NCBI RefSeq assembly: GCF_024223415.1 | Contig: NZ_CP100500.1 | Reading direction: 5' to 3' (one strand) | Length of the DNA: 64,000 nt | Source: Escherichia coli | GTDB lineage: Bacteria; Pseudomonadota; Gammaproteobacteria; Enterobacterales; Enterobacteriaceae | Part shown: positions 1-64,000 of the stretch, in pieces | Numbering within the stretch: position 1 is the first letter of the stretch | How the letters are laid out: every line of letters begins with the position of its first letter | The notes under the pieces: generated by a model | What the model saw: the letters and a program-made list of their open reading frames with translations, nothing else | What the model was told of the DNA's origin: nothing | The model's database searches: none | Program-made: the position numbers and the translations under genes

Positions 1-1069
1 GACCCGAGCGCAGGAATAAAAACACCACCAGAATCACCAGCGCCACCGAGATAATCAGCGTTTGCTCGACTTCTTCCAGCGAGGCGCGAATGGTGGGGGA
101 GCGATCCTGGGCAATTTGCAGATCAATCGCCGCCGGAATGGTTTCCTGCAACTCCGGTAATTTTGCCCGGATGCTGTCAACCGTCTGGATAATATTGGCT
201 TCCGGCAGTTTGCGGATCATCAGTAAAATAGCCGGTTTGGCGTTGGTCATCCCGGCGTTGCGCACATCCTGCACTGAGTCGGTCACCGTCGCCACATCGC
301 CCAGACGAACCGCGCCGCCGTTGTTGTAGTGAATAATCAACGGCTGATATTCAGCGGCGGTTTTTAGCTCATCATTGGTCTGGATCTGCCAGCGGTGAGT
401 GCCATCTTCCAGCGCGCCCTGCGGTTTACGCACGTTGGCATTGCTGACGGCGGTGCGTACGTCGTCCAGCGACACGCCCTGATTAAACAGCGCCTGCGGA
501 TTCAGCCCGACGCGTACGGCGGGCAGTGAGCTGCCTCCGACATCGACATCACCAACACCGTCGATTTGCGAAATCGTCGGAGCCAGCTGCGTCGAGGCGA
601 AATCGTACAGTTCACCCTGCGAATAAGTATCGGACGTCAGCGTGAGGATCATAATTGGTGCATCCGACGGGTTCGCTTTGCGATAGGTCGGGCGGCTGGG
701 CATCCCACTGGGCAGCAAACTTTGTGCAGCGTTGATCGCCGCCTGCACATCACGCGCTGCGCCGTTGATATCCCGGTCAAAATCAAACTGCAAAATAATA
801 CGCGTGCTGCCGAGCGAACTGCTGGAGGTCATTTCACTGACTCCGGCAATGCGCCCAAGTGAGCGCTCCAGCGGCGTGGCAACGGAAGACGCCATTGTTT
901 CTGGTGACGCACCGGGCAGCGAGGCGCTGACCATAATCACCGGAAAATCGACCTGCGGCAGCGGGGCGACCGGCAGCATACGGAAGCCCAGTATGCCGCA
1001 CAGGGTAATGGCAACCGACAGTAAAATCGTCGCCACCGGACGGTAAATGAAGAGGGCAAAAAACTTCAC
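1..1069 (-). CDS. mdtC: RND multidrug efflux transporter MdtC, N-terminal part (gene continues past window start)
   Basis: Minus-strand reading from 1069 gives [14 protein letters not shown]..., a typical RND N-terminus; GTG start directly after the mdtB stop; mdtABC synteny. Confidence 0.8.
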
Positions 1070-4000
1070 TTACGCCTCCTCTTCATGACGGGCAAAGCGG
1101 CTTTTGGTCCACAATGCCAGGCGGTCGAACAGCAGATAAATCACCGGCGTGGTGAACAGCGTCAGCACCTGGCTGACAATCAGGCCGCCGACCATGCCGA
1201 TACCTAACGGACGACGCAGTTCCGCGCCGACCCCGGTACTCAACATCAGCGGCAGCGCGCCAAGCAGAGCCGCCAGGGTGGTCATCAGGATCGGACGAAA
1301 ACGCAACAGACAAGCCTGGTAGATTGCCTCGCGCGGCGACATGCCTTGCTCGCGCTCGGCAGCCAGCGCGAAGTCGATCATCATGATGGCGTTCTTCTTC
1401 ACGATACCGATCAGCAAAATAATGCCGATAATCGCAATCACATCCAGTTCGCTACCAGCAATCAGCAACGCCAGCAGTGCGCCAACCCCTGCGGTGGGTA
1501 GCGTCGAGAGAATGGTGATCGGGTGAATAAAGCTCTCGTACAGAATGCCGAGCACGATATACATCGCCACCACCGCCGCGACAATCAGCCAGACAGTGCT
1601 GCCCAGCGCCGACTGGAAGGCGAGGGTGCTGCCCTGGAACTGCGTGGTGATATCCACCGGCAGATTCAGCGTCTTTTCGGTGTCCATAATCGCCTGCACC
1701 GCATCGCCCAGCGAATAGTTATCCGGCACGTTAAAGGAGATGGTCGTTACCGGGAACTGATCCAGATGGTTGATGGAGAGCGGCGCAAAACGCTGCTCAA
1801 TTTTGGCAATTGAGCTTAGCGGCACCACGCCGCCGTCGCTGCTGGTCAGGCGAATGGTATCCAGCGCCGCGAGGCCTGGGGTATTTTCGGTGTTGTGCTC
1901 CAGCACCACGCGATACTGGTTGGCCTGAGTATAAATAGTGGAAATCAGCCGCTGACCAAACGCGTTGTACAGGGCGTTATCGACATCCGCCATGCTGATC
2001 CCCAGACGGCTGGCGCTGTCGCGATCAACATTGACATACGCCACCAGCCCTTTGTCCTGCCAGTCGCTGGAGACATCAGAAAGCTGTGGCAGTTGCTGGA
2101 GTTTTTCCATCAACTGTGGCACCCAGGTACTGAGCGCATCCAGTGACGTGGCCTGCAAGGTAAACTGGTACTGGGTGCGGCTGACCTGAGTATCAATAGT
2201 CAGATCCTGCGTTGGTTGCAGGAAGAGATCGACGCCCGGCACTTTATCTACCGCCGTTTGCAGACGGGCGATGACTTTTTGCACCCGATCATCACGTTCA
2301 TCCAACGGTTTGAGGTTGATTTGTAAACGTGCACTGTTCAGCGACGGGTTAGTGCCATCAACGCCAACAAATGAGGTCAGGCTTTGCACTGCCGGATCCT
2401 GCAAAATCACGTCCGCGACCTGGCGTTGTCGCTGGGCCATATTGGCAAAGGAGCTGGATTGCGGTGCCTGCAAAGTGCCCTGAATAATGCCATTGTCCTG
2501 TACCGGGAAGAAACCTTTCGGAATGAACACCCACAGCAGCACGCTAAGCAGCAGCGTGCTGAGTGCCACGCTTAAGGTCAGCCACGGATGATTCAGCACT
2601 TTCGCCAGTCCACGACCATAGGCGGCGATTATCCTGTCGAACATTTTTTCCGAGGCACGGGAGAAGCGGTTCTGTTTACGCAACGACTCCTGGCTGAGCA
2701 TCCGCGCGCACATCATCGGTGTCAGGGTCAGCGACACCACCGCTGAGATCAAAATCGCTACCGCCAGGGTAATAGCAAATTCGCGGAACAGTCGCCCGAC
2801 GATATCGCCCATAAACAGCAGTGGGATCAACACCGCAATCAGCGAGAAGGTCAGCGAGATAATGGTAAAGCCGATTTCACCTGCGCCCTTGAGCGCCGCC
2901 GCCAACGGTTTTTCGCCTTTTTCGATATAGCGGGAAATGTTTTCGATCACTACGATGGCGTCATCGACCACGAATCCGGTGGCGATAGTTAACGCCATCA
3001 GTGTCAGGTTATTGATTGAAAAATCGAGAAACACCATAACCGCAAAAGTGCCGATTAACGACAGCGGTACAGCAACACCGGGAATGATGGTCGCCGGAAT
3101 ATTGCGCAAAAACAGGTAGATAATCATGACTACCAGCGCGATAGCCATCATCAATTCAAACTGAGTATCATCGACGGATGCGCGGATATTGGTGGTGCGA
3201 TCGGAAAGCACTGTCACCTTCACCGATTTCGGCAGACTCTCAGTGAGCTGTGGCAGCATCTGCCGAATGCTGTCGGCGGTGGAGATAATGTTAGCACCGG
3301 GCTGGCGCTGAACATTCATCACAATGGCCTGTTCTTTGTTCGCCCACGCGCCGAGCCAGCTGTTTTCTGCACCTTGCTCTACAGTTGCGACATCGCCCAG
3401 ACGAATTGGCGCGCCGTTCTGGTAGGCGATGATTAGCTGGCGATACTCTTCGGCGGATTGCATCTGGTCGTTCGCGGAAAGCGTGACCGCACGGGAAGGG
3501 CCGTCGAGGCTACCTTTTGCCGAGTTAACGTTAGCGCCGGTAATGGCGGTGCGCACGGTTTCGCTGGTCAGGCCGAGGGCGGCAATCGCCTGAGCGTTAA
3601 GTTTGACGCGAACAGCCGGACGCTGACCGCCGGAAAGCGTCACCAGGCCGACGCCGGAAATCTGCGAGATTTTCTGCGCGACGCGGGTTTCCACCATATC
3701 TTCCACTTGCGTCATCGGCATGGCGGTTGAGGTGACGGCGAGCGTCATGATCGGCGGATCTGCCGGGTTCACTTTGCTGTAAACCGGCGGGTTAGGCAGA
3801 TCGCTCGGTAGCAGGTTAGTGGCGGCGTTAATCGCGGCCTGCACTTCCTGCTCGGCGACATCGAGCGGTAATGTTAGCTGGAACTGTAAGGTGATAACTG
3901 ACGCACCGCCGGAACTTTGCGACGACATCTGTTTCAGGCCAGACATCTGCCCGAACTGGCGCTCGAGCGGCGCGGTAACGGCAGAGGTCATGACATCCGG

Positions 4001-4192
4001 GCTTGCACCTGGGTAAAGCGTGACTACCTGAATGGTCGGATAGTCCACTTCCGGCAGCGCCGAAACGGGCAGGGCGCGATAACCGATAATCCCGGCGAGT
4101 AAGATCGCCACCATCAGCAGCGTGGTGGCGACAGGACGCATAATAAACAGGCGAGACGGGCCGCCTGTGCTGCTCGGGGGTAACACCTGCAT
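1070..4192 (-). CDS. mdtB: RND multidrug efflux transporter MdtB
   Basis: 1040-aa [30 protein letters not shown]... with RND permease architecture; length matches MdtB. Confidence 0.95.
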
Positions 4193-5439
4193 CAGGAGCG
4201 TGCTCCTTTTTTCGCGTATTCGCGGCTGGTGGCTTTCTCTTCTGGAGTGGTGGCGCTCTGGGCTTCCACCACTTCCACTTTCGCCCCTTCGGTCAGGCGA
4301 TCAATGCCGTCTGTCACCACGCGATCGCCCGCAGAAATACCTGCACGGATCACCACTTTCTGACTGTCCTGAATGCCCGGCGTCACCAGATGTTTGCTGA
4401 CCTTGTTTTCACTATTCAGCACCCAGACAAAATGGCCTTCATTGCCCATTTGCAGGGCGGCTGATGGGATCACTACGGCGTTTTGTTCGGTGTCGACTAA
4501 CATGCGCGCGTTAACAAACTGATTGGGAAACAGCGCATCATCCTGATTATTAAAGCGTGCTTTCACTTTAATCGTACCGGTTGTGGCATCGATTTGGTTA
4601 TCGAGACTTAACAGCGTGCCTTCACTTAATTTCTTCGAGTTGGTGCGATCCCAGGCTTCTACCACCAGCGGTTTTCCGGCTTTCTGCGCCTGCACTACGG
4701 TAGCGATATCGCTTTCCGGCAGGGTAAAGACTAAATCGATAGGATGCGTCTGGGTGATCACCACGATCCCGGTGGTATCACCACTGGAGATTTGGTTACC
4801 AACATCAACCTGCTTGAGACCAACGCGACCATCGACTGGTGCGGTAATCCGGCTCCAGTCGAGTTGCAGCTGCGCGCTGGCAACGCTTGCTTCATCAGCC
4901 TTAATGGTGCCTTCGGTTTCACTGACCAGCGCCTGTTGGGCATCCAGCTCCTGGCGGGAAACGAGATTGGTTTTTGCCAGTTGTTGATAACGCGCCAGGT
5001 CACGGCGGGCGTTGGCAAGCGTGGCTTTATCTTTTGCCAGTTGGCCCTGGGCTTGTGCTAATGCAACTTTGAACTGGCTGGGGTCAATTTCTGCCAGTAA
5101 ATCGCCTGCTTTGACCTGCTGGCCTTCCTGGAAATGTAACGCTATCAGTTGGCCGTCCACGCGGCTGCGCACCGTAACGGTATTAGCGGCGGTAATGGTG
5201 CCAAGCCCGGTGAGGTAACGCGGAACTGCCTGTTCTACGGCGGTCGCCGCCTGAACCGGGGCTAATGGGCCGGAACGCATACCACGGCGACCACCCGCTG
5301 GCGATTGCTGCGCTTGTTTCGTCGCCCCTGGGGCTGCACTCCGGGAGTCATTGCGGCCTTGCCAGAACCAGAATGCGGCGATGGCGGCGATAACCACCAC
5401 GATTACGATTACCCAACGGGATTTATAACTGCCTTTCAT
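4192..5439 (-). CDS. mdtA: Efflux membrane fusion protein MdtA
   Basis: ORF track 4192..5586; start trimmed to the ATG giving [16 protein letters not shown]... (415 aa), HlyD-like periplasmic adaptor; stop overlaps the mdtB start. Confidence 0.9.
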
Positions 5440-5689
5440 CGTTAAGAGTTTCTCTTCCTGAAACGTTTCGCGGAATGATACTAGTGTAGCCAGCCAATAA
5501 GGGAGAAAAATGGAGGAATTATGAAACACTATCGGGAATCGTCTGAATGGCGGGCACATTTGCGAGCACGCATCCAGTAATAACACAGGAAACTATTTTA
5601 TCTACGCGTTAGCGATAGACTGCATACAGGGCGAAAGGAGGTAAGCCGCAGATTTCAGCCGGATGCTGAAACGGGAAAGCCCCTCCCGA

Positions 5690-5835
5690 GGAAGGGGCCT
5701 TAAATAAGGAAAGGGTCATGATGAAGCTACTCATCATCGTGGTGCTCTTAGTGATTAGCTACCCAGCATACTAAGACTACCAGGGCGGGGGAAACCCCGC
5801 TCTACCCTCACTCCTGAAAGTATGCCTTCACGATA
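5690..5835 (-). ncRNA. sib: Sib antisense sRNA (antitoxin) of ibs copy 1; boundaries approximate
   Basis: Established architecture of ibs/sib loci: a ~140-nt antisense RNA spans the toxin ORF. Ends not determinable from sequence alone. Confidence 0.4.
5718..5774 (+). CDS. ibs: Ibs-family type I toxin peptide, copy 1 (MMKLLIIVVLLVISYPAY)
   Basis: 18-codon hydrophobic ORF with the MMK start typical of Ibs toxins; preceded by aggaaagg SD-like sequence. Confidence 0.75.
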   Translation: MMKLLIIVVLLVISYPAY

Positions 5836-6017
5836 AGATTGTCAATCCGCAGGATTTGCCGTCTGCGATCCTGCCAGCAAAAATTCTTTGCGAGACGTTA
5901 CGCAATAATCACACTGGAAACTATTTTATCTGCAAGTCAGCGATAGACTAAGTGCATGGCGAAAGGAGGTAAGCCGACGATTTCAGCGGGACGCTGAAAC
6001 GGGAAAGCCCCTCCCGA

Positions 6018-6163
6018 GGAAGGGGCCTTAAATAAGGAAAGGGTCATGATGAAGCTACTCATCATCGTGGTGCTCTTAGTCATAAGCTTCCCCGCTTACT
6101 AAGACTACCAGGGCGGGGGAAACCCCGCTCTACCCTCACTCCTGAAAGTATGCCTTCACGATA
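6018..6163 (-). ncRNA. sib: Sib antisense sRNA of ibs copy 2; boundaries approximate
   Basis: Same repeat unit as copy 1. Confidence 0.4.
6046..6102 (+). CDS. ibs: Ibs-family type I toxin peptide, copy 2 (MMKLLIIVVLLVISFPAY)
   Basis: 18-codon ORF; sequence as I recall IbsB. Confidence 0.8.
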   Translation: MMKLLIIVVLLVISFPAY

Positions 6164-6347
6164 AGATTGTCAATCCGCAGGCTTTGTAGTCTGCGATCCT
6201 GCCAGCAAATATTCTTTGCGAGTCGTTACGCAATAATCACAGAGGAAACTATTTTATTCACGCGTTAGCGATAGCCTGCATTCAGGGCGAAAGGAGGTAA
6301 GCCGATGATTTCAGCGGGACGCTGAAACGGGAAAGCCTCTCCCGGAG

Positions 6348-6495
6348 AAGAGGGCTTTTAATAAGGAAAGGGTTATGATGAAGCACGTCATCATACTGGT
6401 GATACTCTTAGTGATTAGCTTCCAGGCTTACTAAGAACACCAGGGGGAGGGGGAAACCTCTCCCTAACCCTCACTCCTGAAATTATGTCACTCCG
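6348..6495 (-). ncRNA. sib: Sib antisense sRNA of ibs copy 3; boundaries approximate
   Basis: Same repeat unit as copy 1. Confidence 0.4.
6375..6434 (+). CDS. ibs: Ibs-family type I toxin peptide, copy 3 (MMKHVIILVILLVISFQAY)
   Basis: 19-codon ORF, IbsA-like. Confidence 0.8.
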   Translation: MMKHVIILVILLVISFQAY

Positions 6496-6654
6496 CCCTT
6501 AGTGTCAATCGACGGCTCTCCGTTCTTGCGAGGCGAATAGCAAAATTTTCTGCGCCGCCGGGCCTAATTCTGAAAGTTTCTTCGTTTGCTCTTATTTCAT
6601 TATTGCAGTCGGTATGATACCGGACCTCAATAATTCTCTAAGAAAGGATTTCTT

Positions 6655-7314
6655 ATGAGCGAACAAATCACGTTTGCCACCAGCGATTTTGCCAGTAACC
6701 CGGAACCACGTTGCCCCTGCATTTTGCTGCTGGATGTTTCTAGCTCGATGAGCGGCAGACCCATTAATGAACTTAACGCCGGATTGGTTACCTTTCGCGA
6801 TGAGCTGCTTGCCGATTCGCTGGCCTTAAAAAGAGTGGAACTCGGTATTGTGACGTTCGGCCCGGTGCATGTGGAACAACCCTTTACCAGCGCCGCTAAC
6901 TTTTTCCCGCCCATCCTGTTTGCCCAGGGGGATACGCCAATGGGGGCCGCCATTACCAAAGCCCTGGATATGGTTGAAGAGAGGAAACGTGAGTACCGCG
7001 CAAATGGTATTTCGTATTATCGCCCGTGGATTTTCCTGATCACCGATGGCGCTCCAACCGATGAGTGGCAGGCTGCCGCCAACAAAGTGTTTCAGGGGGA
7101 AGAAGATAAGAAATTTGCCTTCTTTTCCATCGCTGTTCAGGGGGCGGATATGAAGACGCTGGCACAAATCAGCGTTCGTCAGCCTTTGCCTCTGCAAGGA
7201 TTACAATTCCGTGAACTGTTTAGCTGGTTATCCAGTTCGCTGCGTTCGGTTTCCCGCTCCACGCCGGGAACGGAAGTTGTGCTGGAAGCGCCAAAAGGCT
7301 GGACGTCAGTGTGA
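6655..7314 (+). CDS. yegL: von Willebrand factor A (vWA) domain protein YegL
   Basis: 219 aa; [15 protein letters not shown] is a vWA MIDAS-like DxSxS motif; first gene of the triad. Confidence 0.9.
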
Positions 7315-8072
7315 GCTGGCGTCTGGTTTATGCATCCGCTGTTGGAACGTCGCACATTAGCGCTGATTTACCTTGTCAGGATGCCTGCCAGATGCAGGTT
7401 GCCTGGTTAAACGATCAGCAACCATTACTGGTGATGTTTCTTGCTGATGGTGCAGGCAGCGTCTCGCAGGGTGGCGAAGGCGCGATGCTCGCCGTCAATG
7501 AAGCGATGGCTTATATGTCGCAAAAAGTGCAGGGTGGGGAATTGGGGCTTAATGATATCCTCGCCACGGATATTGTGCTGACTATTCGTCAGCGACTTTT
7601 TGCCGAGGCGGAAGCCAAAGAATTAGCAGTTCGCGATTTTGCCTGCACGTTTCTGGGATTGATTTCATCGGCTAATGGCACCTTGATTATGCAGATTGGC
7701 GATGGCGGCGTGGTGGTGGATTTTGGTCACGGTCTGCAATTGCCGCTTACGCCGATGGTGGGTGAATATGACAATATGACGCACTTCATTACCGATGAAG
7801 ATGCCGTTTCCAGACTGGAAACTTTCACCAGCACTGAGCGTGTGCATAAAGTTGCAGCATTTACGGATGGTATCCAGCGACTGGCGTTAAATATGCTGGA
7901 TAATTCTCCTCATGTACCTTTCTTTACCCCGTTTTTCAATGGACTGGCGTCAGCAACGCAGGAACAACTCGATTTATTACCTGAATTGTTAAAGCAGTTT
8001 TTGTCCAGCCCGGCGGTAAACGAGCGTACGGATGATGATAAAACGTTGGCACTGGCGCTGTGGTTACCATGA
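7311..8072 (+). CDS. pphC: PP2C-family Ser/Thr protein phosphatase PphC (YegK)
   Basis: 253 aa; GTG start overlaps the yegL stop (GTGA); PP2C-like features ([15 protein letters not shown]). Confidence 0.88.
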
Positions 8073-10009
8073 AACCCACTTTATATACTGCTACTGGTGA
8101 GTGCGTTACGCCAGGCCGTGAACTGGGCAAAGGCGGTGAAGGCGCGGTTTATGATATCAATGAGTTTGTCGATAGCGTCGCCAAGATTTATCACACGCCG
8201 CCACCCGCCTTAAAACAGGACAAACTTGCCTTTATGGCTGCGACAGCTGACGCGCAATTGTTGAATTATGTCGCCTGGCCGCAGGCAACGCTTCACGGTG
8301 GACGAGGCGGAAAAGTTATCGGTTTTATGATGCCAAAAGTTTCTGGTAAAGAACCGATTCATATGATCTATAGCCCGGCACATCGTCGTCAACGTTACCC
8401 TCATTGTGCGTGGGATTTTCTACTCTATGTTGCGCGCAATATTGCTTCATCTTTTGCTACGGTTCACGAGCACGGGCACGTCGTGGGTGACGTAAACCAG
8501 AACAGTTTTATGGTAGGTCGCGACAGCAAAGTGGTACTGATTGATAGCGACTCCTTTCAGATTAACGCCAATGGCACACTGCATTTATGCGAAGTCGGCG
8601 TGTCGCATTTTACGCCGCCAGAGCTACAAACCTTGTCGTCATTTGTCGGCTTTGAACGCACAGAAAATCACGATAATTTTGGCCTTGCGTTGCTGATTTT
8701 TCACGTCTTGTTTGGTGGCCGGCATCCTTATTCTGGTGTGCCGCTTATCTCTGATGCGGGTAATGCGCTGGAGACGGATATTACCCATTTCCGTTATGCC
8801 TACGCGTCAGATAATCAGCGACGTGGTTTAAAACCGCCGCCACGATCGATTCCGCTATCGATGTTACCGAGTGATGTTGAAGCCATGTTTCAGCAGGCAT
8901 TCACGGAAAGTGGCGTGGCAACCGGGCGTCCGACGGCTAAAGCGTGGGTAGCGGCACTTGATTCTCTGCGCCAACAGTTAAAGAAATGTCCCGTTTCGGC
9001 AATGCATGTTTATCCCGCTCATTTGACCGACTGCCCGTGGTGTGCGCTGGATAATCAAGGCGTTATCTATTTTATTGATCTCGGCGAAGAGGTCATTACC
9101 ACCGGCGGGGATTTTGTGCTGGCAAAAGTCTGGGCGATGGTGATGGCGTCAGTAGCACCGCCAGCATTGCAACTGCCATTACCCGATCATTTCCAACCGA
9201 CTGGCAGGCCGCTTCCTTTAGGCCTGTTACGGCGCGAATACATCATTCTGCTTGAGATCGCACTGTCAGCATTATCGCTGCTGCTTTGCGGCCTTCAGGC
9301 AGAACCGCGTTATATTATTTTGGTTCCTGTGCTGGCGGCTATCTGGATTATTGGCAGTCTGACAAGCAAAGCGTACAAAGCAGAAGTTCAGCAACGCCGT
9401 GAGGCATTTAATCGTGCGAAAATGGACTATGACCATTTAGTCCGCCAGATCCAGCAGGTAGGCGGCCTGGAAGGTTTTATCGCCAAACGGACGATGCTCG
9501 AAAAAATGAAGGACGAAATTCTCGGGTTACCGGAAGAAGAGAAACGCGCTCTGGCAGCACTTCATGACACTGCAAGGGAACGGCAGAAGCAGAAGTTTCT
9601 GGAGGGATTTTTTATTGATGTTGCCTCTATTCCCGGCGTTGGCCCTGCGCGTAAAGCGGCGTTACGGTCTTTTGGTATTGAAACAGCCGCAGATGTTACC
9701 CGTCGTGGCGTTAAGCAAGTGAAAGGGTTTGGCGACCATCTGACCCAGGCGGTTATCGACTGGAAAGCGAGCTGTGAACGCCGTTTTGTGTTCAGGCCGA
9801 ATGAAGCGATAACGCCAGCAGACAGACAAGCGGTAATGGCGAAAATGACCGCCAAACGACATCGGCTGGAATCGACGTTGACTGTCGGCGCGACAGAGTT
9901 GCAGCGATTCCGCCTTCATGCTCCAGCACGGACCATGCCGTTGATGGAACCTTTACGTCAGGCGGCAGAAAAACTGGCTCAGGCGCAGGCAGATTTAAGC
10001 CGCTGCTGA
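8069..10009 (+). CDS. yegI: Ser/Thr protein kinase-like membrane protein YegI
   Basis: ORF track starts at GTG 8060; the ATG at 8069 overlaps the pphC stop (ATGA). Kinase-like N-terminal region, hydrophobic segment near residues 390-430, C-terminal helix-hairpin-helix motif (IPGVGPARKAALRSFGI). Confidence 0.85.
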   Translation: MKPTLYTATGECVTPGRELGKGGEGAVYDINEFVDSVAKIYHTPPPALKQDKLAFMAATADAQLLNYVAWPQATLHGGRGGKVIGFMMPKVSGKEPIHMIYSPAHRRQRYPHCAWDFLLYVARNIASSFATVHEHGHVVGDVNQNSFMVGRDSKVVLIDSDSFQINANGTLHLCEVGVSHFTPPELQTLSSFVGFERTENHDNFGLALLIFHVLFGGRHPYSGVPLISDAGNALETDITHFRYAYASDNQRRGLKPPPRSIPLSMLPSDVEAMFQQAFTESGVATGRPTAKAWVAALDSLRQQLKKCPVSAMHVYPAHLTDCPWCALDNQGVIYFIDLGEEVITTGGDFVLAKVWAMVMASVAPPALQLPLPDHFQPTGRPLPLGLLRREYIILLEIALSALSLLLCGLQAEPRYIILVPVLAAIWIIGSLTSKAYKAEVQQRREAFNRAKMDYDHLVRQIQQVGGLEGFIAKRTMLEKMKDEILGLPEEEKRALAALHDTARERQKQKFLEGFFIDVASIPGVGPARKAALRSFGIETAADVTRRGVKQVKGFGDHLTQAVIDWKASCERRFVFRPNEAITPADRQAVMAKMTAKRHRLESTLTVGATELQRFRLHAPARTMPLMEPLRQAAEKLAQAQADLSRC

Positions 10010-10020
10010 GCCATTTTCTT

Positions 10021-11373
10021 TTAACGAAACACCACTTCCGCCCAGCGTGCCAGCCCGGCGGTGACGGAGCCAAAGTCATCGCCGCCTGCAATCGGAATTC
10101 CCGGCAACTGTTCTGCCAGCGCTTTTTTAATCAGCGGCGAACGGGCGCTACCGCCGGTCAGGTAGATAACGTCCGGTTTTTCCTGGGCGTTATCCAGGGC
10201 CAGTTGCACCTGTTCCAGAATCCGCGCCAGTGGCTGGCTGAGGGCGCTTTCCAGCCCTTGCTGGCTAATCAGCGTAGCCAGTTCATCGCTGATAAACGGC
10301 AGTGAGGCGCGGGTTTCCGCTACGCTTGAAAGAGCAATTTTGCACTCTTCTGCGCTACGCACCAGGCGATAGCTTAAACGCTGACGCCAGACTTTCTGTA
10401 GCAGGGCCACTTTTTCCGGTTCGCGGGCATCGCGTACCAGATCGTTAAGCAGACGACCGTTGGCACTACTGTAGAAATCACTCTGCGCAGGTACGTCGTT
10501 GATGGCAACCGCATTCCACCACGGCAGAATCGGCAGGGCGATGCCTTTTTCGGTTTCGCCACCCATGCCCAGTAACGGCATCAGGTTTTTAAACGCCAGT
10601 GCGATGTCCAGATCGTTACCGCCAATACGGCAACCACTGTGACCCAGCAGGCTGGCTTCACGATCGAGACGCGAACGCCACTGCGGCCCCATCAGCAGCA
10701 ATGAACAGTCAGTCGTACCACCGCCGATATCCACCACCAGCACCCGTTTTTCTTCCTGCAAGGTGGCTTCGTAATCCAGCCCAGCCGCGACCGGCTCGTA
10801 CTGGAATACCACGTCCCTGAATCCGGCACGCTTCGCCGCGCGTTCCAGAATCCCTTGCGCCTGGGCGTTTGCTTCATCGCCGCCCAGCCCCTGGAAGTTG
10901 ATCGGGCGACCAATCACCGCCTGAGTAATCGCTTCTGGCAGCTGCGCCTGCGCCTGCTGGCGAATGTGCAACATCATTGCGCAGACCAGATCCTCAAACA
11001 GCGCTACCTGCTGCGGTTTTAAGCCGCTGGCACCGAGGAACGATTTTGGTGATTTCACAAACCACACTTCTTCTGGATCATCAATGTACTGTGCCAGTGA
11101 GGAAAGACCGAACTGCACGCTTTTCGCCGTAACATCGATATCTTCTTCGCGGTTATAACGAATCGCCCGACGTAACAGCGCCTGCGTTTCATCGTCGTCT
11201 GCCGGAACATCATGATGGCGGTACAGCCATTCACTTACTGCTTCACGCGTTGGCGCGCAAAGCATTGAAGGCAGCAGCGTGCTGTCGTTTTCCATTTTCA
11301 GTAATTGCGGTTTACCGTCACGCATGACCGCCACTGAACAGTTTGCTGTACCGTAATCAAAACCAATAAACAC
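10021..11373 (-). CDS. yegD: Hsp70/DnaK-like chaperone homolog YegD
   Basis: 450 aa; MFIGFDYGTANCSVA... actin/Hsp70 ATPase fold signatures (DIGGGTTD). Confidence 0.9.
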   Translation of the reverse strand: MFIGFDYGTANCSVAVMRDGKPQLLKMENDSTLLPSMLCAPTREAVSEWLYRHHDVPADDDETQALLRRAIRYNREEDIDVTAKSVQFGLSSLAQYIDDPEEVWFVKSPKSFLGASGLKPQQVALFEDLVCAMMLHIRQQAQAQLPEAITQAVIGRPINFQGLGGDEANAQAQGILERAAKRAGFRDVVFQYEPVAAGLDYEATLQEEKRVLVVDIGGGTTDCSLLLMGPQWRSRLDREASLLGHSGCRIGGNDLDIALAFKNLMPLLGMGGETEKGIALPILPWWNAVAINDVPAQSDFYSSANGRLLNDLVRDAREPEKVALLQKVWRQRLSYRLVRSAEECKIALSSVAETRASLPFISDELATLISQQGLESALSQPLARILEQVQLALDNAQEKPDVIYLTGGSARSPLIKKALAEQLPGIPIAGGDDFGSVTAGLARWAEVVFR

Positions 11374-11506
11374 GAATTAATCCCCATGCCGGTGAAGAAG
11401 GGGCGTGACTTTAGCGAAATGTTGCCGTCGCGACAACCGGAATATGAAAGCAAAGCGTAGCGTCTGAATAACGTTTATGCTGAAAGCGGATGAATAAGGA
11501 GATGCG

Positions 11507-12355
11507 ATGTATACCCTGAACTGGCAGCCGCCGTATGACTGGTCGTGGATGTTGGGATTTCTCGCCGCCCGTGCGGTGAGTGGTGTGGAAACGGTCGCTG
11601 AGGATTATTATGCCCGTAGTCTGGCGGTGGGCGAATATCGCGGCGTGGTGACTGCTATTCCGGATATAGCCCGCCATACTCTGCACATAAATTTAAGTGC
11701 AGGTTTAGAACCCGTTGCCGCTGAGTGTCTGGCGAAAATGAGCCGCCTGTTTGATCTGCAATGTAACCCGCAGATTGTTAACGGTGCGTTGGGCAAGTTA
11801 GGCGCGGCGCGGCCCGGATTGCGTTTACCCGGCTGTATTGATGCTTTTGAGCAGGGTGTGCGGGCGATTTTAGGCCAACTGGTGAGCGTGGCGATGGCGG
11901 CAAAATTGACTGCCAAAGTTGTACAGCTTTATGGCGAACGGCTGGATGATTTTCCGGAGTATATCTGCTTCCCCACGCCTCAGCGGCTGGCAGCAGCCGA
12001 CCCGCAGGCATTAAAAGCGTTAGGCATGCCGTTGAAACGGGCAGAGGCACTGATTCATCTGGCAAATGCGGCGCTGGAGGGCAGCTTACCAATGACAATT
12101 CCGGGCGATGTGGAGCAGGCGATGAAAACGCTGCAAACTTTTCCGGGTATCGGGCGCTGGACGGCGAATTATTTCGCTTTGCGTGGCTGGCAGGCGAAAG
12201 ATGTTTTTCTGCCGGATGATTATCTGATTAAACAGCGATTTCCGGGGATGACACCGGCACAAATCCGCCGTTATGCCGAGCGCTGGAAGCCCTGGCGTTC
12301 TTATGCGCTGTTGCATATCTGGTATACGGAAGGCTGGCAACCAGACGAAGCATGA
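11507..12355 (+). CDS. alkA: 3-methyladenine DNA glycosylase II AlkA
   Basis: 282 aa, MYTLNWQPPYDWSWMLGFLAARAVSGVE...; HhH-GPD glycosylase (FPGIGRWTANYFALRG). Confidence 0.92.
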   Translation: MYTLNWQPPYDWSWMLGFLAARAVSGVETVAEDYYARSLAVGEYRGVVTAIPDIARHTLHINLSAGLEPVAAECLAKMSRLFDLQCNPQIVNGALGKLGAARPGLRLPGCIDAFEQGVRAILGQLVSVAMAAKLTAKVVQLYGERLDDFPEYICFPTPQRLAAADPQALKALGMPLKRAEALIHLANAALEGSLPMTIPGDVEQAMKTLQTFPGIGRWTANYFALRGWQAKDVFLPDDYLIKQRFPGMTPAQIRRYAERWKPWRSYALLHIWYTEGWQPDEA

Positions 12356-12363
12356 CGTTGGTC

Positions 12364-12452
12364 GCCGGATGCGGTGCGAGCGCCTTATCCGGCCTGGGGA
12401 ATGAGCGATTTGTAGGCATGATAAGACGCGTTAGCGTCGCATCAGGCGATGG
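12364..12452. repeat. REP/BIME palindromic repeats between convergent alkA and dgcE
   Basis: gccggatgcggtgcgagcgccttatccggcc and gtaggcatgataagacgcgttagcgtcgcatcaggcg match the REP consensus. Confidence 0.6.
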
Positions 12453-12463
12453 GGAAGCACGCC

Positions 12464-15400
12464 TCAGTTAATCGCGAAATAACTACTATTCACCAGCAAA
12501 TCCAGCGGTTGGGCATCGGCAATCACCTCACCATAAATCAGATCGACGCCGATGCCAGAAAGCGTATCCATCACTAAGGGTAAAACGACTGGCCCGGCGA
12601 TGGTTTTCATCCCGAGTCGCTGAGCGTGCCCCTGAATAATCGTAATCAGCATCTCATCCATCAAATTACCCTGCACGTTGGCGCATAACTCACCATCAAG
12701 TAGCAGGTAATCTGCCATATTCGCTTTCAGCGAGTTGAAGATTTGCAGATCGCGGCCCACCTGGCTGAGCACTATCCGACATCCCGCCAGCCGCAGTTTT
12801 TGCACGCTTTCTGCGTGATCTAAAATCGCTTCAGCCGGAATAATCAGATGTAATAACCGTGGTGGTAGAGGGCTATTTTCCAGCTGCTCAAGCAGATCAT
12901 TCACCAGCGTGGCGCTACTCAAACCGGCAACGGAAAGGGGGAGGGAGATGCTTATGCCTTTACTGGCAACCGCTTTTGCGGCCTGCTGGAAAAATTCGTG
13001 GAATACCCGGCGGTCAAGAGCATGGCTAAGCGCCGGATCGCTGAAGCTACGACGAAATGTTTGTTCATCAATAATCTCGCCTTCGCAACTCCAGAGCTTA
13101 AGTGAAATCAGCCACAAATTACGCGCTTCCGGGATCCGTGGCGAAGCGACACCGTGGGCGAGCATCATCAACTGATTCTCTTTAATCATCCGCCACTGTT
13201 CATCAAGCGACATCGCCGCCCGTTCGCTATGTGCGGCAGCTTGCTGCGGTTCGTAAACCGTCACCCGGCCCCGGCCACCATTTTTGGAGGCATAACAGGC
13301 GATATCAGCCTGCGACATCACTTCTGCCGCCTGATGATTGTTGTCATCAATCAAGGTAATCCCGGCACTGGCACCTACCCGATGCACACGGCCTTCCCAT
13401 ATAAAGTGATAGTCATTCACGGCACTGATAATGCGTGTAGCGATAAAACGCGCGCTTTCAACATTACAGTCTGGTAGCAGCAGACCAAATTCATCCCCAC
13501 CGAGTCGCGCCAGCACGTCGCTGGAACGCAGCATACTCAGCATTAACGACGCCAGTTCGCGCAGCAAAGCGTCACCCGCCGCATGCCCGGCGCTGTCATT
13601 CACCGCTTTAAAGCGATCAAGATCGATAAACACCAGGGCATGTCGCTGATGTGTACTGTTTACCGTTTGCAGCAGGATACGCAGTTGTTTCTCAAAACTG
13701 GCGCGGTTGGCGAGATGCGTCAGTGCATCATGGGAGGCGCTGTAGCTCAGCTGGCGCAGCATTTTGCGTGATTCGGTAACGTCCTGAATCACCAGAACCG
13801 AACCAATATTGCTGCCGTCCAGAGTACTTAACGGCGTAATACAGTAATGCACGTCGTAACTGCCGCCGCTCCGACAGTGCAACACCACATCTTGCTCGAT
13901 CGCGGAACGTGAGGTGTCGGCACTGTAAATGTTCTCCATTAATGGTCCGTTGTCGCCAAAAGTAATATGCAACACCGTCAGGAGCGGAACACCTAACGCT
14001 TCTTCCTGCGTCCAGCCGCTCATCTTCTCCGCCACTGGATTCATAAAGGTAATTTTCATCGCCATATCAATACAGACCACGGCTTCACCGATGGAATCAA
14101 GCGTAATGTGCAGGCGCTCTTTTTCCTGAAACAATGCCTCGTTAAGCTGTTTAACCTCAGTCATATCCATATTAATGCCGAGCAGGCGTTCGACTTCGCC
14201 TTCTTTATTCAGTACCCGGTTGGCGAGGGCGCGGATATGGCGGATGCCATCTTTCACGGCAATGCGAAATTCCAGCTTAAAGGGCGAGCGTGATTGCAAC
14301 GAATCACGAATCACTTTTTCGGCGTGTTGGCGATCTTCCGGCAATACACACTCGTACCACACCTGCCAGTTCGGTTTGATATGCGGAGGAATTTCATACA
14401 GCTCGAACATCCGCTTATCCCAGCTAAAAATATTCGGCTTCAACTCCCACTCCCAGATGCCAATCCCGCCCGCTTCGTTAGCCAGCGTGATGCGCTCCAT
14501 CAGTTGCTGATTGACCTGTTCGGTGCGTTTTAGCTCGTTAATGTCTTCAATCTGAGCGATAAAATAGAGCGGCGTGCCATCCGTGTGGCGCACCAGTGAG
14601 ACGGCAAGCAACGCCCAGACAACATCGCCATTGCGGTTGTAGTAGCGTTTTTCCATTGAATAGGTGTTTATTTCACCGCTTATCAGCTTTTCAACCTGTT
14701 GGAGATCTTTATTGAGATCCTCCGGCCAGGTCAGTTGCTGAAAGGTGAGTCCGCGCAGCTCTTCCTGACTGTACCCGAGAAACTGGCAGAGCGCTTTGTT
14801 GGTTTGCAGCCATTGTCCCTCGGTGCCCACTAACGCCATACCGATAGCGGAATATTCCATCGCGTTCCGAAAGTGGGTTTCGCTTTCGGAAATGTGTTTG
14901 CGTTCCGCACGAAAGGCATACATCACCATGGTCATGATGTTGGCGGGCAGCAGGATCAGCAAAAACGGTAGCCACGGCATATGGCTCATCAGGTACGTAC
15001 GCGGCGTAGCAAGCAGGGAGGGATCCGCGGCCATCATCAGCGACACCATCATCACCGTGGTAAGGAAGATCAAAAAGGCTTCCATTCGTGGCAGACGCAC
15101 GGCGCTCCACATCAACAGCACAATAATGAAAGTAAAAGGCCACGGCAGATACAGCATCGAAAGCCAGCTTAACGTCAGTGTGATGGCTAACGTGAGCAGC
15201 GACTCAAAAAGCAACCGTGGGTTGCGATGGCGCAGCAGATAGTGTGGTTTAAATAACAATCCCAGCGGCACCAGTGCCAGAGCGCCGATGGATTCTGACA
15301 GTACCCATATCAAAAATGCCCTGAGAGGATCGTCTCCGGGCGTCAGCAGGACAACCAGAACACCCCCCAACAGAGGCGGAACAATGGCGCTGCCGAGTGC

Positions 15401-15781
15401 CAGACGCAGCCAGTCAGCCAGATTTTGCAAGGGGTTATACCACGGCAGCAATTTACGTAGCAGCACTGCCCCGACCACGGCTTCAACAATATTGATGGTC
15501 GTCCAGGTCATGTTCAGCGAGCTGGTGGAAAAAAGCAGGATGGATGCGGCGATATTTCCCAGCGAACAGCTCAGCGCAATTCCCGGCCACATGCGCCCGG
15601 CATGGCGATAAAACGCCACCATCATGATGGACGTCGGGAACCACAGTGGGGCGAGTTGGGTGCCAAACTGCGAAAGCTCAAGCGAGAAAAGGGTAAAGAT
15701 AAACGAGACTAAACCTAAACTGACCAGGTGAAGCAGCGGGTGGGGCAGGGCAATTAATACATGCTGTGATTGTTTGCTCAT
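12464..15781 (-). CDS. dgcE: Membrane-anchored diguanylate cyclase/phosphodiesterase DgcE (YegE; MASE1-PAS-GGDEF-EAL)
   Basis: 1105 aa; N-terminal multi-TM region, PAS-like segments, GGDEF motif (ARLGGDEFGLLL) and a C-terminal EAL-like domain. Confidence 0.92.
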   Translation of the reverse strand: MSKQSQHVLIALPHPLLHLVSLGLVSFIFTLFSLELSQFGTQLAPLWFPTSIMMVAFYRHAGRMWPGIALSCSLGNIAASILLFSTSSLNMTWTTINIVEAVVGAVLLRKLLPWYNPLQNLADWLRLALGSAIVPPLLGGVLVVLLTPGDDPLRAFLIWVLSESIGALALVPLGLLFKPHYLLRHRNPRLLFESLLTLAITLTLSWLSMLYLPWPFTFIIVLLMWSAVRLPRMEAFLIFLTTVMMVSLMMAADPSLLATPRTYLMSHMPWLPFLLILLPANIMTMVMYAFRAERKHISESETHFRNAMEYSAIGMALVGTEGQWLQTNKALCQFLGYSQEELRGLTFQQLTWPEDLNKDLQQVEKLISGEINTYSMEKRYYNRNGDVVWALLAVSLVRHTDGTPLYFIAQIEDINELKRTEQVNQQLMERITLANEAGGIGIWEWELKPNIFSWDKRMFELYEIPPHIKPNWQVWYECVLPEDRQHAEKVIRDSLQSRSPFKLEFRIAVKDGIRHIRALANRVLNKEGEVERLLGINMDMTEVKQLNEALFQEKERLHITLDSIGEAVVCIDMAMKITFMNPVAEKMSGWTQEEALGVPLLTVLHITFGDNGPLMENIYSADTSRSAIEQDVVLHCRSGGSYDVHYCITPLSTLDGSNIGSVLVIQDVTESRKMLRQLSYSASHDALTHLANRASFEKQLRILLQTVNSTHQRHALVFIDLDRFKAVNDSAGHAAGDALLRELASLMLSMLRSSDVLARLGGDEFGLLLPDCNVESARFIATRIISAVNDYHFIWEGRVHRVGASAGITLIDDNNHQAAEVMSQADIACYASKNGGRGRVTVYEPQQAAAHSERAAMSLDEQWRMIKENQLMMLAHGVASPRIPEARNLWLISLKLWSCEGEIIDEQTFRRSFSDPALSHALDRRVFHEFFQQAAKAVASKGISISLPLSVAGLSSATLVNDLLEQLENSPLPPRLLHLIIPAEAILDHAESVQKLRLAGCRIVLSQVGRDLQIFNSLKANMADYLLLDGELCANVQGNLMDEMLITIIQGHAQRLGMKTIAGPVVLPLVMDTLSGIGVDLIYGEVIADAQPLDLLVNSSYFAIN

Positions 15782-16098
15782 TACCGCTTTATCCGCAAGA
15801 CCTGGTCGCCAGTATTCGTTTCTGTGTTTATGCTAGTACAAAAGTTTTACATTTTATATGCGAATTGCTCATAAAGTGACGTAAAGGCGGATAATTTGCG
15901 CAACTGCGTATAACATTTTTTACCTTACATAAAACTGATCAACGTAATTTGCCCCCGGGAATTCTTTGTCAACAATTAACTCTGAGCGCGCGGCAACGCT
16001 ATTCGACTGGTATCAGACGGATGAAATCCCTATAATTGCCGCGTTTGGCGCTTCGTCGCCCCCTTCCTAACATCCAGGTTAATCAGGTCGCTAAATAT

Positions 16099-16740
16099 AT
16101 GACTGATCAGTCTCATCAGTGCGTCATTATCGGTATCGCTGGCGCATCGGCTTCCGGCAAGAGTCTTATTGCCAGTACCCTTTATCGTGAATTGCGTGAG
16201 CAAGTCGGTGATGAACACATCGGCGTAATTCCCGAAGACTGCTATTACAAAGATCAAAGCCATCTGTCGATGGAAGAACGCGTTAAGACCAACTACGACC
16301 ATCCCAGCGCGATGGATCACAGTCTGCTGCTTGAGCATTTACAAGCGTTGAAACGCGGCTCGGCAATTGACCTGCCGGTTTACAGCTATGTTGAACATAC
16401 GCGTATGAAAGAAACGGTGACGGTTGAGCCGAAGAAGGTCATCATTCTCGAAGGCATTTTGTTGCTGACGGATGCGCGTTTGCGTGACGAACTTAACTTC
16501 TCCATTTTCGTTGATACCCCGCTGGATATCTGCCTGATGCGCCGCATCAAGCGTGACGTTAACGAGCGTGGGCGTTCAATGGATTCAGTGATGGCGCAAT
16601 ATCAAAAAACCGTGCGCCCGATGTTCCTGCAATTCATTGAGCCTTCTAAACAATATGCGGACATTATCGTGCCGCGCGGCGGGAAAAACCGCATCGCGAT
16701 CGATATATTGAAAGCGAAAATAAGTCAGTTCTTTGAATAA
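16099..16740 (+). CDS. udk: Uridine/cytidine kinase
   Basis: ORF track 16036..16740; start trimmed to [23 protein letters not shown] (P-loop), 213 aa. Confidence 0.93.
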
Positions 16741-16831
16741 GCTTGATAAATTGTGTACCGTTCAGTGATAACCTGGTATGCCCTTGACGTAATTGGCGTT
16801 AAGGGAGTGATGCGCGAAAGGAGAAAATGCC

Positions 16832-17413
16832 ATGCGTCTGTGTGACCGAGATATTGAAGCCTGGCTTGATGAAGGCCGTTTGTCGATCAACCCACGTCCG
16901 CCAGTGGAGCGTATTAACGGCGCGACGGTGGATGTACGCCTGGGCAATAAATTTCGTACCTTCCGTGGTCACACGGCAGCGTTTATCGATCTGAGCGGTC
17001 CCAAAGATGAAGTGAGCGCCGCGCTTGACCGCGTGATGAGCGATGAGATCGTTCTCGACGAGGGCGAGGCGTTCTATCTTCACCCAGGAGAGCTGGCGCT
17101 GGCGGTGACGCTGGAGTCGGTGACGCTGCCAGCCGATCTGGTGGGCTGGCTGGACGGGCGTTCCTCACTGGCGCGTCTGGGGCTGATGGTGCACGTCACC
17201 GCGCACCGCATCGATCCGGGCTGGTCTGGTTGCATTGTGCTGGAGTTCTACAACTCCGGTAAGCTGCCGCTGGCGCTGCGTCCGGGCATGTTAATTGGTG
17301 CGCTGAGCTTTGAGCCGCTTTCCGGCCCGGCGGCGCGACCTTACAACCGCCGTGAAGATGCGAAATATCGCAACCAGCAGGGCGCGGTAGCCAGCCGAAT
17401 CGATAAAGACTAA
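16832..17413 (+). CDS. dcd: dCTP deaminase
   Basis: 193 aa, [23 protein letters not shown]... Confidence 0.95.
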
Positions 17414-17434
17414 TTCAGGCCCATTGAGGATACC

Positions 17435-19288
17435 ATGAGACGATTTCTGACGACGCTGATGATACTCCTGGTCGTGCTGGTGGCCGGGTTATCTGCGTTA
17501 GTGTTGCTGGTGAATCCGAATGATTTCCGCGACTATATGGTCAAGCAAGTTGCTGCACGTAGCGGTTATCAATTGCAGCTCGACGGGCCACTGCGTTGGC
17601 ACGTCTGGCCGCAGCTTAGTATCCTCTCCGGGCGAATGTCTCTCACCGCCCAGGGCGCAAGCCAGCCACTGGTTCGCGCCGACAACATGCGTCTGGACGT
17701 GGCGCTTTTACCACTACTGAGTCATCAACTGAGCGTTAAGCAGGTGATGCTAAAAGGGGCAGTGATCCAACTGACGCCGCAGACGGAAGCGGTGCGCAGT
17801 GAAGACGCTCCGGTTGCACCGCGCGACAATACCTTGCCGGATCTGTCAGACGATCGCGGATGGTCGTTTGATATATCCAGTCTTAAGGTGGCGGACAGCG
17901 TTCTGGTGTTCCAGCATGAAGATGACGAGCAGGTGACAATCCGCAATATCCGCCTGCAAATGGAACAAGATCCCCAACATCGTGGCTCATTTGAGTTTTC
18001 TGGGCGGGTTAATCGCGATCAGCGCGATCTCACGATATCCCTTAACGGTACGGTAGATGCTTCTGATTATCCGCATGATTTAACGGCGGCTATTGAACAA
18101 ATTAACTGGCAGTTGCAGGGTGCCGATTTACCAAAACAAGGTATTCAGGGGCAGGGGAGTTTCCAGGCCCAGTGGCAGGAGTCACATAAACGCCTTTCAT
18201 TTAACCAAATCAGCTTGACCGCCAATGACAGTACGCTGAGCGGGCAAGCACAGGTTACGCTGACAGAGAAACCGGAATGGCAGCTGAGGCTGCAATTCCC
18301 GCAACTGAATCTTGACAACCTCATCCCGCTTAATGAAACAGCGAATGGTGAAAACGGTGCCGCGCAGCAGGGGCAGAGCCAATCAACGTTGCCGCGCCCG
18401 GTTATTTCTTCGCGTATTGATGAACCGGCCTATCAGGGACTGCAAGGCTTTACGGCTGATATTTTGTTGCAGGTCAGTAACGTGCGCTGGCGCGGAATGA
18501 ATTTTACAGATGTTGCCACGCAAATGACCAACAAGTCGGGTTTGCTGGAAATTACTCAACTGCAGGGCAAGCTTAACGGTGGACAGGTTTCACTGCCGGG
18601 CACGCTGGACGCGACATCAATAAATCCGCGGATAAACTTCCAGCCACGGCTGGAAAACGTTGAGATTGGTACCATTCTGAAGGCGTTTAACTATCCGATT
18701 TCGTTGACCGGAAAAATGTCACTGGCTGGTGATTTCTCCGGTGCTGACATAGATGCCGACGCATTCCGCCACAACTGGCAAGGACAGGCACATGTCGAAA
18801 TGACCGACACGCGCATGGAAGGGATGAACTTCCAGCAGATGATTCAGCAAGCGGTAGAGCGTAATGGCGGTGATGTGAAGGCCGCTGAAAACTTTGATAA
18901 CGTGACGCGGCTTGACCGCTTTACCACCGATTTGACGTTGAAGGATGGCGTCGTGACGTTAAACGACATGCAAGGTCAATCGCCTGTGCTGGCGCTGACA
19001 GGGGAAGGCATGTTGAATCTGGCAGATCAAACCTGCGACACCCAGTTTGATATTCGGGTCGTGGGTGGCTGGAACGGGGAAAGCAAACTGATTGATTTCC
19101 TGAAAGAAACGCCAGTACCGCTGCGGGTTTATGGCAACTGGCAGCAACTCAATTACAGCCTGCAAGTGGATCAGTTACTGCGCAAACATCTACAGGACGA
19201 AGCGAAACGTCGCCTGAATGACTGGGCCGAGCGGAATAAAGATTCCCGTAATGGCAAAGATGTGAAGAAGTTGCTTGAGAAGATGTAG
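17435..19288 (+). CDS. asmA: Outer membrane assembly protein AsmA
   Basis: 617 aa; N-terminal TM anchor MRRFLTTLMILLVVLVAGLSALVLLV then a large periplasmic domain. Confidence 0.9.
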   Translation: MRRFLTTLMILLVVLVAGLSALVLLVNPNDFRDYMVKQVAARSGYQLQLDGPLRWHVWPQLSILSGRMSLTAQGASQPLVRADNMRLDVALLPLLSHQLSVKQVMLKGAVIQLTPQTEAVRSEDAPVAPRDNTLPDLSDDRGWSFDISSLKVADSVLVFQHEDDEQVTIRNIRLQMEQDPQHRGSFEFSGRVNRDQRDLTISLNGTVDASDYPHDLTAAIEQINWQLQGADLPKQGIQGQGSFQAQWQESHKRLSFNQISLTANDSTLSGQAQVTLTEKPEWQLRLQFPQLNLDNLIPLNETANGENGAAQQGQSQSTLPRPVISSRIDEPAYQGLQGFTADILLQVSNVRWRGMNFTDVATQMTNKSGLLEITQLQGKLNGGQVSLPGTLDATSINPRINFQPRLENVEIGTILKAFNYPISLTGKMSLAGDFSGADIDADAFRHNWQGQAHVEMTDTRMEGMNFQQMIQQAVERNGGDVKAAENFDNVTRLDRFTTDLTLKDGVVTLNDMQGQSPVLALTGEGMLNLADQTCDTQFDIRVVGGWNGESKLIDFLKETPVPLRVYGNWQQLNYSLQVDQLLRKHLQDEAKRRLNDWAERNKDSRNGKDVKKLLEKM

Positions 19289-19306
19289 GTTACCAGGTGA
19301 CCAGTC

Positions 19307-19346
19307 CTGTAGGCCTGATAAGACACGTAAAGCGTCGCATCAGGCG
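19307..19346. repeat. REP element downstream of asmA
   Basis: ctgtaggcctgataagacacgtaaagcgtcgcatcaggcg. Confidence 0.55.
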
Positions 19347-19580
19347 TTCGTGGCGGCATCATTATATTCTGAATATGTAAGATCGAAGGCTGTGCCGTTC
19401 ACTTGATGTTCCTCGTTACTATGGAACGCTCAAGCCGGTGAACGTGCCAGGGTGGCTCAATCGCCACCACCCTGGCAACCCGGGCCCACACCCCCGCTGT
19501 GATGTCCATGTACCACAGACAACGCTTCATTGCTGAAGTTATAAGGCGTTACGCAGCATCGGGTAAAATGACCGATACCA

Positions 19581-21164
19581 TCACACCTCGTACTCCATCT
19601 CGCCATCCTTACGCAGCGGTATAATCTGCACCTTCTGCACGCGATGGCTTTCTACCTGCAACGTTTTAAGCAAATAATCCCCCACCTGAACTTCTTCGCC
19701 AGGTTTTGGAATACGCTGCAAATACTCCATCAACAGCCCGGCAATGGTGTGATATTCACGTTTTTCATCCAGCGGCAGCGGCACATATTGCACCAGATCC
19801 TCCAGCGGCATATGACCATTCGCCGTCCAGGAACCGTCCGCATTCTTCTGAATATCATGGCGGGCGTCGATCTCTTCCACTTCGTTCGGTAAGTTACCGG
19901 CAATGGTTTCAGTGACGTCACTTAATGTCACAATCCCTTCCACCGAGCCAAACTCATCCACCACAAAAGCAAAGTGCGTGCGGGCATTACGGAACTGCTC
20001 CAGGGCAGGTAACAACGGCAAGGTTTCCGGGAACACCAGCGGCTGGCGAATCAACACCCGCAGGTTGAGCGGTTCGCCGCGCAGAGACTGTTGTAGCAGG
20101 TCGATAACGTGAACAACACCGAGCAAATCTTCTGCGTCATCACCGTCGGTAACCACCAGCCGCGTATGCTGATTTCGCTCCAGCAACTGGCGGATCTCGT
20201 CTTCCGGCGCGTTGAGATCGATATGCTCAATATCGTGGCGCGACGTCATAATGCTGCTGACGGTACGCTGGTTAAGATTTAGTACCCGCTCAATCATCCG
20301 CCGTTCCTGCGGATTAAAGATCTGCTGGTTACCATGATCCACCAGCATGGACGCGGTTTCGGCGTCCAGTTCCGCATCTTCTTTTTGCCCGCTAAGCAGG
20401 CGCATTACCGCTTCGGTAGTCCGCTGGCGCAGCGTCTGGTTAGCGGAAAGAAAACGTCGCCGGTTAAAGATAGCCAACTGATTGAGCGCCTCGATCATCA
20501 CCGAGAAACCAATGGCAGCGTACAGGTAGCCTTTCGGAATGACGAAGCCGAAACCTTCTGCCACCAGGCTAAAGCCAATCATCAACAGGAAGCTTAAGCA
20601 GAGAATAACGATCGTCGGGTGACTGTTAACAAATTGCGTTAACGGCTTGCTGGCCATCAACATCAGGCTGATAGCGATAACCACGGCGGCCATCATGACC
20701 AGTAAATGGTCGACCATCCCGACGGCGGTAATCACTGAGTCGAGTGAGAAAATGGCGTCCAGTACCACAATTTGCGTCACCACGCCCCAGAACTTCGCAC
20801 CTTTGCGTTGTGTGGGATTATTGCTGTCTTTCCCTTCCAGCCGTTCGTTCAGCTCCATCGTGGCTTTGAACAACAGGAAGAAACCACCAAACAGCATGAT
20901 TAAGTCGCGGGCGCTAAAGGTAAACGAGCGGAAGCTGAACAGCGGTTGAGTCAGGGTGACCAGCCAGGAGATTGACGCCAGCAGTAACAGGCGCATTAAC
21001 ATTGCCAGCAGCAGCCCGGTAACCCGTGCGCGGTCACGCTGCTTCGGCGGTAGTTTTTCGGCGAGGATGGCAATAAAGACCAGGTTATCAATGCCGAGGA
21101 CCAGTTCGATCACAATCAGCGTGATTAACCCGGCCCAGATAGACGGATCGGCAATCCATTCCAT
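19581..21164 (-). CDS. yegH: TerC-family membrane protein with CBS and CorC/HlyC domains (YegH)
   Basis: ORF track 19581..21230 uses a TTG; trimmed to the ATG at 21164 giving [16 protein letters not shown]... (527 aa). Confidence 0.88.
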
Positions 21165-21325
21165 AGTAAGTACAAAACCTATTCGTTGTATGACAAATGT
21201 CACAATTCGATCATGGATAAATCGGGGCAAAAATGCAATGTTGCAGCACTATTTATCTCATATTATTTGAGGGTAATAACCTCACATTATCCCTGAATTA
21301 AAAGTGGTAATAATAAAACATTATT

Positions 21326-21339
21326 TAAGAAATATCGCA
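21326..21339 (+). promoter_or_regulatory. Candidate RcsAB box upstream of wza
   Basis: taagaaatatcgca resembles the RcsAB consensus TaAGaatatTCctA, at a plausible distance upstream of the cps promoter; partial match only. Confidence 0.35.
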
Positions 21340-21605
21340 TGTGGAGGCGCAATATTAAATATTGTCAACCTAAAGAAACTCCTAAAAACCATATTGAATG
21401 ACACTTAATATAATTCTTAAAAATAGCCAATTGCCGAATTGTTACCTTGCCTGCTATTCCGTTAGCTGTAACACTTCCTCCTGCATTATTGGAGAGCCAA
21501 TATTCAATTACCATAATGTCACCTTATATTCGGAAGTTAATTTCCGCAATAACCCTTTCTCATCAACGATTGTATGCAGAGAGGGTTTGAAAAATTAAGC
21601 TAAAT

Positions 21606-21645
21606 CAGTGTATTGGTAGCTAAAAAGCCAGGGGCGGTAGCGTGT
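21606..21645 (+). promoter_or_regulatory. JUMPstart with ops element in the wza leader (RfaH-dependent antitermination)
   Basis: cagtgtattggtagctaaaaagccaggggcggtagcgtg contains the ops core GGCGGTAGCGTG. Confidence 0.8.
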
Positions 21646-21822
21646 CTGGATGCCTGAAAGACCAGTCTGAATTATTCTGTCAATAGCCTGCGGATGAAAT
21701 CAATTTTTTTAGGACTGATGCCAGTTAAATTTGTATTCAATTAACTGCAAGGTAAATGTGCATGGCGACATTGCTATTAATAGTGCACAGGATAATTACT
21801 CTGCCAAAGTGATAAATAAACA

Positions 21823-22962
21823 ATGATGAAATCCAAAATGAAATTGATGCCATTATTGGTGTCAGTAACCTTGATAAGCGGTTGCACAGTACTTCCGGGC
21901 AGCAATATGTCGACGATGGGCAAAGACGTCATCAAACAGCAGGACGCTGATTTCGATCTCGACAAAATGGTGAATGTTTATCCGCTGACCCCGCGCCTGA
22001 TTGACCAATTACGCCCACGCCCGAATGTAGCGCGCCCCAATATGACGCTGGAAAGTGAGATCGCGAATTACCAGTATCGCGTCGGGCCGGGCGACGTTCT
22101 GAATGTCACCGTCTGGGATCACCCGGAACTCACCACGCCAGCCGGTCAGTACCGCAGCTCCAGCGACACCGGCAACTGGGTACAGCCTGACGGCACTATG
22201 TTTTACCCGTATATCGGCAAGGTCCACGTAGTCGGGAAAACGCTCGCTGAAATCCGCAGTGATATTACCGGGCGCTTAGCGACGTACATCGTTGACCCGC
22301 AGGTGGATGTTAATATCGCCGCCTTCCGCTCGCAAAAGGCCTATATCTCAGGTCAGGTGAATAAATCCGGTCAACAGGCGATCACCAACGTACCACTGAC
22401 CATTCTCGACGCCATCAACGCCGCAGGTGGCCTGACCGACACCGCTGACTGGCGCAACGTGGTGCTAACACACAATGGTCGTGAAGAACGCATTTCTTTG
22501 CAGGCGCTGATGCAAAACGGCGACCTCAATCAGAACCGACTGCTTTACCCCGGCGATATTCTCTACGTGCCGCGTAATGATGATCTGAAAGTGTTTGTGA
22601 TGGGTGAAGTGAAGAAACAGAGCACCCTGAAAATGGACTTTAGCGGCATGACCCTGACTGAAGCCCTGGGCAATGCCGAAGGTATCGACATGACCACCTC
22701 CAACGCCAGCGGCATCTTTGTCATTCGTCCGCTGAAAGGCGAGGGCGGGCGTAACGGCAAGATTGCCAATATCTACCAGCTGGATATGTCCGATGCCACG
22801 TCGCTGGTGATGGCGACAGAATTCCGCCTGCAACCTTATGACGTGGTGTATGTCACCACCGCCCCGGTTTCCCGCTGGAACCGTCTGATCAATCAGTTGC
22901 TGCCAACTATTAGCGGTGTCCGTTACATGACGGATACAGCCAGCGACATTCATAACTGGTAA
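21823..22962 (+). CDS. wza: Colanic acid outer-membrane export lipoprotein Wza
   Basis: 379 aa; lipobox LISGC; OPX family. Confidence 0.95.
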
Positions 22963-22967
22963 TCGTC

Positions 22968-23411
22968 ATGTTTAACAACATCTTAGTTGTCTGTGTCGGC
23001 AATATTTGCCGTTCCCCGACGGCGGAACGCTTACTGCAACGTTATCACCCGGAGCTGAAAGTGGAGTCCGCTGGACTCGGCGCGCTGGTCGGTAAGGGCG
23101 CTGATCCTACCGCTATCAGCGTCGCCGCAGAACATCAACTGTCTCTGGAAGGTCACTGTGCCCGTCAAATCAGCCGCCGTCTGTGTCGCAACTACGACCT
23201 GATTTTGACCATGGAAAAGCGCCATATCGAACGCTTATGCGAGATGGCACCGGAGATGCGCGGCAAAGTGATGCTGTTTGGTCACTGGGATAACGAATGT
23301 GAAATCCCCGATCCGTATCGCAAAAGCCGGGAAACGTTTGCAGCGGTGTACACATTACTTGAACGGTCTGCCCGCCAGTGGGCGCAGGCATTGAACGCAG
23401 AGCAGGTATAA
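22968..23411 (+). CDS. wzb: Low-molecular-weight protein-tyrosine phosphatase Wzb
   Basis: 147 aa; CVGNICRSP active-site loop. Confidence 0.95.
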   Translation: MFNNILVVCVGNICRSPTAERLLQRYHPELKVESAGLGALVGKGADPTAISVAAEHQLSLEGHCARQISRRLCRNYDLILTMEKRHIERLCEMAPEMRGKVMLFGHWDNECEIPDPYRKSRETFAAVYTLLERSARQWAQALNAEQV

Positions 23412-23413
23412 GA

Positions 23414-25576
23414 ATGACAGAAAAAGTAAAACAACATGCCGCTCCGGTAACGGGCAGTGATGAAATCGATATTGGTCGCCTGGTCGGCACCGTCATTGAA
23501 GCGCGCTGGTGGGTGATTGGCATCACCACCGTATTCGCCCTCTGTGCCGTGGTTTACACCTTCTTCGCCACGCCGATTTATAGTGCCGACGCACTGGTAC
23601 AAATCGAGCAAAACAGCGGCAATTCGTTAGTGCAGGACATTGGTTCGGCATTAGCCAACAAACCGCCTGCATCGGACGCCGAGATCCAGTTGATTCGTTC
23701 GCGTCTGGTGCTTGGTAAAACGGTGGACGATCTCGACCTCGATATTGCAGTGAGCAAAAACACGTTCCCGATTTTCGGTGCGGGCTGGGATCGCCTGATG
23801 GGACGTCAGAACGAGACGGTGAAAGTGACCACCTTTAACCGCCCGAAAGAGATGGCGGATCAGGTGTTTACGCTTAATGTGCTGGACAACAAAAACTACA
23901 CCCTGAGCAGCGACGGCGGCTTTAGCGCCCGGGGGCAAGCGGGCCAGATGCTGAAAAAAGAAGGCGTCACGCTGATGGTTGAAGCCATTCACGCCAGCCC
24001 GGGCAGTGAGTTTACCGTCACCAAATACTCCACGCTGGGGATGATCAACCAACTGCAAAACAGCCTGACGGTAACGGAGAACGGCAAAGACGCTGGCGTT
24101 TTGAGCCTGACTTATACCGGTGAAGATCGTGAACAGATCCGCGACATTCTTAACAGCATCGCCCGTAACTATCAGGAACAAAATATTGAGCGCAAATCGG
24201 CGGAAGCGTCGAAAAGCCTCGCCTTCCTCGCGCAACAGTTACCGGAAGTACGTAGCCGCTTGGATGTTGCCGAAAACAAACTGAATGCCTTCCGTCAGGA
24301 TAAAGATTCTGTTGATCTGCCGCTGGAAGCAAAAGCGGTGCTCGATTCGATGGTGAACATCGATGCGCAGTTGAACGAACTGACCTTTAAAGAGGCGGAA
24401 ATCTCCAAGCTGTACACCAAAGTTCACCCGGCGTACCGCACGCTGCTGGAGAAACGTCAGGCGCTGGAAGACGAAAAAGCCAAACTTAACGGTCGCGTAA
24501 CGGCGATGCCGAAAACCCAGCAGGAGATTGTCCGTCTGACCCGCGATGTCGAGTCTGGTCAGCAGGTCTATATGCAACTGCTGAATAAAGAGCAGGAGCT
24601 GAAAATCACCGAGGCCAGCACCGTCGGCGATGTGCGCATTGTTGACCCGGCAATCACTCAGCCTGGCGTGCTGAAACCGAAGAAAGGGCTGATTATCCTT
24701 GGGGCGATTATTCTTGGCCTGATGCTCTCTATCGTGGGTGTGCTGCTGCGCTCGTTGTTTAATCGTGGCATCGAAAGCCCGCAGGTGCTGGAAGAACACG
24801 GTATCAGCGTCTATGCCAGCATCCCGTTGTCGGAATGGCAGAAAGCGCGCGATAGCGTCAAAACCATCAAAGGAGTTAAACGCTATAAACAGAGCCAGCT
24901 ACTGGCGGTGGGGAATCCAACCGATCTGGCGATTGAAGCCATCCGCAGTCTTCGTACCAGTTTGCACTTCGCGATGATGCAGGCGCAGAACAATGTGTTG
25001 ATGATGACCGGGGTTAGCCCGTCAATCGGTAAAACCTTTGTCTGCGCCAACCTGGCGGCGGTGATCAGCCAGACCAATAAACGGGTGTTGTTGATCGACT
25101 GCGATATGCGCAAAGGCTACACCCACGAGCTGTTGGGCACCAATAACGTCAATGGCCTGTCGGAAATTCTGATTGGTCAGGGCGATATTACTACCGCTGC
25201 TAAACCCACTTCGATTGCCAAATTTGACCTGATCCCGCGCGGTCAGGTACCGCCAAATCCTTCTGAACTGTTGATGAGCGAACGCTTTGCCGAACTGGTG
25301 AACTGGGCGAGTAAAAACTACGACCTGGTGTTGATTGATACGCCGCCGATTCTGGCAGTGACCGATGCGGCAATTGTTGGTCGTCATGTCGGAACCACGT
25401 TAATGGTGGCGCGTTATGCGGTCAACACATTGAAAGAAGTGGAAACCAGTCTGAGCCGCTTTGAGCAAAATGGTATTCCGGTGAAAGGGGTGATTCTGAA
25501 CTCCATCTTCCGCCGCGCCAGCGCGTATCAGGATTATGGCTATTACGAATACGAATATAAGTCGGATGCGAAATAA
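23414..25576 (+). CDS. wzc: Tyrosine autokinase / polysaccharide co-polymerase Wzc
   Basis: ORF track 23378..25576; start trimmed to MTEKVKQHAAPV (720 aa); Walker A (GVSPSIGKT) and C-terminal Tyr-rich tail (YGYYEYEY). Confidence 0.93.
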   Translation: MTEKVKQHAAPVTGSDEIDIGRLVGTVIEARWWVIGITTVFALCAVVYTFFATPIYSADALVQIEQNSGNSLVQDIGSALANKPPASDAEIQLIRSRLVLGKTVDDLDLDIAVSKNTFPIFGAGWDRLMGRQNETVKVTTFNRPKEMADQVFTLNVLDNKNYTLSSDGGFSARGQAGQMLKKEGVTLMVEAIHASPGSEFTVTKYSTLGMINQLQNSLTVTENGKDAGVLSLTYTGEDREQIRDILNSIARNYQEQNIERKSAEASKSLAFLAQQLPEVRSRLDVAENKLNAFRQDKDSVDLPLEAKAVLDSMVNIDAQLNELTFKEAEISKLYTKVHPAYRTLLEKRQALEDEKAKLNGRVTAMPKTQQEIVRLTRDVESGQQVYMQLLNKEQELKITEASTVGDVRIVDPAITQPGVLKPKKGLIILGAIILGLMLSIVGVLLRSLFNRGIESPQVLEEHGISVYASIPLSEWQKARDSVKTIKGVKRYKQSQLLAVGNPTDLAIEAIRSLRTSLHFAMMQAQNNVLMMTGVSPSIGKTFVCANLAAVISQTNKRVLLIDCDMRKGYTHELLGTNNVNGLSEILIGQGDITTAAKPTSIAKFDLIPRGQVPPNPSELLMSERFAELVNWASKNYDLVLIDTPPILAVTDAAIVGRHVGTTLMVARYAVNTLKEVETSLSRFEQNGIPVKGVILNSIFRRASAYQDYGYYEYEYKSDAK

Positions 25577-25577
25577 C

Positions 25578-25637
25578 GACGCCTGCATTCGCACCGCCCC
25601 GTAGGCCGGATAAGGCGCTCACGCCGCATCCGGCAAG
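25578..25637. repeat. REP element between wzc and wcaA
   Basis: gacgcctgcattcgcaccgccccgtaggccggataaggcgctcacgccgcatccggc. Confidence 0.55.
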
Positions 25638-25668
25638 TAAACCAGCTCATAAGCCGGGAGTACAACCT

Positions 25669-26508
25669 ATGAAAGACAATCCGCTGATCTCAATCTATAT
25701 GCCAACCTGGAACCGCCAACAACTGGCGATTCGGGCAATAAAATCGGTTTTGCGCCAGGACTACAGCAACTGGGAGATGATCATCGTGGATGATTGCTCC
25801 ACCTCCTGGGAACAACTGCAACAGTACGTCACCACCCTCAACGATCCGCGTATCACTTACATTCACAACGACATTAACAGCGGGGCGTGCGCGGTACGTA
25901 ACCAGGCGATTATGCTGGCGCAAGGGGAATACATCACCGGGATCGATGATGATGATGAATGGACACCCAACCGTCTGAGCGTCTTCCTCGCCCATAAACA
26001 GCAACTGGTCACTCACGCCTTTTTGTACGCTAACGACTACGTTTGCCAGGGCGAAGTCTATTCCCAACCAGCAAGTTTGCCGCTGTATCCCAAATCGCCG
26101 TATTCACGCCGCCTGTTCTATAAACGCAATATCATTGGCAATCAGGTCTTTACCTGGGCGTGGCGTTTCAAAGAGTGTTTGTTCGATACCGAACTGAAAG
26201 CGGCACAGGATTACGACATCTTCCTGCGGATGGTGGTGGAGTATGGCGAACCGTGGAAAGTGGAAGAGGCGACGCAGATCCTGCATATCAATCACGGTGA
26301 AATGCAGATCACCTCGTCACCGAAAAAATTCTCCGGATACTTCCACTTTTACCGCAAGCACAAAGACAAATTCGACCGCGCCAGCAAAAAATATCAGCTG
26401 TTTACCCTCTACCAGATCCGCAATAAACGCATGACCTGGCGCACTTTGCTGACGCTGCTGTCGGTGCGTAACGGCAAACGTCTGGCTGATGGTATTCGGG
26501 GGCGCTAA
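25669..26508 (+). CDS. wcaA: Colanic acid glycosyltransferase WcaA (GT2)
   Basis: 279 aa; position in cluster; GT2 DDD motifs. Confidence 0.9.
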   Translation: MKDNPLISIYMPTWNRQQLAIRAIKSVLRQDYSNWEMIIVDDCSTSWEQLQQYVTTLNDPRITYIHNDINSGACAVRNQAIMLAQGEYITGIDDDDEWTPNRLSVFLAHKQQLVTHAFLYANDYVCQGEVYSQPASLPLYPKSPYSRRLFYKRNIIGNQVFTWAWRFKECLFDTELKAAQDYDIFLRMVVEYGEPWKVEEATQILHINHGEMQITSSPKKFSGYFHFYRKHKDKFDRASKKYQLFTLYQIRNKRMTWRTLLTLLSVRNGKRLADGIRGR

Positions 26509-26510
26509 AG

Positions 26511-26999
26511 ATGCTGGAAGATCTGCGCGCCAACAGCTGGAGTTTACGCCCGTGCTGCATGGTTCTTGCCTATCGCGTCGCTCATTTTTGTTCGGTGTGG
26601 CGCAAAAAGAACGTCCTCAACAATCTGTGGGCGGCCCCGCTGCTGGTGCTGTATCGCATTATCACCGAATGCTTTTTCGGTTATGAAATCCAGGCTGCCG
26701 CGACCATTGGCCGCCGCTTTACTATCCATCACGGTTACGCCGTAGTGATCAATAAAAACGTGGTAGCGGGGGATGATTTTACCATTCGCCACGGCGTCAC
26801 TATCGGCAATCGTGGTGCCGATAACATGGCATGTCCACACATTGGCAACGGCGTCGAACTCGGTGCCAACGTCATTATTCTTGGTGATATCACGCTTGGT
26901 AACAACGTCACCGTGGGCGCGGGTAGCGTGGTGCTCGACTCTGTCCCGGACAACGCGCTGGTGGTGGGAGAAAAAGCGCGAGTGAAGGTAATTAAATGA
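26511..26999 (+). CDS. wcaB: Colanic acid acetyltransferase WcaB (hexapeptide repeat)
   Basis: 162 aa; left-handed beta-helix repeats. Confidence 0.9.
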   Translation: MLEDLRANSWSLRPCCMVLAYRVAHFCSVWRKKNVLNNLWAAPLLVLYRIITECFFGYEIQAAATIGRRFTIHHGYAVVINKNVVAGDDFTIRHGVTIGNRGADNMACPHIGNGVELGANVIILGDITLGNNVTVGAGSVVLDSVPDNALVVGEKARVKVIK

Positions 27000-28213
27000 A
27001 TATTTTGCAATTTAATGTGCGACTGGCGGAAGGCGGGGCAGCAGGTGTGGCGTTAGATCTCCACCAGCGTGCGCTGCAACAGGGGCTGGCGTCACATTTT
27101 GTCTACGGTTACGGCAAAGGCGGCAAAGAGAGTGTCAGCCATCAAAACTATCCGCAGGTCATCAAACATACGCCGCGGATGACTGCAATGGCGAATATTG
27201 CCCTGTTTCGTCTGTTTAATCGCGATCTGTTTGGCAATTTCAATGAGTTATATTGCACCATTACTCGTACACCGGGTCCGGTGGTCCTGCATTTTCATGT
27301 GCTGCACAGCTACTGGCTAAATCTTAAGAGCGTGGTGCGCTTTTGCGAAAAGGTGAAAAACCACAAACCGGATGTCACTCTGGTCTGGACGCTGCACGAC
27401 CACTGGAGTGTAACCGGACGCTGCGCCTTTACCGACGGTTGCGAAGGCTGGAAAACGGGCTGCCAGAAATGCCCGACCTTAAATAACTATCCGCCGGTGA
27501 AGATTGATCGGGCGCACCTGCTGGTGGCGGGCAAACGCCAGTTATTCCGTGAGATGCTGGCGCTGGGCTGTCAGTTTATTTCCCCCAGCCAGCATGTGGC
27601 TGACGCTTTCAATAGCCTGTACGGTCCAGGGCGTTGCCGGATTATCAATAACGGTATTGATATGGCAACCGAAGCGATTCTGGCGGATCTGCCTCCGGTG
27701 CGCGAAACTCAGGGCAAGCCGAAAATCGCGGTGGTGGCGCATGACCTGCGTTACGACGGCAAGACTAACCAGCAACTGGTGCGTGAGATGATGGCGCTGG
27801 GCGACAAAATTGAACTGTATACCTTTGGTAAGTTCTCGCCGTTCACCGCTGGCAACGTGGTTAATCACGGCTTTGAAACTGACAAGCGCAAGTTGATGAG
27901 CGCGCTCAATCAGATGGATGCGCTGGTGTTCAGTTCTCGCGTCGATAACTACCCGCTGATTTTGTGTGAGGCGTTATCAATTGGCGTGCCGGTGATTGCC
28001 ACCCATAGCGACGCGGCGCGTGAAGTGTTGCAAAAATCCGGCGGTAAAACCGTCAGCGAAGAAGACGTGCTGCAACTGGTCCAGTTAAGCAAACCGGAAA
28101 TCGCGCAGGCGATATTTGGTACCACGCTGGCTGAGTTCAGCCAACGCAGCCGCGCGGCCTACAGTGGACAACAGATGCTGGAGGAGTATGTCAACTTCTA
28201 TCAGAATCTGTAG
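26996..28213 (+). CDS. wcaC: Colanic acid glycosyltransferase WcaC (GT4)
   Basis: 405 aa; position. Confidence 0.9.
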   Translation: MNILQFNVRLAEGGAAGVALDLHQRALQQGLASHFVYGYGKGGKESVSHQNYPQVIKHTPRMTAMANIALFRLFNRDLFGNFNELYCTITRTPGPVVLHFHVLHSYWLNLKSVVRFCEKVKNHKPDVTLVWTLHDHWSVTGRCAFTDGCEGWKTGCQKCPTLNNYPPVKIDRAHLLVAGKRQLFREMLALGCQFISPSQHVADAFNSLYGPGRCRIINNGIDMATEAILADLPPVRETQGKPKIAVVAHDLRYDGKTNQQLVREMMALGDKIELYTFGKFSPFTAGNVVNHGFETDKRKLMSALNQMDALVFSSRVDNYPLILCEALSIGVPVIATHSDAAREVLQKSGGKTVSEEDVLQLVQLSKPEIAQAIFGTTLAEFSQRSRAAYSGQQMLEEYVNFYQNL

Positions 28214-29405
28214 CTACCTGCTGCTGCCGCTGATCTACCTGCTGGTTAACGTCAAAATCGCCCAGCTTGGCGAAAGTTTTCCCATCACCATCGTCACTTT
28301 TTTACCTGTCTTGTTACTGCTGTTTTTAGAACGCATCAGCGTTAAAAAATTGATGATTGCCTTAGGGATTGGCGCGGGACTCACGGCGTTTAACTACCTG
28401 TTTGGTCAGTCGTTGGATGCCAGTAAATACGTCACTTCAACCATGCTGTTTGTCTATATTGTGATCATTATTGGCATGGTGTGGAGTATTCGCTTTAAAA
28501 CGATTTCGCCACACAACCATCGTAAGATATTACGTTTCTTTTATCTGGTGGTCGGGCTGGTGGTGGCGCTGGCGGCGGTGGAGATGGCGCAAATTATCCT
28601 CACCGGTGGCAGCAGTATTATGGAGTCGATTTCGAAATATCTGATTTACAGCAATAGCTATGTGCTGAATTTCATCAAATTCGGCGGCAAGCGCACGACA
28701 GCACTTTATTTCGAACCGGCATTTTTCGCTCTGGCATTAATCTCAATTTGGCTCAGCATCAAACAGTTTGGTATCAAAACGCCTAAAACCGATGCTATGA
28801 TTCTCGCAGGGATAATATTATCCGGATCGTTTTCAGGGGTTATGACCTTTATCCTGTTTTATTTGCTGGAGTGGGCATTTCAATATCTGAATAAAGAGGC
28901 GATTAAGAAAAAGTTACCGTTAGCATTGATTTCTCTGGCTGTATTCCTGGTTGGTGTGGTAATCGCGTTTCCTTATATTTCCACCCGTCTGGGCGATTTA
29001 GGTACGGAAGGATCGTCATCGTATTATCGTATTGTCGGTCCGCTGGTGATGGTCGGTTATTCTTTGACCCATATTGACGGTGTAGTCAGATTTGGCTCAC
29101 TTTATGAATATGTTGCATCATTCGGAATATTTAACGGTGCGGATGTCGGAAAAACCATAGACAATGGTTTGTATCTGCTGATTATTTATTTTTCCTGGTT
29201 CGCGGTGTTTTTATCGCTGTGGTACATGGGGAAAGTGATAAAAATGATGATCAACGCTTTTGGTGATAACCGCAATTTTCGCGTGCAATTATATCTTTTT
29301 ACTCCGGTATCGCTGTTTTTTACCGGTTCGATATTTAGCCCGGAATATGCATTTTTAATCGTCTGTCCGTTTATTTTTCGAAAAGCGTTAAATATTACGA
29401 GGTAA
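28188..29405 (+). CDS. wcaD: Colanic acid polymerase WcaD (Wzy-like)
   Basis: ORF track 28116..29405; trimmed to [19 protein letters not shown] (405 aa), polytopic membrane protein. Confidence 0.88.
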
Positions 29406-29415
29406 GAATAAGAAC

Positions 29416-30162
29416 ATGTTGCTTAGCATAATCACTGTCGCGTTTCGTAACCTCGAAGGGATAGTCAAAACACATGCCTCGCTGGCGCATCTGGCGCAGG
29501 CGGACGATATCAGCCTCGAATGGATTGTTGTCGATGGCGGTTCCAACGACGGTACCCGTGAGTATCTGGAAAATCTCAATGGTATCTATAATCTACGCTT
29601 TGTCAGCGAGCCAGATAACGGTATCTACGACGCCATGAACAAAGGCATTGCGATGGCACAAGGCAAGTTCGCGTTGTTTCTCAACTCGGGCGATATTTTT
29701 CATCAGGATGCCGCAAATTTTGTCCGTAAGTTAAAAATGCAAAAAGATAACGTGATGATCACCGGCGATGCGCTGCTGGATTTTGGCGACGGGCATAAAA
29801 TTAAGCGTAGCGCCAAACCGGGTTGGTATATTTATCACAGCCTGCCCGCCAGTCATCAGGCGATATTTTTCCCGGTATCCGGCTTGAAGAAATGGCGTTA
29901 TGACCTGGAATATAAAGTTTCTTCCGACTACGCGCTGGCGGCCAAAATGTATAAAGCCGGTTATGCATTTAAAAAACTCAATGGCCTGGTGTCTGAATTT
30001 TCCATGGGTGGGGTATCTACCACCAATAATATGGAATTGTGTGCTGACGCGAAAAAAGTCCAACGGCAAATATTACATGTGCCTGGCTTTTGGGCTGAAT
30101 TATCCTGGCATTTACGCCAACGTACTACCTCAAAGACGAAAGCCTTATATAACAAAAGCTGA
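29416..30162 (+). CDS. wcaE: Colanic acid glycosyltransferase WcaE (GT2)
   Basis: 248 aa; position. Confidence 0.9.
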
Positions 30163-30177
30163 ATATAAGGGAAAACG

Positions 30178-30726
30178 ATGCAAGATTTAAGCGGTTTCTC
30201 GGTGCCGAAAGGGTTCCGGGGTGGCAACGCTATTAAAGTGCAATTGTGGTGGGCAGTACAGGCAACATTATTTGCCTGGTCGCCACAAGTATTGTATCGC
30301 TGGCGGGCATTTTTATTACGTTTATTCGGGGCAAAAATAGGAAAAAACGTAGTTATTCGTCCGTCAGTAAAAATTACCTATCCGTGGAAATTAAACTTAG
30401 GTGATTACGCGTGGGTCGGCGATGAGGTCAATTTATATACCCTCGGTGAAATAACCATTGGCGCACATTCGGTGATATCGCAAAAAAGTTATTTATGCAC
30501 CGGGAGCCACGACCATGCAAGTCAACATTTCACCATTAACGCCACGCCTATTGTGATTGGCGAGAAATGCTGGCTGGCAACCGATGTCTTTGTTGCCCCA
30601 GGCGTCACAATCGGCGACGGCACCGTCGTGGGTGCACGAAGCAGTGTTTTTAAATCGCTTCCGGCAAATGTGGTTTGCCGGGGGAATCCCGCAGTGGTGA
30701 TACGCGAACGCGTTGAAACTGAATAA
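30178..30726 (+). CDS. wcaF: Colanic acid acetyltransferase WcaF (hexapeptide repeat)
   Basis: 182 aa. Confidence 0.9.
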   Translation: MQDLSGFSVPKGFRGGNAIKVQLWWAVQATLFAWSPQVLYRWRAFLLRLFGAKIGKNVVIRPSVKITYPWKLNLGDYAWVGDEVNLYTLGEITIGAHSVISQKSYLCTGSHDHASQHFTINATPIVIGEKCWLATDVFVAPGVTIGDGTVVGARSSVFKSLPANVVCRGNPAVVIRERVETE

Positions 30727-30752
30727 ATTCAAAAAATACAGAGGAATAAGAC

Positions 30753-31874
30753 ATGTCAAAAGTCGCTCTCATCACCGGTGTAACCGGACAAGACGGTTCT
30801 TACCTGGCAGAGTTTCTGCTGGAAAAAGGTTACGAGGTGCATGGTATTAAGCGTCGCGCATCGTCATTCAACACCGAACGCGTGGATCACATTTATCAGG
30901 ATCCGCACACCTGCAACCCGAAATTCCATCTGCATTATGGCGACCTGAGTGATACCTCCAACCTGACGCGCATTTTGCGTGAAGTGCAGCCGGATGAAGT
31001 CTACAACCTGGGCGCAATGAGCCACGTTGCGGTTTCTTTTGAGTCACCGGAATATACCGCTGACGTCGACGCGATGGGTACGCTGCGCCTGCTCGAGGCG
31101 ATCCGCTTCCTCGGTCTGGAAAAGAAAACCCGTTTCTATCAGGCTTCCACCTCTGAACTGTATGGTCTGGTGCAGGAAATTCCGCAGAAAGAAACCACGC
31201 CGTTCTACCCGCGATCTCCGTATGCGGTCGCCAAACTGTACGCCTACTGGATCACCGTTAACTACCGCGAATCCTACGGCATGTACGCCTGCAACGGTAT
31301 TCTCTTCAACCATGAATCCCCGCGCCGTGGCGAAACCTTCGTTACCCGCAAAATTACCCGCGCAATCGCCAACATCGCCCAGGGGCTGGAGTCGTGCCTG
31401 TACCTCGGCAATATGGATTCCCTGCGTGACTGGGGCCATGCCAAAGACTACGTAAAAATGCAGTGGATGATGCTGCAACAGGAACAGCCAGAAGATTTCG
31501 TTATCGCGACCGGCGTTCAGTACTCCGTACGTCAGTTCGTGGAAATGGCGGCGGCACAGCTGGGCATCAAACTGCGCTTTGAAGGCACGGGCGTTGAAGA
31601 GAAGGGCATTGTGGTTTCCGTCACCGGACATGACGCGCCGGGCGTTAAACCGGGTGATGTGATTATCGCCGTTGACCCGCGTTACTTCCGTCCGGCTGAA
31701 GTTGAAACGCTGCTCGGCGACCCGACCAAAGCGCACGAAAAACTGGGCTGGAAACCAGAAATCACCCTCAGAGAGATGGTGTCTGAAATGGTGGCTAATG
31801 ACCTCGAAGCGGCGAAAAAACACTCTCTGCTGAAATCTCACGGCTACGACGTGGCGATCGCGCTGGAGTCATAA
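30753..31874 (+). CDS. gmd: GDP-mannose 4,6-dehydratase
   Basis: 373 aa; [26 protein letters not shown] Rossmann motif. Confidence 0.95.
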
Positions 31875-31876
31875 GC

Positions 31877-32842
31877 ATGAGTAGACAACGCATTTTTATT
31901 GCTGGCCATCGTGGGATGGTCGGTTCTGCCATCAGGCGGCAGCTCGAACAGCGCGGTGATGTGGAACTGGTATTACGCACCCGCGACGAGCTGAACCTGC
32001 TGGACAGCCGCGCCGTGCATGATTTCTTTGCCAGCGAACGTATTGACCAGGTCTATCTGGCGGCGGCGAAAGTGGGCGGCATTGTTGCCAACAACACCTA
32101 TCCGGCGGATTTCATCTATCAGAACATGATAATTGAGAGCAACATCATTCACGCCGCGCATCAGAACGACGTGAACAAACTGCTGTTTCTCGGATCGTCC
32201 TGCATCTACCCGAAACTGGCAAAACAGCCGATGGCAGAAAGCGAGTTATTGCAGGGCACGCTGGAGCCGACCAACGAGCCTTACGCCATTGCCAAAATCG
32301 CCGGGATCAAACTGTGCGAATCATACAACCGCCAGTACGGACGCGATTACCGCTCAGTCATGCCGACCAACCTGTATGGCCCGCATGACAACTTCCACCC
32401 GAGTAATTCGCATGTGATCCCTGCATTGCTGCGTCGCTTCCACGAGGCGACGGCACAGAATGCACCGGACGTGGTGGTATGGGGCAGCGGTACACCGATG
32501 CGTGAATTCCTGCACGTCGATGATATGGCGGCGGCGAGCATTCATGTCATGGAGCTGGCGCATGAAGTCTGGCTGGAGAACACCCAGCCGATGCTGTCGC
32601 ACATTAACGTCGGCACGGGCGTTGACTGCACTATCCGCGAGCTGGCGCAAACCATCGCCAAAGTGGTGGGTTACAAAGGTCGGGTGGTTTTTGATGCCAG
32701 CAAGCCGGATGGTACGCCGCGCAAACTGCTGGATGTGACGCGCCTGCATCAGCTTGGCTGGTATCACGAAATCTCACTGGAAGCGGGGCTTGCCAGCACT
32801 TACCAGTGGTTCCTTGAGAATCAAGACCGCTTTCGGGGGTAA
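31877..32842 (+). CDS. fcl: GDP-L-fucose synthase (GDP-4-keto-6-deoxymannose 3,5-epimerase/4-reductase)
   Basis: 321 aa; [19 protein letters not shown]. Confidence 0.95.
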
Positions 32843-33324
32843 TGATGTTTTTACGTCAGGAAGACTTTGCCACGGTAGTGCGCTCCACTCCGCTTGTCTC
32901 TCTCGACTTTATAGTCGAGAACAGTCGCGGCGAGTTTCTGCTTGGCAAAAGAACCAACCGCCCGGCGCAGGGTTACTGGTTTGTGCCGGGAGGGCGCGTG
33001 CAGAAAGACGAAACGCTGGAAGCCGCATTTGAGCGGCTGACGATGGCGGAACTGGGGCTGCGTCTGCCGATAACAGCAGGCCAGTTTTACGGTGTCTGGC
33101 AGCACTTTTATGACGATAACTTCTCTGGCACGGATTTCACCACTCACTATGTGGTGCTCGGTTTTCGCTTCAGAGTAGCGGAAGAAGAACTGTTACTGCC
33201 GGATGAGCAGCATGACGATTACCGCTGGCTGACGCCGGACGCACTGCTCGCCAGTGACAATGTTCACGCTAACAGCCGCGCCTATTTTCTCGCTGAGAAG
33301 CGTGCCGGAGTACCCGGATTATGA
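32842..33324 (+). CDS. gmm: GDP-mannose mannosyl hydrolase (Nudix)
   Basis: 160 aa; Nudix family. Confidence 0.9.
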
Positions 33325-34544
33325 AAATACTGGTCTACGGCATTAACTACTCGCCGGAGTTAACCGGCATCGGCAAATACACCGGCGAGATGGTGGAATG
33401 GCTGGCGGCACAAGGTCATGAGGTGCGGGTCATTACCGCACCGCCTTACTACCCGCAGTGGCAGGTGGGCGAGAACTATTCCGCCTGGCGCTACAAACGA
33501 GAAGAGGGGGCCGCCACGGTGTGGCGCTGCCCGCTGTATGTGCCAAAACAGCCGAGCACCCTGAAACGCCTGTTACATCTCGGCAGTTTTGCCGTCAGCA
33601 GTTTTTTCCCGTTGATGGCGCAACGTCGCTGGAAGCCGGATCGCATTATCGGCGTGGTGCCAACGCTGTTTTGCACGCCGGGAATGCGCCTGCTAGCGAA
33701 ACTCTCTGGCGCGTGTACCGTGCTGCATATTCAGGATTACGAAGTAGATGCCATGCTGGGGCTGGGCCTTGCCGGAAAAGGCAAAGGCGGCAAAGTGGCA
33801 CAGCTGGCAACGGCGTTCGAACGTAGCGGACTGCATAACGTCGATAACGTCTCCACGATTTCGCGTTCGATGATGAATAAAGCCATCGAAAAAGGCGTGG
33901 CGGCGGAAAGCGTCATCTTCTTCCCCAACTGGTCGGAAATCGCCCGTTTTCAGCATGTTGCAGACGCCGATGTTGATGCCCTTCGTAACCAGCTTGGCCT
34001 GCCGGATAACAAAAAAATCATTCTTTACTCCGGCAATATTGGTGAAAAGCAGGGACTGGAAAACGTTATTGAAGCTGCCGATCGCCTGCGCGATGAACCG
34101 CTGATTTTTGCCATTGTCGGGCAGGGCGGCGGCAAAGCGCGGCTGGAAAAAATGGCGCAGCAGCGTGGACTGCGCAACATGCAATTTTTCCCGCTGCAAT
34201 CGTATGACGCTTTACCCGCACTGCTGAAGATGGGCGATTGCCATCTGGTGGTGCAAAAACGCGGCGCGGCAGATGCCGTATTGCCGTCGAAACTGACCAA
34301 TATTCTGGCGGTAGGCGGTAACGCGGTGATTACCGCAGAAGCCCACACAGAACTGGGGCAGCTTTGCGAAACCTTTCCGGGCATTGCGGTTTGCGTAGAG
34401 CCGGAATCGGTCGAGGCGCTGGTGGCGGGGATTCGTCAGGCGCTCCTGCTGCCCAAACACAACACGGTGGCACGTGAATATGCCGAACGCACGCTCGATA
34501 AAGAGAACGTGTTACGTCAATTTATAAATGATATTCGGGGATAA
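33321..34544 (+). CDS. wcaI: Colanic acid glycosyltransferase WcaI (GT4)
   Basis: 407 aa. Confidence 0.9.
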
Positions 34545-34546
34545 TT

Positions 34547-35983
34547 ATGGCGCAGTCGAAACTCTATCCAGTTGTGATGGCAGGTGGCTCCGGTAGCCGC
34601 TTATGGCCGCTTTCCCGCGTACTTTACCCCAAGCAGTTTTTATGCCTGAAAGGCGATCTCACCATGCTGCAAACCACCATCTGCCGCCTGAACGGCGTGG
34701 AGTGCGAAAGCCCGGTGGTGATTTGCAATGAGCAGCACCGCTTTATTGTCGCGGAACAGCTGCGTCAACTGAACAAACTCACCGAGAACATTATTCTCGA
34801 ACCTGCAGGGCGTAACACTGCACCGGCCATTGCGCTGGCGGCGCTGGCGGCAAAACGTCATAGCCCGGAGAACGACCCGTTAATGCTGGTGCTGGCGGCG
34901 GATCATGTAATTGCCGATGAAGACGCGTTCCGTGCCGCCGTGCGTAATGCCATGCCATATGCCGAAGCGGGCAAGCTGGTGACCTTTGGCATTGTGCCGG
35001 ATCTACCAGAAACCGGTTATGGCTATATTCGTCGCGGTGAAGTGTCTGCGGGTGAGCAGGATACGGTGGCCTTTGAAGTGGCGCAGTTTGTCGAAAAACC
35101 GAATCTGGAAACCGCGCAGGCCTATGTGGCAAGCGGCGAATATTACTGGAACAGCGGCATGTTCCTGTTCCGCGCCGGACGCTATCTCGAAGAACTGAAA
35201 AAATATCGCCCGGATATCCTCGATGCCTGCGAAAAAGCGATGAGCGCCGTCGATCCGGATCTCGATTTTATTCGCGTGGATGAAGAAGCGTTTCTCGCCT
35301 GCCCGGAAGAGTCGGTGGATTACGCGGTCATGGAACGTACGGCAGATGCCGTTGTGGTGCCGATGGATGCGGGCTGGAGCGATGTCGGTTCCTGGTCCTC
35401 TTTATGGGAGATCAGTGCCCACACCGCCGAGGGCAACGTTTGCCATGGCGATGTGATTAATCACAAAACTGAAAACAGCTATGTGTATGCCGAATCTGGC
35501 CTCGTAACCACCGTCGGGGTGAAAGATCTGGTAGTGGTGCAGACCAAAGATGCGGTGCTGATTGCCGACCGTAACGCGGTGCAGGATGTGAAAAAAGTGG
35601 TCGAGCAGATCAAAGCCGATGGTCGCCATGAGCATCGGGTACATCGCGAAGTCTATCGCCCGTGGGGCAAATATGACTCTATCGACGCGGGCGACCGCTA
35701 CCAGGTGAAACGCATCACCGTGAAACCGGGCGAAGGCTTGTCGGTACAGATGCACCATCACCGCGCGGAACACTGGGTGGTTGTCGCGGGAACGGCAAAA
35801 GTCACTATTGACGGTGATATCAAACTGCTTGGTGAAAACGAGTCGATTTATATTCCGCTGGGGGCGACGCACTGCCTGGAAAACCCGGGGAAAATTCCGC
35901 TCGATTTAATTGAAGTGCGCTCCGGCTCTTATCTCGAAGAGGATGATGTGGTGCGCTTCGCGGATCGCTACGGACGGGTGTAG
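34547..35983 (+). CDS. cpsB: Mannose-1-phosphate guanylyltransferase (ManC/CpsB)
   Basis: 478 aa; [24 protein letters not shown] nucleotidyltransferase motif, C-terminal cupin. Confidence 0.95.
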
Positions 35984-36084
35984 CAGTTGAATAATCAACC
36001 GGATTAATTCTCCGGTAAATAACGACAAAAACAAAATTGGCCATTTCGGTCAGGGCCAACTATTGCCTGAAAAAGGGTAACGAT

Positions 36085-37455
36085 ATGAAAAAATTAACCT
36101 GCTTTAAAGCCTATGATATTCGCGGAAAATTAGGCGAAGAACTGAATGAAGATATCGCCTGGCGCATTGGTCGCGCCTATGGCGAATTTCTCAAACCGAA
36201 AACCATTGTGTTAGGCGGTGATGTCCGCCTCACCAGCGAAACCTTAAAACTGGCGCTGGCGAAAGGTTTACAGGATGCGGGCGTCGATGTGCTGGATATC
36301 GGCATGTCCGGCACCGAAGAGATCTATTTCGCCACGTTCCATCTCGGCGTGGATGGCGGCATCGAAGTTACCGCCAGCCATAATCCGATGGATTATAACG
36401 GCATGAAACTGGTGCGCGAAGGGGCTCACCCGATCAGCGGTGATACCGGACTGCGCGACGTCCAGCGTCTGGCTGAAGCCAACGACTTTCCTCCCGTCGA
36501 TGAAACCAAACGCGGTCGCTATCAGCAAATCAACCTGCGTGATGCATACGTTGATCACCTTTTCGGTTATATCAATGTCAAAAACCTTACTCCGCTGAAG
36601 CTTGTGATCAACTCCGGAAACGGCGCAGCGGGTCCGGTAGTGGACGCCATTGAAGCTCGCTTTAAAGCCCTCGGCGCACCCGTGGAATTGATCAAAGTGC
36701 ACAACACGCCCGACGGGAATTTCCCCAACGGTATTCCTAACCCGCTGCTGCCAGAATGTCGCGACGACACCCGCAATGCGGTCATCAAACACGGCGCGGA
36801 TATGGGCATTGCCTTTGATGGCGATTTTGACCGCTGTTTCCTGTTTGACGAAAAAGGGCAGTTTATCGAGGGCTACTACATTGTCGGCCTGCTGGCAGAA
36901 GCGTTCCTCGAAAAAAATCCCGGCGCGAAGATCATCCACGATCCACGTCTCTCCTGGAACACCGTTGATGTGGTGACTGCCGCAGGCGGCACCCCGGTAA
37001 TGTCGAAAACCGGACACGCCTTTATTAAAGAACGTATGCGCAAGGAAGACGCCATCTACGGTGGCGAAATGAGCGCCCACCATTACTTCCGTGATTTCGC
37101 TTACTGCGACAGCGGCATGATCCCGTGGCTGCTGGTCGCTGAACTGGTGTGCCTGAAAGGGAAAACGCTGGGCGAACTGGTGCGCGACCGGATGGCAGCG
37201 TTTCCGGCAAGCGGTGAGATCAACAGCAAACTGGCGCACCCCGTTGAGGCGATTAACCGCGTCGAACAGCATTTTAGCCGTGAGGCGCTGGCGGTGGATC
37301 GCACCGATGGCATCAGCATGACCTTTGCCGACTGGCGCTTTAACCTGCGCTCCTCCAACACCGAACCGGTGGTGCGGTTGAATGTGGAATCGCGCGGCGA
37401 TGTACCGCTGATGGAAGCGCGAACGCGAACTCTGCTGACGTTGCTGAACGAGTAA
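36085..37455 (+). CDS. cpsG: Phosphomannomutase (ManB/CpsG)
   Basis: ORF track 36037..37455; trimmed to [15 protein letters not shown] (456 aa); TASHNP active-site motif. Confidence 0.95.
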
Positions 37456-37509
37456 TGTCGGATCTTCCCTTACCCCACTGCGGGTAAGGGGCTAATAACA
37501 GGAACAACG

Positions 37510-38904
37510 ATGACAAATCTAAAAAAGCGCGAGCGAGCGAAAACCAATGCATCGTTAATCTCTATGGTGCAACGCTTTTCAGATATCACCATCATGTTTG
37601 CCGGACTATGGCTGGTTTGCGAAGTGAGCGGACTGTCATTCCTCTACATGCACCTGTTGGTGGCGCTGATTACGCTGGTGGTGTTCCAGATGCTGGGTGG
37701 CATCACCGATTTTTATCGCTCATGGCGCGGTGTTCGGACAGCGACAGAATTTGCCCTGTTGCTACAAAACTGGACGTTAAGCGTGATTTTCAGCGCCGGA
37801 CTGGTGGCGTTCAACAATGATTTCGACACGCAACTGAAAATCTGGCTGGCGTGGTATGGGCTGACCAGCATCGGACTGGTGGTTTGCCGTTCATGTATTC
37901 GCATTGGGGCGGGCTGGCTGCGTAATCATGGCTATAACAAGCGGATGGTCGCGGTGGCGGGGGATTTAGCCGCCGGACAAATGCTGATGGAGAGCTTCCG
38001 TAATCAGCCGTGGTTAGGGTTTGAAGTGGTGGGCGTATACCACGACCCAAAACCGGGCGGCGTTTCTAACGACTGGGCGGGCAATCTGCAACAGCTGGTA
38101 GAGGATGCAAAAGCGGGCAAGATTCATAACGTCTATATCGCGATGCAGATGTGCGACGGCGCGCGAGTGAAAAAACTGGTCCATCAACTGGCGGACACCA
38201 CCTGTTCGGTGCTGCTGATCCCCGATGTCTTTACCTTCAACATTCTCCATTCCCGTATCGAAGAGATGAACGGCGTACCGGTGGTGCCGCTTTACGACAC
38301 GCCGCTTTCCGGGGTTAACCGCCTGCTCAAACGTGCGGAAGATATTGTGCTGGCAACGCTGATCCTGCTGCTGATCTCCCCGGTGCTGTGCTGTATTGCG
38401 CTGGCGGTAAAACTCAGTTCACCAGGGCCGGTTATTTTTCGCCAGACTCGCTACGGCATGGATGGCAAGCCGATCAAAGTGTGGAAGTTCCGTTCGATGA
38501 AAGTGATGGAGAACGACAAAGTGGTGACCCAGGCGACGCAGAACGATCCGCGCGTCACCAAAGTGGGGAACTTTCTGCGCCGCACCTCGCTGGACGAATT
38601 GCCGCAGTTTATCAATGTGCTGACCGGGGGGATGTCGATTGTCGGTCCACGTCCGCACGCGGTGGCGCATAACGAACAGTATCGACAGCTCATTGAAGGC
38701 TACATGCTGCGCCATAAGGTGAAACCGGGCATTACCGGCTGGGCGCAGATTAACGGCTGGCGCGGCGAAACCGACACACTGGAGAAAATGGAAAAACGCG
38801 TCGAGTTCGACCTTGAGTACATCCGCGAATGGAGCGTCTGGTTCGATATCAAAATCGTTTTCCTGACGGTATTCAAGGGCTTCGTTAACAAAGCGGCATA
38901 TTGA
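37510..38904 (+). CDS. wcaJ: Undecaprenyl-phosphate glucose-1-phosphate transferase WcaJ
   Basis: 464 aa; polyisoprenyl-phosphate hexose-1-P transferase family. Confidence 0.93.
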   Translation: MTNLKKRERAKTNASLISMVQRFSDITIMFAGLWLVCEVSGLSFLYMHLLVALITLVVFQMLGGITDFYRSWRGVRTATEFALLLQNWTLSVIFSAGLVAFNNDFDTQLKIWLAWYGLTSIGLVVCRSCIRIGAGWLRNHGYNKRMVAVAGDLAAGQMLMESFRNQPWLGFEVVGVYHDPKPGGVSNDWAGNLQQLVEDAKAGKIHNVYIAMQMCDGARVKKLVHQLADTTCSVLLIPDVFTFNILHSRIEEMNGVPVVPLYDTPLSGVNRLLKRAEDIVLATLILLLISPVLCCIALAVKLSSPGPVIFRQTRYGMDGKPIKVWKFRSMKVMENDKVVTQATQNDPRVTKVGNFLRRTSLDELPQFINVLTGGMSIVGPRPHAVAHNEQYRQLIEGYMLRHKVKPGITGWAQINGWRGETDTLEKMEKRVEFDLEYIREWSVWFDIKIVFLTVFKGFVNKAAY

Positions 38905-38905
38905 T

Positions 38906-40384
38906 ATGAGCTTACGTGAAAAAACCATCAGCGGCGCGAAGTGGTCGGCGATTGCCACGGTGATCATCATCGGCCTCGGGTTGGTGCAGATGACCGTGCT
39001 GGCGCGGATTATCGACAACCACCAGTTCGGTTTGCTTACCGTGTCGCTGGTGATCATCGCGCTGGCAGATACGCTTTCTGACTTCGGTATCGCTAACTCG
39101 ATTATTCAGCGAAAAGAAATCAGCCACCTTGAACTCACCACGTTGTACTGGCTGAACGTCGGGCTGGGGATCGTGGTGTGCGTGGCGGTGTTTTTGTTGA
39201 GTGATGCCATTGGCGACGTGCTGAATAACCCGGACCTGGCACCGTTGATTAAAACATTGTCGCTGGCGTTTGTGGTGATCCCCCACGGGCAACAGTTCCG
39301 CGCGTTGATGCAGAAGGAGCTGGAGTTCAACAAAATCGGCATGATCGAAACCAGCGCGGTGCTGGCGGGCTTCACTTTTACTGTGGTTAGCGCCCATTTC
39401 TGGCCGCTGGCGATGACTGCGATCCTCGGTTATCTGGTCAATAGTGCGGTGAGAACGCTGCTGTTTGGCTACTTTGGTAGCAAAATTTATCGTCCCGGTC
39501 TGCATTTCTCGCTGGCGTCGGTGGCACCAAACTTACGCTTTGGTGCCTGGCTGACGGCGGACAGCATTATCAACTATCTCAATACCAACCTTTCAACGCT
39601 GGTGCTGGCGCGTATTCTCGGCGCGGGCGTGGCAGGGGGATACAACCTGGCGTACAACGTGGCCGTTGTGCCGCCGATGAAACTGAACCCCATCATCACC
39701 CGCGTGTTGTTTCCGGCGTTTGCCAAAATTCAGGACGACACCGAAAAGCTGCGCGTCAACTTCTACAAGCTGCTGTCGGTGGTGGGGATTATCAACTTTC
39801 CGGCGCTGCTGGGGCTGATGGTGGTGTCGAATAACTTTGTACCGCTGGTCTTTGGTGAGAATTGGAACAGCATTATTCCGGTGCTGCAAATGCTGTGTGT
39901 GGTGGGGCTGCTGCGCTCAGTGGGGAACCCGATTGGTTCGCTGCTGATGGCGAAAGCGCGGGTCGATATCAGCTTTAAATTCAACGTATTCAAAACCTTT
40001 CTGTTTATTCCGGCGATTGTTATTGGTGGGCAGATGGCGGGCGCAATCGGCGTCACGCTCGGCTTCCTGCTGGTGCAGATTATCAACACCATTCTGAGCT
40101 ATTTCGTGATGATTAAACCGGTGCTCGGTTCCAGTTATCGCCAGTACATCCTGAGTTTATGGCTGCCGTTTTATCTCTCGCTGCCGACGCTGGTGGTTAG
40201 TTATGCGTTGGGCATTGTACTGAAAGGGCAACTGGCGCTGGGGATGCTGCTGGCGGTGCAAATAGCCGCAGGCGCGCTGGCGTTTGTGGTGATGATTGTG
40301 CTATCGCGCCATCCGCTGGTGGTGGAAGTGAAGCGTCAGTTTTGTCGCAGCGAAAAAATGAAAATGCTTTTACGGGCGGGGTGA
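38906..40384 (+). CDS. wzxC: Colanic acid flippase WzxC
   Basis: 492 aa polytopic MOP-family protein. Confidence 0.92.
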   Translation: MSLREKTISGAKWSAIATVIIIGLGLVQMTVLARIIDNHQFGLLTVSLVIIALADTLSDFGIANSIIQRKEISHLELTTLYWLNVGLGIVVCVAVFLLSDAIGDVLNNPDLAPLIKTLSLAFVVIPHGQQFRALMQKELEFNKIGMIETSAVLAGFTFTVVSAHFWPLAMTAILGYLVNSAVRTLLFGYFGSKIYRPGLHFSLASVAPNLRFGAWLTADSIINYLNTNLSTLVLARILGAGVAGGYNLAYNVAVVPPMKLNPIITRVLFPAFAKIQDDTEKLRVNFYKLLSVVGIINFPALLGLMVVSNNFVPLVFGENWNSIIPVLQMLCVVGLLRSVGNPIGSLLMAKARVDISFKFNVFKTFLFIPAIVIGGQMAGAIGVTLGFLLVQIINTILSYFVMIKPVLGSSYRQYILSLWLPFYLSLPTLVVSYALGIVLKGQLALGMLLAVQIAAGALAFVVMIVLSRHPLVVEVKRQFCRSEKMKMLLRAG

Positions 40385-40455
40385 GTTGTTGTTTTCGGTT
40401 CCGGCAACAAAAACAACAACATAACCTCACCTGGCATCAAATTTATGAGGAAAAA

Positions 40456-41736
40456 ATGAAATTACTTATTCTGGGCAACCACACTTGCGGCAATCGTGGC
40501 GACAGCGCCATCTTGCGCGGCTTACTTGATGCCATCAACATCCTCAATCCACATGCCGAAGTGGACGTGATGAGCCGCTATCCGGTCAGTTCTTCCTGGC
40601 TGCTCAACCGCCCGGTAATGGGCGATCCGCTGTTCCTGCAAATGAAACAACACAACAGCGCGGCGGGCGTTGTCGGGCGCGTTAAAAAAGCCCTCCGTCG
40701 CCGCTATCAGCACCAGGTATTGCTCTCGCGCGTCACCGACACTGGCAAGCTGCGTAATATCGCCATCGCCCAGGGATTCACCGACTTCGTGCGCTTGCTG
40801 TCAGGCTACGACGCCATTATTCAGGTCGGCGGATCGTTTTTTGTCGATCTCTATGGCGTGCCACAGTTTGAACATGCGCTTTGCACATTTATGGCGAAAA
40901 AGCCGCTGTTTATGATTGGTCACAGCGTCGGCCCCTTCCAGGATGAGCAATTTAACCAACTGGCGAACTACGTATTCGGTCACTGCGACGCGCTGCTCCT
41001 GCGCGAATCGGTCAGCCTTGATTTGATGAAACGCAGCAATATCACTACCGCAAAAGTGGAACATGGCGTCGATACCGCGTGGCTGGTCGATCACCACACC
41101 GAAGATTTCACCGCCAGCTATGCCGTTCAACACTGGCTGGACGTTGCCGCACAACAGAAAACGGTAGCAATTACCCTGCGCGAACTGGCACCGTTCGACA
41201 AACGTCTCGGCACCACTCAACAAGCGTATGAAAAAGCCTTTGCCGGGGTGATCAATCGCATTCTCGACGAAGGCTATCAGGTGATTGCGCTTTCCACCTG
41301 TACGGGCATCGACAGTTATAACAAAGACGATCGCATGGTGGCGCTCAATCTGCGCCAGCACATCAGCGATCCTGCCCGTTACCACGTAGTGATGGATGAA
41401 CTCAACGATCTGGAAATGGGCAAAATTCTCGGAGCCTGTGAACTCACCGTCGGTACGCGCCTGCACTCCGCCATTATCTCGATGAATTTTGCCACTCCGG
41501 CAATTGCCATCAACTACGAACATAAATCCGCCGGGATTATGCAACAACTGGGGCTGCCAGAGATGGCGATTGATATCCGTCATTTACTGGACGGCAGCTT
41601 GCAAGCGATGGTTGCGGATACCTTAGGCCAACTTCCGGCGCTGAACGCGCGACTTAACGAAGCCGTCAGTCGCGAACGTCAGACGGGAATGCAGATGGTG
41701 CAATCTGTGCTTGAGCGCATCGGGGAGGCGAAATGA
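40456..41736 (+). CDS. wcaK: Colanic acid pyruvyl transferase WcaK
   Basis: ORF track 40342..41736; trimmed to MKLLILGNHTCGNRGDSAI (426 aa). Confidence 0.9.
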   Translation: MKLLILGNHTCGNRGDSAILRGLLDAINILNPHAEVDVMSRYPVSSSWLLNRPVMGDPLFLQMKQHNSAAGVVGRVKKALRRRYQHQVLLSRVTDTGKLRNIAIAQGFTDFVRLLSGYDAIIQVGGSFFVDLYGVPQFEHALCTFMAKKPLFMIGHSVGPFQDEQFNQLANYVFGHCDALLLRESVSLDLMKRSNITTAKVEHGVDTAWLVDHHTEDFTASYAVQHWLDVAAQQKTVAITLRELAPFDKRLGTTQQAYEKAFAGVINRILDEGYQVIALSTCTGIDSYNKDDRMVALNLRQHISDPARYHVVMDELNDLEMGKILGACELTVGTRLHSAIISMNFATPAIAINYEHKSAGIMQQLGLPEMAIDIRHLLDGSLQAMVADTLGQLPALNARLNEAVSRERQTGMQMVQSVLERIGEAK

Positions 41737-42953
41737 AGGTCGGCTTCTTTTTACTGAAATTTCCGCTGTCGTCGGAAACTTTCGTCCTCAACCAAATTAC
41801 CGCGTTTATTGATATGGGATTTGAGGTGGAGATTGTCGCGCTGCAAAAAGGCGATACAGAGAACACCCACGCGGCATGGACGAAATACAACCTTGCCGCC
41901 AGAACCCGCTGGTTACAGGACGAACCAACGGGCAAAGTGGCGAAGCTGCGCCACCGCGCCAGCCAGACCTTACGCGGCATTCATCGTAAAAATACCTGGC
42001 AGGCGCTCAACCTCAAACGCTATGGTGCCGAGTCGCGGAACCTGATTTTGTCTGCCATTTGCGGTCAGGTCGTAACACCGTTACATGCCGATGTCTTTAT
42101 CGCGCACTTTGGTCCGGCAGGGGTAACCGCAGCAAAACTCCGCGAACTGGGTGTCATTCGCGGCAAAATTGCCACCATTTTCCACGGCATTGATATTTCC
42201 AGTCGGGAAGTGCTCAACCACTACACTCCCGAATATCAACAACTGTTTCGCCGTGGCGACCTGATGCTACCGATAAGCGATCTGTGGGCCGGAAGGCTGC
42301 AAAAAATGGGCTGCCCGAGGGAAAAAATCGCCGTATCGCGCATGGGCGTGGACATGACGCGCTTTAGCCCGCGTCCGGTGAAAGCGCCTGCAACGCCGCT
42401 GGAAATCATTTCCGTCGCACGCTTAACCGAGAAAAAAGGCCTGCATGTGGCGATCGAAGCCTGCCGTCAGTTGAAAGAGCAGGGCGTGGCATTTCGCTAT
42501 CGCATCCTCGGCATTGGCCCGTGGGAACGACGCCTGCGCACCCTCATCGAACAATATCAACTGGAAGATGTGGTAGAGATGCCGGGCTTTAAACCGAGCC
42601 ACGAAGTGAAAGCGATCCTCGACGACGCGGATGTCTTCCTCCTGCCATCGGTAACGGGCGCGGATGGCGATATGGAAGGTATTCCGGTGGCGCTGATGGA
42701 GGCGATGGCGGTCGGCATTCCGGTGGTTTCTACTCTGCACAGCGGAATACCGGAACTGGTAGAGGCCGATAAATCCGGCTGGCTGGTGCCTGAGAACGAT
42801 TCTCGCGCACTGGCGCAACGACTGGCGGCGTTTAGCCAACTGGACACCGACGAACTGGCTCCGGTCGTCAAACGTGCGCGCGAAAAAGTTGAACACGATT
42901 TTAACCAGCAGGTGATCAATCGAGAACTCGTCAGCTTGCTGCAAGCTTTATAG
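41733..42953 (+). CDS. wcaL: Colanic acid glycosyltransferase WcaL (GT4)
   Basis: 406 aa. Confidence 0.9.
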
Positions 42954-42963
42954 AGGAGAACGC

Positions 42964-44358
42964 ATGCCATTTAAAAAACTCTCCCGACGCACCTTCCTGA
43001 CGGCAAGCTCCGCGCTTGCCTTCCTTCATACGCCTTTCGCCCGAGCACTTCCTGCCCGGCAAAGCGTTAACATTAACGACTACAACCCACACGACTGGAT
43101 TGCTTCATTTAAACAAGCCTTCAGCGAAGGGCAAACGGTCGTCGTGCCTGCCGGATTCGTTTGTGACAATATCAACACCGGCATCTTCATTCCTGCAGGT
43201 AAAACGTTACACATCCTTGGAAGCCTGCGCGGTAACGGCAGAGGGCGATTTGTCTTACAGGACGGCAGCCAGGTGACAGGGGAGGAGGGCGGCAGTATGC
43301 ATAACATCACCCTGGATGTGCGCGGCTCTGACTGCACCATCAAAGGGCTGGCGATGAGCGGCTTTGGTCCGGTAACGCAGATTTATATCGGCGGCAAAAA
43401 CAAACGGGTCATGCGCAACCTGACCATCGATAACCTCACTGTCAGCCACGCTAATTACGCCATCTTACGCCAGGGATTTCATAACCAGATTATCGCTGCC
43501 AACATCACCAACTGTAAGTTCAGCGACTTACAGGGCGACGCCATTGAATGGAATGTGGCGATTAACGACCGCGATATTTTGATATCCGACCACATCATCG
43601 AGCGCATCAACTGTACCAACGGCAAAATCAACTGGGGCATCGGCATAGGCCTTGCGGGAAGCACTTACGATAATAATTACCCGGAAGATCAGGCAGTGAA
43701 AAACTTTGTCGTGGCGAATATCACGGGATCGGATTGTCGACAGTTGATCCATGTTGAAAATGGTAAACATTTTGTTATTCGTAATATCAAAGCCCGCAAT
43801 ATCACGCCGGATTTCAGTAAGAAAGCAGGCATTGATAACGCCACGGTCGCTATTTACGGTTGTGACAATTTCGTGATTGATAATATTGAAATGATTAATA
43901 GCGCCGGGATGTTAATCGGCTATGGGGTAATTAAAGGCAAATATCTCTCGATACCGCAAAATTTCCGAGTGAGTAATATTCAACTGGATAATACCCACCT
44001 TGCTTACAAATTGCGCGGCATCCAAATCTCCGCCGGGAATGCCGTCTCCTTTGTGGCACTGACTAACATTGAGATGAAGCGTGCGTCGCTGGCGCTTCAC
44101 AATAAACCGCAACATCTTTTTATGCGAAATATCAATGTGATGCAGGAATCCACTGTTGGACCCGCACTGAGCATGAACTTCGACATGCGCAAAGACGTAC
44201 GAGGTGTCTTTATGGCGAAAAAAGAAACACTCCTGTCTCTTGCAAATGTTCATGCGGTGAATGAAAAAGGGCAAAGCTCCGTCGATATCGACAGGGTTAA
44301 TCACCATATTGTTAATGTGGAAAAGATTAACTTTAGATTGCCGGAACGGAGGGAGTAG
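42964..44358 (+). CDS. wcaM: Colanic acid biosynthesis protein WcaM
   Basis: 464 aa with Tat-like N-terminus ([14 protein letters not shown]), beta-helix-like. Confidence 0.9.
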
Positions 44359-44532
44359 ATTTGCGACCATTCCTGGAAAAATGGATCCATACTTAGGAAC
44401 AATGCTACTGCAATCCACAACGAAGCGGCGTAACATCACAAGTAATTCAGTAATCAATTCAGGGTAATTGATGCTGGCGAAAAAAATCGAACAAGCTATA
44501 ATTCAGCAACCATTTTACAGGTGGATGAAATA

Positions 44533-45426
44533 ATGACGAATTTAAAAGCAGTTATTCCTGTAGCGGGTCTTGGGATGCATATGTTGCCTGCCACTAAGGC
44601 GATTCCCAAAGAGATGCTACCGATCGTCGACAAGCCTATGATTCAGTACATTGTTGACGAGATTGTGGCTGCAGGGATCAAAGAAATCCTCCTGGTAACT
44701 CATGCGTCCAAGAACGCGGTCGAAAACCACTTCGACACCTCTTATGAATTAGAATCTCTCCTTGAACAGCGCGTAAAGCGTCAATTGCTTGCGGAAGTGC
44801 AGTCCATCTGTCCACCGGGCGTGACCATTATGAACGTGCGTCAGGGCGAACCTTTAGGTTTGGGTCACTCCATTTTATGTGCACGACCCGCCATTGGTGA
44901 CAATCCATTTGTCGTGGTGCTGCCGGACGTTGTGATCGACGACGCCAGCGCCGACCCGCTGCGCTACAACCTTGCTGCCATGATTGCACGATTCAACGAA
45001 ACGGGTCGTAGCCAGGTGCTGGCAAAACGTATGCCGGGTGACCTCTCTGAATACTCGGTCATCCAGACCAAAGAACCACTGGACCGTGAAGGTAAAGTCA
45101 GCCGCATTGTTGAATTTATCGAAAAACCGGATCAGCCGCAGATGTTGGACTCAGACATCATGGCCGTTGGTCGTTATGTGCTTTCTGCCGATATTTGGCC
45201 GGAACTTGAACGCACGCAGCCAGGTGCATGGGGGCGTATTCAGCTGACTGATGCCATCGCTGAACTGGCGAAAACACAGTCCGTTGATGCCATGCTGATG
45301 ACAGGTGACAGCTACGACTGCGGTAAAAAAATGGGTTATATGCAGGCATTTGTGAAGTATGGACTACGCAACCTCAAAGAAGGGGCGAAGTTCCGTAAAG
45401 GGATTGAGAAGCTGTTAAGCGAATAA
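44533..45426 (+). CDS. galF: UTP-glucose-1-phosphate uridylyltransferase homolog GalF
   Basis: ORF track starts at GTG 44521; ATG at 44533 gives [30 protein letters not shown] (297 aa). Confidence 0.95.
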
Positions 45427-45683
45427 TGAAAATCTGACTGGATGTAACGGTTGATAAGAAAATTATAACGGTGGTGAAAATTCGCAGGAAAAGTAACTTG
45501 TTGCGAATATTCCTGCCGTTATTTGATATAAATAACCAGCATAACAACGAGTTAATATTAGGATTTTAGTCAAAGTTTCCTAGGATTTTTCTTGTTTCCA
45601 GAGCGGATTCGTAAGACAATTAGCGCCTTAGTTTTACGGGTTAGCGTGAGTGAGCCATGCTCGTTACATCGCAGGTGTGTATT

Positions 45684-45722
45684 CAGTGTTCTGGTAGCTG
45701 TAAAGCCAGGGGCGGTAGCGTA
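45684..45722 (+). promoter_or_regulatory. JUMPstart with ops element in the O-antigen cluster leader
   Basis: cagtgttctggtagctgtaaagccaggggcggtagcgta; ops core GGCGGTAGCGT. Confidence 0.8.
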
Positions 45723-46450
45723 CATATGAGGAAACATTTCAGCTGAAATAATTGAATATTCCAAAGCATGAGAGTTACTTAATTTGTAAAAGTGCTACAG
45801 TACAATAGAGAGGATCTCTGTCTTCATATTGTTTGCGATCATCTCAGATGAAGTTATTGATTTCATCTTTTAATAGAAGAACTGAATAGAATATGTATGG
45901 CATTATCATTTTGAACAATAATAATAGAATAAAAGGAAGACATCGAAATGGTGGTCAAACATTACATCAGTTCTATTGATTTGACAGCAGAGAAGTCTGC
46001 CACAGCGAACCAAAATTACTGACTCGTAGAGAAGAAGTTGCACTGGCTGCTGAATGGTAATGGATGAAGACGACAGAGAAATAAGAAAAGAAAACTCAGC
46101 AGAATTACCTTCAGGGATATAGCGCATCACTATTTATGTATTGACTAAAGATAAAGCATTTAAGAAAGGTTAAGGTGTAAGGTGTGAAAAGCAGCCATGG
46201 GTAAGGTTCGTTTCGCACAGGCGTTACTTACAGTAGATGGTCGGCACATCGTAAGACTTGGTCTGATTGCCAGATCATATGTGAGACATCAGAAAAAATT
46301 TAAGCAAATATATAAACAGTAGGTGATGTTGTTAAAGTATAAAACAGATATGGTAGTCAAATAAAGCAAAGTATCGTTGGAAAAATATCTGTAAAATCCC
46401 TGGTGCGTTCACGTGAGTTAGAGTAAAAGTAATGAGGAGGTTCTATTTTT

Positions 46451-47551
46451 ATGAGTTTTGAAAATTGGTATATAAAAGATATTGAACCATATAAACTGGC
46501 TAGTCATAAAGTATGGGACGATGTTTGCAACCGAGATATATTAAAATTAGATTGGAATGAAGCAACTATTCCTGCTAGTCCGTATGTAAAGAAAAGAATT
46601 TTAGAAACTATTGATAAAATAGAGTTTAGATATTACCCAAACGTAAACAACATGGAGTTGTTAACAGCTATCGCGGGATATACTCAACTCAACATAGAAA
46701 ATATTCAATATTTTCCAAGTTCTGATGCTGCACATGAATATATAGCATCAGTATTCTTAACATCAGAAGATAGAGTGTTAATATTGTCCCCGACATATGA
46801 TAATTTCAGGCTAACCTGTCAAAGTAGAGGGGCGGAAATATCGTATGTTAATTGTTTTGATGGGGCGTTTCAATTCCAGAGTGAATTATTTATAAATGTT
46901 TTGAAAGAAACAAAGCCTAAAATTGCATATATGTGTAACCCTAACAATCCGACGGGTTCAATAATAAGGCGGGAATATATAAAGAAAATATTAACTCTTT
47001 TTCCTGATATCTTGTTTGTTTTAGATGAGGCTTATATTGAATTTTCATCTGGTTCATGTGGTGATTTTGTTAAGGAATATGATAATTTGATAGTATCAAG
47101 AACCTTCTCGAAGGCATTTGCGCTGGCCAATTTTAGGATTGGTTATATATTGGCTTCACCTAAACTTATAGTTTCAATTAATAAAATAAGAAATTCTAAG
47201 AATGTAACGACATTATCACAAGAGGCTGCAGTTGCTGCATTGCATGATTCTCAATATATGCAAGCTTATGTTAATGAGGTGATTGTAGCGCGACAATACT
47301 TTATTGAAGAGATAAATAGAAGGTTTGGAGATAAGCTGATAGCATATGAAAGTCATGGTAATTTTGTTCTTGTAAAATGCTCCTCGGAAATACTAAAAAA
47401 AACATTAATAAAAGGCCTGGAGGAACAAGATATTTTCATAAGAGATTTGTCACACAAGGAGCTCAATGGTTTACATATAAGGATTACTATTGGAACACGG
47501 ACTCAAATGAGGCAGGTGCTTAATGTTATTGAAAATATTATTGGTCAATAA
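46451..47551 (+). CDS. PLP-dependent class I/II aminotransferase-fold enzyme, HisC/CobD-like
   Basis: 366 aa; motifs CNPNNPTG, DEAYIEF and SRTFSKAFALANFRIGY (candidate PLP-lysine); low-GC codon usage. Confidence 0.8.
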   Translation: MSFENWYIKDIEPYKLASHKVWDDVCNRDILKLDWNEATIPASPYVKKRILETIDKIEFRYYPNVNNMELLTAIAGYTQLNIENIQYFPSSDAAHEYIASVFLTSEDRVLILSPTYDNFRLTCQSRGAEISYVNCFDGAFQFQSELFINVLKETKPKIAYMCNPNNPTGSIIRREYIKKILTLFPDILFVLDEAYIEFSSGSCGDFVKEYDNLIVSRTFSKAFALANFRIGYILASPKLIVSINKIRNSKNVTTLSQEAAVAALHDSQYMQAYVNEVIVARQYFIEEINRRFGDKLIAYESHGNFVLVKCSSEILKKTLIKGLEEQDIFIRDLSHKELNGLHIRITIGTRTQMRQVLNVIENIIGQ

Positions 47552-47587
47552 TATGTTTGCAGGCGCTCTTTATTATGTTGGTCAGCG

Positions 47588-48277
47588 ATGAAATATAAAT
47601 ACGCTTTTTTTGATTTTTGTGAAACGTTGGTGGATTTACAAACTGCTGATGATTACATTTCTGATGTGATTATTAAGAAGGAAGGCCGATGGAGTTATAA
47701 GCTTGCGATTATTGGCTTCTTAAGGAATAGATGGGTTAATAAATTATTTAATAAATTGTTTAACAATTATGATAACCCTAAGTCTTTGATTTTGAAGCTG
47801 GTTAAAGGGTTTGACTATGGGGTCTTTTCTGTTGCTGCAGAAGAATATTGTAAAAAACTAATGGAGTATTACTTAATTGATGATGTTATTTCGGAGATGC
47901 TAGAATTAAAAAAAAAGAATTATCAAATAATCATTGTCTCTGGGGGATATGATATATATATAAAGCATTTTTTTTCCTCAGTTGTAGATAAGGTTATAGC
48001 TACCGAGATTGATTTTTCTGATTCTAAGTGTCTGGGGAAAATATCAGGTATTGATTGTTTAGGTGTGAACAAGTTAAACAAAATAAAGAAATATATTGAT
48101 GTCAACACAATAGATTATGAAAATTCCTACGTCTTTTCTGACAGTAAAACAGATTTGCCTCTTTTTTCGTTAGCAAAGAATAAAATTGTCATATCTAAGA
48201 AAAAAAACAAATCGTGGGTTAATGAGCAAAATGAAGAATTTATTGAAAAAGTATGGTGTCCTAAAAAAATATGCTAA
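47588..48277 (+). CDS. HAD-superfamily hydrolase, probable phosphatase
   Basis: 229 aa; HAD motif I-like AFFDFCETL (second Asp replaced by Cys), motif II IVSGG, motif IV-like FSDSKTDLPLF. Confidence 0.7.
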   Translation: MKYKYAFFDFCETLVDLQTADDYISDVIIKKEGRWSYKLAIIGFLRNRWVNKLFNKLFNNYDNPKSLILKLVKGFDYGVFSVAAEEYCKKLMEYYLIDDVISEMLELKKKNYQIIIVSGGYDIYIKHFFSSVVDKVIATEIDFSDSKCLGKISGIDCLGVNKLNKIKKYIDVNTIDYENSYVFSDSKTDLPLFSLAKNKIVISKKKNKSWVNEQNEEFIEKVWCPKKIC

Positions 48278-49145
48278 GAAGTATTATTACTATACTTCTT
48301 CTTTTTTAATGTCAGATGAATTATATATAAAAAGGAAGTTTAAGAAAATTTTCGGATATGCTTTGGATATCAATAATCCAAAAACAATGAATGAAAAGAT
48401 GCAATGGATGAAGTTACATATGCATCCTCAGGAATATAATATTTTTGCAGATAAACTTCTTGTTAGAAAATACGTGGAAGAAAAGATTGGTAAAAATATA
48501 CTAATACCTATTTTTGCAGTATACGAAAGTGAAGCCGAATTAAATATAGATTCTTTGCCTGACGAACCATTTATCATTAAGACGAATCATGATAGTTCTG
48601 GTGGAATAATCGTGAGAAACAAATCAGAACTCAATATAAAGGATGCAAAAAGTTTTTGTCGATTTAATTTGAATAACAATCATTATTATATATCAAGAGA
48701 GAAACATTATAAACATTTAGACAGAAAAATTATTATAGAGAAGCTCCTTCTTACAAAATCCGGAAAAATCCCAAATGATTATAAAATAAATTGTATAAAT
48801 GGGCGTGCTGAATTTATATATTGCTCTATTGATAGAGAGGGGAAAAATTACCGAAAGATTTATGACAGGTCTTGGTGTGAAATGGATTTTAAATGGGGAA
48901 ATAAAGATGAGTTTGAGCATAAATTTACTGGGCCCAATATTGAAAAGCCTGATAATTTAGATAAAATGATTGAGTATGCGGAGATATTATCAATGGGGTT
49001 TCCTTATCTAAGAATAGATTTATACAATGTTGATGGGGAAATATATTTAGGAGAAATAACTATTTATCATGGGGGAGGGTTTGATGTTATTGAGCCAAAA
49101 GAATATGACTTATTTTTTGGTAATAAGATTCATTTAGAAAAATGA
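48222..49145 (+). CDS. TupA-like ATP-grasp amidoligase (start uncertain; ORF track begins at TTG 48186)
   Basis: N-terminal NPKTMNEKMQWMKL matches the conserved P-x-TFNEKIQWLK region of TupA-like ATP-grasp proteins; overlaps the upstream HAD ORF by 56-92 nt in another frame. Confidence 0.7.
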   Translation: MSKMKNLLKKYGVLKKYAKKYYYYTSSFLMSDELYIKRKFKKIFGYALDINNPKTMNEKMQWMKLHMHPQEYNIFADKLLVRKYVEEKIGKNILIPIFAVYESEAELNIDSLPDEPFIIKTNHDSSGGIIVRNKSELNIKDAKSFCRFNLNNNHYYISREKHYKHLDRKIIIEKLLLTKSGKIPNDYKINCINGRAEFIYCSIDREGKNYRKIYDRSWCEMDFKWGNKDEFEHKFTGPNIEKPDNLDKMIEYAEILSMGFPYLRIDLYNVDGEIYLGEITIYHGGGFDVIEPKEYDLFFGNKIHLEK

Positions 49146-50362
49146 AAAATATTATAAAGAATGGGCTGTCTCTTTCTTTTATAAAGGCAGTGACTTTGCT
49201 ATTTCCTATCGCCATTGTACCTATCCTGATATCAAAGATAGGAATGGATAAATATGGGGAAGTTGTATTTATCACTGCAATATATTCATATTTTATTAAT
49301 GTGGTTAGCTTTGGATTTGAAGAATCAGCCACTCAAGTCTTGGCAAAGAATCACTTCTCAGGTTTGTCGAAAAATGAATATATTTTGTCTGTTATCGTGC
49401 TCAAGGGCATAATTGCTGTTTCTATAATTTTTGTCATTTGTGGTTTGTATTTTTTGGGGATGGGAGGAGATTTTTTCTCATTGCTATTTTGTATTACCAT
49501 CGTCGCTGAGGTTTTTAATCCCTTATGGTTTTATCAGGGGGTCGAAAGAATTCATATTATCTCAGTGAGCTCTATAGTATCAAAATCATTATATACAATA
49601 TTAATATGTCTGTTTGTGAGATGTAATAATGATTATTACCTTGTTCCTGTATTTTTAGGCGGTGCGAATATTCTTTCTTATGTCTATCCGTTTGTTGCTA
49701 TGTGTAATGAGTGTAAATTTCGGCGCAATGACTTGAACTATAATAATTTGAAAAAAGTATTATTAGACTCAGTTAGTATATTCCTTACTAATTTTATCCC
49801 AACATTGAAAGATAAGATAGGTGCTATATTGATAGGTTTATCTTTCTCCATGAATATCGTAGCGATTTATGATATAATTATAAAAATACTTAATTTATTG
49901 TTTATTCCAGTAAATGTAATAAATGCATCGTTCTATCCAACACTTTCCAGGAAGAGAGAAAAGAAAATATTAATGCAATTAATGTATATAAATTTGGGTT
50001 ATGCTATTTTTGCATTTGTTATCGTATGTAATTTTTTTGATTATTTTTCCAATATCTACTTCCAATCCTATTCAGCGTATTCCGATGCTGTAAAAATAAT
50101 ATCTGTGTCTGTTGTTTTTTACTCAGTGAGTTTAATGATTGGAAAAAATATCCTATTGGTCACTGGTTTTTATCATCATGTGCTGCTCAGTATTATATTA
50201 TCGACAGGATTTTATTTGATGTTTGTCTGCTTTATGTATTCTCTTAGTTCATTGAGTATATATTCATTATGCTTTTTAACAACAGCATCATTCTTATTTG
50301 AAATGCTGGTTAGGTTAATTATGTTAAAGAAGACTAAGGCCTTGTTTTTTTTTAAATATTAA
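49142..50362 (+). CDS. wzx: O-antigen flippase Wzx
   Basis: 406 aa polytopic membrane protein, MOP-family-like; ATGA overlap with the upstream gene. Confidence 0.8.
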   Translation: MKNIIKNGLSLSFIKAVTLLFPIAIVPILISKIGMDKYGEVVFITAIYSYFINVVSFGFEESATQVLAKNHFSGLSKNEYILSVIVLKGIIAVSIIFVICGLYFLGMGGDFFSLLFCITIVAEVFNPLWFYQGVERIHIISVSSIVSKSLYTILICLFVRCNNDYYLVPVFLGGANILSYVYPFVAMCNECKFRRNDLNYNNLKKVLLDSVSIFLTNFIPTLKDKIGAILIGLSFSMNIVAIYDIIIKILNLLFIPVNVINASFYPTLSRKREKKILMQLMYINLGYAIFAFVIVCNFFDYFSNIYFQSYSAYSDAVKIISVSVVFYSVSLMIGKNILLVTGFYHHVLLSIILSTGFYLMFVCFMYSLSSLSIYSLCFLTTASFLFEMLVRLIMLKKTKALFFFKY

Positions 50363-50376
50363 TTAGGTATGGAAGT

Positions 50377-51246
50377 ATGAAAACAGTGTCAGTAATCATT
50401 CCAACATATAGGGATTGGGAAAGATTATCTAAATGTTTAAATGCAATAAAAAAACAAAGATATCCCGCAGAGTTTATTCAGGTAATAGTCATTAATAATG
50501 ATCCATTTGATGATAATCCATTTATAAATAGTGATGAATATAAAAATGTAAAGTTTTTAGTAGAGGGAAAGGTGGGTTCTTATGCAGCAAGAAATAAAGG
50601 CCTAAATTATGCAAAAGGGGAGATTATAGCATTCACTGATTCAGATTGTGTCCCAGATGAGTTTTGGATTTCAAATGCTGTTCGACATTTTGAAGAAAAT
50701 AGTAAATGCACAAGAATTGGTGGGAAAATTGAATTATTTTTCAAAGGTAATGTAAGTAAAACCCTAGCTGAATTTTATGAACAAAGTTATGCTTTCCGGC
50801 AGAAAGAGTTTGTTCAACGACAGGGAATGGCTGCAACAGCTAATATGTTCTCATATAAGAAGGTTTTTGATGATATATCATATTTCAATGATTCATTGAT
50901 GTCGGGAGGAGATGCCGAATGGGGAGTTAGGGCAAATAATAAAGGATATAGAATAGACTATTGTGATTCTGTCACTGTTTATCATCCGGCAAGAGAATCG
51001 ATGAAACAAATTTTTATAAAAAATCGAAGGGAAGCCAGTGGTAAAATAAAAAATAAACGAAAAGTGTTAATCAATTTTGTAATGTCATTGCTCCCACCAT
51101 TAAAATCGTTGATGTATATTAGGTATCATGGGAATAGTATATATAAAGTATTAATTGCATTTTTTATTAGATATTTAATGAGGATTGATACGGCTATAGA
51201 ACAAATCCGGGTTGTGTTTTTTAATAAGAAAGCCGAGCGATTATGA
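50377..51246 (+). CDS. Glycosyltransferase family 2
   Basis: 289 aa; VSVIIPTYRDWERLSKCLNAI and FTDSDC motifs. Confidence 0.8.
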   Translation: MKTVSVIIPTYRDWERLSKCLNAIKKQRYPAEFIQVIVINNDPFDDNPFINSDEYKNVKFLVEGKVGSYAARNKGLNYAKGEIIAFTDSDCVPDEFWISNAVRHFEENSKCTRIGGKIELFFKGNVSKTLAEFYEQSYAFRQKEFVQRQGMAATANMFSYKKVFDDISYFNDSLMSGGDAEWGVRANNKGYRIDYCDSVTVYHPARESMKQIFIKNRREASGKIKNKRKVLINFVMSLLPPLKSLMYIRYHGNSIYKVLIAFFIRYLMRIDTAIEQIRVVFFNKKAERL

Positions 51247-52487
51247 AAATGTTTTTTTTTGTTCTTTGCGTGTTCTTTTTAATAAATGGCTTTTATATAT
51301 ATCCGCCATTTAATAGTGCAATTTTAGCACCGATGTTAGCTTTATTGGGAGCACTAACATTAAGGAAGAAAATAACGATAAAGCCCTTTTCTGACTTGTT
51401 AGATCCTTCATTTTTATTTTGGTTTCTTTTTGTAAGTTGTTATTGTCTATCAATTGCAGTTTTCTCAAAAACATATGACTTATCATATGTAAAGAACTTT
51501 ATATCACAACTTGTTCAATTTGCTATTATTTTATTTAGTTTTTTTATGTTATCATCAATAGATGGAGCATTTTCTCTTAAGATAGAAAAAATTATCGTAT
51601 ATAGCTTCGTTTTACAATCTGTTATTCAGATAGCAGCATTTCTATATCCTGGAATAGCCGATATTATTCATTTATTTTATGATAAAGATAAAGTAGAGCG
51701 ATTATACATCAATTACGCAGGAGTAAGAGGACTGGCGTTGACTGGTTCCCCAGGGTGGGGAATATCTGTTGGATATGCTATATCATTTTTACTTTTTGTT
51801 AAAGCATTTGTTATTAATCAGAAATTGAAGTTTTCTAGTATTATAGTTGCAATACTACTTTTAATCGGTGCAATGTTTACTGGTCGCAGTGCTTTTATTG
51901 GTGTTATTTTCGGTGGGGGGTATTATCTTGTATCAGGAGAGGATATTACAAAAAAAATCAAAACTATAATTCTATTTTTAATTCTTCCTGCATTAATATG
52001 CATGTTAACATATATAATGTTGCCATCCCTATCCTCACTATTCGGAGATAAGGTTTTCCCATTTGTCTTTGAGTTCTATTATAAATACAAAGACACAGGT
52101 GAGTTATCTACTAAATCTACAGATATTTTGTTGAATATGTGGGATCTTAACGTTGATGTTACTGACATTGTGTTCGGTACAGGTAATTTCACAAATGACA
52201 AAACTGGAGAGTATTATTTCGGTAGTGATGTGGGATATCTCCGGAATTTATTGTATGGTGGTTTTTTTTGGATGTTCACTCTTTTTATTTATCAGGTTTC
52301 ATTATTTGGACAACTGCGTTGGTGGAAAAAAAGAAAGGATATTAAATTATTTGTATTCATTTTTATAGCCATGTTAATGTTGCTTGAGATGAAAGCAATG
52401 GCCATAGGATATAATAAATATGTGTTTACAGTTTCTATTTTATTAGGATTGTCATTTAAAGAGAGATACAGAAATGCTTACCAATAA
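51243..52487 (+). CDS. wzy: O-antigen polymerase Wzy
   Basis: 414 aa, about 10-12 predicted TM segments with a large loop; no similarity to Wzx; position. Confidence 0.7.
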   Translation: MKMFFFVLCVFFLINGFYIYPPFNSAILAPMLALLGALTLRKKITIKPFSDLLDPSFLFWFLFVSCYCLSIAVFSKTYDLSYVKNFISQLVQFAIILFSFFMLSSIDGAFSLKIEKIIVYSFVLQSVIQIAAFLYPGIADIIHLFYDKDKVERLYINYAGVRGLALTGSPGWGISVGYAISFLLFVKAFVINQKLKFSSIIVAILLLIGAMFTGRSAFIGVIFGGGYYLVSGEDITKKIKTIILFLILPALICMLTYIMLPSLSSLFGDKVFPFVFEFYYKYKDTGELSTKSTDILLNMWDLNVDVTDIVFGTGNFTNDKTGEYYFGSDVGYLRNLLYGGFFWMFTLFIYQVSLFGQLRWWKKRKDIKLFVFIFIAMLMLLEMKAMAIGYNKYVFTVSILLGLSFKERYRNAYQ

Positions 52488-53385
52488 AGTCTCTGTTGTT
52501 ATTCCGACACATAGTCGGCCTAATCTTTTGCGAAAAGCTATAGAAAGTGTTTTGAATCAGACATATAAGCCATGTGAAATTATTGTTGTTGATGATACAG
52601 AATCTGAAGAAACCGCTCGATGTTTATCTGTCATAAATAGCGATATACCTATTAGGCTAAAGTATAACACTTCTTCTGGTGCCGGCTCGTCTAGGAATTT
52701 AGGTGCAAAGATTGCTAATGGTGATTTTGTGGCTTTCTTGGATGACGATGATCTCTGGCTTCCAACTAAATTAGAAACGCAGATGTATGAATTGCGGCAT
52801 ACACAATATGATGCAATTTTTTGTCAGATGATAATAAATTATGAAGGGGTAAACATACAATATTCTACTCGAGCCAAAAATGTAGCTGAACCATTAAAAG
52901 AAATATGTATTGAAAACTTTATTGGTGCCACAATATCCTGTGTTATACGCCGTTCAATTTTTATGAAATTAGGAGGGTTTGATGAAAGATTCAAGGCTAG
53001 AGAGGAATATGATTTATGGATTCGAGTTATTCAATCTAATGCTAAAATTAAAATAATAGAAAAACCATTAACTATTTCAAATCGTTCTTTTGTACGGAAT
53101 CGTATTTCTTCTAACATAAATAATTATGAGCACGGAATATCACTTATTAACGAAAAATATGCTCGATTGATTACTGAAATATTAACTCCCAATGAGAGAA
53201 GAATAAGATTATCGAAACAATATGAATTTCTAGCTGCTCAGGCAATATCTTTAGGCCTTAAAATGACAAGCTCAAAGTATTATTTTAAGTCTTTTTTAAC
53301 AATTCCTTCTCTTAAATCGTTATTTCTTTCATTGTTGAGTATTATTTCTCCGCTAATGATAATAAAAATTAGAAGCAAACTTTAA
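52474..53385 (+). CDS. Glycosyltransferase family 2
   Basis: 303 aa; VSVVIPTHSRPNLLRKAIESVLNQTY and FLDDDD motifs. Confidence 0.8.
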   Translation: MLTNKVSVVIPTHSRPNLLRKAIESVLNQTYKPCEIIVVDDTESEETARCLSVINSDIPIRLKYNTSSGAGSSRNLGAKIANGDFVAFLDDDDLWLPTKLETQMYELRHTQYDAIFCQMIINYEGVNIQYSTRAKNVAEPLKEICIENFIGATISCVIRRSIFMKLGGFDERFKAREEYDLWIRVIQSNAKIKIIEKPLTISNRSFVRNRISSNINNYEHGISLINEKYARLITEILTPNERRIRLSKQYEFLAAQAISLGLKMTSSKYYFKSFLTIPSLKSLFLSLLSIISPLMIIKIRSKL

Positions 53386-53427
53386 TTATATCATCATTAT
53401 TAGACAGTCAATAACTGTGGAGTTAAC

Positions 53428-54690
53428 ATGAGTTCTGGGTTTAATTCTATTGAAAAGAACTTTTCAAGATTTTTATCTTACTTTCCAGGGATAAAAAAAA
53501 TAATTAAAAAAGCTTACATAAGGATAAATTTTTATATCTACAAAAAAGAACATAAAGTAAAAAGTGATTACAGCATCCATACGATTGATATCGATAGTTG
53601 CGAAACTTTTTTTGGATACTATGATAAATGTCCCGATAATGGTAAAGGAGATGTTATCGTTTGTGCATCGACTATATCTACCCACAACATACCTGATCCA
53701 AACAATCCGATTAAATTATATGTGTACAATCTTTGTACTAAAGATAAGGTGTTCATTGCTAATATTTCTGCATATAATTGGCAACAAGGATGTCGTGCTC
53801 ATTGGCTAAACGATGATTTACTTATTTATAACTTTTACTCTCATGAAAAGCGTAATTATTCGTCGAAAATATACTCAATCATAGAGAAAAAACATATAGC
53901 AGAGTTCTCTTTTGCGGTACAAGACAGTTTTCTTGGTAATTATTTTTTATCTATAAACTATTCTCGCTTAATGGCGTTACGCCCAGATTATGGATATAGA
54001 AATAAAAGTTTTTCTTGGGAATTGTTTGATCTGGCTAATGATGGTATATGGAAAGTCGATATTAGCTCTCGTAAGGGAGAATTAATCGTTACATTTTGTG
54101 ATATTATTAATTTTGAGTTTGAAAATAATGATGAGTATAAACATAAAGTTAACCATGTAATGATTTCTCCCGATGGTGAAAAATTTATATTTATACATCG
54201 TTATTATTATAAAGGTAAACGGAATGATAGATTAATGTTGTCAACCAAAGACGGACATTTAATTTCAGTATTAGCTAATAATAAAATGGTTAGTCATTGT
54301 TGTTGGCTTTCCAATGATAAAATTATCGGTTATTTAAGATCTGATAGTGGTGATGATAGTTATTGGGTTATTGATATAAATAATCTGGAGTCATACCAAC
54401 TCTTAGATGGTGAATTACTAAAATATGGCGATGGTCATCCATCGAATTGTAAAAATCTATTAGTGACGGATACATATCCTAATAAGTCAAGATATCAGAA
54501 ATTATTATTAGTCGATATGGATAATGATAATTACCAGGAACTTGGTGAGTTTTTACATGATCTTAGTTTTTCTGATGAGACTAGATGTGACTTACATCCT
54601 CGCTTTTCTCATGATGGCAGCATGATTTTTTTTGATTCAGTTTTTTCTGGAAAACGCAAGTTATGCTATTTACAGTTAATTAATAAATAA
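53428..54690 (+). CDS. Hypothetical protein, possibly beta-propeller-like; function unknown
   Basis: 420 aa, no GT signature recognised; repeated SPDG/SHDG-type strands (MISPDGEKFIFIH, HPRFSHDGSMIFFDS). Confidence 0.55.
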   Translation: MSSGFNSIEKNFSRFLSYFPGIKKIIKKAYIRINFYIYKKEHKVKSDYSIHTIDIDSCETFFGYYDKCPDNGKGDVIVCASTISTHNIPDPNNPIKLYVYNLCTKDKVFIANISAYNWQQGCRAHWLNDDLLIYNFYSHEKRNYSSKIYSIIEKKHIAEFSFAVQDSFLGNYFLSINYSRLMALRPDYGYRNKSFSWELFDLANDGIWKVDISSRKGELIVTFCDIINFEFENNDEYKHKVNHVMISPDGEKFIFIHRYYYKGKRNDRLMLSTKDGHLISVLANNKMVSHCCWLSNDKIIGYLRSDSGDDSYWVIDINNLESYQLLDGELLKYGDGHPSNCKNLLVTDTYPNKSRYQKLLLVDMDNDNYQELGEFLHDLSFSDETRCDLHPRFSHDGSMIFFDSVFSGKRKLCYLQLINK

Positions 54691-54695
54691 AGTGA

Positions 54696-55511
54696 TTGTA
54701 TATGAAAGTCGCAGTCGCAATGTCTGTATATAAGAATGATAATCCTATATACTTAGAGAAAGCCATTAAAAGTATATTGAATCAAACATATAAAAATATC
54801 CATTTATATATAGAGGTCGATGGAGTCATATCTCCACAATTATATCAATGTTTATCCTCTTTTATCTCATGCTCAAATATTAGTATAAATTTTAATAGTG
54901 ATTGTAAAGGATTGGCATTTAGATTAAATAATATTATTGATAAGGTTATATTTGATGGAGGATATTCGTATATTGCAAGAATGGATGCTGATGATATATC
55001 TCGACTCGATAGGATTGAAAAACAAGTAATATTTATGCAGACCCATAAGGATATTTCTGTTGTTGGTTCTGATGTTCTAGAAATAGATGAGGATGATAAT
55101 TTTTTATTTTACAAAAAAATGCATTGTGATCATGAGATCATCGTTCGAGATATTATTAAGAAATGTCCAATAAATCATCCCTCAGCATTTTTTAAAATAT
55201 CTTCATTTTATATAGTTAGATATAATTCCACCTTGAAGAACACACAGGATTATTACTTGTGGATTGATTTTATTTATAATAATTTAAAGATCTCAAACAT
55301 CAATGAGCCTTTGTTAAAATTTAGAGTGAATAGAGATTTTTATTCACGGAGAGGGTTTGATAAAGCTATCAATGATGTAAAATCACGAATATATGCCTTG
55401 CGAAAGTTGAATTGCTATTCACTAAGGAATATATTTCATATATTAATGCTTTTTTTTCTTAGAGTATCTCCGACTGTAATAAAAAAAATTGCATACAATA
55501 GACTTAGATAA
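54696..55511 (+). CDS. Glycosyltransferase family 2-like
   Basis: 271 aa; VAMSVYKNDNPIYLEKAIKSILNQTY and ARMDADDIS motifs; start may be the ATG at 54702. Confidence 0.75.
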   Translation: MYMKVAVAMSVYKNDNPIYLEKAIKSILNQTYKNIHLYIEVDGVISPQLYQCLSSFISCSNISINFNSDCKGLAFRLNNIIDKVIFDGGYSYIARMDADDISRLDRIEKQVIFMQTHKDISVVGSDVLEIDEDDNFLFYKKMHCDHEIIVRDIIKKCPINHPSAFFKISSFYIVRYNSTLKNTQDYYLWIDFIYNNLKISNINEPLLKFRVNRDFYSRRGFDKAINDVKSRIYALRKLNCYSLRNIFHILMLFFLRVSPTVIKKIAYNRLR

Positions 55512-55698
55512 ACTTCATCTACCACGCTATAGTCGGTAAGTGGTCTTCGTTTTTCTTAAAAAAGAAGCAACGTGACATATTTTTCTTTGTTACAGAAATA
55601 TTAAGATATCCATTATCATTTTTTCACATTTGATAAAACTTATCTTATATATCCAATTACATATATATATTGCGATAGAGTCTTGACAGGAGTAAACA

Positions 55699-57105
55699 AT
55701 GTTAAAGCAACAGATAGGTGTTGTCGGTATGGCAGTGATGGGGCGCAACCTTGCGCTCAATATAGAAAGCTGTGGTTATACCGTCTCTATTTTCAACCGT
55801 TCCCGTGAAAAGACGGAAGAAGTGATTGCCGAAAATCCAGGCAAGAAACTGGTGCCTTACTACACGGTTAAAGAGTTTGTTGAATCTCTGGAAACGCCTC
55901 GTCGCATCCTGTTAATGGTGAAAGCAGGTGCAGGCACGGATGCTGCTATTGATTCCCTAAAACCATACCTCGATAAGGGCGACATCATCATTGATGGTGG
56001 TAACACCTTCTTCCAGGACACAATTCGTCGTAACCGTGAGCTTTCTGCCGAAGGCTTTAACTTCATTGGTACCGGAGTTTCCGGCGGTGAAGAAGGTGCG
56101 CTGAAAGGTCCTTCTATTATGCCCGGTGGCCAGAAAGAAGCCTATGAACTGGTTGCGCCGATCCTGACCAAGATCGCCGCAGTAGCTGAAGACGGTGAGC
56201 CATGCGTTACCTACATTGGTACCGATGGCGCAGGCCACTATGTGAAGATGGTTCACAACGGTATTGAATACGGCGATATGCAGCTGATTGCTGAAGCCTA
56301 TTCGCTGCTTAAAGGTGGCCTGAACCTCACCAACGAAGAACTGGCGCAGACCTTTACCGAGTGGAATAACGGTGAACTGAGTAGCTACCTGATCGACATC
56401 ACCAAAGATATCTTTACTAAAAAAGATGAAGACGGTAACTACCTGGTTGATGTGATTCTGGATGAAGCGGCTAACAAAGGTACCGGTAAATGGACCAGCC
56501 AGAGCGCGCTGGATCTCGGCGAACCGCTGTCGCTGATTACCGAGTCTGTGTTTGCACGTTATATCTCTTCTCTGAAAGATCAGCGCGTTGCCGCATCTAA
56601 AGTTCTCTCTGGCCCGCAAGCACAGCCAGATGGCGACAAGGCTGAGTTCATCGAAAAAGTTCGTCGTGCTCTATATCTGGGCAAAATCGTTTCTTACGCC
56701 CAAGGCTTCTCTCAGCTGCGTGCTGCGTCTGAAGAGTACAACTGGGATCTGAACTACGGCGAAATCGCGAAGATTTTCCGTGCTGGTTGCATCATTCGTG
56801 CGCAGTTCCTTCAGAAAATCACTGATGCATATGCCGAAAATCCGAAGATCGCTAACTTGCTACTGGCTCCGTACTTTAAACAAATTGCCGATGATTATCA
56901 GCAGGCGCTGCGTGATGTCGTTGCTTATGCAGTGCAGAACGGTATCCCGGTTCCTACCTTTGCTGCTGCGGTTGCCTATTACGACAGCTACCGTGCTGCT
57001 GTTCTGCCTGCGAACTTGATCCAGGCGCAGCGTGACTATTTTGGTGCACATACTTATAAGCGCATTGATAAAGCAGGTGTCTTCCATACCGAATGGCTGG
57101 ATTAA
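55699..57105 (+). CDS. gnd: 6-phosphogluconate dehydrogenase (decarboxylating)
   Basis: 468 aa; [16 protein letters not shown] Rossmann motif. Confidence 0.97.
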
Positions 57106-57135
57106 TCTGATTTAAATCAATTAATCGATGCAAGG

Positions 57136-57160
57136 CCCGGAGAAATCCTTCGGGTTTTTT
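57136..57160 (+). terminator. Rho-independent terminator after gnd
   Basis: cccggagaaatccttcggg hairpin (7-bp stem with one G-U pair) followed by tttttt. Confidence 0.6.
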
Positions 57161-57349
57161 ATTATACAAAGTGGCAGGTTATGGCTTTTTTATAATTTAT
57201 GGTTAAAAAGCGATATAATACATAGACGCACAGCAGGATTACTGCCTTGACAGTTCATCCGCATCAGCGTTAAAAATCCCGCAGTAGATGAAGATGTGTT
57301 GGTAGATTAATGACCACTCTAAATGTTTAACCGGAAGAAGTCAGAGCTA

Positions 57350-58516
57350 ATGAAAATAACAATTTCAGGAACAGGTTATGTTGGTCTTTCAAATGGTATT
57401 CTGATTGCGCAAAACCACGAAGTGGTTGCACTGGATATCGTTCAGGCCAAAGTGGACATGCTTAACAAGAAGCAGTCACCGATTGTTGATAAGGAGATTG
57501 AAGAGTATCTGGCGACTAAAGATCTCAATTTCCGCGCTACGACAGATAAGTATGACGCGTATAAAAATGCCGATTACGTTATTATTGCCACGCCTACCGA
57601 TTATGATCCGAAAACGAATTATTTTAATACCTCAAGCGTGGAAACGGTCATTCGCGATGTGACAGAAATTAATCCCAGCGCGGTAATGATTATAAAATCA
57701 ACTATCCCTGTTGGTTTTACAGAGTCTATTAAAGAACGGTTTGGTATTGAAAATGTGATTTTTTCGCCGGAGTTTTTACGCGAAGGGAAAGCACTTTATG
57801 ATAACTTGCATCCATCACGCATAGTGATTGGCGAGCAATCTGACCGCGCAGAACGTTTTGCAGCGTTATTACAGGAAGGCGCTATTAAGCAAGACATACC
57901 AATATTGTTTACTGACTCAACCGAGGCTGAGGCGATTAAACTTTTTGCCAATACTTATCTGGCGATGCGTGTGGCTTATTTTAATGAACTAGATACTTAC
58001 GCTGAAAGTCTGGGTCTTAACTCCCGCCAAATTATTGAGGGAGTTTGCCTTGATCCGCGTATCGGTAATCACTACAATAATCCGTCATTTGGTTATGGTG
58101 GTTATTGTCTGCCGAAAGATACTAAGCAGTTACTGGCAAACTATCAGTCAGTACCGAATAACTTGATCTCAGCAATTGTCGATGCCAATCGCACGCGAAA
58201 AGATTTTATTGCCGATTCTATCCTTGCACGTAAACCGAAAGTTGTTGGCGTCTATCGTCTGATTATGAAGAGTGGTTCGGACAATTTCCGTGCTTCCTCA
58301 ATTCAGGGTATTATGAAGCGAATCAAGGCGAAAGGCGTGCCTGTAATCGTTTATGAGCCAGCTATGAAAGAGGACAATTTTTTCAGGTCGCGCGTGGTAC
58401 GTGATCTGGATGCGTTCAAGCAAGAAGCTGATGTTATTATTTCTAACCGTATGTCTGCCGATCTGGCTGATGTAGCAGATAAGGTTTATACGCGCGACTT
58501 GTTTGGCAATGATTAA
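57350..58516 (+). CDS. ugd: UDP-glucose 6-dehydrogenase
   Basis: ORF track 57323..58516; trimmed to [16 protein letters not shown] (388 aa). Confidence 0.95.
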
Positions 58517-58540
58517 TTATTTTGTTTCATACTAAGAAAA

Positions 58541-58564
58541 GGCCCTAATAAATTAGGGCCTTTT
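58541..58564. terminator. Bidirectional terminator between convergent ugd and gla
   Basis: ggccctaat-aa-attagggcc perfect 9-bp inverted repeat, flanked by aaaa upstream and tttt downstream. Confidence 0.6.
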
Positions 58565-58581
58565 CTTATGATTTTGTAAAA

Positions 58582-59586
58582 TCAAACTTTATAGAAGTTA
58601 CGATACCATTCTACAAAGTTCTTTACCCCCTCTTTAACTGACGTTTCAGGTTTGAATCCTATTACGTCATACAGTGCTTTGGTATCAGCACTGGTTTCCA
58701 GTACATCACCGGGTTGGAGAGGCATCATATTTTTGTTGGCTTCAATACCCAGAGCCTCTTCTAACGCATTGATATAGTCCATCAACTCTACAGGCGAACT
58801 ATTACCAATGTTATAGACACGATATGGTGCTGAACTTGTTGCAGGCGAGCCTGTTTCTACAGCCCACTGTGGATCTTTTTCTGGAATAACATCCTGTAAG
58901 CGAATAATAGCTTCGGCAATATCATCAATATAAGTAAAGTCACGCTTCATTTTGCCGAAGTTGTAAACATCAATGCTTTTACCTTCCAACATGGCTTTAG
59001 TAAATTTAAATAATGCCATATCCGGACGTCCCCATGGACCATAAACCGTAAAGAAACGCAGTCCTGTGGTCGGTAAGCCATACAAATGAGAATATGTATG
59101 GGCCATGAGTTCATTCGCTTTTTTAGTTGCTGCATAAAGTGAAACAGGATGATCTACAGAGTCATCTGTAGAGAAAGGCATCATGCGGTTCATACCATAA
59201 ACAGAACTGGAGGAAGCGTAAAGTAGATGCTGAACATTATTATGGCGGCATCCTTCCAGTATGTTCAGGAATCCAATCAGGTTTGCATCTGCATATGCAT
59301 TGGGATTTTCAAGGGAGTAACGTACACCGGCTTGCGCAGCGAGGTTTATTACGCGATCGAACCGCTCCTCTGCAAACAGTGCTGCCATTTTCTCACGATC
59401 GGCCAGGTCAATTTTATAAAAACTGAAATTGTCGTGCTTGAGTAAATCAAGTCGTGCTTGTTTGAGGTTGACATCGTAATAATCATTTAAGTTGTCAATG
59501 CCTACAACCTGATGACCAGCTGCAAGAAGCCGTTTACTTACATAGAAACCGATAAAGCCAGCAGCTCCCGTAACCAGAAATTTCAT
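58582..59586 (-). CDS. gla: UDP-glucuronate 4-epimerase (NAD-dependent SDR epimerase, Gla/CapI-like)
   Basis: 334 aa; [21 protein letters not shown] Rossmann motif and YxxxK (YAATKKANE); position between ugd and wzz. Confidence 0.8.
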
Positions 59587-59752
59587 TTATTATCCTCTCT
59601 CAGGCTTGATTATAGCCAATCTTCATCTGGCATAACTGAAAGTTAAATCATACCGTTAGACAAGAAAAAAAGATAATCGGTATCAGTTCTAAACATGGCT
59701 GTTTTTTCTGGTAACGTGCTCATTTTACAATCAAAGATGTTCTAAACTGACT

Positions 59753-59848
59753 ATACAAGCCGACGTCATTATTTCCAACCGTATGACAGAAGAGCTTAAG
59801 GATGTGGCAGATAAGGTCTACACCCGCGATCTCTTTGGCAGTGACTAA
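59753..59848 (+). pseudogene. ugd: Remnant of a second ugd 3' end (last ~30 codons) downstream of gla
   Basis: Translates to [31 protein letters not shown], near-identical to the C-terminus of the intact ugd ([29 protein letters not shown]). Confidence 0.75.
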
Positions 59849-59994
59849 CATCTTGTTATCAGGGCGATTTTCGCCCTGATTGTCTTATGTTTCCTTTGTA
59901 ATAATTCATTGTTTTTATCATTTATCCTATAGCATTCATGGCGATTATTGCTAAACTATGGCGACTTAAAATTATTTCGTCCGTTAGGGTAATG

Positions 59995-60972
59995 ATGAGA
60001 GTAGAAAATAATAATCTTTCTGGGCAAAACCATGATCCGGAACAGATTGATTTGATTGATTTACTGGTTCAACTATGGCGCGGCAAGATGACTATCATCA
60101 TTTCTGTCATTGTGGCTCTTGCCCTGGCTATAGGGTATCTGGCCGTTGCCAAAGAAAAGTGGACTTCAACAGCTATCGTTACTCAACCTGATGTGGGGCA
60201 AATCGCTGGTTATAACAATGCCATAAATGTGATTTATGGTTCGGCAGCGCCGAAAGTGTCTGAGATCCAGTCGATGTTAATTGGTCGTTTCAGCACGACA
60301 TTTTCTGCATTAGCAGAAACGCTGGATAATCAGGAAGAACCTGAAAAACTGACCATTGAGCCTACCGTTAAAAATCAGTCATTACCTTTAGCGGTTTCTT
60401 ATGTCGGTGAAACACCTGAAGGTGCGCAGAAACAGCTGGCGCAGTATATCCAGCAAGTTGACGACCAGGTAAATGAAGATCTGGAAAAAGACCTGAAAGA
60501 CAACATCGCGCTGCGTATGAAAAACTTGCAGGATTCGCTGAAGACCCAGGAAGTGGTTGCGCAGGAGCAGAAAGATCTGCGTATCCGTCAGATTCAGGAA
60601 GCGTTGCAGTATGCGAATCAGGCGCAGGTGACAAAGCCACAGGTTCAGCAGACTGAAGATGTGACGCAAGATACGTTGTTCCTTTTGGGGAGCGAAGCGC
60701 TGGAGTCGATGATTAAGCATGAGGCGACCCGTCCGTTGGTGTTCTCATCAAACTACTATCAGACACGTCAAAACCTGCTGGATATCGAAAGCTTAAAGGT
60801 TGATGATCTTGATATTCATGCTTACCGCTATGTAATGAAACCGACGTTACCTATTCGTCGCGATAGTCCGAAAAAGGCAATCACCTTGATTCTGGCGGTG
60901 CTGCTGGGCGGCATGGTTGGCGCGGGGATTGTGCTGGGGCGTAACGCTCTGCGTAATTACAACACGAAGTAA
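59995..60972 (+). CDS. wzzB: O-antigen chain-length determinant WzzB (Cld)
   Basis: ORF track 59938..60972; likely start at the tandem ATGs 59992/59995 (MRVENNNLSGQNHDPEQIDLIDLLVQLWRGK); polysaccharide co-polymerase with two TM segments. Confidence 0.92.
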   Translation: MRVENNNLSGQNHDPEQIDLIDLLVQLWRGKMTIIISVIVALALAIGYLAVAKEKWTSTAIVTQPDVGQIAGYNNAINVIYGSAAPKVSEIQSMLIGRFSTTFSALAETLDNQEEPEKLTIEPTVKNQSLPLAVSYVGETPEGAQKQLAQYIQQVDDQVNEDLEKDLKDNIALRMKNLQDSLKTQEVVAQEQKDLRIRQIQEALQYANQAQVTKPQVQQTEDVTQDTLFLLGSEALESMIKHEATRPLVFSSNYYQTRQNLLDIESLKVDDLDIHAYRYVMKPTLPIRRDSPKKAITLILAVLLGGMVGAGIVLGRNALRNYNTK

Positions 60973-60994
60973 TCTTTTCGGTTTTAAAGAAAAA

Positions 60995-61027
60995 GGGCAG
61001 GGTGGTGACACCTTGCCCGTTTTTTTT
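60995..61027. terminator. Terminator hairpin between convergent wzzB and the his operon
   Basis: gggcagg-N9-ccttgccc stem followed by ttttttt on the plus strand and preceded by an A-run (T-run on the minus strand). Confidence 0.65.
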
Positions 61028-61068
61028 GCCGGATGCGACAACAATATCGCATCCGCTTACCCCGTAAC

Positions 61069-61673
61069 TCACTGATGCCGTTTACGCAGGTTCTCAATTA
61101 CCGTCGTTAAATCCAGATCCTGATCCTGTAACAGCACCAGCAGGTGATACATCAAGTCAGATGCCTCGTTGGTCAGTTCAAAGCGGTCATGCACCGTTGC
61201 GGCCAGTGCGGTTTCCACGCCTTCTTCGCCCACTTTCTGCGCAATGCGTTTGGTGCCGCTGGCATACAGTTTGGCGGTGTAGGAGGTTTCCGGGGCGGCA
61301 GATTTACGTTCGGCGAGTAGTTGTTCCAGTTGATACAGGAACAGCCACTGGTGAGCGGTGTCGCCGAAGCAGCTGCTGGTGCCTTTGTGGCAGGTTGGCC
61401 CGATGGGATTCGCCAGCACCAGTAATGTGTCGTTGTCGCAGTCCGGCGCAATATTTACTACGTTGAGGAAATTACCCGACGTTTCGCCTTTGGTCCACAG
61501 TCGCTGTTTAGTGCGCGAGAAGAAGGTGACTTTGCCGCTTTCGATGGTTTTGTCTAAGGCTTCCGGGTTCATATAGCCCAGCATTAGCACTTCGCCAGAT
61601 ACAGCGTGTTGCACAATCACCGGCATCAGACCGTCGGTTTTTTCCCAATCCAGTTCGCGACGTTGTTGTTCTG

Positions 61674-61680
<7 letters not shown>
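61069..61680 (-). CDS. hisI: Bifunctional phosphoribosyl-AMP cyclohydrolase / phosphoribosyl-ATP pyrophosphatase
   Basis: 203 aa; [25 protein letters not shown]. Confidence 0.95.
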
Positions 61681-63758
<2,078 letters not shown>

Positions 63759-63759
<1 letters not shown>

Positions 63760-64000
63760 TACAGCACTCCTTTCGATGAGGGCAGGGTATCGCCTTCCAC
63801 GCGGATGGCCTGGCGCAGGGTGCGACCAAAGGCTTTGAACAGGCTCTCTACACGGTGGTGATCGTTTTTACCTTTGGTTTTCAGGTGTAGCGTCACACCC
63901 ATAGTGTAAGAGAGCGAACGGAAGAAGTGCTCGATCATTTCAGTGCTGAGATCGCCCACGCGCTGGTAGGTAAATTCGGCTTTATATTCCAGGTGCGGGC
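63759..64000 (-). CDS. hisB: Histidinol-phosphatase / imidazoleglycerol-phosphate dehydratase HisB, C-terminal part (gene continues past window end)
   Basis: Minus-strand ORF ending at 63759 encodes ...[18 protein letters not shown]..., an IGPD domain C-terminus; stop overlaps the hisH start. Confidence 0.85.

Follow-up and report, generated by a model that had tools for sequence, protein, structure and literature searches.

A decayed ISAs1-family transposase remnant in the long leader between JUMPstart/ops and the first gene of an Escherichia coli O-antigen cluster

Introduction

In an O-antigen locus of Escherichia coli, contained in the 64,000-nucleotide stretch of DNA analysed here (the window), the ops element and the first gene of the cluster are held apart by 728 bp (45723-46450), and the question is what this DNA is and whether it does anything. 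The layout runs from colanic-acid genes to galF, a 257-bp spacer, JUMPstart, the 728-bp interval and an aminotransferase gene. In operons of the JUMPstart/ops type, RfaH loads at ops, rides with the polymerase and suppresses Rho-dependent termination. An initial annotation described the interval as a long untranslated stretch without a convincing open reading frame, and named remnants of displaced genes, an sRNA or H-NS-bound regulatory DNA as its possible contents.

The leader and its landmarks

The features of the region are the following.

44533-45426, plus strand: galF, the conserved left-flank gene of the O-antigen locus (open reading frame list; RefSeq annotation of the identical locus of strain 181.1)
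45684-45722, plus strand: JUMPstart including ops (Rfam RF01707, 56.6 bits against a gathering score of 35, E = 5.7e-12, model positions 1-38 of 38)
45727-46203, plus strand: decayed internal fragment of an ISAs1-family (H-repeat/ISEc1-like) element (BLASTN, TBLASTN, NF033564 profile)
46197-46322, plus strand: 41-codon open reading frame, a chance open stretch and no gene (open reading frame list; alignment; no Pfam match)
46204-46434, plus strand: leader DNA of unassigned origin (247 nt with the Shine-Dalgarno sequence and spacer; matchless in the searches)
46435-46440, plus strand: Shine-Dalgarno sequence AGGAGG, 10 nt 5' of the ATG (read from the sequence)
46451-47551, plus strand: first O-antigen gene, encoding a hisC-like PLP-dependent aminotransferase (open reading frame; TIGR01141, E = 2e-80; RefSeq; Edwardsiella tarda orthologue)

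The 39-nt JUMPstart carries the ops motif GGCGGTAG on the coding strand 5' of the operon, ops itself (ggcggtagcgt) being read from the sequence at 45711-45721 on the plus strand, and the galF-JUMPstart flank similarity that is generic to E. coli stops at 45721-45725. With 37% A, 13% C, 22% G and 28% T (GC, 35%), the interval is AT-richer than galF (GC, 51%) and the upstream 42 kb (53%), whereas the O-antigen genes (30%) slightly exceed it in AT content. Each of its three forward frames is interrupted by 15-22 stops, and the initial description of 45723-46450 as a long stretch lacking a convincing reading frame was thus borne out in both coordinates and content. The placement of the first O-antigen gene at 46451 also held, as the open reading frame has no upstream extension and the Edwardsiella orthologue has an identical start, ATGAGTTTTGAAAAT. 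The strong AGGAGG ribosome binding site reported for this gene is present, with a spacer of 10 nt rather than the 7 nt initially given.

The galF-JUMPstart spacer (45427-45683) is only approximately 86% identical to that of K-12-type strains; no non-carrier genome matches it at more than 95%, one record standing at 95-99% and the others lower. Such divergence is unusual for an E. coli core flank and hints that the left recombination boundary of the cluster may lie in this spacer or upstream of it.

Identity and decay of the fragment

When the interval was compared by BLASTN with other loci, as the initial annotation had proposed as a search for gene remnants, two-thirds of it matched the transposase gene of the ISAs1 family (E about 1e-93 to 1e-101), a similarity that the first reading had missed. 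The 477 bp from 45727 to 46203 are 77% identical in DNA sequence to ISEc1 over 478-482 nt (E = 1e-98 to 8e-101), and ISEc1-type transposase genes, to which the fragment is 75-77% identical, occur in 5246 of 5426 complete E. coli genomes. IS coordinates refer to the complete 1291-bp copy found in an O15 strain, with its inverted repeats CAGGGAAAGATTA... and CAGGGCAAGATTA.... The fragment corresponds to nt 762-1234 of that copy and to approximately codons 206-363 of the 378-codon transposase gene, and it points the same way as the operon. TBLASTN matched it to the transposase across three frames (E = 1e-25). A frameshift-corrected pseudo-translation was recognized by the NCBIfam ISAs1 transposase model NF033564 (E = 2.6e-10, profile positions 229-313 of 314) with 40 bits, below the 70-bit cut-off of the model, as expected for a decayed C-terminal fragment. 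The same pseudo-translation had no Pfam recognition and no match at E <= 1e-5 in a collection of 5.8 billion proteins, the latter outcome being explained by the writing of stops as X, which left too few shared words.

The damage comprises at least eight in-frame stops, at least six indels (of 1, 2 and 5 nt) and frameshifts. Mismatches to ISEc1 are spread over codon positions 1, 2 and 3 as 41, 25 and 34, and GC to AT substitutions exceed AT to GC ones by 56 to 25. Their even distribution over codon positions and the GC to AT excess argue for an old fragment in neutral decay. Among themselves, intact ISEc1 copies share 96-98% identity, and the 23% divergence of the fragment built up mostly without selection on the protein.

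Neither terminal inverted repeat (CAGGGnAAGATTA...) is present, and the length is far below the approximately 1.3 kb of a full element; nor is there an intact transposase of about 378 codons, since only codons approximately 206-363 are left, broken by stops and frameshifts. The ISAs1 DDE transposase is recognizable by homology only and as a fragment. The left 761 nt of the IS are absent, where at most the 10-nt GAGGAAACAT resembles the left tip and equally resembles an internal site. The final 57 nt of the element, with its right inverted repeat, were not found 3' of the fragment (local score 14; mean of shuffled sequences, 13.2). Having no IS ends and no intact gene, the sequence is filed as an IS remnant and not as an IS element. 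The stretch 45727-46203 is a pseudogene fragment of an ISAs1-family transposase. The initial suggestion of a gene remnant was therefore right as to a pseudogene fragment, and wrong as to its source, which is the transposase and no displaced O-antigen gene; the description of the interval as untranslated also stands, as no intact conserved gene was found in it by homology.

A candidate right IS end within 46204-46450, suggested by eye when ...TCGTAAGACTTGGTCTG was placed against the ISEc1 terminus TCGTAATCTTGCCCTG, was rejected, its score being no better than those of shuffled sequences. No relative of these 247 nt was found in complete E. coli genomes outside the cluster to which they belong, and no match in plasmids or in the syntenic Edwardsiella and Photobacterium loci.

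Carriers and the O-antigen cluster

Only two of the 5426 complete E. coli genomes contain the interval at 100% identity. It has no annotation in either, an example of how decayed IS fragments of this kind go unlabelled by PGAP. The exact protein of the first gene is found in 353 blocks of a public assembly collection. Between galF and the ATG, six to seven carriers differ by 0-2 SNPs per 1024 nt, one of them (L007) also having a 1-nt indel; this near-invariance reflects recent common descent and makes no statement on constraint.

The carrier Combat11I9 was reported as O-:H28, not typeable in silico, and the cluster therefore appears to lie outside the in silico typing scheme. No O-type-specific NCBIfam model matches its Wzx or Wzy, and the cluster is not described in the O-antigen reviews searched. 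Its genes (46451-55511) encode, in order, the hisC-like aminotransferase, a HAD-IB phosphatase, a TupA-like ATP-grasp ligase, Wzx, a GT2 glycosyltransferase, a putative polymerase, a second GT2, a 420-aa protein without family and another glycosyltransferase. The first three resemble a module that would synthesize an amino compound and attach it to a uronic acid through an amide bond. In strain 181.1 (NZ_CP059907.1, L001/L006) the HAD hydrolase gene and wzx are each split in two and others are shortened, whereas they are intact in the window (47588-55511); the cluster may truly have decayed in that strain, or its assembly may contain sequencing errors. Further downstream, an NAD-dependent epimerase gene (UDP-sugar 4-epimerase-like) lies between ugd and wzz on the opposite strand (58582-59586, minus), and a 96-nt N-terminally truncated pseudogene is found just before wzzB at approximately 59733-59828 (RefSeq, identical locus).

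The extra DNA as an insertion scar

The gene order of the cluster is shared with Edwardsiella tarda and Photobacterium damselae, whose aminotransferases, the nearest to the window protein outside E. coli, are 67% and 57% identical to it, respectively. In the E. tarda cluster (GCA_048082445.1, L010), the closest one outside E. coli, gene order and lengths are the same as in the window (aminotransferase, HAD phosphatase, TupA-like ATP-grasp ligase, Wzx, GT2, putative polymerase, GT2 and so on) and a JUMPstart is again found upstream. However, it lies only 110 nt 5' of the same start codon, the leader has no similarity to the IS, and the cluster is sited after a dcuC-like gene instead of galF. 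With an Edwardsiella leader of only 110 nt, the extra approximately 620 bp in E. coli are an addition and not an ancestral leader. By this comparison of leaders, the extra DNA is read as an insertion scar.

The junction and the loss of the left part of the element

The end of the E. coli flank (45721-45725) directly abuts the start of IS similarity at 45727. The ISEc1 transposase gene (L002:2443-2466) contains, 15 nt upstream of nt 762, a JUMPstart-like stretch, GCTGTAAAAGGAAACCAGGGGCGG, which encodes AVKGNQGR and resembles the JUMPstart core GCTGTAAAGCCAGGGGCGG (window 45696-45715; local alignment P approx. 0.002 against shuffles), and in the window this core is located 12 nt upstream of the junction. 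The resemblance consists of two short blocks with a 5-nt gap between them and is visible by direct alignment only, a scan of intact ISEc1 with the Rfam JUMPstart model giving no match at E <= 10. Its first block is GCTATAAA in the O15 copy and is not kept in all ISEc1 copies. The left tip of the IS, CAGGGAAAGAT, and the internal CGAGGAAAAAT at nt 761-771 agree at 8 of 11 positions.

If a full IS had entered a few nt past ops, it would thus have created two imperfect direct repeats of approximately 45 nt, about 760 bp apart, the first formed by JUMPstart and the IS left tip and the second by the JUMPstart-like stretch and GAGGAAAAAT within the transposase gene. A deletion between them, if resolved in the last block, could generate the observed junction with ops intact. 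That the 5' truncation arose in this way is a reasonable but tentative proposal, with the odds against it: the exact junction is not predicted, a crossover within the best block, CCAGGGGCGG, would destroy ops, and ISEc1 copies differ in the first block of the JUMPstart-like stretch.

ISAs1 DNA behind ops in other E. coli genomes

The slot behind ops was searched with a query made of the galF 3' end, the spacer, JUMPstart and the fragment, and a control for orientation was obtained by reverse-complementing the IS part. The 3' part of ISAs1 was found on the same strand and within approximately 1 kb of galF/JUMPstart in 195 of 5426 complete E. coli genomes, and in the reverse orientation in none of the 5426, a 195:0 ratio that is counted by genome and may correspond to perhaps five independent insertions. 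The bias toward co-orientation of ISAs1 behind ops is suggestive.

Where the left end of the IS could be placed, it was found at no more than 7, at 10, 39, 86 and 95 nt after ops (loci among L012-L018), and the slot is occupied in at least four O-antigen gene contexts (O15 wzx; CatB-like/rfbB; GT4; the aminotransferase of strain D10). In AR_0369 (GT4 first) an ISAs1 pseudogene starts 39 nt after ops, in Z1322HEC0003 (CatB-like/rfbB first) the IS starts at 86 nt and in 2022CK-00450 (GT4 first) at 95 nt, the last two also having, before the main IS, an older relic resembling an IS left end at about +5. In NCTC9064 (NZ_LR134315.1, L013, 3113-4749) the whole O-antigen cluster is gone, and JUMPstart is followed by a 75-nt stub of a gene for an rmlB-like epimerase/dehydratase, by IS1A, by an ISAs1 transposase gene truncated at its 5' end and by gnd. 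Strain D10 (NZ_CP010157.1, L017, 1664-2155), identified separately from this query, has an unannotated leader of approximately 490 nt from ops to a PLP aminotransferase gene.

A preference of ISAs1 for the post-ops site could combine an orientation-specific site, tolerance of read-through, homology for cluster swaps and deletion guided by GCTGTAAAAGGAAACCAGGGGCGG; taken jointly, these elements make up an unlikely reading. If it were true, the few dozen nt past ops in E. coli O-antigen loci would be a preferred place where ISAs1/H-repeat elements land or are retained, strictly in one orientation, insertions behind ops would be tolerated through RfaH-modified read-through, the parked copies would provide portable homology for cluster swaps, and the JUMPstart-like stretch of the transposase gene would help to align the IS with JUMPstart, guiding deletions like that of the window.

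Proposed origin of the leader and alternative readings

With a probability of roughly 0.8, the interval is a passive ISAs1 relic that is now just a long 5' untranslated leader, read through by ops/RfaH-modified polymerase. The basis is the established identity, extent, orientation and decay of the fragment, the lack of the extra DNA in Edwardsiella, and the recurrence of co-oriented ISAs1 in the slot. According to this scheme, an ISAs1-family IS of the H-repeat/ISEc1 type would once have been present just 3' of JUMPstart/ops in operon orientation; its left approximately 760 bp and last approximately 57 bp would have been lost, and the remaining 477 bp would have decayed without selection. Transcription would start upstream of JUMPstart, RfaH would load at ops, and the RfaH-modified polymerase would cross the approximately 730-nt untranslated, C-poor and terminator-free leader into the aminotransferase gene. 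C exceeds G in only 18 of 651 78-nt windows of the interval, and such C-poor leader RNA should offer few Rho loading sites. As RfaH suppresses Rho-dependent termination, a leader of approximately 730 nt, or even the 1.3-kb IS of the O15 strain, could sit there without silencing the operon. We infer that read-through of the leader is aided by RfaH and that the interval has no present function.

That the interval instead codes for an sRNA, a structured cis-regulatory RNA or a small protein is highly improbable. It is long, it would be transcribed within the leader, and it does contain open reading frames, among them the two short ones of 64 and 74 codons on the opposite strand that the initial annotation had listed as the only ones and that were found again, without Pfam match, at 45570-45764 (64 aa) and 45906-46130 (74 aa). 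However, the 64-codon frame spans JUMPstart, the 74-codon one runs antisense to the transposase pseudogene, and the 41-codon one on the plus strand is the out-of-context tail of the transposase frame, its ATG being homologous to the Met362 codon in ISEc1 (...GCAGCCATGG aligned with the transposase gene); at 74, 64 and 41 codons these are the longest frames of the interval, all lacking a Pfam match. JUMPstart was the sole Rfam match at E <= 1 in a scan of 45300-46700, terminator-like sites are absent from both strands of the interval, and 46204-46450 folds no better than shuffled sequence (z-score, 0.36), which leaves the sRNA option of the initial annotation unsupported. A regulatory role acquired by the leader, whether as H-NS silencing DNA, as a spacer tuning RfaH and Rho or as a source of internal promoters, is less improbable and still quite unlikely. 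Low GC is typical of H-NS targets, and a 35% GC interval beside a 30% GC operon makes binding of H-NS plausible from composition; there are, moreover, two overlapping 9-of-12 sigma-70-like sites on the plus strand at 45897-45930, and the occurrence of ISAs1 here only in operon orientation could matter for expression. Yet promoter-like sites are as frequent as expected by chance (5 found against 4.7), the rest of the O-antigen cluster is equally or more AT-rich, so that the interval is not special, the substitution pattern is that of neutral decay, and in Edwardsiella the syntenic cluster functions behind a leader of 110 nt.

The fragment might also mark the crossover through which the cluster was imported into E. 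coli, its truncation having occurred in the donor or at import, a reading that is possible but doubtful. An H-repeat at gene junctions has been proposed to mediate the O-antigen recombination of Salmonella group D2 (PMC3715488), the 77% identity of the fragment, against 96-98% among resident ISEc1 copies, would fit long residence with a foreign low-GC cluster, and the low identity of the galF-JUMPstart spacer to K-12-type strains points the same way. No donor was found, however: the nearest first-gene homologues outside E. coli, those of Edwardsiella and Photobacterium, are found behind different leaders without an IS at that place, and the junction is only 6 nt beyond ops, within E. coli-type flank.

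The passive-relic reading accounts for 0.7 kb left unannotated in an O-antigen locus that is rare and goes unrecognized by in silico typing; by itself it is of little importance. For annotators, it means that 45727-46203 should be labelled as an ISAs1 pseudogene fragment rather than searched for a regulator. The presence of co-oriented ISAs1 behind ops bears on cluster exchange and on the amount of untranslated DNA that RfaH-dependent operons tolerate; only the orientation-specific clustering of ISAs1 and the JUMPstart-like stretch of the transposase gene are perhaps worth more work.

Comparison with known systems

Mobile-element remnants are well documented in O-antigen clusters. Among the anomalies catalogued over 178 E. 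coli serogroups, 23 concern mobile elements, nine gene remnants and 14 non-coding regions (PMC7685785); IS-associated replacements occur in E. coli O-antigen clusters (PMC4379981), and a novel EPEC cluster has an annotated ISAs1 transposase gene inside (PMC9705854). A remnant H-repeat was described in the O-antigen clusters of Salmonella enterica groups D2 and D3 (Reeves et al. 2013, PMC3715488, citing Xiang et al. 1994). As in the window, it belongs to the same IS family, is decayed and has been read as a relic of a cluster-building event (PMC3715488). The Salmonella remnant, however, lies mid-cluster, at the junction of D1-derived and E-derived genes, whereas that of the window is found in the 5' leader directly after JUMPstart/ops, in a cluster with no known parental clusters.

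Within E. coli, the O15 strain (NZ_CP061749.1, L012) resembles the window in having a co-oriented ISAs1/ISEc1 between JUMPstart and the first gene, there wzx. Its IS begins 10 nt after ops and is a full 1291-bp copy that retains the two inverted repeats and an uninterrupted 378-codon transposase gene and shares 96-98% identity with other ISEc1 copies, as opposed to the 477 bp of the window, which have no ends, are 77% identical and carry many stops. Strain D10 comes closer in its state of decay: like the window, it has decayed, AT-rich ISAs1 DNA right after ops and a PLP aminotransferase as the first gene. The IS starts within approximately 7 nt of ops, and the post-ops flank reads GCATAT instead of the ACATAT of the window. 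D10, however, keeps the left part of the IS (nt approximately 27-334, 67% identity), whereas the window keeps nt 762-1234, and with aminotransferases only 44% identical the two clusters are not close relatives.

H-repeat remnants and IS elements are recognized both as marks and as drivers of O-antigen cluster change (PMC3715488, PMC7685785, PMC4379981), and the fragment of the window is an ordinary, previously unannotated example of this well-known type of feature and one more, unusually decayed, case of ISAs1 DNA behind ops.

Follow-up and report, generated by a model that had tools for sequence, protein, structure and literature searches.

The window, the whole 64,000-nt stretch of Escherichia coli DNA that we analysed, holds a gene cluster with the marks of a Wzx/Wzy-dependent E. 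coli O-antigen locus: it occupies the galF–gnd interval, has a JUMPstart element in front of it and contains wzx, wzy and glycosyltransferase genes (all features on the plus strand unless stated). galF ends at 45426, upstream of the JUMPstart RNA element at 45684–45722 (Rfam RF01707, 56.6 bits against a gathering score of 35, E 4.5e-12), which is the start mark of the O-antigen operon and includes the ops sequence GGCGGTAG at 45711–45718. As the original prediction held, a three-gene module (ORF1–ORF3) then opens the cluster. It is followed by wzx, the O-unit flippase gene (49142–50362; RefSeq ‘oligosaccharide flippase family protein’, PF01943 in orthologues), a GT2 glycosyltransferase (50377–51246), wzy, the O-unit polymerase gene (51243–52487; RefSeq ‘oligosaccharide repeat unit polymerase’, with a polytopic, hydrophobic translation), a second GT2 glycosyltransferase (52474–53385), a 420-aa protein (53428–54690) and a third GT2 glycosyltransferase (54702–55511), the last gene of a low-GC block; all three glycosyltransferases are RefSeq annotations with PF00535 in their orthologues. 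Beyond them lie gnd, ugd, a gla-like epimerase and wzzB. The O-antigen block has a GC content of 30%, against 53% upstream and 48% downstream.

Between JUMPstart and ORF1 runs a non-coding leader of about 730 nt (45723–46450), which contains no ORF of at least 80 aa and no terminator that we could find, with promoter-like sites at chance level. A search of the leader region against Rfam returned no family besides JUMPstart, and comparison with the Edwardsiella and Photobacterium loci gave no conserved match except JUMPstart, whose region upstream of the Edwardsiella cluster shares 85% identity over a 40-nt stretch. The leader occurs in 2 of 5426 complete E. coli genomes, the same two that carry the cluster.

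ORF1 (46451–47551, 366 aa), ORF2 (47588–48277, 229 aa) and ORF3 (48231–49145) lie on the same strand, and the motifs first read from them (CNPNNPTG, DEAYIEF, SRTFSKAFALANFRIGY, FFDFCETL, FSDSKTDLPLF and NPKTMNEKMQWMKL) are all present in the translations. Profile searches bear out the three enzyme classes proposed for them: Aminotran_1_2 (PF00155, 1.3e-54) in ORF1, HAD (PF12710, 2.9e-19) in ORF2 and ATPgrasp_TupA (PF14305, 3.2e-47) in ORF3. The sole coordinate ambiguity of the module is the start of ORF3, for which 48186, 48222 and 48231 are in frame; the ATG at 48222, chosen at first, gives 307 aa, and that at 48231, which is the start in RefSeq and in the Edwardsiella orthologue, gives 304 aa and a 47-nt overlap with the HAD gene.

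ORF1 is a pyridoxal phosphate (PLP) transaminase of the HisC fold and an orthologue of Campylobacter jejuni Cj1437, the characterised transaminase that converts dihydroxyacetone phosphate (DHAP) to (S)-serinol phosphate (PMC11800397, PMC13276843). The two share 48% identity over 284 aa, or 45% over 357 aa (E 2e-93) when the frame-corrected, reconstructed Cj1437 is used, compared with 25% between ORF1 and the serine-phosphate decarboxylase Cj1436 and 27% between ORF1 and the HisC of its own genome. A poly-G phase-variation tract present in Cj1437 (loci L006 and L007) is absent from ORF1. Aligned with E. coli HisC, with which it shares fold, PLP lysine and phosphate-binding arginines, ORF1 places K221 on the PLP lysine K214, conserves D192, Y195, N166 and R229, and matches R331 and R344 to the conserved R322 and R335. 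Crystal structures of HisC assign a phosphate-binding role to these C-terminal arginines. The best profile match of ORF1 is the hisC model TIGR01141, yet its score of 270.3 lies under the curated cut-off of 276.55, as does that of Cj1437 (246.8), whereas true HisC scores 421.4. Together with its Aminotran_1_2 match, its low identity to the resident HisC and its position outside the his operon, this sets ORF1 apart both from DegT-type sugar aminotransferases and from housekeeping HisC, either of which would have told against the original prediction.

Several databases nonetheless name ORF1 ‘histidinol-phosphate transaminase’, and we considered whether it might make some other amine (ethanolamine phosphate or aminopropanol phosphate by decarboxylation, phosphoserine, or histidinol phosphate) and so place a different amide on the O-antigen. 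The HisC fold family does contain decarboxylases, CobD and Cj1436 among them, ORF1 falls close to the hisC cut-off, and 45% identity is no guarantee of shared substrate specificity. Against this, the characterised Cj1437 likewise sits near the hisC threshold, and the genome owns genuine hisC and hisB genes in an intact his operon. In a neighbour-joining tree of 85 sequences, 24 Cj1437-like proteins including ORF1 form a single monophyletic clade without intruders, which excludes HisC, Cj1436 and 61 ordinary HisC-like sequences; ORF1 carries the clade signature LKLDWNEAT, which is missing from those 61. Aminopropanol phosphate, offered in the original prediction as an alternative to serinol phosphate, is disfavoured in particular by the CobD model TIGR01140, where ORF1 reaches 157.6 bits and the cut-off is 290.55, and by the distance from Cj1436. 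Nor does the cluster contain a Cj1436-type decarboxylase, which removes the ethanolamine alternative that C. jejuni has. We therefore regard a different amine as very unlikely, and by analogy with Cj1437 the predicted reaction of ORF1 is DHAP + L-glutamate to (S)-serinol phosphate. A further likeness to ORF1, by description only, is the N-terminal domain of Bradyrhizobium elkanii RtxA, which reportedly aminates DHAP to serinol phosphate for rhizobitoxine and thus serves toxin biosynthesis rather than glycan decoration.

ORF2 is a HAD-IB phosphatase (64.7 bits on TIGR01488, cut-off 45) whose closest characterised relative is Cj1435, of which it is an orthologue (BLASTP, 29% identity, E 9e-23; the Cj1435 reference sequence was recovered by homology search and contig look-up). 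The two share an unusual motif I, D-x-C-x-T, in which Cys replaces the second Asp and which is common to the Cj1435 family. Among 16 aligned HAD proteins of such cassettes, motif I is intact in 15, the sixteenth (locus L008) being one whose N terminus was not recovered. DFCET is the form seen in 11 of the 15, ORF2 and the two Campylobacter proteins among them, and the other four have DFCDT, DFCGT or DVCET. Cj1435 itself acts on the phosphorylated uronamide rather than on free serinol phosphate (PMC11800397), and ORF2 is accordingly predicted, by this analogy, to remove phosphate from a uronic-acid serinol-phosphate amide.

ORF3 is a stand-alone TupA-like ATP-grasp amidoligase, orthologous to the C-terminal domain of Cj1438 (29% identity across the whole domain, E 3e-36), and its PF14305 match spans 240 of 241 model positions. 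A PDB sequence search with ORF3 returned no match. Its AlphaFold model (pLDDT 91.1, pTM 0.88) has the ATP-grasp fold: the best 50 PDB fold matches are all ATP-grasp proteins at a probability of 1.00, with TM scores of just 0.35–0.47, and nearly all are ATP-dependent ligases or carboxylases (ArgX/LysX, Ddl, RimK, PsnB). Its predicted reaction, again by analogy, is ATP + uronic-acid C6 carboxylate + serinol phosphate to the amide. With ligase and phosphatase each at just 29% identity to their characterised counterparts, sequence by itself does not establish the specificity for amine or acceptor.

The trio thus has counterparts in two C. jejuni capsule systems, Cj1437, the Cj1438 C-terminal domain and Cj1435 in HS:2 (NCTC 11168) and HS19.10, HS19.11C and HS19.09 in HS:19, which comprise the same three families with what appears to be the same job and, as here, have a UDP-glucose dehydrogenase nearby. 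In C. jejuni the ligase joins serinol phosphate to a glucuronic acid (GlcA) already on the growing chain, the HAD phosphatase then dephosphorylates the amide, and the next glycosyltransferase requires the dephosphorylated amide, as described in papers from 2025 and 2026 that cite 2022 work on the phosphatase and ligase (PMC11800397, PMC13276843). The systems differ in several respects. The ligase is free-standing in E. coli and the C-terminal domain of a glycosyltransferase fusion in C. jejuni; assembly here would proceed by Wzx/Wzy on undecaprenyl pyrophosphate (Und-PP), as opposed to an ABC-transporter capsule on a Kdo-lipid primer; and the target here is probably galacturonic acid (GalA) rather than GlcA. 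Because of the free-standing ligase and the Wzx/Wzy route on Und-PP, the acceptor, whether a lipid-linked unit or a UDP-sugar, could differ from that in C. jejuni.

These homologous systems bear on the order of the last two steps. The original prediction had ORF2 free serinol first and ORF3 ligate the free serinol to the uronic acid, a sequence that might also run at the level of the UDP-sugar, that would employ the same enzyme set, that is consistent with the weak matches of ORF2 to small-molecule phosphatases (phosphoserine and histidinol phosphatases among its profile matches, PSP in the PDB at 4e-07), and that the stand-alone ligase and different assembly pathway would allow by way of another acceptor. 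The ligases of both homologous systems, however, were assayed with, and use, serinol phosphate on incorporated GlcA, the phosphatase in both acts on the amide (PMC11800397, PMC13276843), and ORF2 has the motif I signature of Cj1435. Dephosphorylation before ligation hence appears unlikely, and this element of the original prediction gives way to the reverse order.

Protein homology to the C. jejuni enzymes, conserved catalytic residues, the ATP-grasp fold and the clade-specific gene linkage described below support a reading to which we assign a probability of roughly 80%: the module turns the carboxyl of a hexuronic acid in the O-unit into a serinol (2-amino-1,3-propanediol) amide, with the phosphatase acting last. 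The serinol-type amide favoured by the identity of ORF1 to Cj1437 is one that the original prediction had included. From the C. jejuni precedent we infer the substrates, the order of steps and the lipid-linked acceptor. ORF1 would transaminate DHAP with L-glutamate to give (S)-serinol phosphate; a glycosyltransferase of the cluster would place a uronic acid, donated by UDP-GlcA or UDP-GalA made through ugd and gla, on the Und-PP-linked O-unit at the cytoplasmic face of the membrane; ORF3 would use ATP to form an amide between the serinol phosphate amino group and the C6 carboxylate of this terminal uronic acid; ORF2 would take the phosphate off the amide; and elongation, Wzx flipping and Wzy polymerisation would come afterwards.

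The sugar donor genes named in the original prediction both lie beside the cluster. ugd, encoding UDP-glucose 6-dehydrogenase, the source of UDP-GlcA, lies at 57350–58516 (RefSeq annotation) and shares 76% identity with the ugd located after the Photobacterium cluster. The gla-like NAD-dependent epimerase gene lies at 58582–59586 on the minus strand; it too shows 76% identity to its counterpart beside the Photobacterium cluster, and it is accessory in E. coli, occurring in 292 of 5426 complete genomes. Among solved proteins that carry a functional label, the closest relative of its product is that of PDB 6ZL6 (8.6e-43), which we take to be the Bacillus cereus UDP-glucuronic acid 4-epimerase, its PDB title reading only ‘Epimerase domain-containing protein’. 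By this similarity the protein is a probable UDP-GlcA 4-epimerase yielding UDP-GalA, and the presence of gla makes GalA the probable target of amidation by analogy, though GlcA could serve instead.

We asked how widely the cassette occurs and whether its three genes keep company. Strain Combat11I9, typed in silico as O-:H28, is a 100% match; strain 181.1 is the second complete genome with it, and megablast and blastn found a related cassette in none of the other complete E. coli genomes. Elsewhere the aminotransferase–HAD–TupA order recurs in Edwardsiella tarda, Photobacterium damselae and Parabacteroides goldsteinii, Shewanella and C. jejuni have the same three gene types in another order (in C. 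jejuni: ligase, Cj1437, Cj1436, phosphatase), and several metagenome-assembled genomes, mostly Bacteroidota, also carry the cassette. It is portable, being found in Pseudomonadota, Bacteroidota and Campylobacterota, and probably in Synergistota and Bacillota too. Across 80 genome loci, HAD and ligase genes neighbour 11 of 18 Cj1437-like genes and 0 of 62 ordinary HisC-like genes (Fisher p = 3e-9), a linkage specific to the Cj1437-like clade.

In strain 181.1 the annotations of the HAD, ligase, wzx and wzy genes are fragmented, as might be expected if the module were an inactive or irrelevant passenger, for instance a hitch-hiking remnant, and the uronic acid were left unmodified. The fragmentation, however, runs through the AT-rich block in its entirety and has the look of homopolymer errors made in assembly. 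The window and Combat11I9 both have ORF1–ORF3 intact, and identical proteins are encoded on more than 100 contigs. Conservation of all nine cluster genes at protein level over four genera despite 23–57% amino-acid divergence implies selection. An inactive module is, on this evidence, extremely improbable.

The predicted substituent has chemical precedent. Two enterobacterial O-polysaccharides, that of E. tarda PCM 1153 and that of Shigella boydii type 8, contain GalA amidated with 2-aminopropane-1,3-diol (serinol), exactly the group predicted here. An E. tarda genome has all nine cluster genes in synteny at 64–77% amino-acid identity, though it is not known to share the O-type of PCM 1153. S. 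boydii type 8 shares its O-antigen with E. coli O143. We considered and rejected identity of the window with O143 and S. boydii 8, because the O143 cluster holds gne and an extra glycosyltransferase, Combat11I9 types as O-, and megablast and blastn had shown no related cassette in any further complete E. coli genome; no S. boydii or O143 ligase appears among the best 120 homologues of ORF3. Neither serinol nor ATP-grasp enzymes nor amidotransferases are mentioned in the main text of a 2019 review of E. coli O-antigen genetics, and our search of the literature on E. coli O-antigens with serinol or propanediol amides and on TupA-like ligases in other polysaccharides found only the C. jejuni work. 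Whereas the original prediction saw a candidate for an uncharacterised side-chain pathway, biochemical work on C. jejuni has already characterised it, and serinol uronamides were already described in S. boydii type 8 and E. tarda PCM 1153; the relationship of the three genes to the serinol-attaching C. jejuni trio makes them a case, unannotated in E. coli, of an established pathway rather than a novel one.

Serinol amidation by the module would involve no new biochemical principle. It would carry the capsule pathway of C. jejuni over to Wzx/Wzy O-antigens, give a specific predicted function to genes annotated ‘histidinol-phosphate transaminase’, ‘HAD family hydrolase’ and ‘ATP-grasp fold amidoligase’, and probably explain at the genetic level the O-antigens of Edwardsiella and Shigella/E. 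coli whose serinol amides have long been described. For the untypeable E. coli lineage concerned, which is associated with urinary tract infection and poultry, the prediction is an O-antigen bearing a serinol amide that neutralises charge. A more far-reaching proposal, speculative and on balance unlikely as a whole, is that the locus defines an unnamed E. coli O-serogroup (O-:H28) with a laterally acquired nine-gene, 30%-GC block common to Edwardsiella, Photobacterium and Shewanella, that the serinol-amidated uronic acid is made on a lipid-linked intermediate, and that the 420-aa protein is a new uronate-acting enzyme, such as a C5-epimerase, or a non-canonical glycosyltransferase acting on the amidated sugar. 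If true, amidation on such an intermediate would be the first instance in which a free-standing ligase brings serinol-amide chemistry into a Wzx/Wzy pathway.

The 420-aa protein itself has no sequence match in Pfam, NCBIfam or the PDB. Its structural model (pLDDT 78, pTM 0.80) predicts a helical hairpin at the N terminus and a beta-propeller after it, and among the best PDB folds are two PL22 oligogalacturonate lyases, 3PE7 and 3C5M, at TM scores of about 0.6–0.68. Relatives in the AlphaFold database bear the names ‘glycosyl transferase’ or ‘oligogalacturonate lyase domain’. Elsewhere the protein is no part of the amidation cassette, and it is kept in every syntenic cluster.

The O-antigen region of this E. 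coli occupies ~44.5 to 61 kb of the window, where galF (44521-45426), a JUMPstart RNA (45684-45722; Rfam, 56.6 bits) and a non-coding leader of ~730 nt (45723-46450) precede a low-GC block of nine O-unit genes (46451-55511; 30% GC versus 53% upstream), followed in order by gnd, ugd, a gla-like epimerase gene on the minus strand, wzzB and hisIE. Past JUMPstart and the leader, the block opens with ORF1 (46451-47551), ORF2 (47588-48277) and ORF3 (ending at 49145), originally predicted to encode a HisC-fold PLP enzyme, a HAD phosphatase and a TupA-like ATP-grasp ligase that attach an amino-alcohol to a uronic acid of the O-unit. All three are present as described, every quoted motif is found in the translations, and Pfam profile searches assign the products to Aminotran_1_2 (1.3e-54), the HAD family PF12710 (2.9e-19) and ATPgrasp_TupA PF14305 (3.2e-47). 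We consider serinol amidation to be their function with a probability of about 0.8. The observation is confirmed and the interpretation holds in part; the module is of an already known, biochemically characterised pathway type, with some variant traits.

That pathway makes the Campylobacter jejuni HS:2 capsule, in which glucuronic acid is amidated with serinol, and it has been reconstituted. There, (S)-serinol phosphate is formed from DHAP by the transaminase Cj1437, and ethanolamine phosphate from L-serine phosphate by the decarboxylase Cj1436; Cj1438 ends in an ATP-dependent amidoligase domain (Cj1438C), and Cj1435 is a HAD phosphatase (PMC11800397). The identical reaction sequence has been demonstrated for serotype HS:19 (PMC13276843). 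For comparison we took Cj1435 and Cj1438C from the supplement of PMC11800397, and recovered Cj1437 and Cj1436 on C. jejuni contigs encoding Cj1435.

Some databases name ORF1 a histidinol-phosphate transaminase, and its top profile is indeed TIGR01141 (hisC). Its score of 270.3 bits, however, falls slightly below the curated cut-off of 276.55, as does that of the characterised Cj1437 (246.8), against 421.4 for genuine E. coli HisC. ORF1 is 27% identical to the HisC of the same genome's intact his operon and just 25% identical to Cj1436, compared with 48% over 284 aa to Cj1437, or 45% over 357 aa (E 2e-93) to a frame-corrected full-length Cj1437. Scanning one genome per species, we retrieved 80 loci with two peptide patterns, one of them a clade signature that makes the sample non-random; within it, identity to ORF1 is bimodal: 18 loci fall at 39-49%, and the other 62 do not exceed 37%. 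When 85 sequences were placed in a neighbour-joining tree, 24 Cj1437-like ones, among them ORF1, Cj1437 itself and the proteins from Edwardsiella, Photobacterium, Shewanella and Parabacteroides, grouped in a single clade, with E. coli HisC, Cj1436 and all others outside it. The sub-threshold score, low identity and separate clade together argue against a genuine HisC. The PLP lysine of HisC and its two C-terminal arginines have conserved counterparts in ORF1; in HisC structures these arginines hold the substrate phosphate, and their conservation is consistent with a keto-phosphate substrate. On two C. jejuni contigs (L006 and L007) Cj1437 is broken at a poly-G tract, a run of ~10 G (L007 2316-2328), leaving its C-terminal 70 residues in a different frame, as would be expected if serinol amidation were phase-variable; E. 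coli ORF1 contains no such tract.

The remaining two products also resemble their C. jejuni counterparts. ORF2 shares 29% identity with Cj1435 (E 9e-23), and its residues 8-12, F-D-F-C-E (47609-47623), lie in an unusual motif I, D-F-C-E-T. In HAD phosphatases the second motif I aspartate usually serves as general acid/base; a cysteine in its place, giving D-x-C-x-T, is common to the cassette HADs, including the characterised Cj1435 (as in the C. jejuni cassette HAD at L007 3773-4408). Motif I is intact in 15 of 16 aligned cassette HADs, reading DFCET in 11 and DFCDT, DFCGT or DVCET in four. Two starts in the same frame compete for ORF3, ATG 48222 (the original prediction and GenBank) and ATG 48231 (used by RefSeq and in the Edwardsiella orthologue). 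The protein matches Cj1438C at 29% identity (E 3e-36). Its AlphaFold model (pLDDT 91) supports the ATP-grasp assignment: the 50 best PDB fold matches are all ATP-grasp proteins, almost exclusively ligases or carboxylases that depend on ATP. The low TM-scores indicate that a close solved structure is absent.

Of the 18 Cj1437-like loci, 11 have genes resembling ORF2 and ORF3 beside the aminotransferase; of the other 62, none does (Fisher p = 3e-9), a statistic computed on the 80 loci of the non-random, pattern-based retrieval. The order aminotransferase, HAD, TupA-like ligase recurs in Edwardsiella tarda, Photobacterium damselae and Parabacteroides goldsteinii, in the last within a capsule locus immediately 3' of UDP-glucose dehydrogenase. 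In C. jejuni, by contrast, the adjacent genes run ligase, Cj1437, Cj1436, phosphatase. The window module differs further in its free-standing ligase, its Wzx/Wzy pathway, its probable GalA target and its lack of an ethanolamine branch.

The best-supported reading, by analogy with C. jejuni, keeps the step order established there. ORF1 would convert DHAP and glutamate to (S)-serinol phosphate; once a glycosyltransferase had placed the uronic acid on the growing unit, ORF3 would spend ATP to couple serinol phosphate, as an amide, to its C6 carboxylate, ORF2 would remove the phosphate from the amide, and only then would the next transferase act. All of this would occur on the cytoplasmic side of the membrane, with the O-unit linked to Und-PP, ahead of Wzx flipping. 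The original prediction had dephosphorylation precede ligation, which is less likely given that ligation comes first in C. jejuni (PMC11800397, PMC13276843); the serinol-type amide that it predicted is, however, the best-supported product.

The uronic acid is probably GalA: the gla-like epimerase gene adjoins ugd, it is accessory in E. coli (292 of 5426 genomes), and the Photobacterium cluster is likewise followed by ugd and an epimerase gene, each 76% identical to the window's. Among solved structures with a functional label, the one closest to this epimerase is 6ZL6, presumably the Bacillus cereus UDP-GlcA 4-epimerase. Because they are drawn by analogy, the step order and GalA target are less certain. 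Amides of GalA with 2-aminopropane-1,3-diol occur in the O-polysaccharides of Shigella boydii type 8 (PMC10609480) and of E. tarda PCM 1153 (a title cited in PMC5485987), whose O-type need not be that of the block-bearing E. tarda genome. Among papers open to search, a TupA-like ligase is tied to uronic-acid amides only in the C. jejuni work, and a 2019 review of the genetics of E. coli O-antigens says nothing of serinol or of an ATP-grasp ligase. The pathway had been put forward as a candidate for an uncharacterised one, but its C. jejuni counterpart has been reconstituted. What the finding offers is annotation, together with a prediction of O-antigen chemistry for an untypeable E. coli lineage; the biochemistry itself is not new.

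Seven Cj1437-like loci contain neither ligase nor phosphatase. In five of these (L010 424-4739, L018 4977-8122, L019 1059-3070, L020 4976-8107 and L022 1543-6189) the transaminase is 41-49% identical to ORF1, and the four ligase-free loci examined, from Prevotellaceae, two Lachnospiraceae and Phocaeicola, have LicD/Mf1-like phosphotransferases nearby. Profile searches place a LicC/TagD-like nucleotidyltransferase as well as LicD/Mf1-like phosphotransferases beside the transaminase in L010, L018 and L022; by resemblance, without a profile scan, ORFs in L020 match both L018 genes, and one ORF on the short L019 contig matches the L018 nucleotidyltransferase only. These neighbours suggest a second use of serinol phosphate, which may be activated to CDP-serinol and transferred as phosphoserinol, a decoration of which we know no description.

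Orthologues of all nine block genes occur in three more gammaproteobacterial genera, in Edwardsiella (L002 10001-19099), Photobacterium (L003 10001-18986) and Shewanella (L089 7172-16091). The E. tarda block shows 64-77% amino-acid identity to the window's and that of P. damselae 43-68% with gene order unchanged; in Shewanella sp. 125m-1 the aminotransferase gene and that of a 420-aa protein have exchanged positions. Block GC is 30% in Edwardsiella (host ~59%) and 26% in Photobacterium (host ~40%), which suggests lateral acquisition from a low-GC donor. The 420-aa protein (53428-54690), kept in all four syntenic clusters, has no match in Pfam, NCBIfam or PDB sequences. Its AlphaFold model (pLDDT 78, pTM 0.80) combines an N-terminal helical hairpin with a beta-propeller, and the best solved fold matches include the PL22 oligogalacturonate lyases 3PE7 and 3C5M. 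Its relatives in AFDB (30-50% identity) carry the labels 'glycosyl transferase' (a Shigella sonnei protein among them), 'oligogalacturonate lyase domain' or 'TolB'. The protein may act on uronates, or it may be a non-canonical transferase.

The DNA of the cluster, found in only 2 of 5426 complete E. coli genomes, is 100% identical to that of Combat11I9, a Hong Kong urine isolate typed O-:H28 in silico in one preprint, which places the cluster outside the standard O-typing scheme; the exact ORF1-3 proteins occur on more than 100 public contigs. We rejected O143 as the identity of the window, because gne and an additional transferase gene are part of the O143 cluster, and blastn detected no related cassette in other complete E. 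coli genomes. The ugd and gla coordinates are offset by one base from Combat11I9, pointing to a single inserted or deleted base between gnd and ugd (57106-57349) and hence to a different assembly as the source of the window. In strain 181.1 (L090 8289-15370), the sole other complete E. coli genome with the cluster, the annotation gives fragments for the genes of the HAD protein, the ligase, Wzx, Wzy, one transferase and the 420-aa protein; damage spread over the AT-rich block makes homopolymer assembly error the probable cause, likelier than real decay. The unusually long leader (45723-46450) is confined to this O-type, at 2 of 5426 complete genomes, with no Rfam match and no conservation in the Edwardsiella or Photobacterium loci. 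The ops core 8-mer GGCGGTAG occurs seven times in the window (1.3 expected): the copy at 45711 is the only one inside a recognised JUMPstart element, and the others lie at 2248, 2758 and 10148 on the minus strand and at 21046, 21633 and 34307 on the plus strand.

What the first reader, a model, noticed from the sequence alone, without database searches (positions are those of the whole stretch)
48186..48277. HAD phosphatase and ATP-grasp ORFs overlap by 56-92 nt in different frames
The HAD ORF ends at 48277, while the ATP-grasp ORF begins at TTG 48186 or ATG 48222/48231 in another frame. Short 1-4 nt overlaps are the norm elsewhere in this window (GTGA, ATGA); a 50-90 nt overlap is unusual. 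It could be a genuine out-of-frame overlap, a start further downstream than I can identify, a frameshift splitting an ancestral fusion, or a sequencing indel in the A-rich run at 48195-48210.
Basis: seen in the sequence. Interest (0 to 1): 0.35.

Follow-up and report, generated by a model that had tools for sequence, protein, structure and literature searches.

The report
Conserved 47-base overlap of two genes
Two neighbouring enzyme genes in an E. coli O-antigen cluster really do share 47 bases in different reading frames; related bacteria keep this overlap, but it is an ordinary, already annotated example of a long gene overlap.

Summary
The HAD-IB phosphatase ORF ends at 48277. The TupA-like ATP-grasp ORF has in-frame starts at TTG 48186 and ATG 48222 and 48231. 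Ortholog N-termini (MKNLLKKYG…) place the start at ATG 48231, which is also RefSeq's choice. The true overlap is therefore 47 nt in the +1 frame (phase 1), not 56-92 nt.

It is not a sequencing error. The exact 229-aa HAD protein occurs on 168 public contigs and the exact 304-aa ATP-grasp protein on 131.

It is not a mis-set start or stop. Seven orthologous loci (E. coli, Photobacterium, Shewanella, Vibrio, three metagenomic) keep a 23-47 nt overlap, all in the +1 frame. The shared core, 48231-48256, encodes the HAD's last beta-strand (IEKVW, a family-wide motif) and the first nine ATP-grasp residues. The last 12 nt of the E. coli overlap come from loss of the stop used in Photobacterium, a change that is silent in the ATP-grasp frame.

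More distant relatives show 4-nt and 13-nt overlaps, and there are natural in-frame HAD–ATP-grasp fusions. No conserved slippery site or RNA structure supports programmed frameshifting.

The two genes, with the upstream HisC-like PLP enzyme, resemble the Campylobacter Cj1437/Cj1438C/Cj1435 uronic-acid amidation module. Low interest.

The parts
45684..45722 (+). JUMPstart RNA / ops element, the leader of the O-antigen operon that contains both genes
   Evidence: Rfam RF01707 at 56.6 bits against a gathering score of 35. The ops octamer GGCGGTAG lies at 45711-45718.
46451..47551 (+). HisC-like PLP-dependent aminotransferase or decarboxylase, the first gene of the cluster
   Evidence: PF00155 at 186 bits. 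TIGR01141 hisC at 270.3 bits, just under its 276.55 cut-off. It is the only gene tested in the cluster with a strong Shine-Dalgarno sequence (-13 kcal/mol).
47588..48277 (+). HAD-IB family phosphatase gene (229 aa)
   Evidence: PF12710 at 70.9 bits and TIGR01488 at 64.7 bits against a 45-bit cut-off. AlphaFold model with mean pLDDT 94.4. Annotated as WP_021541067.1.
48231..49145 (+). TupA-like ATP-grasp amidoligase gene (304 aa), start at ATG 48231
   Evidence: PF14305 at 161.9 bits. This is the RefSeq start. Ortholog N-termini MKNLLKRYG and MKNLFKKYG align with it. In Photobacterium L003 no start codon lies further upstream in frame.
48231..48277 (+). The overlap: 47 nt, with ATP-grasp in the +1 frame (phase 1) relative to HAD
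   Evidence: Sequence, RefSeq annotation and an identical 47-nt overlap in metagenomic ortholog L005.
48231..48256 (+). Conserved dual-coding core: HAD residues N215-W223 (NEEFIEKVW, including the last beta-strand 219-223) and ATP-grasp residues M1-G9 (MKNLLKKYG)
   Evidence: The HAD family C-terminal motif E(I/V)IW. Strand E219-223 in the model. Third-codon-position identity of 0.60 against 0.46±0.08 for the rest of the gene.
48257..48277 (+). Non-conserved HAD tail (CPKKIC plus stop); a lineage-specific 3' extension
   Evidence: Orthologs stop 0-2 codons after the Trp, except L005. Photobacterium reads CCT TAA where E. coli reads CCT AAA. In the ATP-grasp frame this is CTT AAG to CTA AAA, a silent change. 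The model shows coil at 224-229.
48200..48207 (+). A8 run (Lys codons of HAD), upstream of the ATP-grasp start
   Evidence: Sequence. It is not conserved in orthologs, and in L004, L006 and L008 a +1-frame stop lies between this position and the ATG.
48263..48269 (+). A7 run inside the overlap; loss of one A here would join HAD to ATP-grasp in frame
   Evidence: Sequence. It is read as A6 in the error-prone 181.1 assembly and is not conserved in orthologs.
49142..50362 (+). Wzx flippase gene, overlapping the ATP-grasp stop by 4 nt (ATGA)
   Evidence: ORF list and annotation.

Best explanation
This is a genuine, evolutionarily conserved, co-directional phase-1 overlap of two real genes in one O-antigen operon.

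The ATP-grasp amidoligase starts at ATG 48231. That is inside the codons for the last beta-strand of the HAD-IB phosphatase, which stops at 48277, so the genes share 47 nt. The ancestral form of the overlap arose once in a gamma-proteobacterial clade of this gene cassette and has been kept since. It runs from the ATG to just past the conserved Trp codon and is about 23-35 nt long. The HAD frame is held open there by selection on the structured HAD C-terminus. The ATP-grasp frame is the tolerant partner: its first ten or so residues are a low-confidence helix start. In the E. coli/L005 lineage, a change that is synonymous in the ATP-grasp frame removed the HAD stop and lengthened the overlap by 12 nt.

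The following parts are inferred, not shown. Internal genes of this operon lack good Shine-Dalgarno sequences, so the overlap most likely couples ATP-grasp translation to HAD translation. The coupling could work by ribosomes keeping the start region unfolded, or by re-initiation after termination 44 nt downstream. The two enzymes would then be made together. With the upstream HisC-like PLP enzyme they would form an amidation module: the PLP enzyme makes an amino-alcohol phosphate, the ATP-grasp enzyme ligates it to a uronic-acid carboxylate of the O-unit, and the HAD enzyme removes the phosphate.
For: Both ORFs are real genes (Pfam) and give confident AlphaFold models (pLDDT 94.4 and 92.7).

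The start is supported. The 77%- and 68%-identical orthologs begin MKNLLKRYG and MKNLFKKYG, aligned to 48231. L003 has no ATG, GTG or TTG upstream in frame. RefSeq uses the same start.

The stop is supported. HAD homologs, including ones whose tail does not overlap the ATP-grasp gene, end with ...W......E(I/V)IW plus 0-15 residues. The phosphoserine phosphatase match leaves the same 24 C-terminal residues in query and structure.

The overlap is conserved: 47 (E. coli, L005), 35, 32, 29, 26 and 23 nt in seven loci, all with frame difference +1. These loci form one clade in an ATP-grasp neighbour-joining tree.

There is a dual-coding signature: third-position identity of 0.60 against 0.46±0.08, ranking 14th of 295 windows.

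The sequence is reproducible: 168 and 131 contigs carry the exact proteins.

Operon context: a JUMPstart leader; no terminator-like sites and no excess of promoter-like sites; anti-SD pairing of -13 kcal/mol for the first gene but -1.5 to -3.7 kcal/mol for HAD, ATP-grasp, wzx, the glycosyltransferase and wzy.

The two genes are tightly linked. Junctions range from a 4-nt overlap to in-frame fusions, each fusion found on several independent contigs.

Pathway analogy: in C. jejuni, Cj1437/Cj1436 make serinol-P or ethanolamine-P, the TupA-like Cj1438C amidates GlcA, and the HAD enzyme Cj1435 removes the phosphate (PMC11800397, PMC11800379).
Against: No translation data are available, so ATG 48222 (56-nt overlap, used by the 307-aa annotations on 57 contigs) cannot be excluded for E. 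coli itself.

Translational coupling is inferred only. The start at 48231 has weak SD pairing (-3.3 kcal/mol, poorly spaced). Re-initiation 44 nt upstream of a stop is at the far end of what has been reported (from my own recollection of the literature).

A single 47-nt open run is not improbable by chance (P about 0.11).

Homology to the Campylobacter enzymes was not tested directly, and the O-antigen structure is unknown.

The neighbour-joining tree is rough and has no support values.
Confidence: 0.84

Rival explanations
1. The overlap is real but longer: the ATP-grasp gene starts at ATG 48222 (56 nt) or TTG 48186 (92 nt).
For: Both codons are in frame and open. A 307-aa version starting at 48222 is annotated on 57 contigs. 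SD-like pairing is equal for 48222 and 48231, at -3.3 kcal/mol.
Against: No ortholog has residues aligned upstream of MKN. In L003, L004, L006 and L008 the frame is closed 3-36 nt upstream of the ATG, and L003 has no start codon in that stretch. TTG 48186 pairs at only -0.9 kcal/mol. A published survey found no genuine co-directional overlaps above 60 bp; most such cases were 5' over-extensions of the downstream gene (PMC2478687).
Confidence: 0.08
2. There is no real overlap: the ATP-grasp protein starts downstream of the HAD stop, at ATG 48309.
For: 48309 is the first in-frame ATG after 48277. The Pfam domain begins only at about residue 55 of the 304-aa protein. Residues 1-10 have low pLDDT.
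Against: Orthologs have I, V, A, L, L and V at this position, so there is no conserved start. The G9-D29 segment is exactly 21 residues in the six closest loci, with a conserved (L/S)KKY motif, so it is translated. Family members all carry a 40-55-residue N-terminal extension. SD pairing at 48309 is +2.8 kcal/mol. The model shows a continuous helix from residue 2 to 26, with pLDDT 80-89 for residues 11-30.
Confidence: 0.03
3. It is an artefact or a decaying gene: a sequencing indel in an A-run, or a recent frameshift that split a HAD–ATP-grasp fusion gene.
For: A8 and A7 runs flank or lie within the overlap. Deleting one A in the A7 run would give an in-frame fusion. Natural fusions of 501-527 aa exist (P0174, P0190, P0182). 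Strain 181.1 shows shorter runs.
Against: The exact proteins occur on 168 and 131 contigs. The separate stop and start are conserved in seven loci from at least four genera, in the same phase. The HAD C-terminal motif is also present in relatives whose tail does not overlap the next gene. The fusion proteins fall outside the overlap clade. In 181.1, three homopolymer runs near the junction each lack one base and genes across the whole cluster are annotated in fragments, which is typical assembly error.
Confidence: 0.02
4. It is programmed recoding: +1 ribosomal frameshifting, or transcriptional slippage on the A-runs, makes some HAD–ATP-grasp fusion protein alongside the two separate products.
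For: The downstream frame is +1. The +1 frame is open from 48174 in E. coli, so it spans both A-runs. Loss of one A in the mRNA at either run would give a fusion in the same domain order as the natural fusions.
Against: No slippery motif is conserved. The A-runs are absent or differently placed in L005, L004 and L008, and +1-frame stops lie 3-12 nt upstream of the ATG in L004, L006 and L008. There is no significant RNA structure at the junction (z = -0.75). From my own recollection of the literature, runs of 7-8 A are below the length at which E. coli RNA polymerase slips efficiently.
Confidence: 0.03

Closest known systems
Long phase-1 co-directional gene overlaps in prokaryotic operons (Fonseca et al. 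2013, PMC3887535; Pallejà et al. 2008, PMC2478687)
   Same: The two genes are on the same strand in one operon. The downstream gene is shifted by +1, which is the phase that predominates among long overlaps. The length is below the ~60-bp limit above which surveyed co-directional overlaps proved to be misannotations. Part of the length arose by 3' extension of the upstream gene after stop loss, a route those papers describe.
   Different: At 47 nt it is near the top of the range for genuine overlaps, and it occurs in AT-rich DNA (29-34% GC) where off-frame stops are dense. Unlike many annotated long overlaps, both gene ends are verified here by orthologs, and the overlap is conserved across genera.
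Campylobacter jejuni HS:2 capsule glucuronamide module: Cj1437/Cj1436 (PLP enzymes), Cj1438 C-terminal domain (TupA-like ATP-grasp amidoligase) and Cj1435 (HAD phosphatase)
   Same: The same three enzyme classes are encoded together in a surface-polysaccharide locus. ugd lies nearby, and so does an SDR epimerase whose second-best PDB matches I recall as a UDP-GlcA 4-epimerase. The order of reactions (ligate the phosphorylated amine, then dephosphorylate) explains why ATP-grasp and HAD are linked.
   Different: In C. jejuni the ATP-grasp domain is fused to glycosyltransferase domains and Cj1435 is a separate gene. Here the ATP-grasp protein stands alone and its gene overlaps the HAD gene. Sequence homology to the Cj proteins, the amine used and the sugar modified were not tested.
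Natural HAD–ATP-grasp fusion proteins (P0174 527 aa; P0190 501 aa; P0182 504 aa; marine metagenomes)
   Same: The domain order is the same (HAD then ATP-grasp). For P0174 the polysaccharide-locus context is also similar, with an adjacent aminotransferase. In my reading of the sequences, the HAD terminal 'IW' is retained in P0190 and P0182 and is followed directly by the ATP-grasp N-terminal region.
   Different: They are single ORFs with no internal stop or start, they are 6-32 residues shorter than the two E. coli proteins combined, and they fall in different branches of the ATP-grasp tree.

Membership tests
Genuine long co-directional gene overlap | Both ORFs are real protein-coding genes | tested here: met
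   PF12710 at 70.9 bits and PF14305 at 161.9 bits. Hundreds of homologs for the ATP-grasp protein and 51 for the HAD protein. Confident AlphaFold models.
Genuine long co-directional gene overlap | The downstream gene's start inside the upstream gene is supported by ortholog N-termini | tested here: met
   MKNLLK(K/R)YG aligns in L005 and L003. There is no upstream start in L003. The G9-D29 length is invariant.
Genuine long co-directional gene overlap | The upstream gene's C-terminus within the overlap is supported by orthologs and by structure | tested here: met
   The family-wide E(I/V)IW motif. Model strand 219-223. The length matches phosphoserine phosphatase 1f5s.
Genuine long co-directional gene overlap | The overlap is conserved in phase across orthologous loci | tested here: met
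   Seven loci with 23-47 nt overlaps, all with frame difference +1.
Genuine long co-directional gene overlap | Both products are translated from the overlapping region | not testable with these tools
   Needs proteomics or ribosome profiling.
HAD-IB phosphatase subfamily | Profile scores above the curated cut-offs | tested here: met
   TIGR01488 at 64.7 bits against 45, and PF12710 at 70.9 against 27. TIGR01490 scores 89.3, below its 98.3 cut-off.
HAD-IB phosphatase subfamily | Canonical motif I, DxDx(T/V) | tested here: inconclusive
   The protein has D9-F-C11-E-T13, with Cys in place of the second Asp. This is nearly invariant in the subfamily. The fusion protein P0174 has the canonical DFDGT.
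TupA-like ATP-grasp amidoligase (PF14305) | Full-length profile match above the cut-off | tested here: met
   161.9 bits against 25, covering profile positions 1-240 of 241.
Cj1437/Cj1438C/Cj1435-type uronic-acid amidation module | Co-located genes for a HisC-like PLP enzyme, a HAD phosphatase and a TupA-like ATP-grasp enzyme in a polysaccharide locus | tested here: met
   Genes at 46451-49145. The same triad is found in Photobacterium, Vibrio, Parabacteroides and other loci.
Cj1437/Cj1438C/Cj1435-type uronic-acid amidation module | Direct sequence homology to the characterised C. jejuni proteins | not tested
The link rests on shared Pfam families and on the papers' description of Cj1438C as a TupA-like ATP-grasp fold.
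Cj1437/Cj1438C/Cj1435-type uronic-acid amidation module | The product is an amino-alcohol amide of GlcA or GalA in the polysaccharide | not testable with these tools
   Needs the O-antigen structure or enzyme assays.
Programmed frameshift / transcriptional-slippage gene | A conserved slippery site and a downstream stimulatory structure | tested here: not met
   The A-runs are not conserved, and +1-frame stops lie close to the ATG in orthologs. The junction fold has z = -0.75.

The most novel reading that the evidence does not exclude
The HAD phosphatase and the ATP-grasp amidoligase may work as an obligate complex. In that reading, the range of junctions seen in this gene pair reflects selection for 1:1 co-production: 4-nt overlap, 13-47-nt overlap and full fusion. 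In E. coli the long overlap would then act as a coupling device. Occasional loss of one A on the A7/A8 runs might even yield a minor fusion protein equivalent to the natural fusions.
Probability: 0.07. Interest if true: 0.4.

Novelty: new member of a known kind. Interest (0 to 1): 0.18.

Why it matters
The value is mostly practical. It shows that this long overlap should not be 'corrected' by annotation pipelines, fixes the ATP-grasp start at 48231 and rules out an assembly error.

It also gives a clean, ortholog-verified example of a co-directional overlap close to the ~60-bp ceiling reported for genuine cases. The example shows how such overlaps lengthen: the stop is lost through a change that is silent in the other frame.

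The junction series, from short overlap through long overlap to fusion, is Rosetta-stone-type evidence that the phosphatase and the amidoligase act together. That fits the ligate-then-dephosphorylate pathway worked out in Campylobacter and suggests this E. coli O-antigen carries an amidated uronic acid.

Tried and rejected
1. A PDB sequence search with the ATP-grasp protein found no match, so no solved homolog could be used to judge the N-terminus.
2. Literature searches to identify the O-serogroup or an E. coli serinol-amide O-antigen returned nothing useful (one search was a syntax error; one search gave only irrelevant hits).
3. Strain 181.1 was considered as independent evidence for A-run length. 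I rejected it because three homopolymer runs near the junction each lack one base and genes across its whole O-antigen cluster are annotated in fragments.
4. Frameshift-stimulating RNA structure: the junction fold is no better than shuffled sequence.
5. An internal promoter or terminator between the genes: there are no terminator-like sites, and promoter-like sites are not above the shuffle expectation (27 against 21.9±4.6).
6. The 405- and 411-aa ATP-grasp homologs and many two-stretch hits were considered as possible fusions. Those I read (P0172, P0196, P0208, P0213) are tandem ATP-grasp duplications and P0258 is an ABC-ATPase fusion. The 405- and 411-aa proteins were not examined further. 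Only P0174, P0190 and P0182 are HAD fusions.
7. Two calls failed on a 1-nt coordinate offset between the window and NZ_CP021726.1 downstream of the cluster. This was fixed.
8. I did not run the costly genome contigs or metagenome contigs surveys, because nine unfused and three fused junctions were enough for the question.

Full report
**What is there**

The window is E. coli. Bases 46400-49200 are 100% identical to NZ_CP021726.1 (strain Combat11I9), and only 2 of 5426 complete E. coli genomes carry this segment. It lies in the O-antigen cluster between galF (44521-45426) and gnd. The cluster has 29-34% GC against about 49% in the flanks. A JUMPstart/ops leader sits at 45684-45722.

The gene order is as follows:
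- HisC-like PLP enzyme, 46451-47551
- HAD-IB phosphatase, 47588-48277
- TupA-like ATP-grasp amidoligase, ending at 49145
- Wzx, a GT2 glycosyltransferase, Wzy, and further glycosyltransferases

**Checking the observation**

Two small corrections apply. The A8 run is at 48200-48207. Starting at 48231 gives a 47-nt overlap, not 56.

Elsewhere in the matching RefSeq region, same-strand overlaps are 1, 1, 19, 7, 14, 4, 4, 4, 4, 26, 4, 4, 4 and 1 nt. So 47 nt is the maximum, but it is not a different kind of thing.

From the stop density of the HAD frame within the ATP-grasp gene (0.135 per codon), an open run of 15 codons has P of about 0.11. The length by itself is therefore unremarkable.

**Where the ATP-grasp gene starts**

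Homologs are 300-318 aa long. The nearest ones begin MKNLLKRYGLLKKY and MKNLFKKYGILKKY, aligned to M at 48231: a metagenomic ortholog at 77% identity and the Photobacterium damselae ortholog at 68%. In the Photobacterium locus the +1 frame upstream of that ATG holds no ATG, GTG or TTG before the preceding stop. RefSeq also uses 48231.

The next in-frame ATG after the HAD stop is 48309. Orthologs have I, V, A, L, L and V at that position. The segment from G9 to D29 is exactly 21 residues in the six closest orthologous loci, with a conserved (L/S)KKY, so it is coding sequence. The AlphaFold model (pLDDT 92.7) shows one N-terminal helix over residues 2-26. Confidence is low (48) for residues 1-10 and 80-89 for residues 11-30.

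**Where the HAD gene ends**

Across 20 family members, the C-terminus is …VVVSK…W……E(I/V)IW followed by 0-15 variable residues. This includes Bacteroidota loci whose HAD tail lies almost entirely outside the next gene. In the model (pLDDT 94.4), residues 219-223 (IEKVW) form the final beta-strand and residues 224-229 are coil. The match to phosphoserine phosphatase 1f5s leaves 24 C-terminal residues in both proteins.

The conserved HAD end therefore reaches codon W223 (48254-48256), which is 26 nt past the ATP-grasp ATG.

**Not an error**

The exact 229-aa HAD protein is on 168 contigs and the exact 304-aa ATP-grasp protein is on 131. The one assembly with a shorter A-run, strain 181.1, lacks one base in each of three homopolymer runs within 110 nt, and genes across its whole cluster are annotated in fragments. 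It is an error-prone assembly, not a variant.

**Conservation**

The cassette aminotransferase–HAD–ATP-grasp–Wzx–GT2–Wzy–GT2 recurs in several places:
- Photobacterium damselae: 35-nt overlap
- Shewanella sp.: 32 nt
- Vibrio parahaemolyticus: 26 nt
- three metagenomic lineages: 47, 29 and 23 nt

In every one of these the frame difference is +1, and they form one clade in a rough ATP-grasp tree.

Within the first nine ATP-grasp codons, third-position identity is 0.60 against 0.46±0.08 for the rest of the gene, ranking 14th of 295 windows. This is expected when third positions of one frame are first positions of the other.

The extra 12 nt in E. coli and L005 come from loss of the stop used in Photobacterium. 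CCT TAA became CCT AAA. In the ATP-grasp frame this is CTT AAG to CTA AAA, which still reads Leu-Lys and is silent.

More distant pairs have short phase-2 junctions: 13 nt in Parabacteroides and the 4-nt ATGA in L013.

A search with the concatenated proteins found true in-frame HAD–ATP-grasp fusions. P0174 is on four contigs from independent samples, next to an aminotransferase. P0190 is on two contigs. P0182 is a third. They lie outside the overlap clade.

**Mechanism**

Shown: there are two real genes with a conserved overlap, in one operon, with no terminator-like sites and no excess of promoter-like sites between them.

Inferred: only the first gene has a strong Shine-Dalgarno sequence (-13 kcal/mol). 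HAD, ATP-grasp, wzx, the glycosyltransferase and wzy all pair weakly, at -1.5 to -3.7 kcal/mol. ATP-grasp initiation therefore probably depends on ribosomes translating HAD, either through unfolding of the start region or through re-initiation after termination.

Recoding is unlikely. No slippery motif is conserved, +1-frame stops sit 3-12 nt upstream of the ATG in three orthologs, and the junction has no significant structure (z = -0.75).

**Function of the pair**

By analogy with C. jejuni, the PLP enzyme would make an amino-alcohol phosphate, the ATP-grasp enzyme would amidate a uronic acid of the O-unit, and the HAD enzyme would remove the phosphate. In C. jejuni, Cj1437/Cj1436 make serinol-P or ethanolamine-P, the TupA-like ATP-grasp domain of Cj1438 amidates GlcA, and Cj1435 is the HAD phosphatase (PMC11800397 and PMC11800379). 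ugd and a probable UDP-GlcA 4-epimerase lie just downstream. Direct homology to the Cj proteins and the chemistry itself were not tested.

**Comparison with what is known, and verdict**

Long co-directional overlaps are mostly phase 1 (PMC3887535). [quoted passage not shown] This 47-nt phase-1 overlap fits the known pattern at its upper end, and RefSeq already annotates it.

It is a verified, conserved example of a known phenomenon, with a modest extra point: the series from short overlap through long overlap to fusion argues for tight functional linkage of the two enzymes. Interest is low.

Noticed in passing
window 47612-47626 (HAD residues 9-13): HAD motif I reads D-F-C-E-T instead of the canonical DxDxT. 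The Cys at the D+2 (general acid/base) position is nearly invariant in this subfamily (D9, F10, C11, T13), whereas the fusion protein P0174 has the canonical DFDGT. This is unusual for a phosphatase and I have no explanation for it.
   Followed up: partly
L002 (NZ_CP059907.1, strain 181.1), whole O-antigen cluster: This RefSeq 'complete genome' has single-base losses in the homopolymer runs examined near the junction, and HAD, wzx, wzy and glycosyltransferase genes are annotated in fragments. It looks like uncorrected long-read error rather than biology.
   Followed up: partly
window 46451-55500 versus L003, L004, L006, L007: The front of the E. coli O-antigen cluster (aminotransferase–HAD–ATP-grasp–Wzx–GT2–Wzy–GT2) is syntenic with polysaccharide loci of Photobacterium damselae, Shewanella and metagenomic contigs, at 54-77% protein identity for the ATP-grasp enzyme. 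GC content is 29-34%. This suggests lateral acquisition of the cassette. The O-serogroup was not identified.
   Followed up: partly
window 58582-59586 (- strand): An SDR epimerase gene lies between ugd and wzzB. Its best PDB match is 5u4q at 634 bits, deposited as 'dTDP-glucose 4,6-dehydratase'. The next matches are the 6zl6/6zla-series epimerase-domain proteins and MoeE5, which I recall to be UDP-glucuronate 4-epimerases. If so, the amidated sugar could be GalA rather than GlcA.
   Followed up: partly
window 45427-46450: There is an unusually long (~1 kb) non-coding gap between galF and the first O-antigen gene. JUMPstart lies at 45684-45722, about 730 nt upstream of the first start codon. 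The content of the rest of the gap was not examined.
   Followed up: no
window positions above 49200, versus NZ_CP021726.1: The coordinate mapping between the window and Combat11I9 shifts by 1 nt somewhere between 49200 and 58516. The ugd and epimerase ORF ends are off by one. The window is therefore not base-for-base identical to that record over its whole length.
   Followed up: no
(protein cluster look-up): The unrelated HAD and ATP-grasp proteins were reported as members of the same 90%-identity cluster (42 members, represented by a partial ATP-grasp protein). This may be an artefact of the clustering, or they may be linked through a mis-predicted fused sequence. It remains unexplained.
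   Followed up: no
P0172, P0196, P0208, P0213: Many TupA-like ATP-grasp proteins of 440-600 aa are tandem duplications of the ATP-grasp domain. P0258 is an ABC-ATPase–ATP-grasp fusion. So the family shows a range of domain fusions beyond the HAD fusion.
   Followed up: no
matching region of NZ_CP021726.1: wcaD/wcaC and hisA/hisF: Other long same-strand overlaps are annotated in this window's region: wcaD/wcaC at 26 nt, hisA/hisF at 19 nt and wzy/GT2 at 14 nt.
   Followed up: no

What the first reader, a model, noticed from the sequence alone, without database searches (positions are those of the whole stretch)
53428..54690. 420-aa ORF of unknown function inside the O-antigen cluster
It sits between two GT2 genes with the same low-GC composition, but has no GT-A/GT-B, acyltransferase or Wzx/Wzy signature that I can recognise. 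It has repeated strand-like motifs reminiscent of PD40/TolB-type beta-propeller blades (ISPDGEKFIF, FSHDGSMIFFDS) and no obvious signal peptide or TM segment. It could be a novel glycosyltransferase fold, a glycan-modifying enzyme (lyase or epimerase), or an accessory protein.
Basis: partly seen in the sequence, partly recalled or inferred. Interest (0 to 1): 0.55.

Follow-up and report, generated by a model that had tools for sequence, protein, structure and literature searches.

The report
WbgV-like uronic acid C5-epimerase gene
The unannotated 420-aa gene in this rare E. coli O-antigen cluster is not a glycosyltransferase but a seven-bladed propeller enzyme related to pectin-degrading lyases and to Shigella sonnei WbgV, and most likely flips a D-uronic acid sugar into its rare L-form just before the next gene's product adds it to the O-antigen.

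Summary
Window 53428-54690 (+) is an intact 420-aa ORF at about 29-30% GC between two GT2 genes, with no Pfam, NCBIfam or PDB sequence match. It has no signal peptide or TM segment.

The protein belongs to a large family (at least 2,400 clusters at 50% identity) in bacterial and some archaeal polysaccharide loci. Databases mislabel it 'glycosyl transferase', 'TolB' or hypothetical. In 39 of 47 close orthologues a specific ~270-aa GT2 follows immediately, and propeller-GT fusions exist.

Shigella sonnei WbgV is 35.5% identical, keeps all 28 invariant or near-invariant residues and has the same gene order. RefSeq names it 'UDP-GalNAcA C5 epimerase'.

With ugd and gla next to the cluster, the best reading is UDP-GalA to UDP-L-altruronic acid, passed to the downstream GT2. 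It is a new member of a known kind. The activity is untested.

The parts
53428..54690 (+). Target gene: WbgV-family, PL22-like seven-bladed beta-propeller protein, putative UDP-uronic acid C5-epimerase (420 aa)
53446..53541 (+). Codons 7-38: two N-terminal basic amphipathic helices (helix, Pro20 break, helix); inferred peripheral membrane anchor
   Evidence: DSSP on the model gives H7-16 and H20-38. Hydrophobic moment is 0.74 and 0.36, with net charge +1 and +5. L16, P20, K23 and K27 are conserved. There is no TM-grade hydrophobicity. The membrane role is inferred.
54142..54201 (+). Codons 239-258, HKVNHVMISPDGEKFIFIHR: invariant N242, H243 and R258 on the innermost strand of one blade
   Evidence: Conservation over 280 sequences. 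H243 aligns to PL22 H192 and H257 to H207.
54286..54306 (+). Codons 287-293, MVSHCCW: invariant S289 and H290, aligned to the PL22 putative Bronsted base His242
   Evidence: The role of His242 in PL22 is from my memory of Abbott et al. 2010, a paper I could not read here.
54427..54480 (+). Codons 334-351, GDGHP...TDTYP: invariant D335, G336, H337, D348 and Y350
   Evidence: D335-G336 align to PL22 D300-G301.
54577..54603 (+). Codons 384-392, ETRCDLHPR: invariant R386, C387, D388 and H390. This is the remodelled counterpart of the PL22 Mn-site motif RQVTHPH.
   Evidence: R386=R349, C387=Q350, H390=H355 (or H353 by eye).
54696..55511 (+). Partner glycosyltransferase 'GT2c' (271 aa from TTG 54696; RefSeq start is the ATG at 54702). 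Inferred transferase for the epimerised L-uronic acid.
   Evidence: GT2, EpsE/TuaG-like. A homologue lies immediately downstream of the propeller gene in 39 of 47 close orthologous loci, with gaps mostly -3 to +4 nt. It is fused to a phosphoglycosyltransferase in Alcaligenaceae.
57323..58516 (+). ugd, UDP-glucose 6-dehydrogenase: supplies UDP-GlcA
   Evidence: RefSeq annotation of the identical locus. Ugd-type dehydrogenases co-occur with family members.
58582..59586 (-). gla-type NAD-dependent epimerase: inferred UDP-GlcA 4-epimerase giving UDP-GalA, the proposed substrate
   Evidence: Strongly Gla-like SDR genes lie next to the propeller gene in 14 of the fetched loci.

Best explanation
The gene encodes a cytoplasmic, membrane-peripheral UDP-uronic acid C5-epimerase of the WbgV family. 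It has a seven-bladed beta-propeller that shares ancestry with PL22 oligogalacturonate lyases.

Proposed mechanism (inferred):
1. The carboxylate of a galacto-configured UDP-uronic acid is bound and neutralised in the central channel. Here the substrate is most likely UDP-GalA, made by Ugd and Gla.
2. An invariant histidine (H290, the counterpart of the lyase's base) removes the C5 proton, as in a lyase.
3. O4 carries no glycosidic leaving group, so the enolate is reprotonated from the opposite face by a second invariant residue instead of eliminating. The product is the L-altro sugar, UDP-L-AltA.
4. The product passes directly to the translationally coupled downstream GT2 (54696-55511). That enzyme adds it early in assembly of the Und-PP-linked repeat unit.

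What is shown: the fold, the homology to PL22 and to WbgV, the residue conservation, and the gene coupling and fusions. What is inferred: the reaction, the substrate, the membrane anchoring and the channelling.
For: Fold and homology to PL22:
- hhalign of 280 family sequences against 121 PL22 sequences gives 91.2% probability, E 9.9e-7, 340 columns.
- R268=R217, H290=H242 and D335-G336=D300-G301 are retained, as is one Mn-ligand His.

Active-site signature:
- Across 280 sequences there is an invariant polar and aromatic core: H243, H290, H337, H390, D335, D348, D388, R386, C387, Q119, Q120, Y64, W126, Y188, Y190 and Y350.

Link to WbgV:
- S. sonnei WbgV matches at E 2e-58, 35.6% identity over 97% of the length, and RefSeq names it 'UDP-GalNAcA C5 epimerase WbgV'.
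- WbgV keeps all 28 invariant or near-invariant residues.
- The gene order is the same: the propeller gene is overlapped by a GT2 gene.

Argument by elimination in S. sonnei:
- The O-unit is the disaccharide FucNAc4N plus L-AltNAcA, and the wzz-wbgZ region alone makes it in E. coli (PMC8048667 abstract).
- Dehydrogenase, 4-epimerase, aminotransferase, dehydratase, phosphoglycosyltransferase, GT2, Wzx, Wzy and Wzz account for every step except C5 epimerisation. WbgV is the only protein left (my inference).

Coupling to glycosyltransferases:
- A GT2c homologue is immediately downstream in 39 of 47 close orthologues, and it is the top co-occurring family in unbiased clustering.
- Fusions exist to GT2 in both orders and to a WaaS/CpsH-family GT, and to GT1-type proteins.

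Precursors:
- ugd and gla flank the window cluster.
- Where precursor genes are visible they are galacto-type: 14 loci have strongly Gla-like and 4 strongly WbgU-like 4-epimerases.
- L-uronic acids are known in genera rich in this family (PMC3210612).
Against: - No enzymatic or structural-chemistry data exist for this protein. I could not find or read the primary paper behind RefSeq's WbgV name. GenBank copies of the same gene still say 'glycosyl transferase'.
- Identity to WbgV is only 35.5%, and WbgV's partner GT2 (WbgW) is a different subfamily from GT2c. Substrate specificity may therefore differ.
- A UDP-sugar 6-dehydrogenase lies within about 9 kb in only 12 of 39 fully flanked loci, so the uronic acid link is not visible everywhere.
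- The PL22 Mn site is not conserved. Q350 becomes Cys, H287 has no conserved counterpart, and one His of the HxH motif is lost. R268 is only 87% conserved. The lyase analogy is therefore partial.
- No O-antigen structure is available for this cluster, so the predicted L-AltA residue is unverified.
- The N-terminal amphipathic helices and the GT fusions would also fit action on a lipid-linked sugar rather than on a UDP-sugar.
Confidence: 0.72

Rival explanations
1. It is a C5-epimerase or lyase-like enzyme that acts on the Und-PP-linked sugar or oligosaccharide at the membrane, after the partner GT2 has transferred a D-uronic acid, and not on the UDP-sugar.
For: - N-terminal basic amphipathic helices suggest membrane association.
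- The protein is tightly coupled to GTs and fused to them.
- The partner GT2c is fused to the initiating phosphoglycosyltransferase in Alcaligenaceae, which places the module at the first lipid-linked steps.
- The fold's ancestor, PL22, acts on glycosides and not on nucleotide sugars.
Against: - RefSeq's name for WbgV specifies UDP-GalNAcA as the substrate.
- Product channelling to a dedicated GT explains the coupling equally well.
- No direct data exist either way.
Confidence: 0.13
2. It is a glycosyltransferase with a new fold, or a non-catalytic subunit that scaffolds, anchors or presents the acceptor for the adjacent GT2, as many database names ('glycosyl transferase') imply.
For: - Widely annotated as glycosyl transferase.
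- Obligate-looking pairing with a small GT2 that lacks a clear TM anchor.
- Fusions to GT domains.
- Liu et al. note E. coli clusters with 'one extra glycosyltransferase' (PMC7685785).
Against: - There is no GT-A, GT-B or GT-C fold, and the closest fold is a lyase.
- About 20 invariant His, Asp, Arg, Cys, Gln and Tyr residues lining the propeller point to catalysis, not scaffolding.
- In S. sonnei a disaccharide unit with a phosphoglycosyltransferase plus one GT2 leaves no glycosidic bond for WbgV to make, while the C5 epimerisation step has no other candidate.
Confidence: 0.07
3. It is an active uronate lyase or hydrolase that trims or recycles cytoplasmic intermediates, or a C5-epimerase with a different substrate (for example UDP-GlcA to UDP-L-IdoA).
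For: - PL22-like fold with the base His retained.
- UDP-GlcA is also available from ugd.
- L-IdoA occurs in E. coli O112ab and in Pseudoalteromonas.
Against: - A degradative lyase has no obvious role inside Wzx/Wzy repeat-unit clusters, nor as a fusion to GTs.
- The precursor genes seen beside family members are galacto-type: Gla-like or WbgU-like 4-epimerases in 18 loci.
- The PL22 Mn site is remodelled.
Confidence: 0.08

Closest known systems
WbgV of Shigella sonnei form I / Plesiomonas shigelloides O17 O-antigen cluster (RefSeq WP_000923778.1, 'UDP-GalNAcA C5 epimerase WbgV')
   Same: Full-length homologue: 35.5% identity, tblastn E 2e-58. All 28 family-invariant or near-invariant residues are kept. 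The length is about the same (414 vs 420 aa), as are the N-terminal helices and the gene order, with a GT2 gene immediately downstream and overlapping or abutting. Both sit in a Wzx/Wzy cluster supplied with a galacto-configured UDP-uronic acid.
   Different: WbgV's precursor pathway is Gne/Gna-type (WbgU, WbgT), giving UDP-GalNAcA. The window has Ugd and Gla, giving UDP-GalA and no acetamido group. The partner GT2 belongs to a different subfamily: WbgW is 328 aa and shows no significant similarity to GT2c. The initiating enzyme is WecA here, not a small phosphoglycosyltransferase. The expected product is therefore L-AltA, not L-AltNAcA.
PL22 oligogalacturonate lyases (YeOGL 3PE7, VPA0088 3C5M; Pfam PF14583)
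   Different: There is no significant Pfam PF14583 match and identity is about 13-19%. The Mn site of three His plus Gln is remodelled: Q350 becomes an invariant Cys, H287 is lost and one His of HxH is lost. The family has extra invariant residues of its own (H243, H337, D348, D388, Y350) and an extra N-terminal helical pair. The context is biosynthetic (O-antigen and capsule loci, coupled to a GT), not pectin catabolism. The expected outcome is epimerisation, not beta-elimination.
Lyase-related uronate C5-epimerases in general (alginate AlgG/AlgE, heparosan/heparan sulfate C5-epimerase)
   Same: The chemical logic is the same, from established knowledge: abstraction of the C5 proton next to a neutralised carboxylate, then reprotonation from the other face. 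These enzymes are evolutionarily and structurally related to the lyases that act on the same sugars.
   Different: Those enzymes are beta-helix or (alpha/alpha)-barrel proteins that act on polymers, mostly outside the cytoplasm. This one is a beta-propeller, cytoplasmic, and (by the WbgV name) acts on a nucleotide sugar.
TolB / PD40 propeller proteins and S9 peptidase propeller domains
   Different: TolB is periplasmic, has a signal peptide, an N-terminal alpha/beta domain and a six-bladed propeller, and has no catalytic His/Asp core. This protein has none of those features. 'TolB family protein' is a misnomer for it.

Membership tests
WbgV-type uronic acid C5-epimerase family | Full-length sequence homology to WbgV | tested here: met
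   tblastn gives 35.6% identity over residues 8-416, E 2e-58. Pairwise MAFFT gives 35.5% identity end to end. The AFDB model of Q7BIM2 (S. sonnei) has TM 0.88-0.90 to the model.
WbgV-type uronic acid C5-epimerase family | Conservation of the family's invariant residues (four blade histidines, D335, D348, D388, R386, C387, Q119, Q120 and the aromatic residues) | tested here: met
   All 28 checked positions are identical between the window protein and WbgV. They are 98-100% conserved over 280 sequences.
WbgV-type uronic acid C5-epimerase family | Gene immediately followed by, and translationally coupled to, a glycosyltransferase gene in a polysaccharide cluster | tested here: met
   In the window the stop codon ends at 54690 and the GT2 gene starts at 54696 or 54702. 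In S. sonnei there is an 8-nt overlap with wbgW. 39 of 47 close orthologues show the same arrangement.
WbgV-type uronic acid C5-epimerase family | Local supply of a galacto-configured UDP-uronic acid | tested here: met
   ugd (57323-58516) and a gla-type epimerase (58582-59586) adjoin the cluster. This is an inference from annotation and homology. The Gla activity itself was not tested.
WbgV-type uronic acid C5-epimerase family | C5-epimerase activity, and an L-altro (or other L-) uronic acid in the polysaccharide | not testable with these tools
The basis of RefSeq's WbgV name could not be read.
PL22 oligogalacturonate lyase (CAZy PL22 / Pfam PF14583) | Seven-bladed beta-propeller fold | tested here: met
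PL22 oligogalacturonate lyase (CAZy PL22 / Pfam PF14583) | Significant match to the family's sequence profile | tested here: not met
   There is no PF14583 hit for the protein. Only 1 of 40 members reaches i-E 0.054. Homology is detectable only by profile-profile comparison (91%, E 1e-6).
PL22 oligogalacturonate lyase (CAZy PL22 / Pfam PF14583) | Mn2+ site of three His plus one Gln (H287, H353, H355, Q350 in YeOGL; residue roles from my memory of Abbott et al. 2010, positions verified on the true sequence) | tested here: not met
   Q350 aligns to invariant C387. H287 aligns to non-conserved E329. Only one of H353/H355 is retained, as H390.
PL22 oligogalacturonate lyase (CAZy PL22 / Pfam PF14583) | Catalytic base His242 and Arg217 | tested here: met
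   H290 (100% conserved) aligns to H242. R268 (87% conserved) aligns to R217. The alignment is sequence-based. No coordinates were available for a superposition.
PL22 oligogalacturonate lyase (CAZy PL22 / Pfam PF14583) | Pectin or oligogalacturonide catabolic gene context | tested here: not met
   All 83 loci examined are polysaccharide-biosynthesis neighbourhoods with GTs, Wzx, Wzy, phosphoglycosyltransferases and sugar-nucleotide enzymes.
Glycosyltransferase (GT-A / GT-B / GT-C folds; the name many databases give this family) | A recognised GT fold or GT family profile | tested here: not met
   There are no GT Pfam or NCBIfam hits. The model is an all-beta propeller, and no GT appears among the structural matches.
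Glycosyltransferase (GT-A / GT-B / GT-C folds; the name many databases give this family) | A glycosidic linkage in the product that lacks another candidate transferase | tested here: not met
   The S. sonnei disaccharide repeat has the phosphoglycosyltransferase WbgY, the GT2 WbgW and Wzy, which cover all linkages. For the window cluster this could not be tested because no structure is known.
TolB / Tol-Pal system propeller | Periplasmic export signal, N-terminal alpha/beta domain, tol-pal operon context | tested here: not met
   There is no signal peptide, the N-terminus is helical and basic, and the gene is in an O-antigen cluster. TIGR02800 scores 19.7 bits against a cut-off of 343.

The most novel reading that the evidence does not exclude
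The close-orthologue clade to which this gene belongs, always paired with the GT2c-type transferase, would be a distinct enzyme-transferase machine. It would make non-acetamido L-uronic acids (L-AltA from UDP-GalA, or L-IdoA from UDP-GlcA), possibly at the membrane on the lipid-linked intermediate. This rare E. coli / Edwardsiella O-antigen would then contain an L-altruronic acid, perhaps as its serinol amide, a residue not recorded among the 185 E. coli serogroups reviewed. More broadly, thousands of 'glycosyl transferase', 'TolB' and 'hypothetical' genes across bacteria and some archaea would mark polysaccharides that contain L-uronic acids. That would also supply the long-missing bacterial route to L-IdoA and L-AltA.
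Probability: 0.3. Interest if true: 0.6.

Novelty: new member of a known kind. Interest (0 to 1): 0.42.

Why it matters
- It turns a 'hypothetical protein' in an E. coli O-antigen cluster into a specific, testable prediction: this serogroup's O-antigen contains a C5-epimerised (L-altro or L-ido) uronic acid, added by the downstream GT2.
- It shows that a very large family is systematically unannotated or misannotated. There are at least 2,400 clusters at 50% identity, spanning Proteobacteria, Bacteroidota, Firmicutes, Spirochaetes, Planctomycetes, Patescibacteria and some archaea. No Pfam or NCBIfam model covers it, and it is named 'glycosyl transferase' or 'TolB'. This inflates GT counts when gene clusters are matched to glycan structures.
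- The remote but full-length homology to PL22 lyases gives a mechanistic frame (lyase-to-epimerase conversion on a propeller scaffold) and a short list of residues to mutate.
- The propeller-plus-GT2 pair could serve as a genomic marker for L-uronic acids in surface glycans, which matter for serotyping and glycoconjugate vaccine design (S. sonnei being the precedent).

Tried and rejected
1. **Link to the uronamide (serinol) pathway.** My first idea was that the propeller belongs with the aminotransferase, HAD and ATP-grasp genes upstream. I rejected it because those genes co-occur with close orthologues in only 1-4 of 49 loci.
2. **TolB or Dpp5 propeller membership.** Only sub-threshold hits were found, and the compartment and architecture are wrong.
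3. **Thin-profile hhalign** (40 family sequences against 2 PL22 sequences). It gave only 16% probability and a partial, blade-ambiguous alignment. It was superseded by the 280 vs 121 profile comparison.
4. **PDB sequence searches** with the protein and with the family profile found nothing useful.
5. **Diverged copies in other E. coli serogroups.** I was looking at O143 and O167, which Liu et al. report as having 'one extra GT', and at O112ab, which has L-IdoA. blastn in 'distant' mode with the gene, with the amide-pathway genes and with wbgV found only the same two genomes or nothing. AFDB does list a second E. coli homologue, A0A0B4N3E3 'TolB', but I could not identify its serogroup.
6. **Primary literature.** I could not obtain the papers on the PL22 active site, on WbgV biochemistry or on the E. 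tarda PCM 1153 structure. The PL22 residue roles are therefore from memory. I checked only that those positions carry the stated residues.
7. **UDP-sugar dehydrogenase enrichment** as a test of uronic acid dependence was inconclusive: 12 of 39 fully flanked loci, with no control set.
8. **Pseudogene in strain 181.1.** Rejected as assembly error.
9. **Residue distances in the model.** Predicted-structure coordinates are not exposed, so I could not measure whether the four histidines, Cys387 and the aspartates form one metal site.
Full report
**1. The observation**

Window 53428-54690 (+) is a 420-codon ATG-initiated ORF. The window is an E. coli chromosome segment that runs wcaM, galF, O-antigen cluster, gnd, ugd, an NAD-dependent epimerase (gla type), wzzB, then the his operon. 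This was shown by near-identity to NZ_CP021726 (strain Combat11I9) and its RefSeq annotation.

The O-antigen block is 0.28-0.34 GC against 0.53-0.56 in the flanking chromosome. Its genes are:

| Coordinates | Gene |
|---|---|
| 46451-47551 | HisC/CobD-like aminotransferase |
| 47588-48277 | HAD-IB phosphatase |
| 48186-49145 | ATP-grasp (TupA-type) amidoligase |
| 49142-50362 | wzx |
| 50377-51246 | GT2 |
| 51243-52487 | wzy |
| 52474-53385 | GT2 |
| 53428-54690 | the target |
| 54696-55511 | GT2 |

Pfam-A, NCBIfam and PDB sequence searches give nothing significant. There is no hydrophobic segment of TM grade.

Only 2 of 5,426 complete E. coli genomes carry the gene. In one of them, strain 181.1, the gene and most of the cluster look frameshifted. 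Of the 23 indel columns, 22 are single-base deletions in homopolymer runs and one is a single-base insertion, and the substitutions sit at CCAGG sites. This is the pattern of long-read assembly error, not decay.

**2. A large, conserved, unannotated family**

- A word-indexed search found 2,994 homologues.
- An exhaustive HMMER search of 1.84 billion representatives found 2,433 clusters, 725 below 1e-30.
- Almost all are about 420 aa and align end to end.
- Source names are inconsistent: 'glycosyl transferase', 'TolB family protein', 'hypothetical protein', and for distant members 'oligogalacturonate lyase domain-containing protein'.
- None of 40 members reaches significance against any Pfam family.
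- A scan of one genome per species found 235 confirmed loci. The 80 fetched span Proteobacteria, Bacteroidota, Firmicutes, Spirochaetes, Planctomycetes, Cloacimonadota, Patescibacteria, and Lokiarchaeota and ANME-1 contigs.
- Over 280 aligned sequences a strictly invariant set remains: Y64, Q119, Q120, W126, N135, Y188, Y190, H243, S289, H290, D335, G336, H337, D348, Y350, R386, D388 and H390. C387, N242, R258, D403 and R410 are 98-99% conserved.
- One histidine sits on or next to the innermost strand of each of four successive blades (secondary structure). This pattern is typical of a catalytic or metal-binding centre in the propeller channel, and not of a scaffold.

**3. Fold**

AlphaFold2 on a 40-sequence alignment gives pLDDT 90.4 and pTM 0.89. 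The model has two N-terminal helices (7-16 and 20-38) followed by a seven-bladed propeller. The helices are basic and amphipathic, with conserved L16, P20, K23 and K27. I infer a peripheral membrane anchor.

- Foldseek against the PDB gives its best TM-scores for the PL22 oligogalacturonate lyase VPA0088, 3c5m (0.62/0.68).

**4. Homology to PL22 and the active site**

I obtained the true sequences of 3PE7 and 3C5M from the PDB sequence search.

- A thin profile comparison was weak.
- With 280 family sequences against 121 PL22 sequences, hhalign gives 91.2% probability, E 9.9e-7, and 340 aligned columns covering residues 31-420 against 7-385.

Residue mapping:

| This family | PL22 (YeOGL) | Comment |
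|---|---|---|
| R268 | R217 | kept (87% conserved in the family) |
| H290 | H242 | kept |
| H243 | H192 | kept |
| H257 | H207 | kept |
| D335-G336 | D300-G301 | kept |
| R386 | R349 | kept |
| C387 | Q350 | changed to an invariant Cys |
| H390 | H355 (or H353 by eye) | one His of the HxH motif kept |
| E329 (not conserved) | H287 | lost |

From my memory of Abbott et al. (J Biol Chem 2010), which I could not read here, H242 is the proposed Bronsted base of YeOGL, and H287, H353, H355 and Q350 bind Mn2+. I verified only that these positions carry those residues.

So the base His and the Arg are kept, while the Mn site is largely remodelled. The family is a distant relative of PL22 and not a member of it.

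**5. Genomic coupling**

- In Edwardsiella tarda the whole cluster is syntenic with the window.
- In Vibrio and Thiothrix the cluster is otherwise different, but the propeller gene is again followed by a GT2 gene of about 270 aa with overlapping stop and start codons.
- Across 83 loci, 39 of 47 close orthologues with enough downstream DNA have a homologue of the window's 271-aa GT2 ('GT2c') immediately downstream, with gaps mostly -3 to +4 nt.
- In an unbiased clustering of all neighbouring ORFs, this GT2 family is by far the most frequent partner: 43 of 48 close loci, median distance +3 nt.
- The aminotransferase, HAD and ATP-grasp genes are not conserved partners (1-4 of 49 loci).
- Fusion proteins exist: GT2-propeller (P0236), propeller-GT2 (P0268), propeller-WaaS/CpsH-family GT (P0269, E 5e-51), and GT1-type fusions in AFDB.
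- In Alcaligenaceae, GT2c itself is fused to a polyprenyl glycosylphosphotransferase domain (TIGR03025, 4.6e-56). This places the module at the first steps on the lipid carrier.

**6. Identification**

The AFDB search returned Q7BIM2, 'Glycosyl transferase [Shigella sonnei]' (TM 0.88-0.90).

- A tblastn search of plasmids shows this is wbgV of the S. sonnei invasion-plasmid O-antigen cluster: 35.6% identity over 97% of the query, E 2e-58.
- RefSeq names it 'UDP-GalNAcA C5 epimerase WbgV', while GenBank copies still say 'glycosyl transferase'.
- On pSS_046 the order is wzz, TviB-like dehydrogenase (WbgT), SDR epimerase (WbgU), wzx, wzy, IS630, wbgV, a GT2 (wbgW, overlapping wbgV by 8 nt), DegT aminotransferase (wbgX), small sugar transferase (wbgY), and PglF-like dehydratase (wbgZ).
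- WbgV keeps all 28 invariant or near-invariant residues.
- No NCBIfam HMM matches WbgV. The name must therefore be applied by a protein-specific rule, which explains why the E. coli protein is still 'hypothetical'.

An independent argument reaches the same function.

- The S. sonnei O-unit is the disaccharide D-FucNAc4N plus L-AltNAcA, and the 12.2-kb wzz-wbgZ region suffices to make it in E. coli (bioRxiv 10.64898/2026.03.26.714513; PMC8048667 abstract).
- L-AltNAcA is the C5 epimer of D-GalNAcA.
- Every other gene has an obvious role. WbgV is the only protein left, and C5 epimerisation is the only reaction left (my inference).
- Published assignments are inconsistent. PMC9723277 calls WbgZ the C-5 epimerase and groups WbgV with sugar synthesis.
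- I could not find the primary biochemical paper.

**7. Mechanism and substrate in this cluster (inferred)**

Lyases and C5-epimerases of uronates share their first step: abstraction of the C5 proton next to a neutralised carboxylate. This is established knowledge for the alginate and heparan systems. A nucleotide sugar has no glycosidic leaving group at O4, so reprotonation from the opposite face gives the C5 epimer.

The window supplies UDP-GlcA (ugd) and, via the gla-type SDR, UDP-GalA. Where precursor genes are visible beside family members, they are galacto-type:
- 14 loci have a strongly Gla-like 4-epimerase, usually with a Ugd-type dehydrogenase;
- 4 loci have a strongly WbgU-like 4-epimerase, mostly alongside a WbgT-type dehydrogenase.

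This matches the galacturonate specificity of the PL22 relatives. I therefore predict UDP-GalA to UDP-L-AltA, transferred by GT2c. UDP-GlcA to UDP-L-IdoA is the main alternative.

The tight coupling and the fusions are most simply explained by channelling of an epimer that is present at equilibrium to its dedicated transferase at the membrane. Action on the lipid-linked sugar is not excluded.

Genus-level support: L-IdoA, L-GulNAcA/L-GulNA, L-GalNAcA and L-AltNAcA occur in Pseudoalteromonas, Idiomarina and Vibrio glycans. In Idiomarina zobellii the L-GulNA is attached to the reducing-end FucNAc (PMC3210612). This parallels S. sonnei and the GT2c-phosphoglycosyltransferase fusion.

Weaknesses:
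- A UDP-sugar dehydrogenase is visible within about 9 kb in only 12 of 39 fully flanked loci.
- No structure is known for this O-antigen.
- There is no assay for this protein.

**8. Verdict**

The gene is a new member of a known kind, a WbgV-type uronic acid C5-epimerase, probably with a different substrate (no acetamido group) and a different partner GT. Confidence in the epimerase assignment is about 0.7.

Interest is moderate. The function of the archetype is already recorded in RefSeq. The size of the family, its systematic misannotation, its lyase ancestry and the prediction of an L-altruronic acid in an E. coli O-antigen are still useful.

Noticed in passing
window 46451-49145 (+): A HisC/CobD-like PLP aminotransferase, a HAD-IB phosphatase and an ATP-grasp TupA-type amidoligase open the cluster. 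With ugd and gla this looks like a pathway that amidates a uronic acid with 2-amino-1,3-propanediol (serinol), as I recall for Campylobacter jejuni Cj1435-Cj1438. An Edwardsiella tarda O-polysaccharide (PCM 1153) with a GalA amide of 2-aminopropane-1,3-diol is cited in PMC5485987.
   Followed up: partly
L003 (Edwardsiella tarda GCA_048082445.1) 2992-12090 vs window 46451-55511: The entire low-GC gene set, from the aminotransferase to the last GT2, is syntenic between this E. coli and an Edwardsiella tarda genome. The propeller proteins are 67% identical. This points to an inter-genus shared or transferred O-antigen cluster that is very rare in E. coli (2 of 5,426 complete genomes).
   Followed up: partly
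L001 (E. coli 181.1, NZ_CP059907) 5040-14079: Relative to the window this assembly has 22 single-base deletions in A/T/G homopolymer runs, one single-base insertion, and substitutions at CCAGG (Dcm) sites. These split the HAD, wzx, wzy, GT2 and propeller genes in the RefSeq annotation. They are almost certainly uncorrected long-read errors, so the annotated fragments ('glycosyl transferase' of 239 aa and others) are artefacts.
   Followed up: yes
window 45711-45718 (+); also 21046, 21633, 34307 (+) and 2248, 2758, 10148 (-): The ops-like octamer GGCGGTAG occurs 7 times against 1.3 expected. One copy lies in the roughly 1-kb non-coding gap between galF and the first O-antigen gene, where a JUMPStart/RfaH element is expected. 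Two copies lie near 21 kb, possibly upstream of the colanic acid operon.
   Followed up: no
L011 11450-12862 (Candidimonas); similar 465-501-aa ORFs in L012, L019, L020, L021, L024, L028: In Alcaligenaceae and some other proteobacterial MAGs the partner GT2 is fused to a C-terminal polyprenyl glycosylphosphotransferase (Bac_transf) domain. A Wzy-like multi-TM protein overlaps the start of the propeller gene. Together they form a compact three-gene initiation, epimerase and polymerase unit.
   Followed up: partly
P0236, P0268, P0269; AFDB R6K196, A0A7C6YEU7, A0A1K1LWC6: Natural fusions join the propeller to glycosyltransferases of different families: GT2 at the N- or C-terminus, WaaS/CpsH family, and GT1/GT4-type. 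The propeller domain therefore partners with different transferase folds.
   Followed up: partly
L058 (Lokiarchaeota MAG) 9829-11115; L070 (ANME-1) 1602-2891: Full-length family members at 31-33% identity occur on archaeal metagenome-assembled contigs. I did not check whether these are genuine archaeal genes or binning contaminants.
   Followed up: no
window about 59750-59850, between the gla-type gene and wzzB: RefSeq annotates a 96-nt remnant of a hypothetical protein ('incomplete; missing N-terminus') at the corresponding place in both related genomes.
   Followed up: no
AFDB A0A0B4N3E3 'TolB [Escherichia coli]'; Liu et al. 2020 PMC7685785: A second, diverged E. coli family member (32% identity, 420 aa) exists in UniProt. 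The E. coli O-antigen review lists an uncharacterised 'Gae, C5-epimerase' for L-IdoA in O112ab, and notes 'one extra glycosyltransferase' in O52, O143 and O167. Any of these could be members of this family. I could not test this.
   Followed up: partly

Follow-up and report, generated by a model that had tools for sequence, protein, structure and literature searches.

A leftover ugd tail between a gla-type epimerase gene and wzzB at the edge of an Escherichia coli O-antigen locus

The gnd–wzzB interval and its epimerase gene

The window, the whole 64,000-nucleotide stretch of Escherichia coli DNA that was analysed (contig NZ_CP100500.1), contains the edge of an O-antigen locus, where gnd, ugd, an SDR epimerase gene, a 3' fragment of ugd, wzzB and hisIE follow one another in this order. 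The interval consists of the following parts.

55699..57105, + strand: gnd (6-phosphogluconate dehydrogenase), left flank; 468-aa ORF, 94.5% nucleotide identity to K-12 gnd
57106..57349, no strand: gnd–ugd spacer of the window type, with a terminator-like hairpin at 57132-57158
57350-58516, + strand: intact ugd, whole; its protein passes the NCBIfam equivalog NF011631 (UDP-glucose 6-dehydrogenase) with 793.6 bits against a cut-off of 757
57350..57688, + strand: 5' third of the intact ugd, the segment common to gla-less E. coli haplotypes
57689..58516, + strand: 3' two-thirds of that gene, belonging to the divergent allele with which gla is always linked
58533..58568, no strand: terminator-like hairpin between the convergent ugd and gla, with perfect 17-bp arms (inverted repeat 100% complementary)
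58582..59586, - strand: predicted gla/uge-type UDP-glucuronate 4-epimerase gene; 334-aa ORF, extended SDR, convergent with ugd
59587..59754, - strand: gla leader/promoter region (168 nt), right-hand end of the gla-linked block
59755..59848, + strand: ugd relic (pseudogene fragment) of 94 nt, the last 31 codons and stop of a K-12-type ugd allele
59858..59880, + strand: terminator hairpin (terminator-like site) retained beside the relic from the displaced resident ugd
59995..60972, + strand: wzzB (O-antigen chain-length determinant), right flank; NCBIfam NF012015, 603 bits against a cut-off of 267

The G+C content of ugd and gla is 42%, that of gnd and hisI 49-53%. The gnd–ugd spacer at 57106..57349 cannot be aligned with the K-12 spacer; it shares 92-94% identity with the other gla-positive loci compared, and likewise with the gla-less types L089 and L090. 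The hairpin at 58533..58568 is likely a bidirectional terminator serving both ugd and gla, judging from its position and its perfect arms. A search of 57000-61100 against Rfam returned only three sub-threshold chance matches, all on this ugd/gla hairpin, and a structured RNA or known regulatory element in that region was rejected on these sub-threshold scores. The left-flanking gene is named gndA in the PGAP annotation of the identical strain Combat11I9.

The epimerase ORF of 334 aa lies on the minus strand at 58582-59586, in the convergent orientation that the first-pass annotation had described. Its product carries the Rossmann NAD-binding motif GxxGxxG (GAAGFIG, residues 7-13) and the SDR catalytic motifs SSSSVYG (125-131) and YAATK (151-155), and the region of the latter two aligns with the corresponding stretch of the B. 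cereus UDP-GlcA 4-epimerase 6zl6. Pfam PF01370 (Epimerase) is precomputed for its protein cluster. The best PDB match, at 634 bits over the full length, is 5u4q, which we take to be the K. pneumoniae enzyme; it is followed by the Bacillus cereus entries 6zl6, 6zla and 6zlj (2e-43), ahead of WbgU/WbpP and GalE. These three entries, which bear the depositors' name 'Epimerase domain-containing protein', presumably represent the B. cereus UDP-GlcA 4-epimerase. Relatives in the JGI collection are named 'UDP-glucuronate 4-epimerase'. The top NCBIfam equivalogs, RmlB and GalE, score 147 and 145 bits against cut-offs of 365 and 262; no gla-specific model is present among the best 25 of the 37 matching families, and none of these reaches its cut-off. 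By its motifs and relatives, the gene is of the gla/uge type and is predicted to encode a UDP-glucuronate 4-epimerase of the Gla/Uge/Cap1J class, EC 5.1.3.6. In RefSeq it is named only 'NAD-dependent epimerase'.

The gene, which adjoins ugd in the window, and the scar to its right are carried by an O139:H1 strain and by O155 strains. The O139 O unit contains GalA (PMC4906484), and O155 contains beta-GalA (PMC9912281). GalA is also present in the O antigen of strain LL004 (PMC8657804), where an epimerase gene of 334 aa is placed and oriented like gla. No other gla candidate is annotated between rfb and gnd in the O139 cluster, and none is assigned between galF and gnd in the LL004 cluster. The co-occurrence with GalA covers these three cases only (O139, O155, LL004) and is not a systematic test. 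The 334-aa 'orf5' of E. coli O93 (PMC10191223) was considered as a further gla and rejected, being an unrelated GT-B protein. The 2021 serogroup paper calls a gene of the same size and placement gne and holds that gla 'always maps elsewhere' (PMC8657804), and according to the standard review, too, the genes for UDP-GalA are found in another part of the chromosome (PMC7685785). In Klebsiella, uge adjoins ugd and makes UDP-GalA from UDP-GlcA (PMC3438125). The E. coli protein belongs to the same epimerase family as the product of the K. pneumoniae ugd-uge pair (gla_KP), which lies at the cps/LPS boundary, and is 86% identical in amino acids to the Klebsiella proteins.

The ugd relic and the limits of the gla-linked block

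A second ugd C-terminus with its stop had been read at 59753-59848. Translation of 59753-59851 gives this peptide, and homology to ugd begins at 59755 and stays in register through the stop TAA at 59846-59848. In ungapped comparison over 94 nt, the relic matches the K-12 ugd tail at 88/94 positions and that of the gla-less strain H14 (L089) at 89/94. Its similarity to the intact ugd of the window lies far beyond chance, with a local alignment score of 74 against a mean of 18.0 (sd 2.3) and a maximum of 30 in 1000 shuffles, and a repeat search recovers the pair as a 92-nt direct repeat (58425-58516 and 59757-59848) of 76% identity and 1332 nt spacing. The relic is therefore closer to the gla-less E. 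coli alleles (94-95%) than to its intact neighbour (76%), and the same pattern is found in L002, L084, L085 and L086. Six codons differ between the relic and K-12, five of them synonymously, which indicates that the relic represents another functional-type allele and not a decayed copy of the neighbouring gene. The two ends, first described as a duplicated ugd 3' end, are instead two xenologous alleles that agree at only 71/94 positions in ungapped alignment.

To the right, the relic continues uninterrupted into the terminator that normally follows ugd, then the spacer and wzzB. The window from 59755 to 61700 forms a single BLAST segment against K-12, starting 94 nt before the ugd stop and passing through wzzB and hisI, and the hairpin at 59858..59880 is also found 3' of ugd in K-12 and 3' of the relic in the L084 and L085 types. 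To the left of 59755 lies the gla leader, in which there is no ugd homology. The reading of this segment as a resident ugd tail left behind is in this respect borne out: 59755-59848 is the leftover tail of a displaced K-12-type ugd, of a different allele class from the intact copy. It was also considered as part of an intact ORF, and this was rejected, since no plus-strand ORF of at least 30 aa lies over 59755-59848 and the upstream frame reaches a stop without an in-frame start. A 43-aa minus-strand ORF at 59720-59851 is treated as spurious because the junction types differ by 17 bp in length, which would disrupt it. RefSeq/PGAP labels the relic 'hypothetical protein; incomplete; missing N-terminus', an anonymous partial pseudogene, and a full-text literature search found no description of it.

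At its left end, the gla-linked block begins inside ugd. Against the nearest gla-less haplotype, the L089/L090 type (about 668 genomes), the intact gene differs from L089 by 8 mismatches in the 339 nt before position 57689 and by about 175 in the 828 nt after it, and in all four gla-positive loci tested (window, L084, L085, L091) the switch against L089/L090 falls at the same position. The segment 57350..57688 is 97-99% identical to L089/L090 and to the other gla-positive loci and only 66% identical to K-12. From 57689 to 58516, outside a conserved stretch at 58092-58191, identity is 76-79% to the K-12 and L089 types and 91-100% among gla-positive loci. The suggestion that the ugd allele may have come together with the epimerase gene is upheld in that the divergent ugd travels with gla, with the breakpoint near 57689. 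This breakpoint may represent either the founding crossover or a subsequent one that made the L089-type gla-less haplotype.

At its right end, the block stops at 59754/59755, where the sequences on either side are non-homologous. The gla leader has no match in K-12 and occurs only in gla-positive E. coli (278 genomes); its alignment with Citrobacter sp. FP75 extends no further than 59677. Because the leader has no homologue in gla-less E. coli, the right-hand joint must be illegitimate. The earlier proposal of arrival by homologous recombination would fit the sharp breakpoint within ugd and cannot account for this joint. Insertion of the block as a mobile element (IS or transposon) was rejected, since the gnd–wzzB stretch contains no transposase ORF and since no terminal inverted repeats bracket 57689-59754; the only direct repeat flanking the block is the 92-nt ugd homology.

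Junction variants and distribution

The junction occurs in three variants, which have the leader in common and whose relic end points agree to within about 10-20 nt. In the L084 type (67 genomes) the relic is 107 nt long, 13 nt longer than in the window. The window-type junction equals the L084 type minus 17 bp, whereby the relic lacks its first 13 nt; it is the commonest variant, with roughly 170-180 of about 276 genomes (by subtraction). By this comparison, the joint at 59754/59755 is not the original one, and the window type is derived by the 17-bp deletion. The L085/L086 type (about 31 genomes) has a mutation-dense patch of about 50 nt at the joint, which counts against an explanation by one simple event; a source for the patch in L085-type junctions was searched for and not found. 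The L085 relic is 97% identical to the ugd of the gla-less L090 type, and the relic co-varies with the wzz-side haplotype.

Of 5,426 complete genomes of E. coli, 276 (about 5%) contain the whole set of ugd, gla, relic and wzzB at a coverage of at least 80%. The gla gene at 95% nucleotide identity or more is present in 278 of the 5,426; the leader is carried by 278, of which 276 cover at least 80% of the junction query; about 95% of the species is without gla. Within E. coli, gla diversity amounts to 1.3-3%. The scar adjoins at least six different O loci, namely O139, O87, O158, O155-family, O8/O9-type and that of the window. The scar had been taken to mark a recombination hotspot delimiting the serotype-specific region; this is not supported, as the same scar stands beside several O loci and the block is shared between serogroups. 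A JGI metagenome search with an 18-nt leader motif gave 84 matching stretches, of which 80 were screened; about 19 contigs are homologous, and all of those extending to the junction, roughly 16, have the same collinear layout including the scar. No unscarred copy of this gla allele was found in the 5,426 genomes or in the screened metagenome contigs.

A second gla allele of E. coli, Enterobacter-like and present in 14 genomes (L088), has a different layout, flanked by IS600/IS30, and no ugd relic. Outside Escherichia, the loci examined have the layout gnd-ugd-gla (wzz, where present) hisI, and no second ugd tail was found between gla and wzz in Citrobacter, Enterobacter, Kluyvera, Phytobacter and three further non-Escherichia loci. 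In the Citrobacter and Enterobacter loci the epimerase gene is, as in the window, convergent and directly after ugd, between gnd and wzz/his. The difference is that these non-Escherichia loci have no leftover ugd tail, whereas the gla of E. coli, in about 5% of genomes, is always scarred.

No donor was found. In a collection of 5.8 billion proteins the gla lineage is confined to E. coli; the next relatives of Gla share at most 89% of amino acids (86-89%; 76-78% in nucleotides), with nothing between 89% and the E. coli cluster. The two nearest clusters come from non-Escherichia genomes with the native synteny and no relic, and the same holds for a record labelled Salmonella. A peptide-pattern scan of species-representative genomes, in which other Escherichia species are not properly sampled, gave a best value of 88% aa among the matches listed. 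At 76-78% nucleotide identity, the Klebsiella, Citrobacter and Enterobacter loci are too distant to be the direct donor.

History of the scar

The best explanation, and a probable one, is that the relic marks the right joint of a gla-linked block of about 2.1 kb, acquired in one homology-facilitated illegitimate event and spread afterwards. The block (57689-59754) would comprise the divergent 3' two-thirds of ugd, the bidirectional terminator, gla and its 168-nt leader. One end would have been a homologous crossover inside ugd near nt 340, and the other a non-homologous join about 107 nt before the resident stop codon, so that downstream of gla there remained the tail of the resident ugd with its terminator and the usual spacer to wzzB. 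The chimeric ugd is complete and would make UDP-GlcA, which Gla is predicted to convert to UDP-GalA for GalA-containing O and K antigens, while the relic itself would be functionless. The scarred haplotype would then have spread within E. coli by ordinary homologous exchange along with the neighbouring O-antigen loci, and the 17-bp deletion at the joint would have been gained later, in the lineage of the window. The occurrence of the same scar at several O loci, identical by descent, argues for one old event that was later moved by homologous exchange, and its being common to many serogroups marks the relic as old rather than recent. The evidence points to a scar that is real but ordinary, the product of a single old recombination event and not of a recurrent hotspot.

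The opposite polarity of transfer is unlikely, yet it is a serious reading. Here gnd-ugd-gla-wzz would be ancestral in Escherichia, as in Citrobacter, Enterobacter and Klebsiella, and would persist as a rare polymorphism; a gla-less strain would have supplied the incoming DNA, a K-12-type piece with the ugd tail, the spacer and wzzB, with a homologous right end in wzz/his and an illegitimate left end in the gla leader. In the related genera examined, ugd and gla natively converge between gnd and wzz/hisI; the Gla of E. coli is roughly equidistant from these genera, and its distance is close to that of the neighbouring his genes in the nearest of these loci (79.5% in nucleotides), as expected under vertical descent; and the lineage is known from E. 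coli only, with a diversity of species-level depth. Against this stand the lack of any unscarred copy in the genomes and metagenome contigs, the large gla-less majority, and the low G+C of ugd/gla relative to gnd/hisI, which is usual for imported polysaccharide genes. Of the resident and incoming roles first assigned, the tail as part of a displaced allele is retained; as no donor was found, the gla side is only the likelier of the two to have been the incoming DNA.

Two in-register ugd 3' ends, lying as direct repeats around gla, would also result from target duplication or slippage at the insertion of gla, followed by divergence. This history is extremely improbable: the copies are too dissimilar to each other, the downstream one resembles the ugd tails of gla-less strains, it follows the wzz-side haplotype, and the entire 3' two-thirds of the intact ugd, beyond its tail, is of a different allele class. 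Divergence after duplication cannot account for two tails of this allele-class pattern, and a duplication is already contradicted by it. Repeated independent entry of gla into the ugd–wzz interval, each time cutting ugd at the same place, is scarcely more credible and is regarded as very improbable. The O-locus flanks are indeed highly mosaic, with at least four deep allele classes of ugd and sharp segment boundaries, and more than one form of the junction exists; all forms, however, agree in the leader and almost agree in the relic end point, a simple deletion leads from the long type to the window type, and the one clearly independent acquisition, the Enterobacter-like allele, used IS elements and left no relic.

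A further reading, quite unlikely in our estimation, is that the relic is not fully inert: the 17-bp deletion would have formed a fusion promoter, increased the expression of gla and been favoured by selection, and more broadly the gla block would be an ancient balanced polymorphism native to Escherichia. At the window-type junction, a -35-like hexamer, TTGGAA (59778-59773, within the relic), lies 17 nt from a -10-like TATAGT (59755-59750) at the joint, and the pair is directed toward gla. On that strand, both longer and older types of junction lack a sigma-70-like site of this kind. In a promoter scan the site spanning the junction is found in the window type only, and the number of sites is not above shuffle expectation.

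The preferred history, a block acquired once, resembles known forms of exchange. Homology-facilitated illegitimate recombination, with one homologous anchor and one non-homologous joint, the latter usually at a few bases of microhomology, is known from transformation of Acinetobacter and Streptococcus pneumoniae. The likeness would lie in one boundary within homologous ugd and another that joins unrelated sequences, and in the replacement of a resident stretch by a longer foreign one; here the mechanism is deduced from the product only. Classic population-genetic work on gnd, beside rfb of E. coli, has described hitch-hiking and intergeneric mosaicism. As there, a housekeeping-type gene flanking the O locus (in this case ugd) shows genus-level allele divergence and sharp mosaic boundaries. 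The difference is that the ugd mosaic adds the gain of gla and an illegitimate joint, beyond allelic replacement. Nine O-antigen clusters of E. coli contain gene remnants that have been read as traces of genetic events (PMC7685785). Like the remnants reviewed by Liu et al. (2020, FEMS Microbiol Rev, PMC7685785) in E. coli, Shigella and Salmonella, the ugd relic is a non-functional fragment that past recombination left at the edge of a polysaccharide block; unlike them, it lies outside the galF–gnd cluster, in the ugd–wzz interval.

As an evolutionary trace the scar is modest. It suggests that a gene for UDP-GalA supply entered, or was re-joined to, the standard ugd–wzzB backbone once and that the gla haplotype has since been passed between serogroups. 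The practical value lies in annotation, where the relic stands as an anonymous 'hypothetical protein' and the epimerase under a general name in RefSeq; if gla were recognised in the ugd–wzzB interval, where the relic can serve as a convenient marker of the haplotype, GalA-containing O antigens could be predicted better from genome sequences.

Gene order and the epimerase

In this Escherichia coli window, the interval between gnd and hisIE contains an intact ugd, a convergent epimerase gene (gla) with its leader, and a leftover ugd 3' end (the relic) next to wzzB.

Features of the gnd-hisIE interval
55699-57105, gnd
57350-58516, ugd, intact
58533-58568, perfect hairpin
58582-59586, minus strand, epimerase gene (gla)
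59587-59754, gla leader
59755-59848, ugd fragment (relic)
59858-59880, second hairpin
59995-60972, wzzB
61069-61680, hisIE

Strain Combat11I9 is 100% identical to the window over 57106-59990, and its RefSeq order is galF, O-antigen genes, gndA, ugd, an opposite-strand 'NAD-dependent epimerase', a partial pseudogene, wzzB and hisIE. The gnd gene lies immediately 5' of ugd in every examined locus except the O155-family locus L086 (NZ_AP027759.1, 1-2457), where the last O-antigen gene (serine O-acetyltransferase) and ugd have no annotated gnd between them. In a metagenomic E. coli-like contig (L108, ~1451-4284), ~2.8 kb of additional sequence, which may be an IS insertion, sits at the shared terminator between ugd and gla.

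The 334-aa epimerase carries the SDR motifs GAAGFIG, SSSSVYG and YAATK and matches no curated NCBIfam model at cut-off. Among solved structures it is closest to 5u4q (634 bits, full length), presumably a Klebsiella pneumoniae enzyme; the next PDB matches, chains 6zl6 and 6zla of Bacillus cereus, presumably UDP-glucuronate 4-epimerase, rank above WbgU/WbpP and GalE. In neither case does the depositors' name say so. JGI names close relatives UDP-glucuronate 4-epimerase. In Klebsiella, uge adjoins ugd and its product is UDP-galacturonate (PMC3438125). GalA is present in the O units of O139 (PMC4906484), O155 (PMC9912281) and strain LL004 (PMC8657804). An O139:H1 strain and O155 strains have gla and the scar in the same position, and the LL004 epimerase gene has 334 aa and the same position and orientation, a likeness judged by size and placement (PMC8657804). 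The 'gla-like' name given in the first-pass annotation fits both the relatives and these three GalA serogroups; since annotation of the O139 cluster (rfb-gnd) offers no alternative gla candidate, and none is assigned in that of LL004 (galF-gnd; PMC8657804), the label is accepted as a predicted function.

The literature consulted, including PMC7685785, places gla elsewhere on the chromosome, and PMC8657804, stating that it always maps elsewhere, gives the name 'gne' to the 334-aa gene lying between ugd and wzz. The comparison suggests that this LL004 'gne' is gla. The most useful by-product is an annotation point: in the serogroups with GalA that could be checked, gla occupies the ugd-wzzB interval. 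The last two O-cluster genes of the window (53428-55511), a hypothetical protein of 420 aa and a glycosyltransferase of 271 aa, match LL004 orf7 and orf8 (420 and 272 aa; PMC8657804) in order and nearly in size. The cluster starts (46451-49145) with a HisC/CobD-like PLP aminotransferase (TIGR01141, 270 bits, slightly below cut-off), an HAD-IB phosphatase and an ATP-grasp amidoligase (a PGAP name, with no NCBIfam match). These three look like a predicted route that would synthesize an amino alcohol, perhaps one of serinol type, and couple it through an amide to a uronic acid; such a pathway, if true, would fit the need of this strain for ugd and gla.

A displaced ugd 3' end

The segment before wzzB had been read as a second ugd C-terminus, and its translation is correct. 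An independent repeat search recovers 58425-58516 and 59757-59848 as a pair with 76% identity. Neither of the two conditions set for overturning the observation holds, and it stands: the similarity far exceeds chance (local score 74; shuffles 18.0 ± 2.3, maximum 30) and the segment lies in no ORF, the upstream frame being closed and without a start codon. The description of it as a duplicated ugd end is wrong: over 94 nt, the fragment shares 71 positions with the intact neighbouring ugd, 88 with the K-12 ugd tail and 89 with that of the gla-less strain H14. Five of the six codons differing from K-12 are synonymous, so the fragment belongs to another E. coli-type allele. Across its full length, by contrast, the intact window ugd shares only 74.6% identity with that of K-12. 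A single BLAST segment pairs window 59755-61700 with K-12 from 94 nt 5' of the ugd stop through the terminator, spacer, wzzB and hisI. Allele match and collinearity with K-12 together identify the fragment, at the level of sequence, as the tail of a displaced K-12-type ugd that remains joined to its normal downstream sequence; the proposal that a resident tail was left behind is upheld. Gene remnants are a familiar kind of feature at polysaccharide loci (PMC7685785). RefSeq already marks this one as a partial pseudogene without a gene name, and a literature search found no published description of it.

This gla allele, at ≥95% nucleotide identity, occurs in 278 of 5,426 complete E. coli genomes, and 276 contain the whole arrangement of ugd, gla, relic and wzzB; the junction is covered in 276 of the 278 genomes with this leader. 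The adjoining O loci are the window's own, O158, O155-family, O8/O9-type with a his-linked mannan cluster, O139 and O87. Metagenomes add ~19 contigs matching the region, of which the ~16 reaching the junction all have the same collinear layout. A single scar, identical by descent, is common to at least six O loci, which leaves unsupported the suggestion of a recombination hotspot delimiting the serotype-specific region. In the O87 strain NCTC9087 (L182, 13430-14407), annotation marks the wzzB adjoining the scar as a pseudogene, interrupted by an internal stop.

Boundaries and origin of the gla block

The ugd gene of E. coli is deeply mosaic. Compared with K-12, L089 (strain H14), a further allele (L092) and the second gla-linked allele (L088), window ugd (57350-58516) reveals at least four allele classes with sharp segment boundaries. 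Divergence among classes (66-80% nucleotide identity) equals that to ugd of other genera; K-12 ugd stands out as an outlier in its 5' third (66% to the window type), and a conserved 100-nt stretch (58092-58191) keeps ~90% identity across most classes compared.

From the gnd-ugd spacer to about nt 340 of ugd, all gla+ loci are 97-100% identical to the common gla-less L089/L090 haplotype (~668 genomes, counted as the 80-90% identity band). Mismatches to this haplotype number 8 in the 339 nt before 57689 and ~175 in the 828 nt after it, and the switch position is identical in the four gla+ loci tested: the window, L084 (long relic), L085 (patch junction) and L091. On the right, the gla leader is present only in gla+ genomes, and E. 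coli-type ugd homology starts again at 59755. The mismatch jump and this resumption define the gla-linked block as 57689-59754, comprising the last two-thirds of the divergent ugd, the shared terminator, gla and its 168-nt leader. The core proposal of the first-pass annotation, that gla and possibly the ugd allele arrived with a crossover inside ugd, holds, the divergent allele having come with gla. Its route, homologous recombination, suits the left edge, which lies inside homologous sequence, but not the right edge, which cannot be attributed to homologous exchange because the sequences joined there are unrelated. ORF and repeat searches of the window found no transposase or terminal repeats for the block. 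Judged from the product only, the block may have formed by homology-facilitated illegitimate recombination, whose outcome it resembles.

The order gnd-ugd-gla (wzz, where present) hisI is native in Citrobacter, Enterobacter, Kluyvera and Phytobacter and in three other non-Escherichia loci, and no second ugd tail occurs in any of them. In a 5.8-billion-protein collection, the window Gla lineage is labelled E. coli only, with next relatives at ≤89% amino acid identity, and the block shows 74-78% nucleotide identity to every other genus; neither comparison identified a donor. The adjacent his genes are 79.5% identical to the closest such locus, about the same distance as the block. Import from an unsampled lineage and an old Escherichia polymorphism re-joined to a gla-less backbone are mirror images that leave an identical scar. 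The old polymorphism appears unlikely, as 95% of E. coli are gla-less and neither the 5,426 genomes nor the metagenome contigs yielded an unscarred copy, and on these grounds we favour import.

A second E. coli gla allele, in 14 of the 5,426 genomes, is Enterobacter-like, has 75.7% nucleotide identity to window gla and IS600 and IS30 on its flanks, and lacks the relic; it was acquired independently, by another route. In L088 (NZ_CP163042.1, 2264-7168), IS600 and IS30 copies separate this second ugd-gla pair from wzzB, and ugd segments are 86-92% identical to Enterobacter cloacae.

Junction variants

Three junction variants are known. The long form, in 67 genomes, has a 107-nt relic. The window form, the commonest (roughly 170-180 genomes, by subtraction), lacks 17 bp (TAGACCACCTTCAAACA) spanning the original joint. 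Since 13 of these 17 bp match ugd in register, the window form is derived, and the joint 59754/59755 is therefore secondary, not founding. A sigma-70-like site (TTGGAA, 17 nt, TATAGT; 59778-59750, minus strand) spans the deletion joint and is aimed at gla; both longer junction types lack a same-strand equivalent. That this deletion-made site acts as a promoter for gla is nevertheless speculative and improbable, as such matches are no commoner here than in shuffled sequence.

The third form (~31 genomes) has a mutation-dense ~50-nt patch at the joint, for which none of the retrieved loci supplied a source. In this form (3650-3700 in both L085 and L086), the gla leader beside the relic differs from the other types at ~20 of 52 positions, with no indels and with flanks at least 95% identical. 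Both of these patch-form loci, the two examined, have an O8/O9-type cluster 3' of wzzB.
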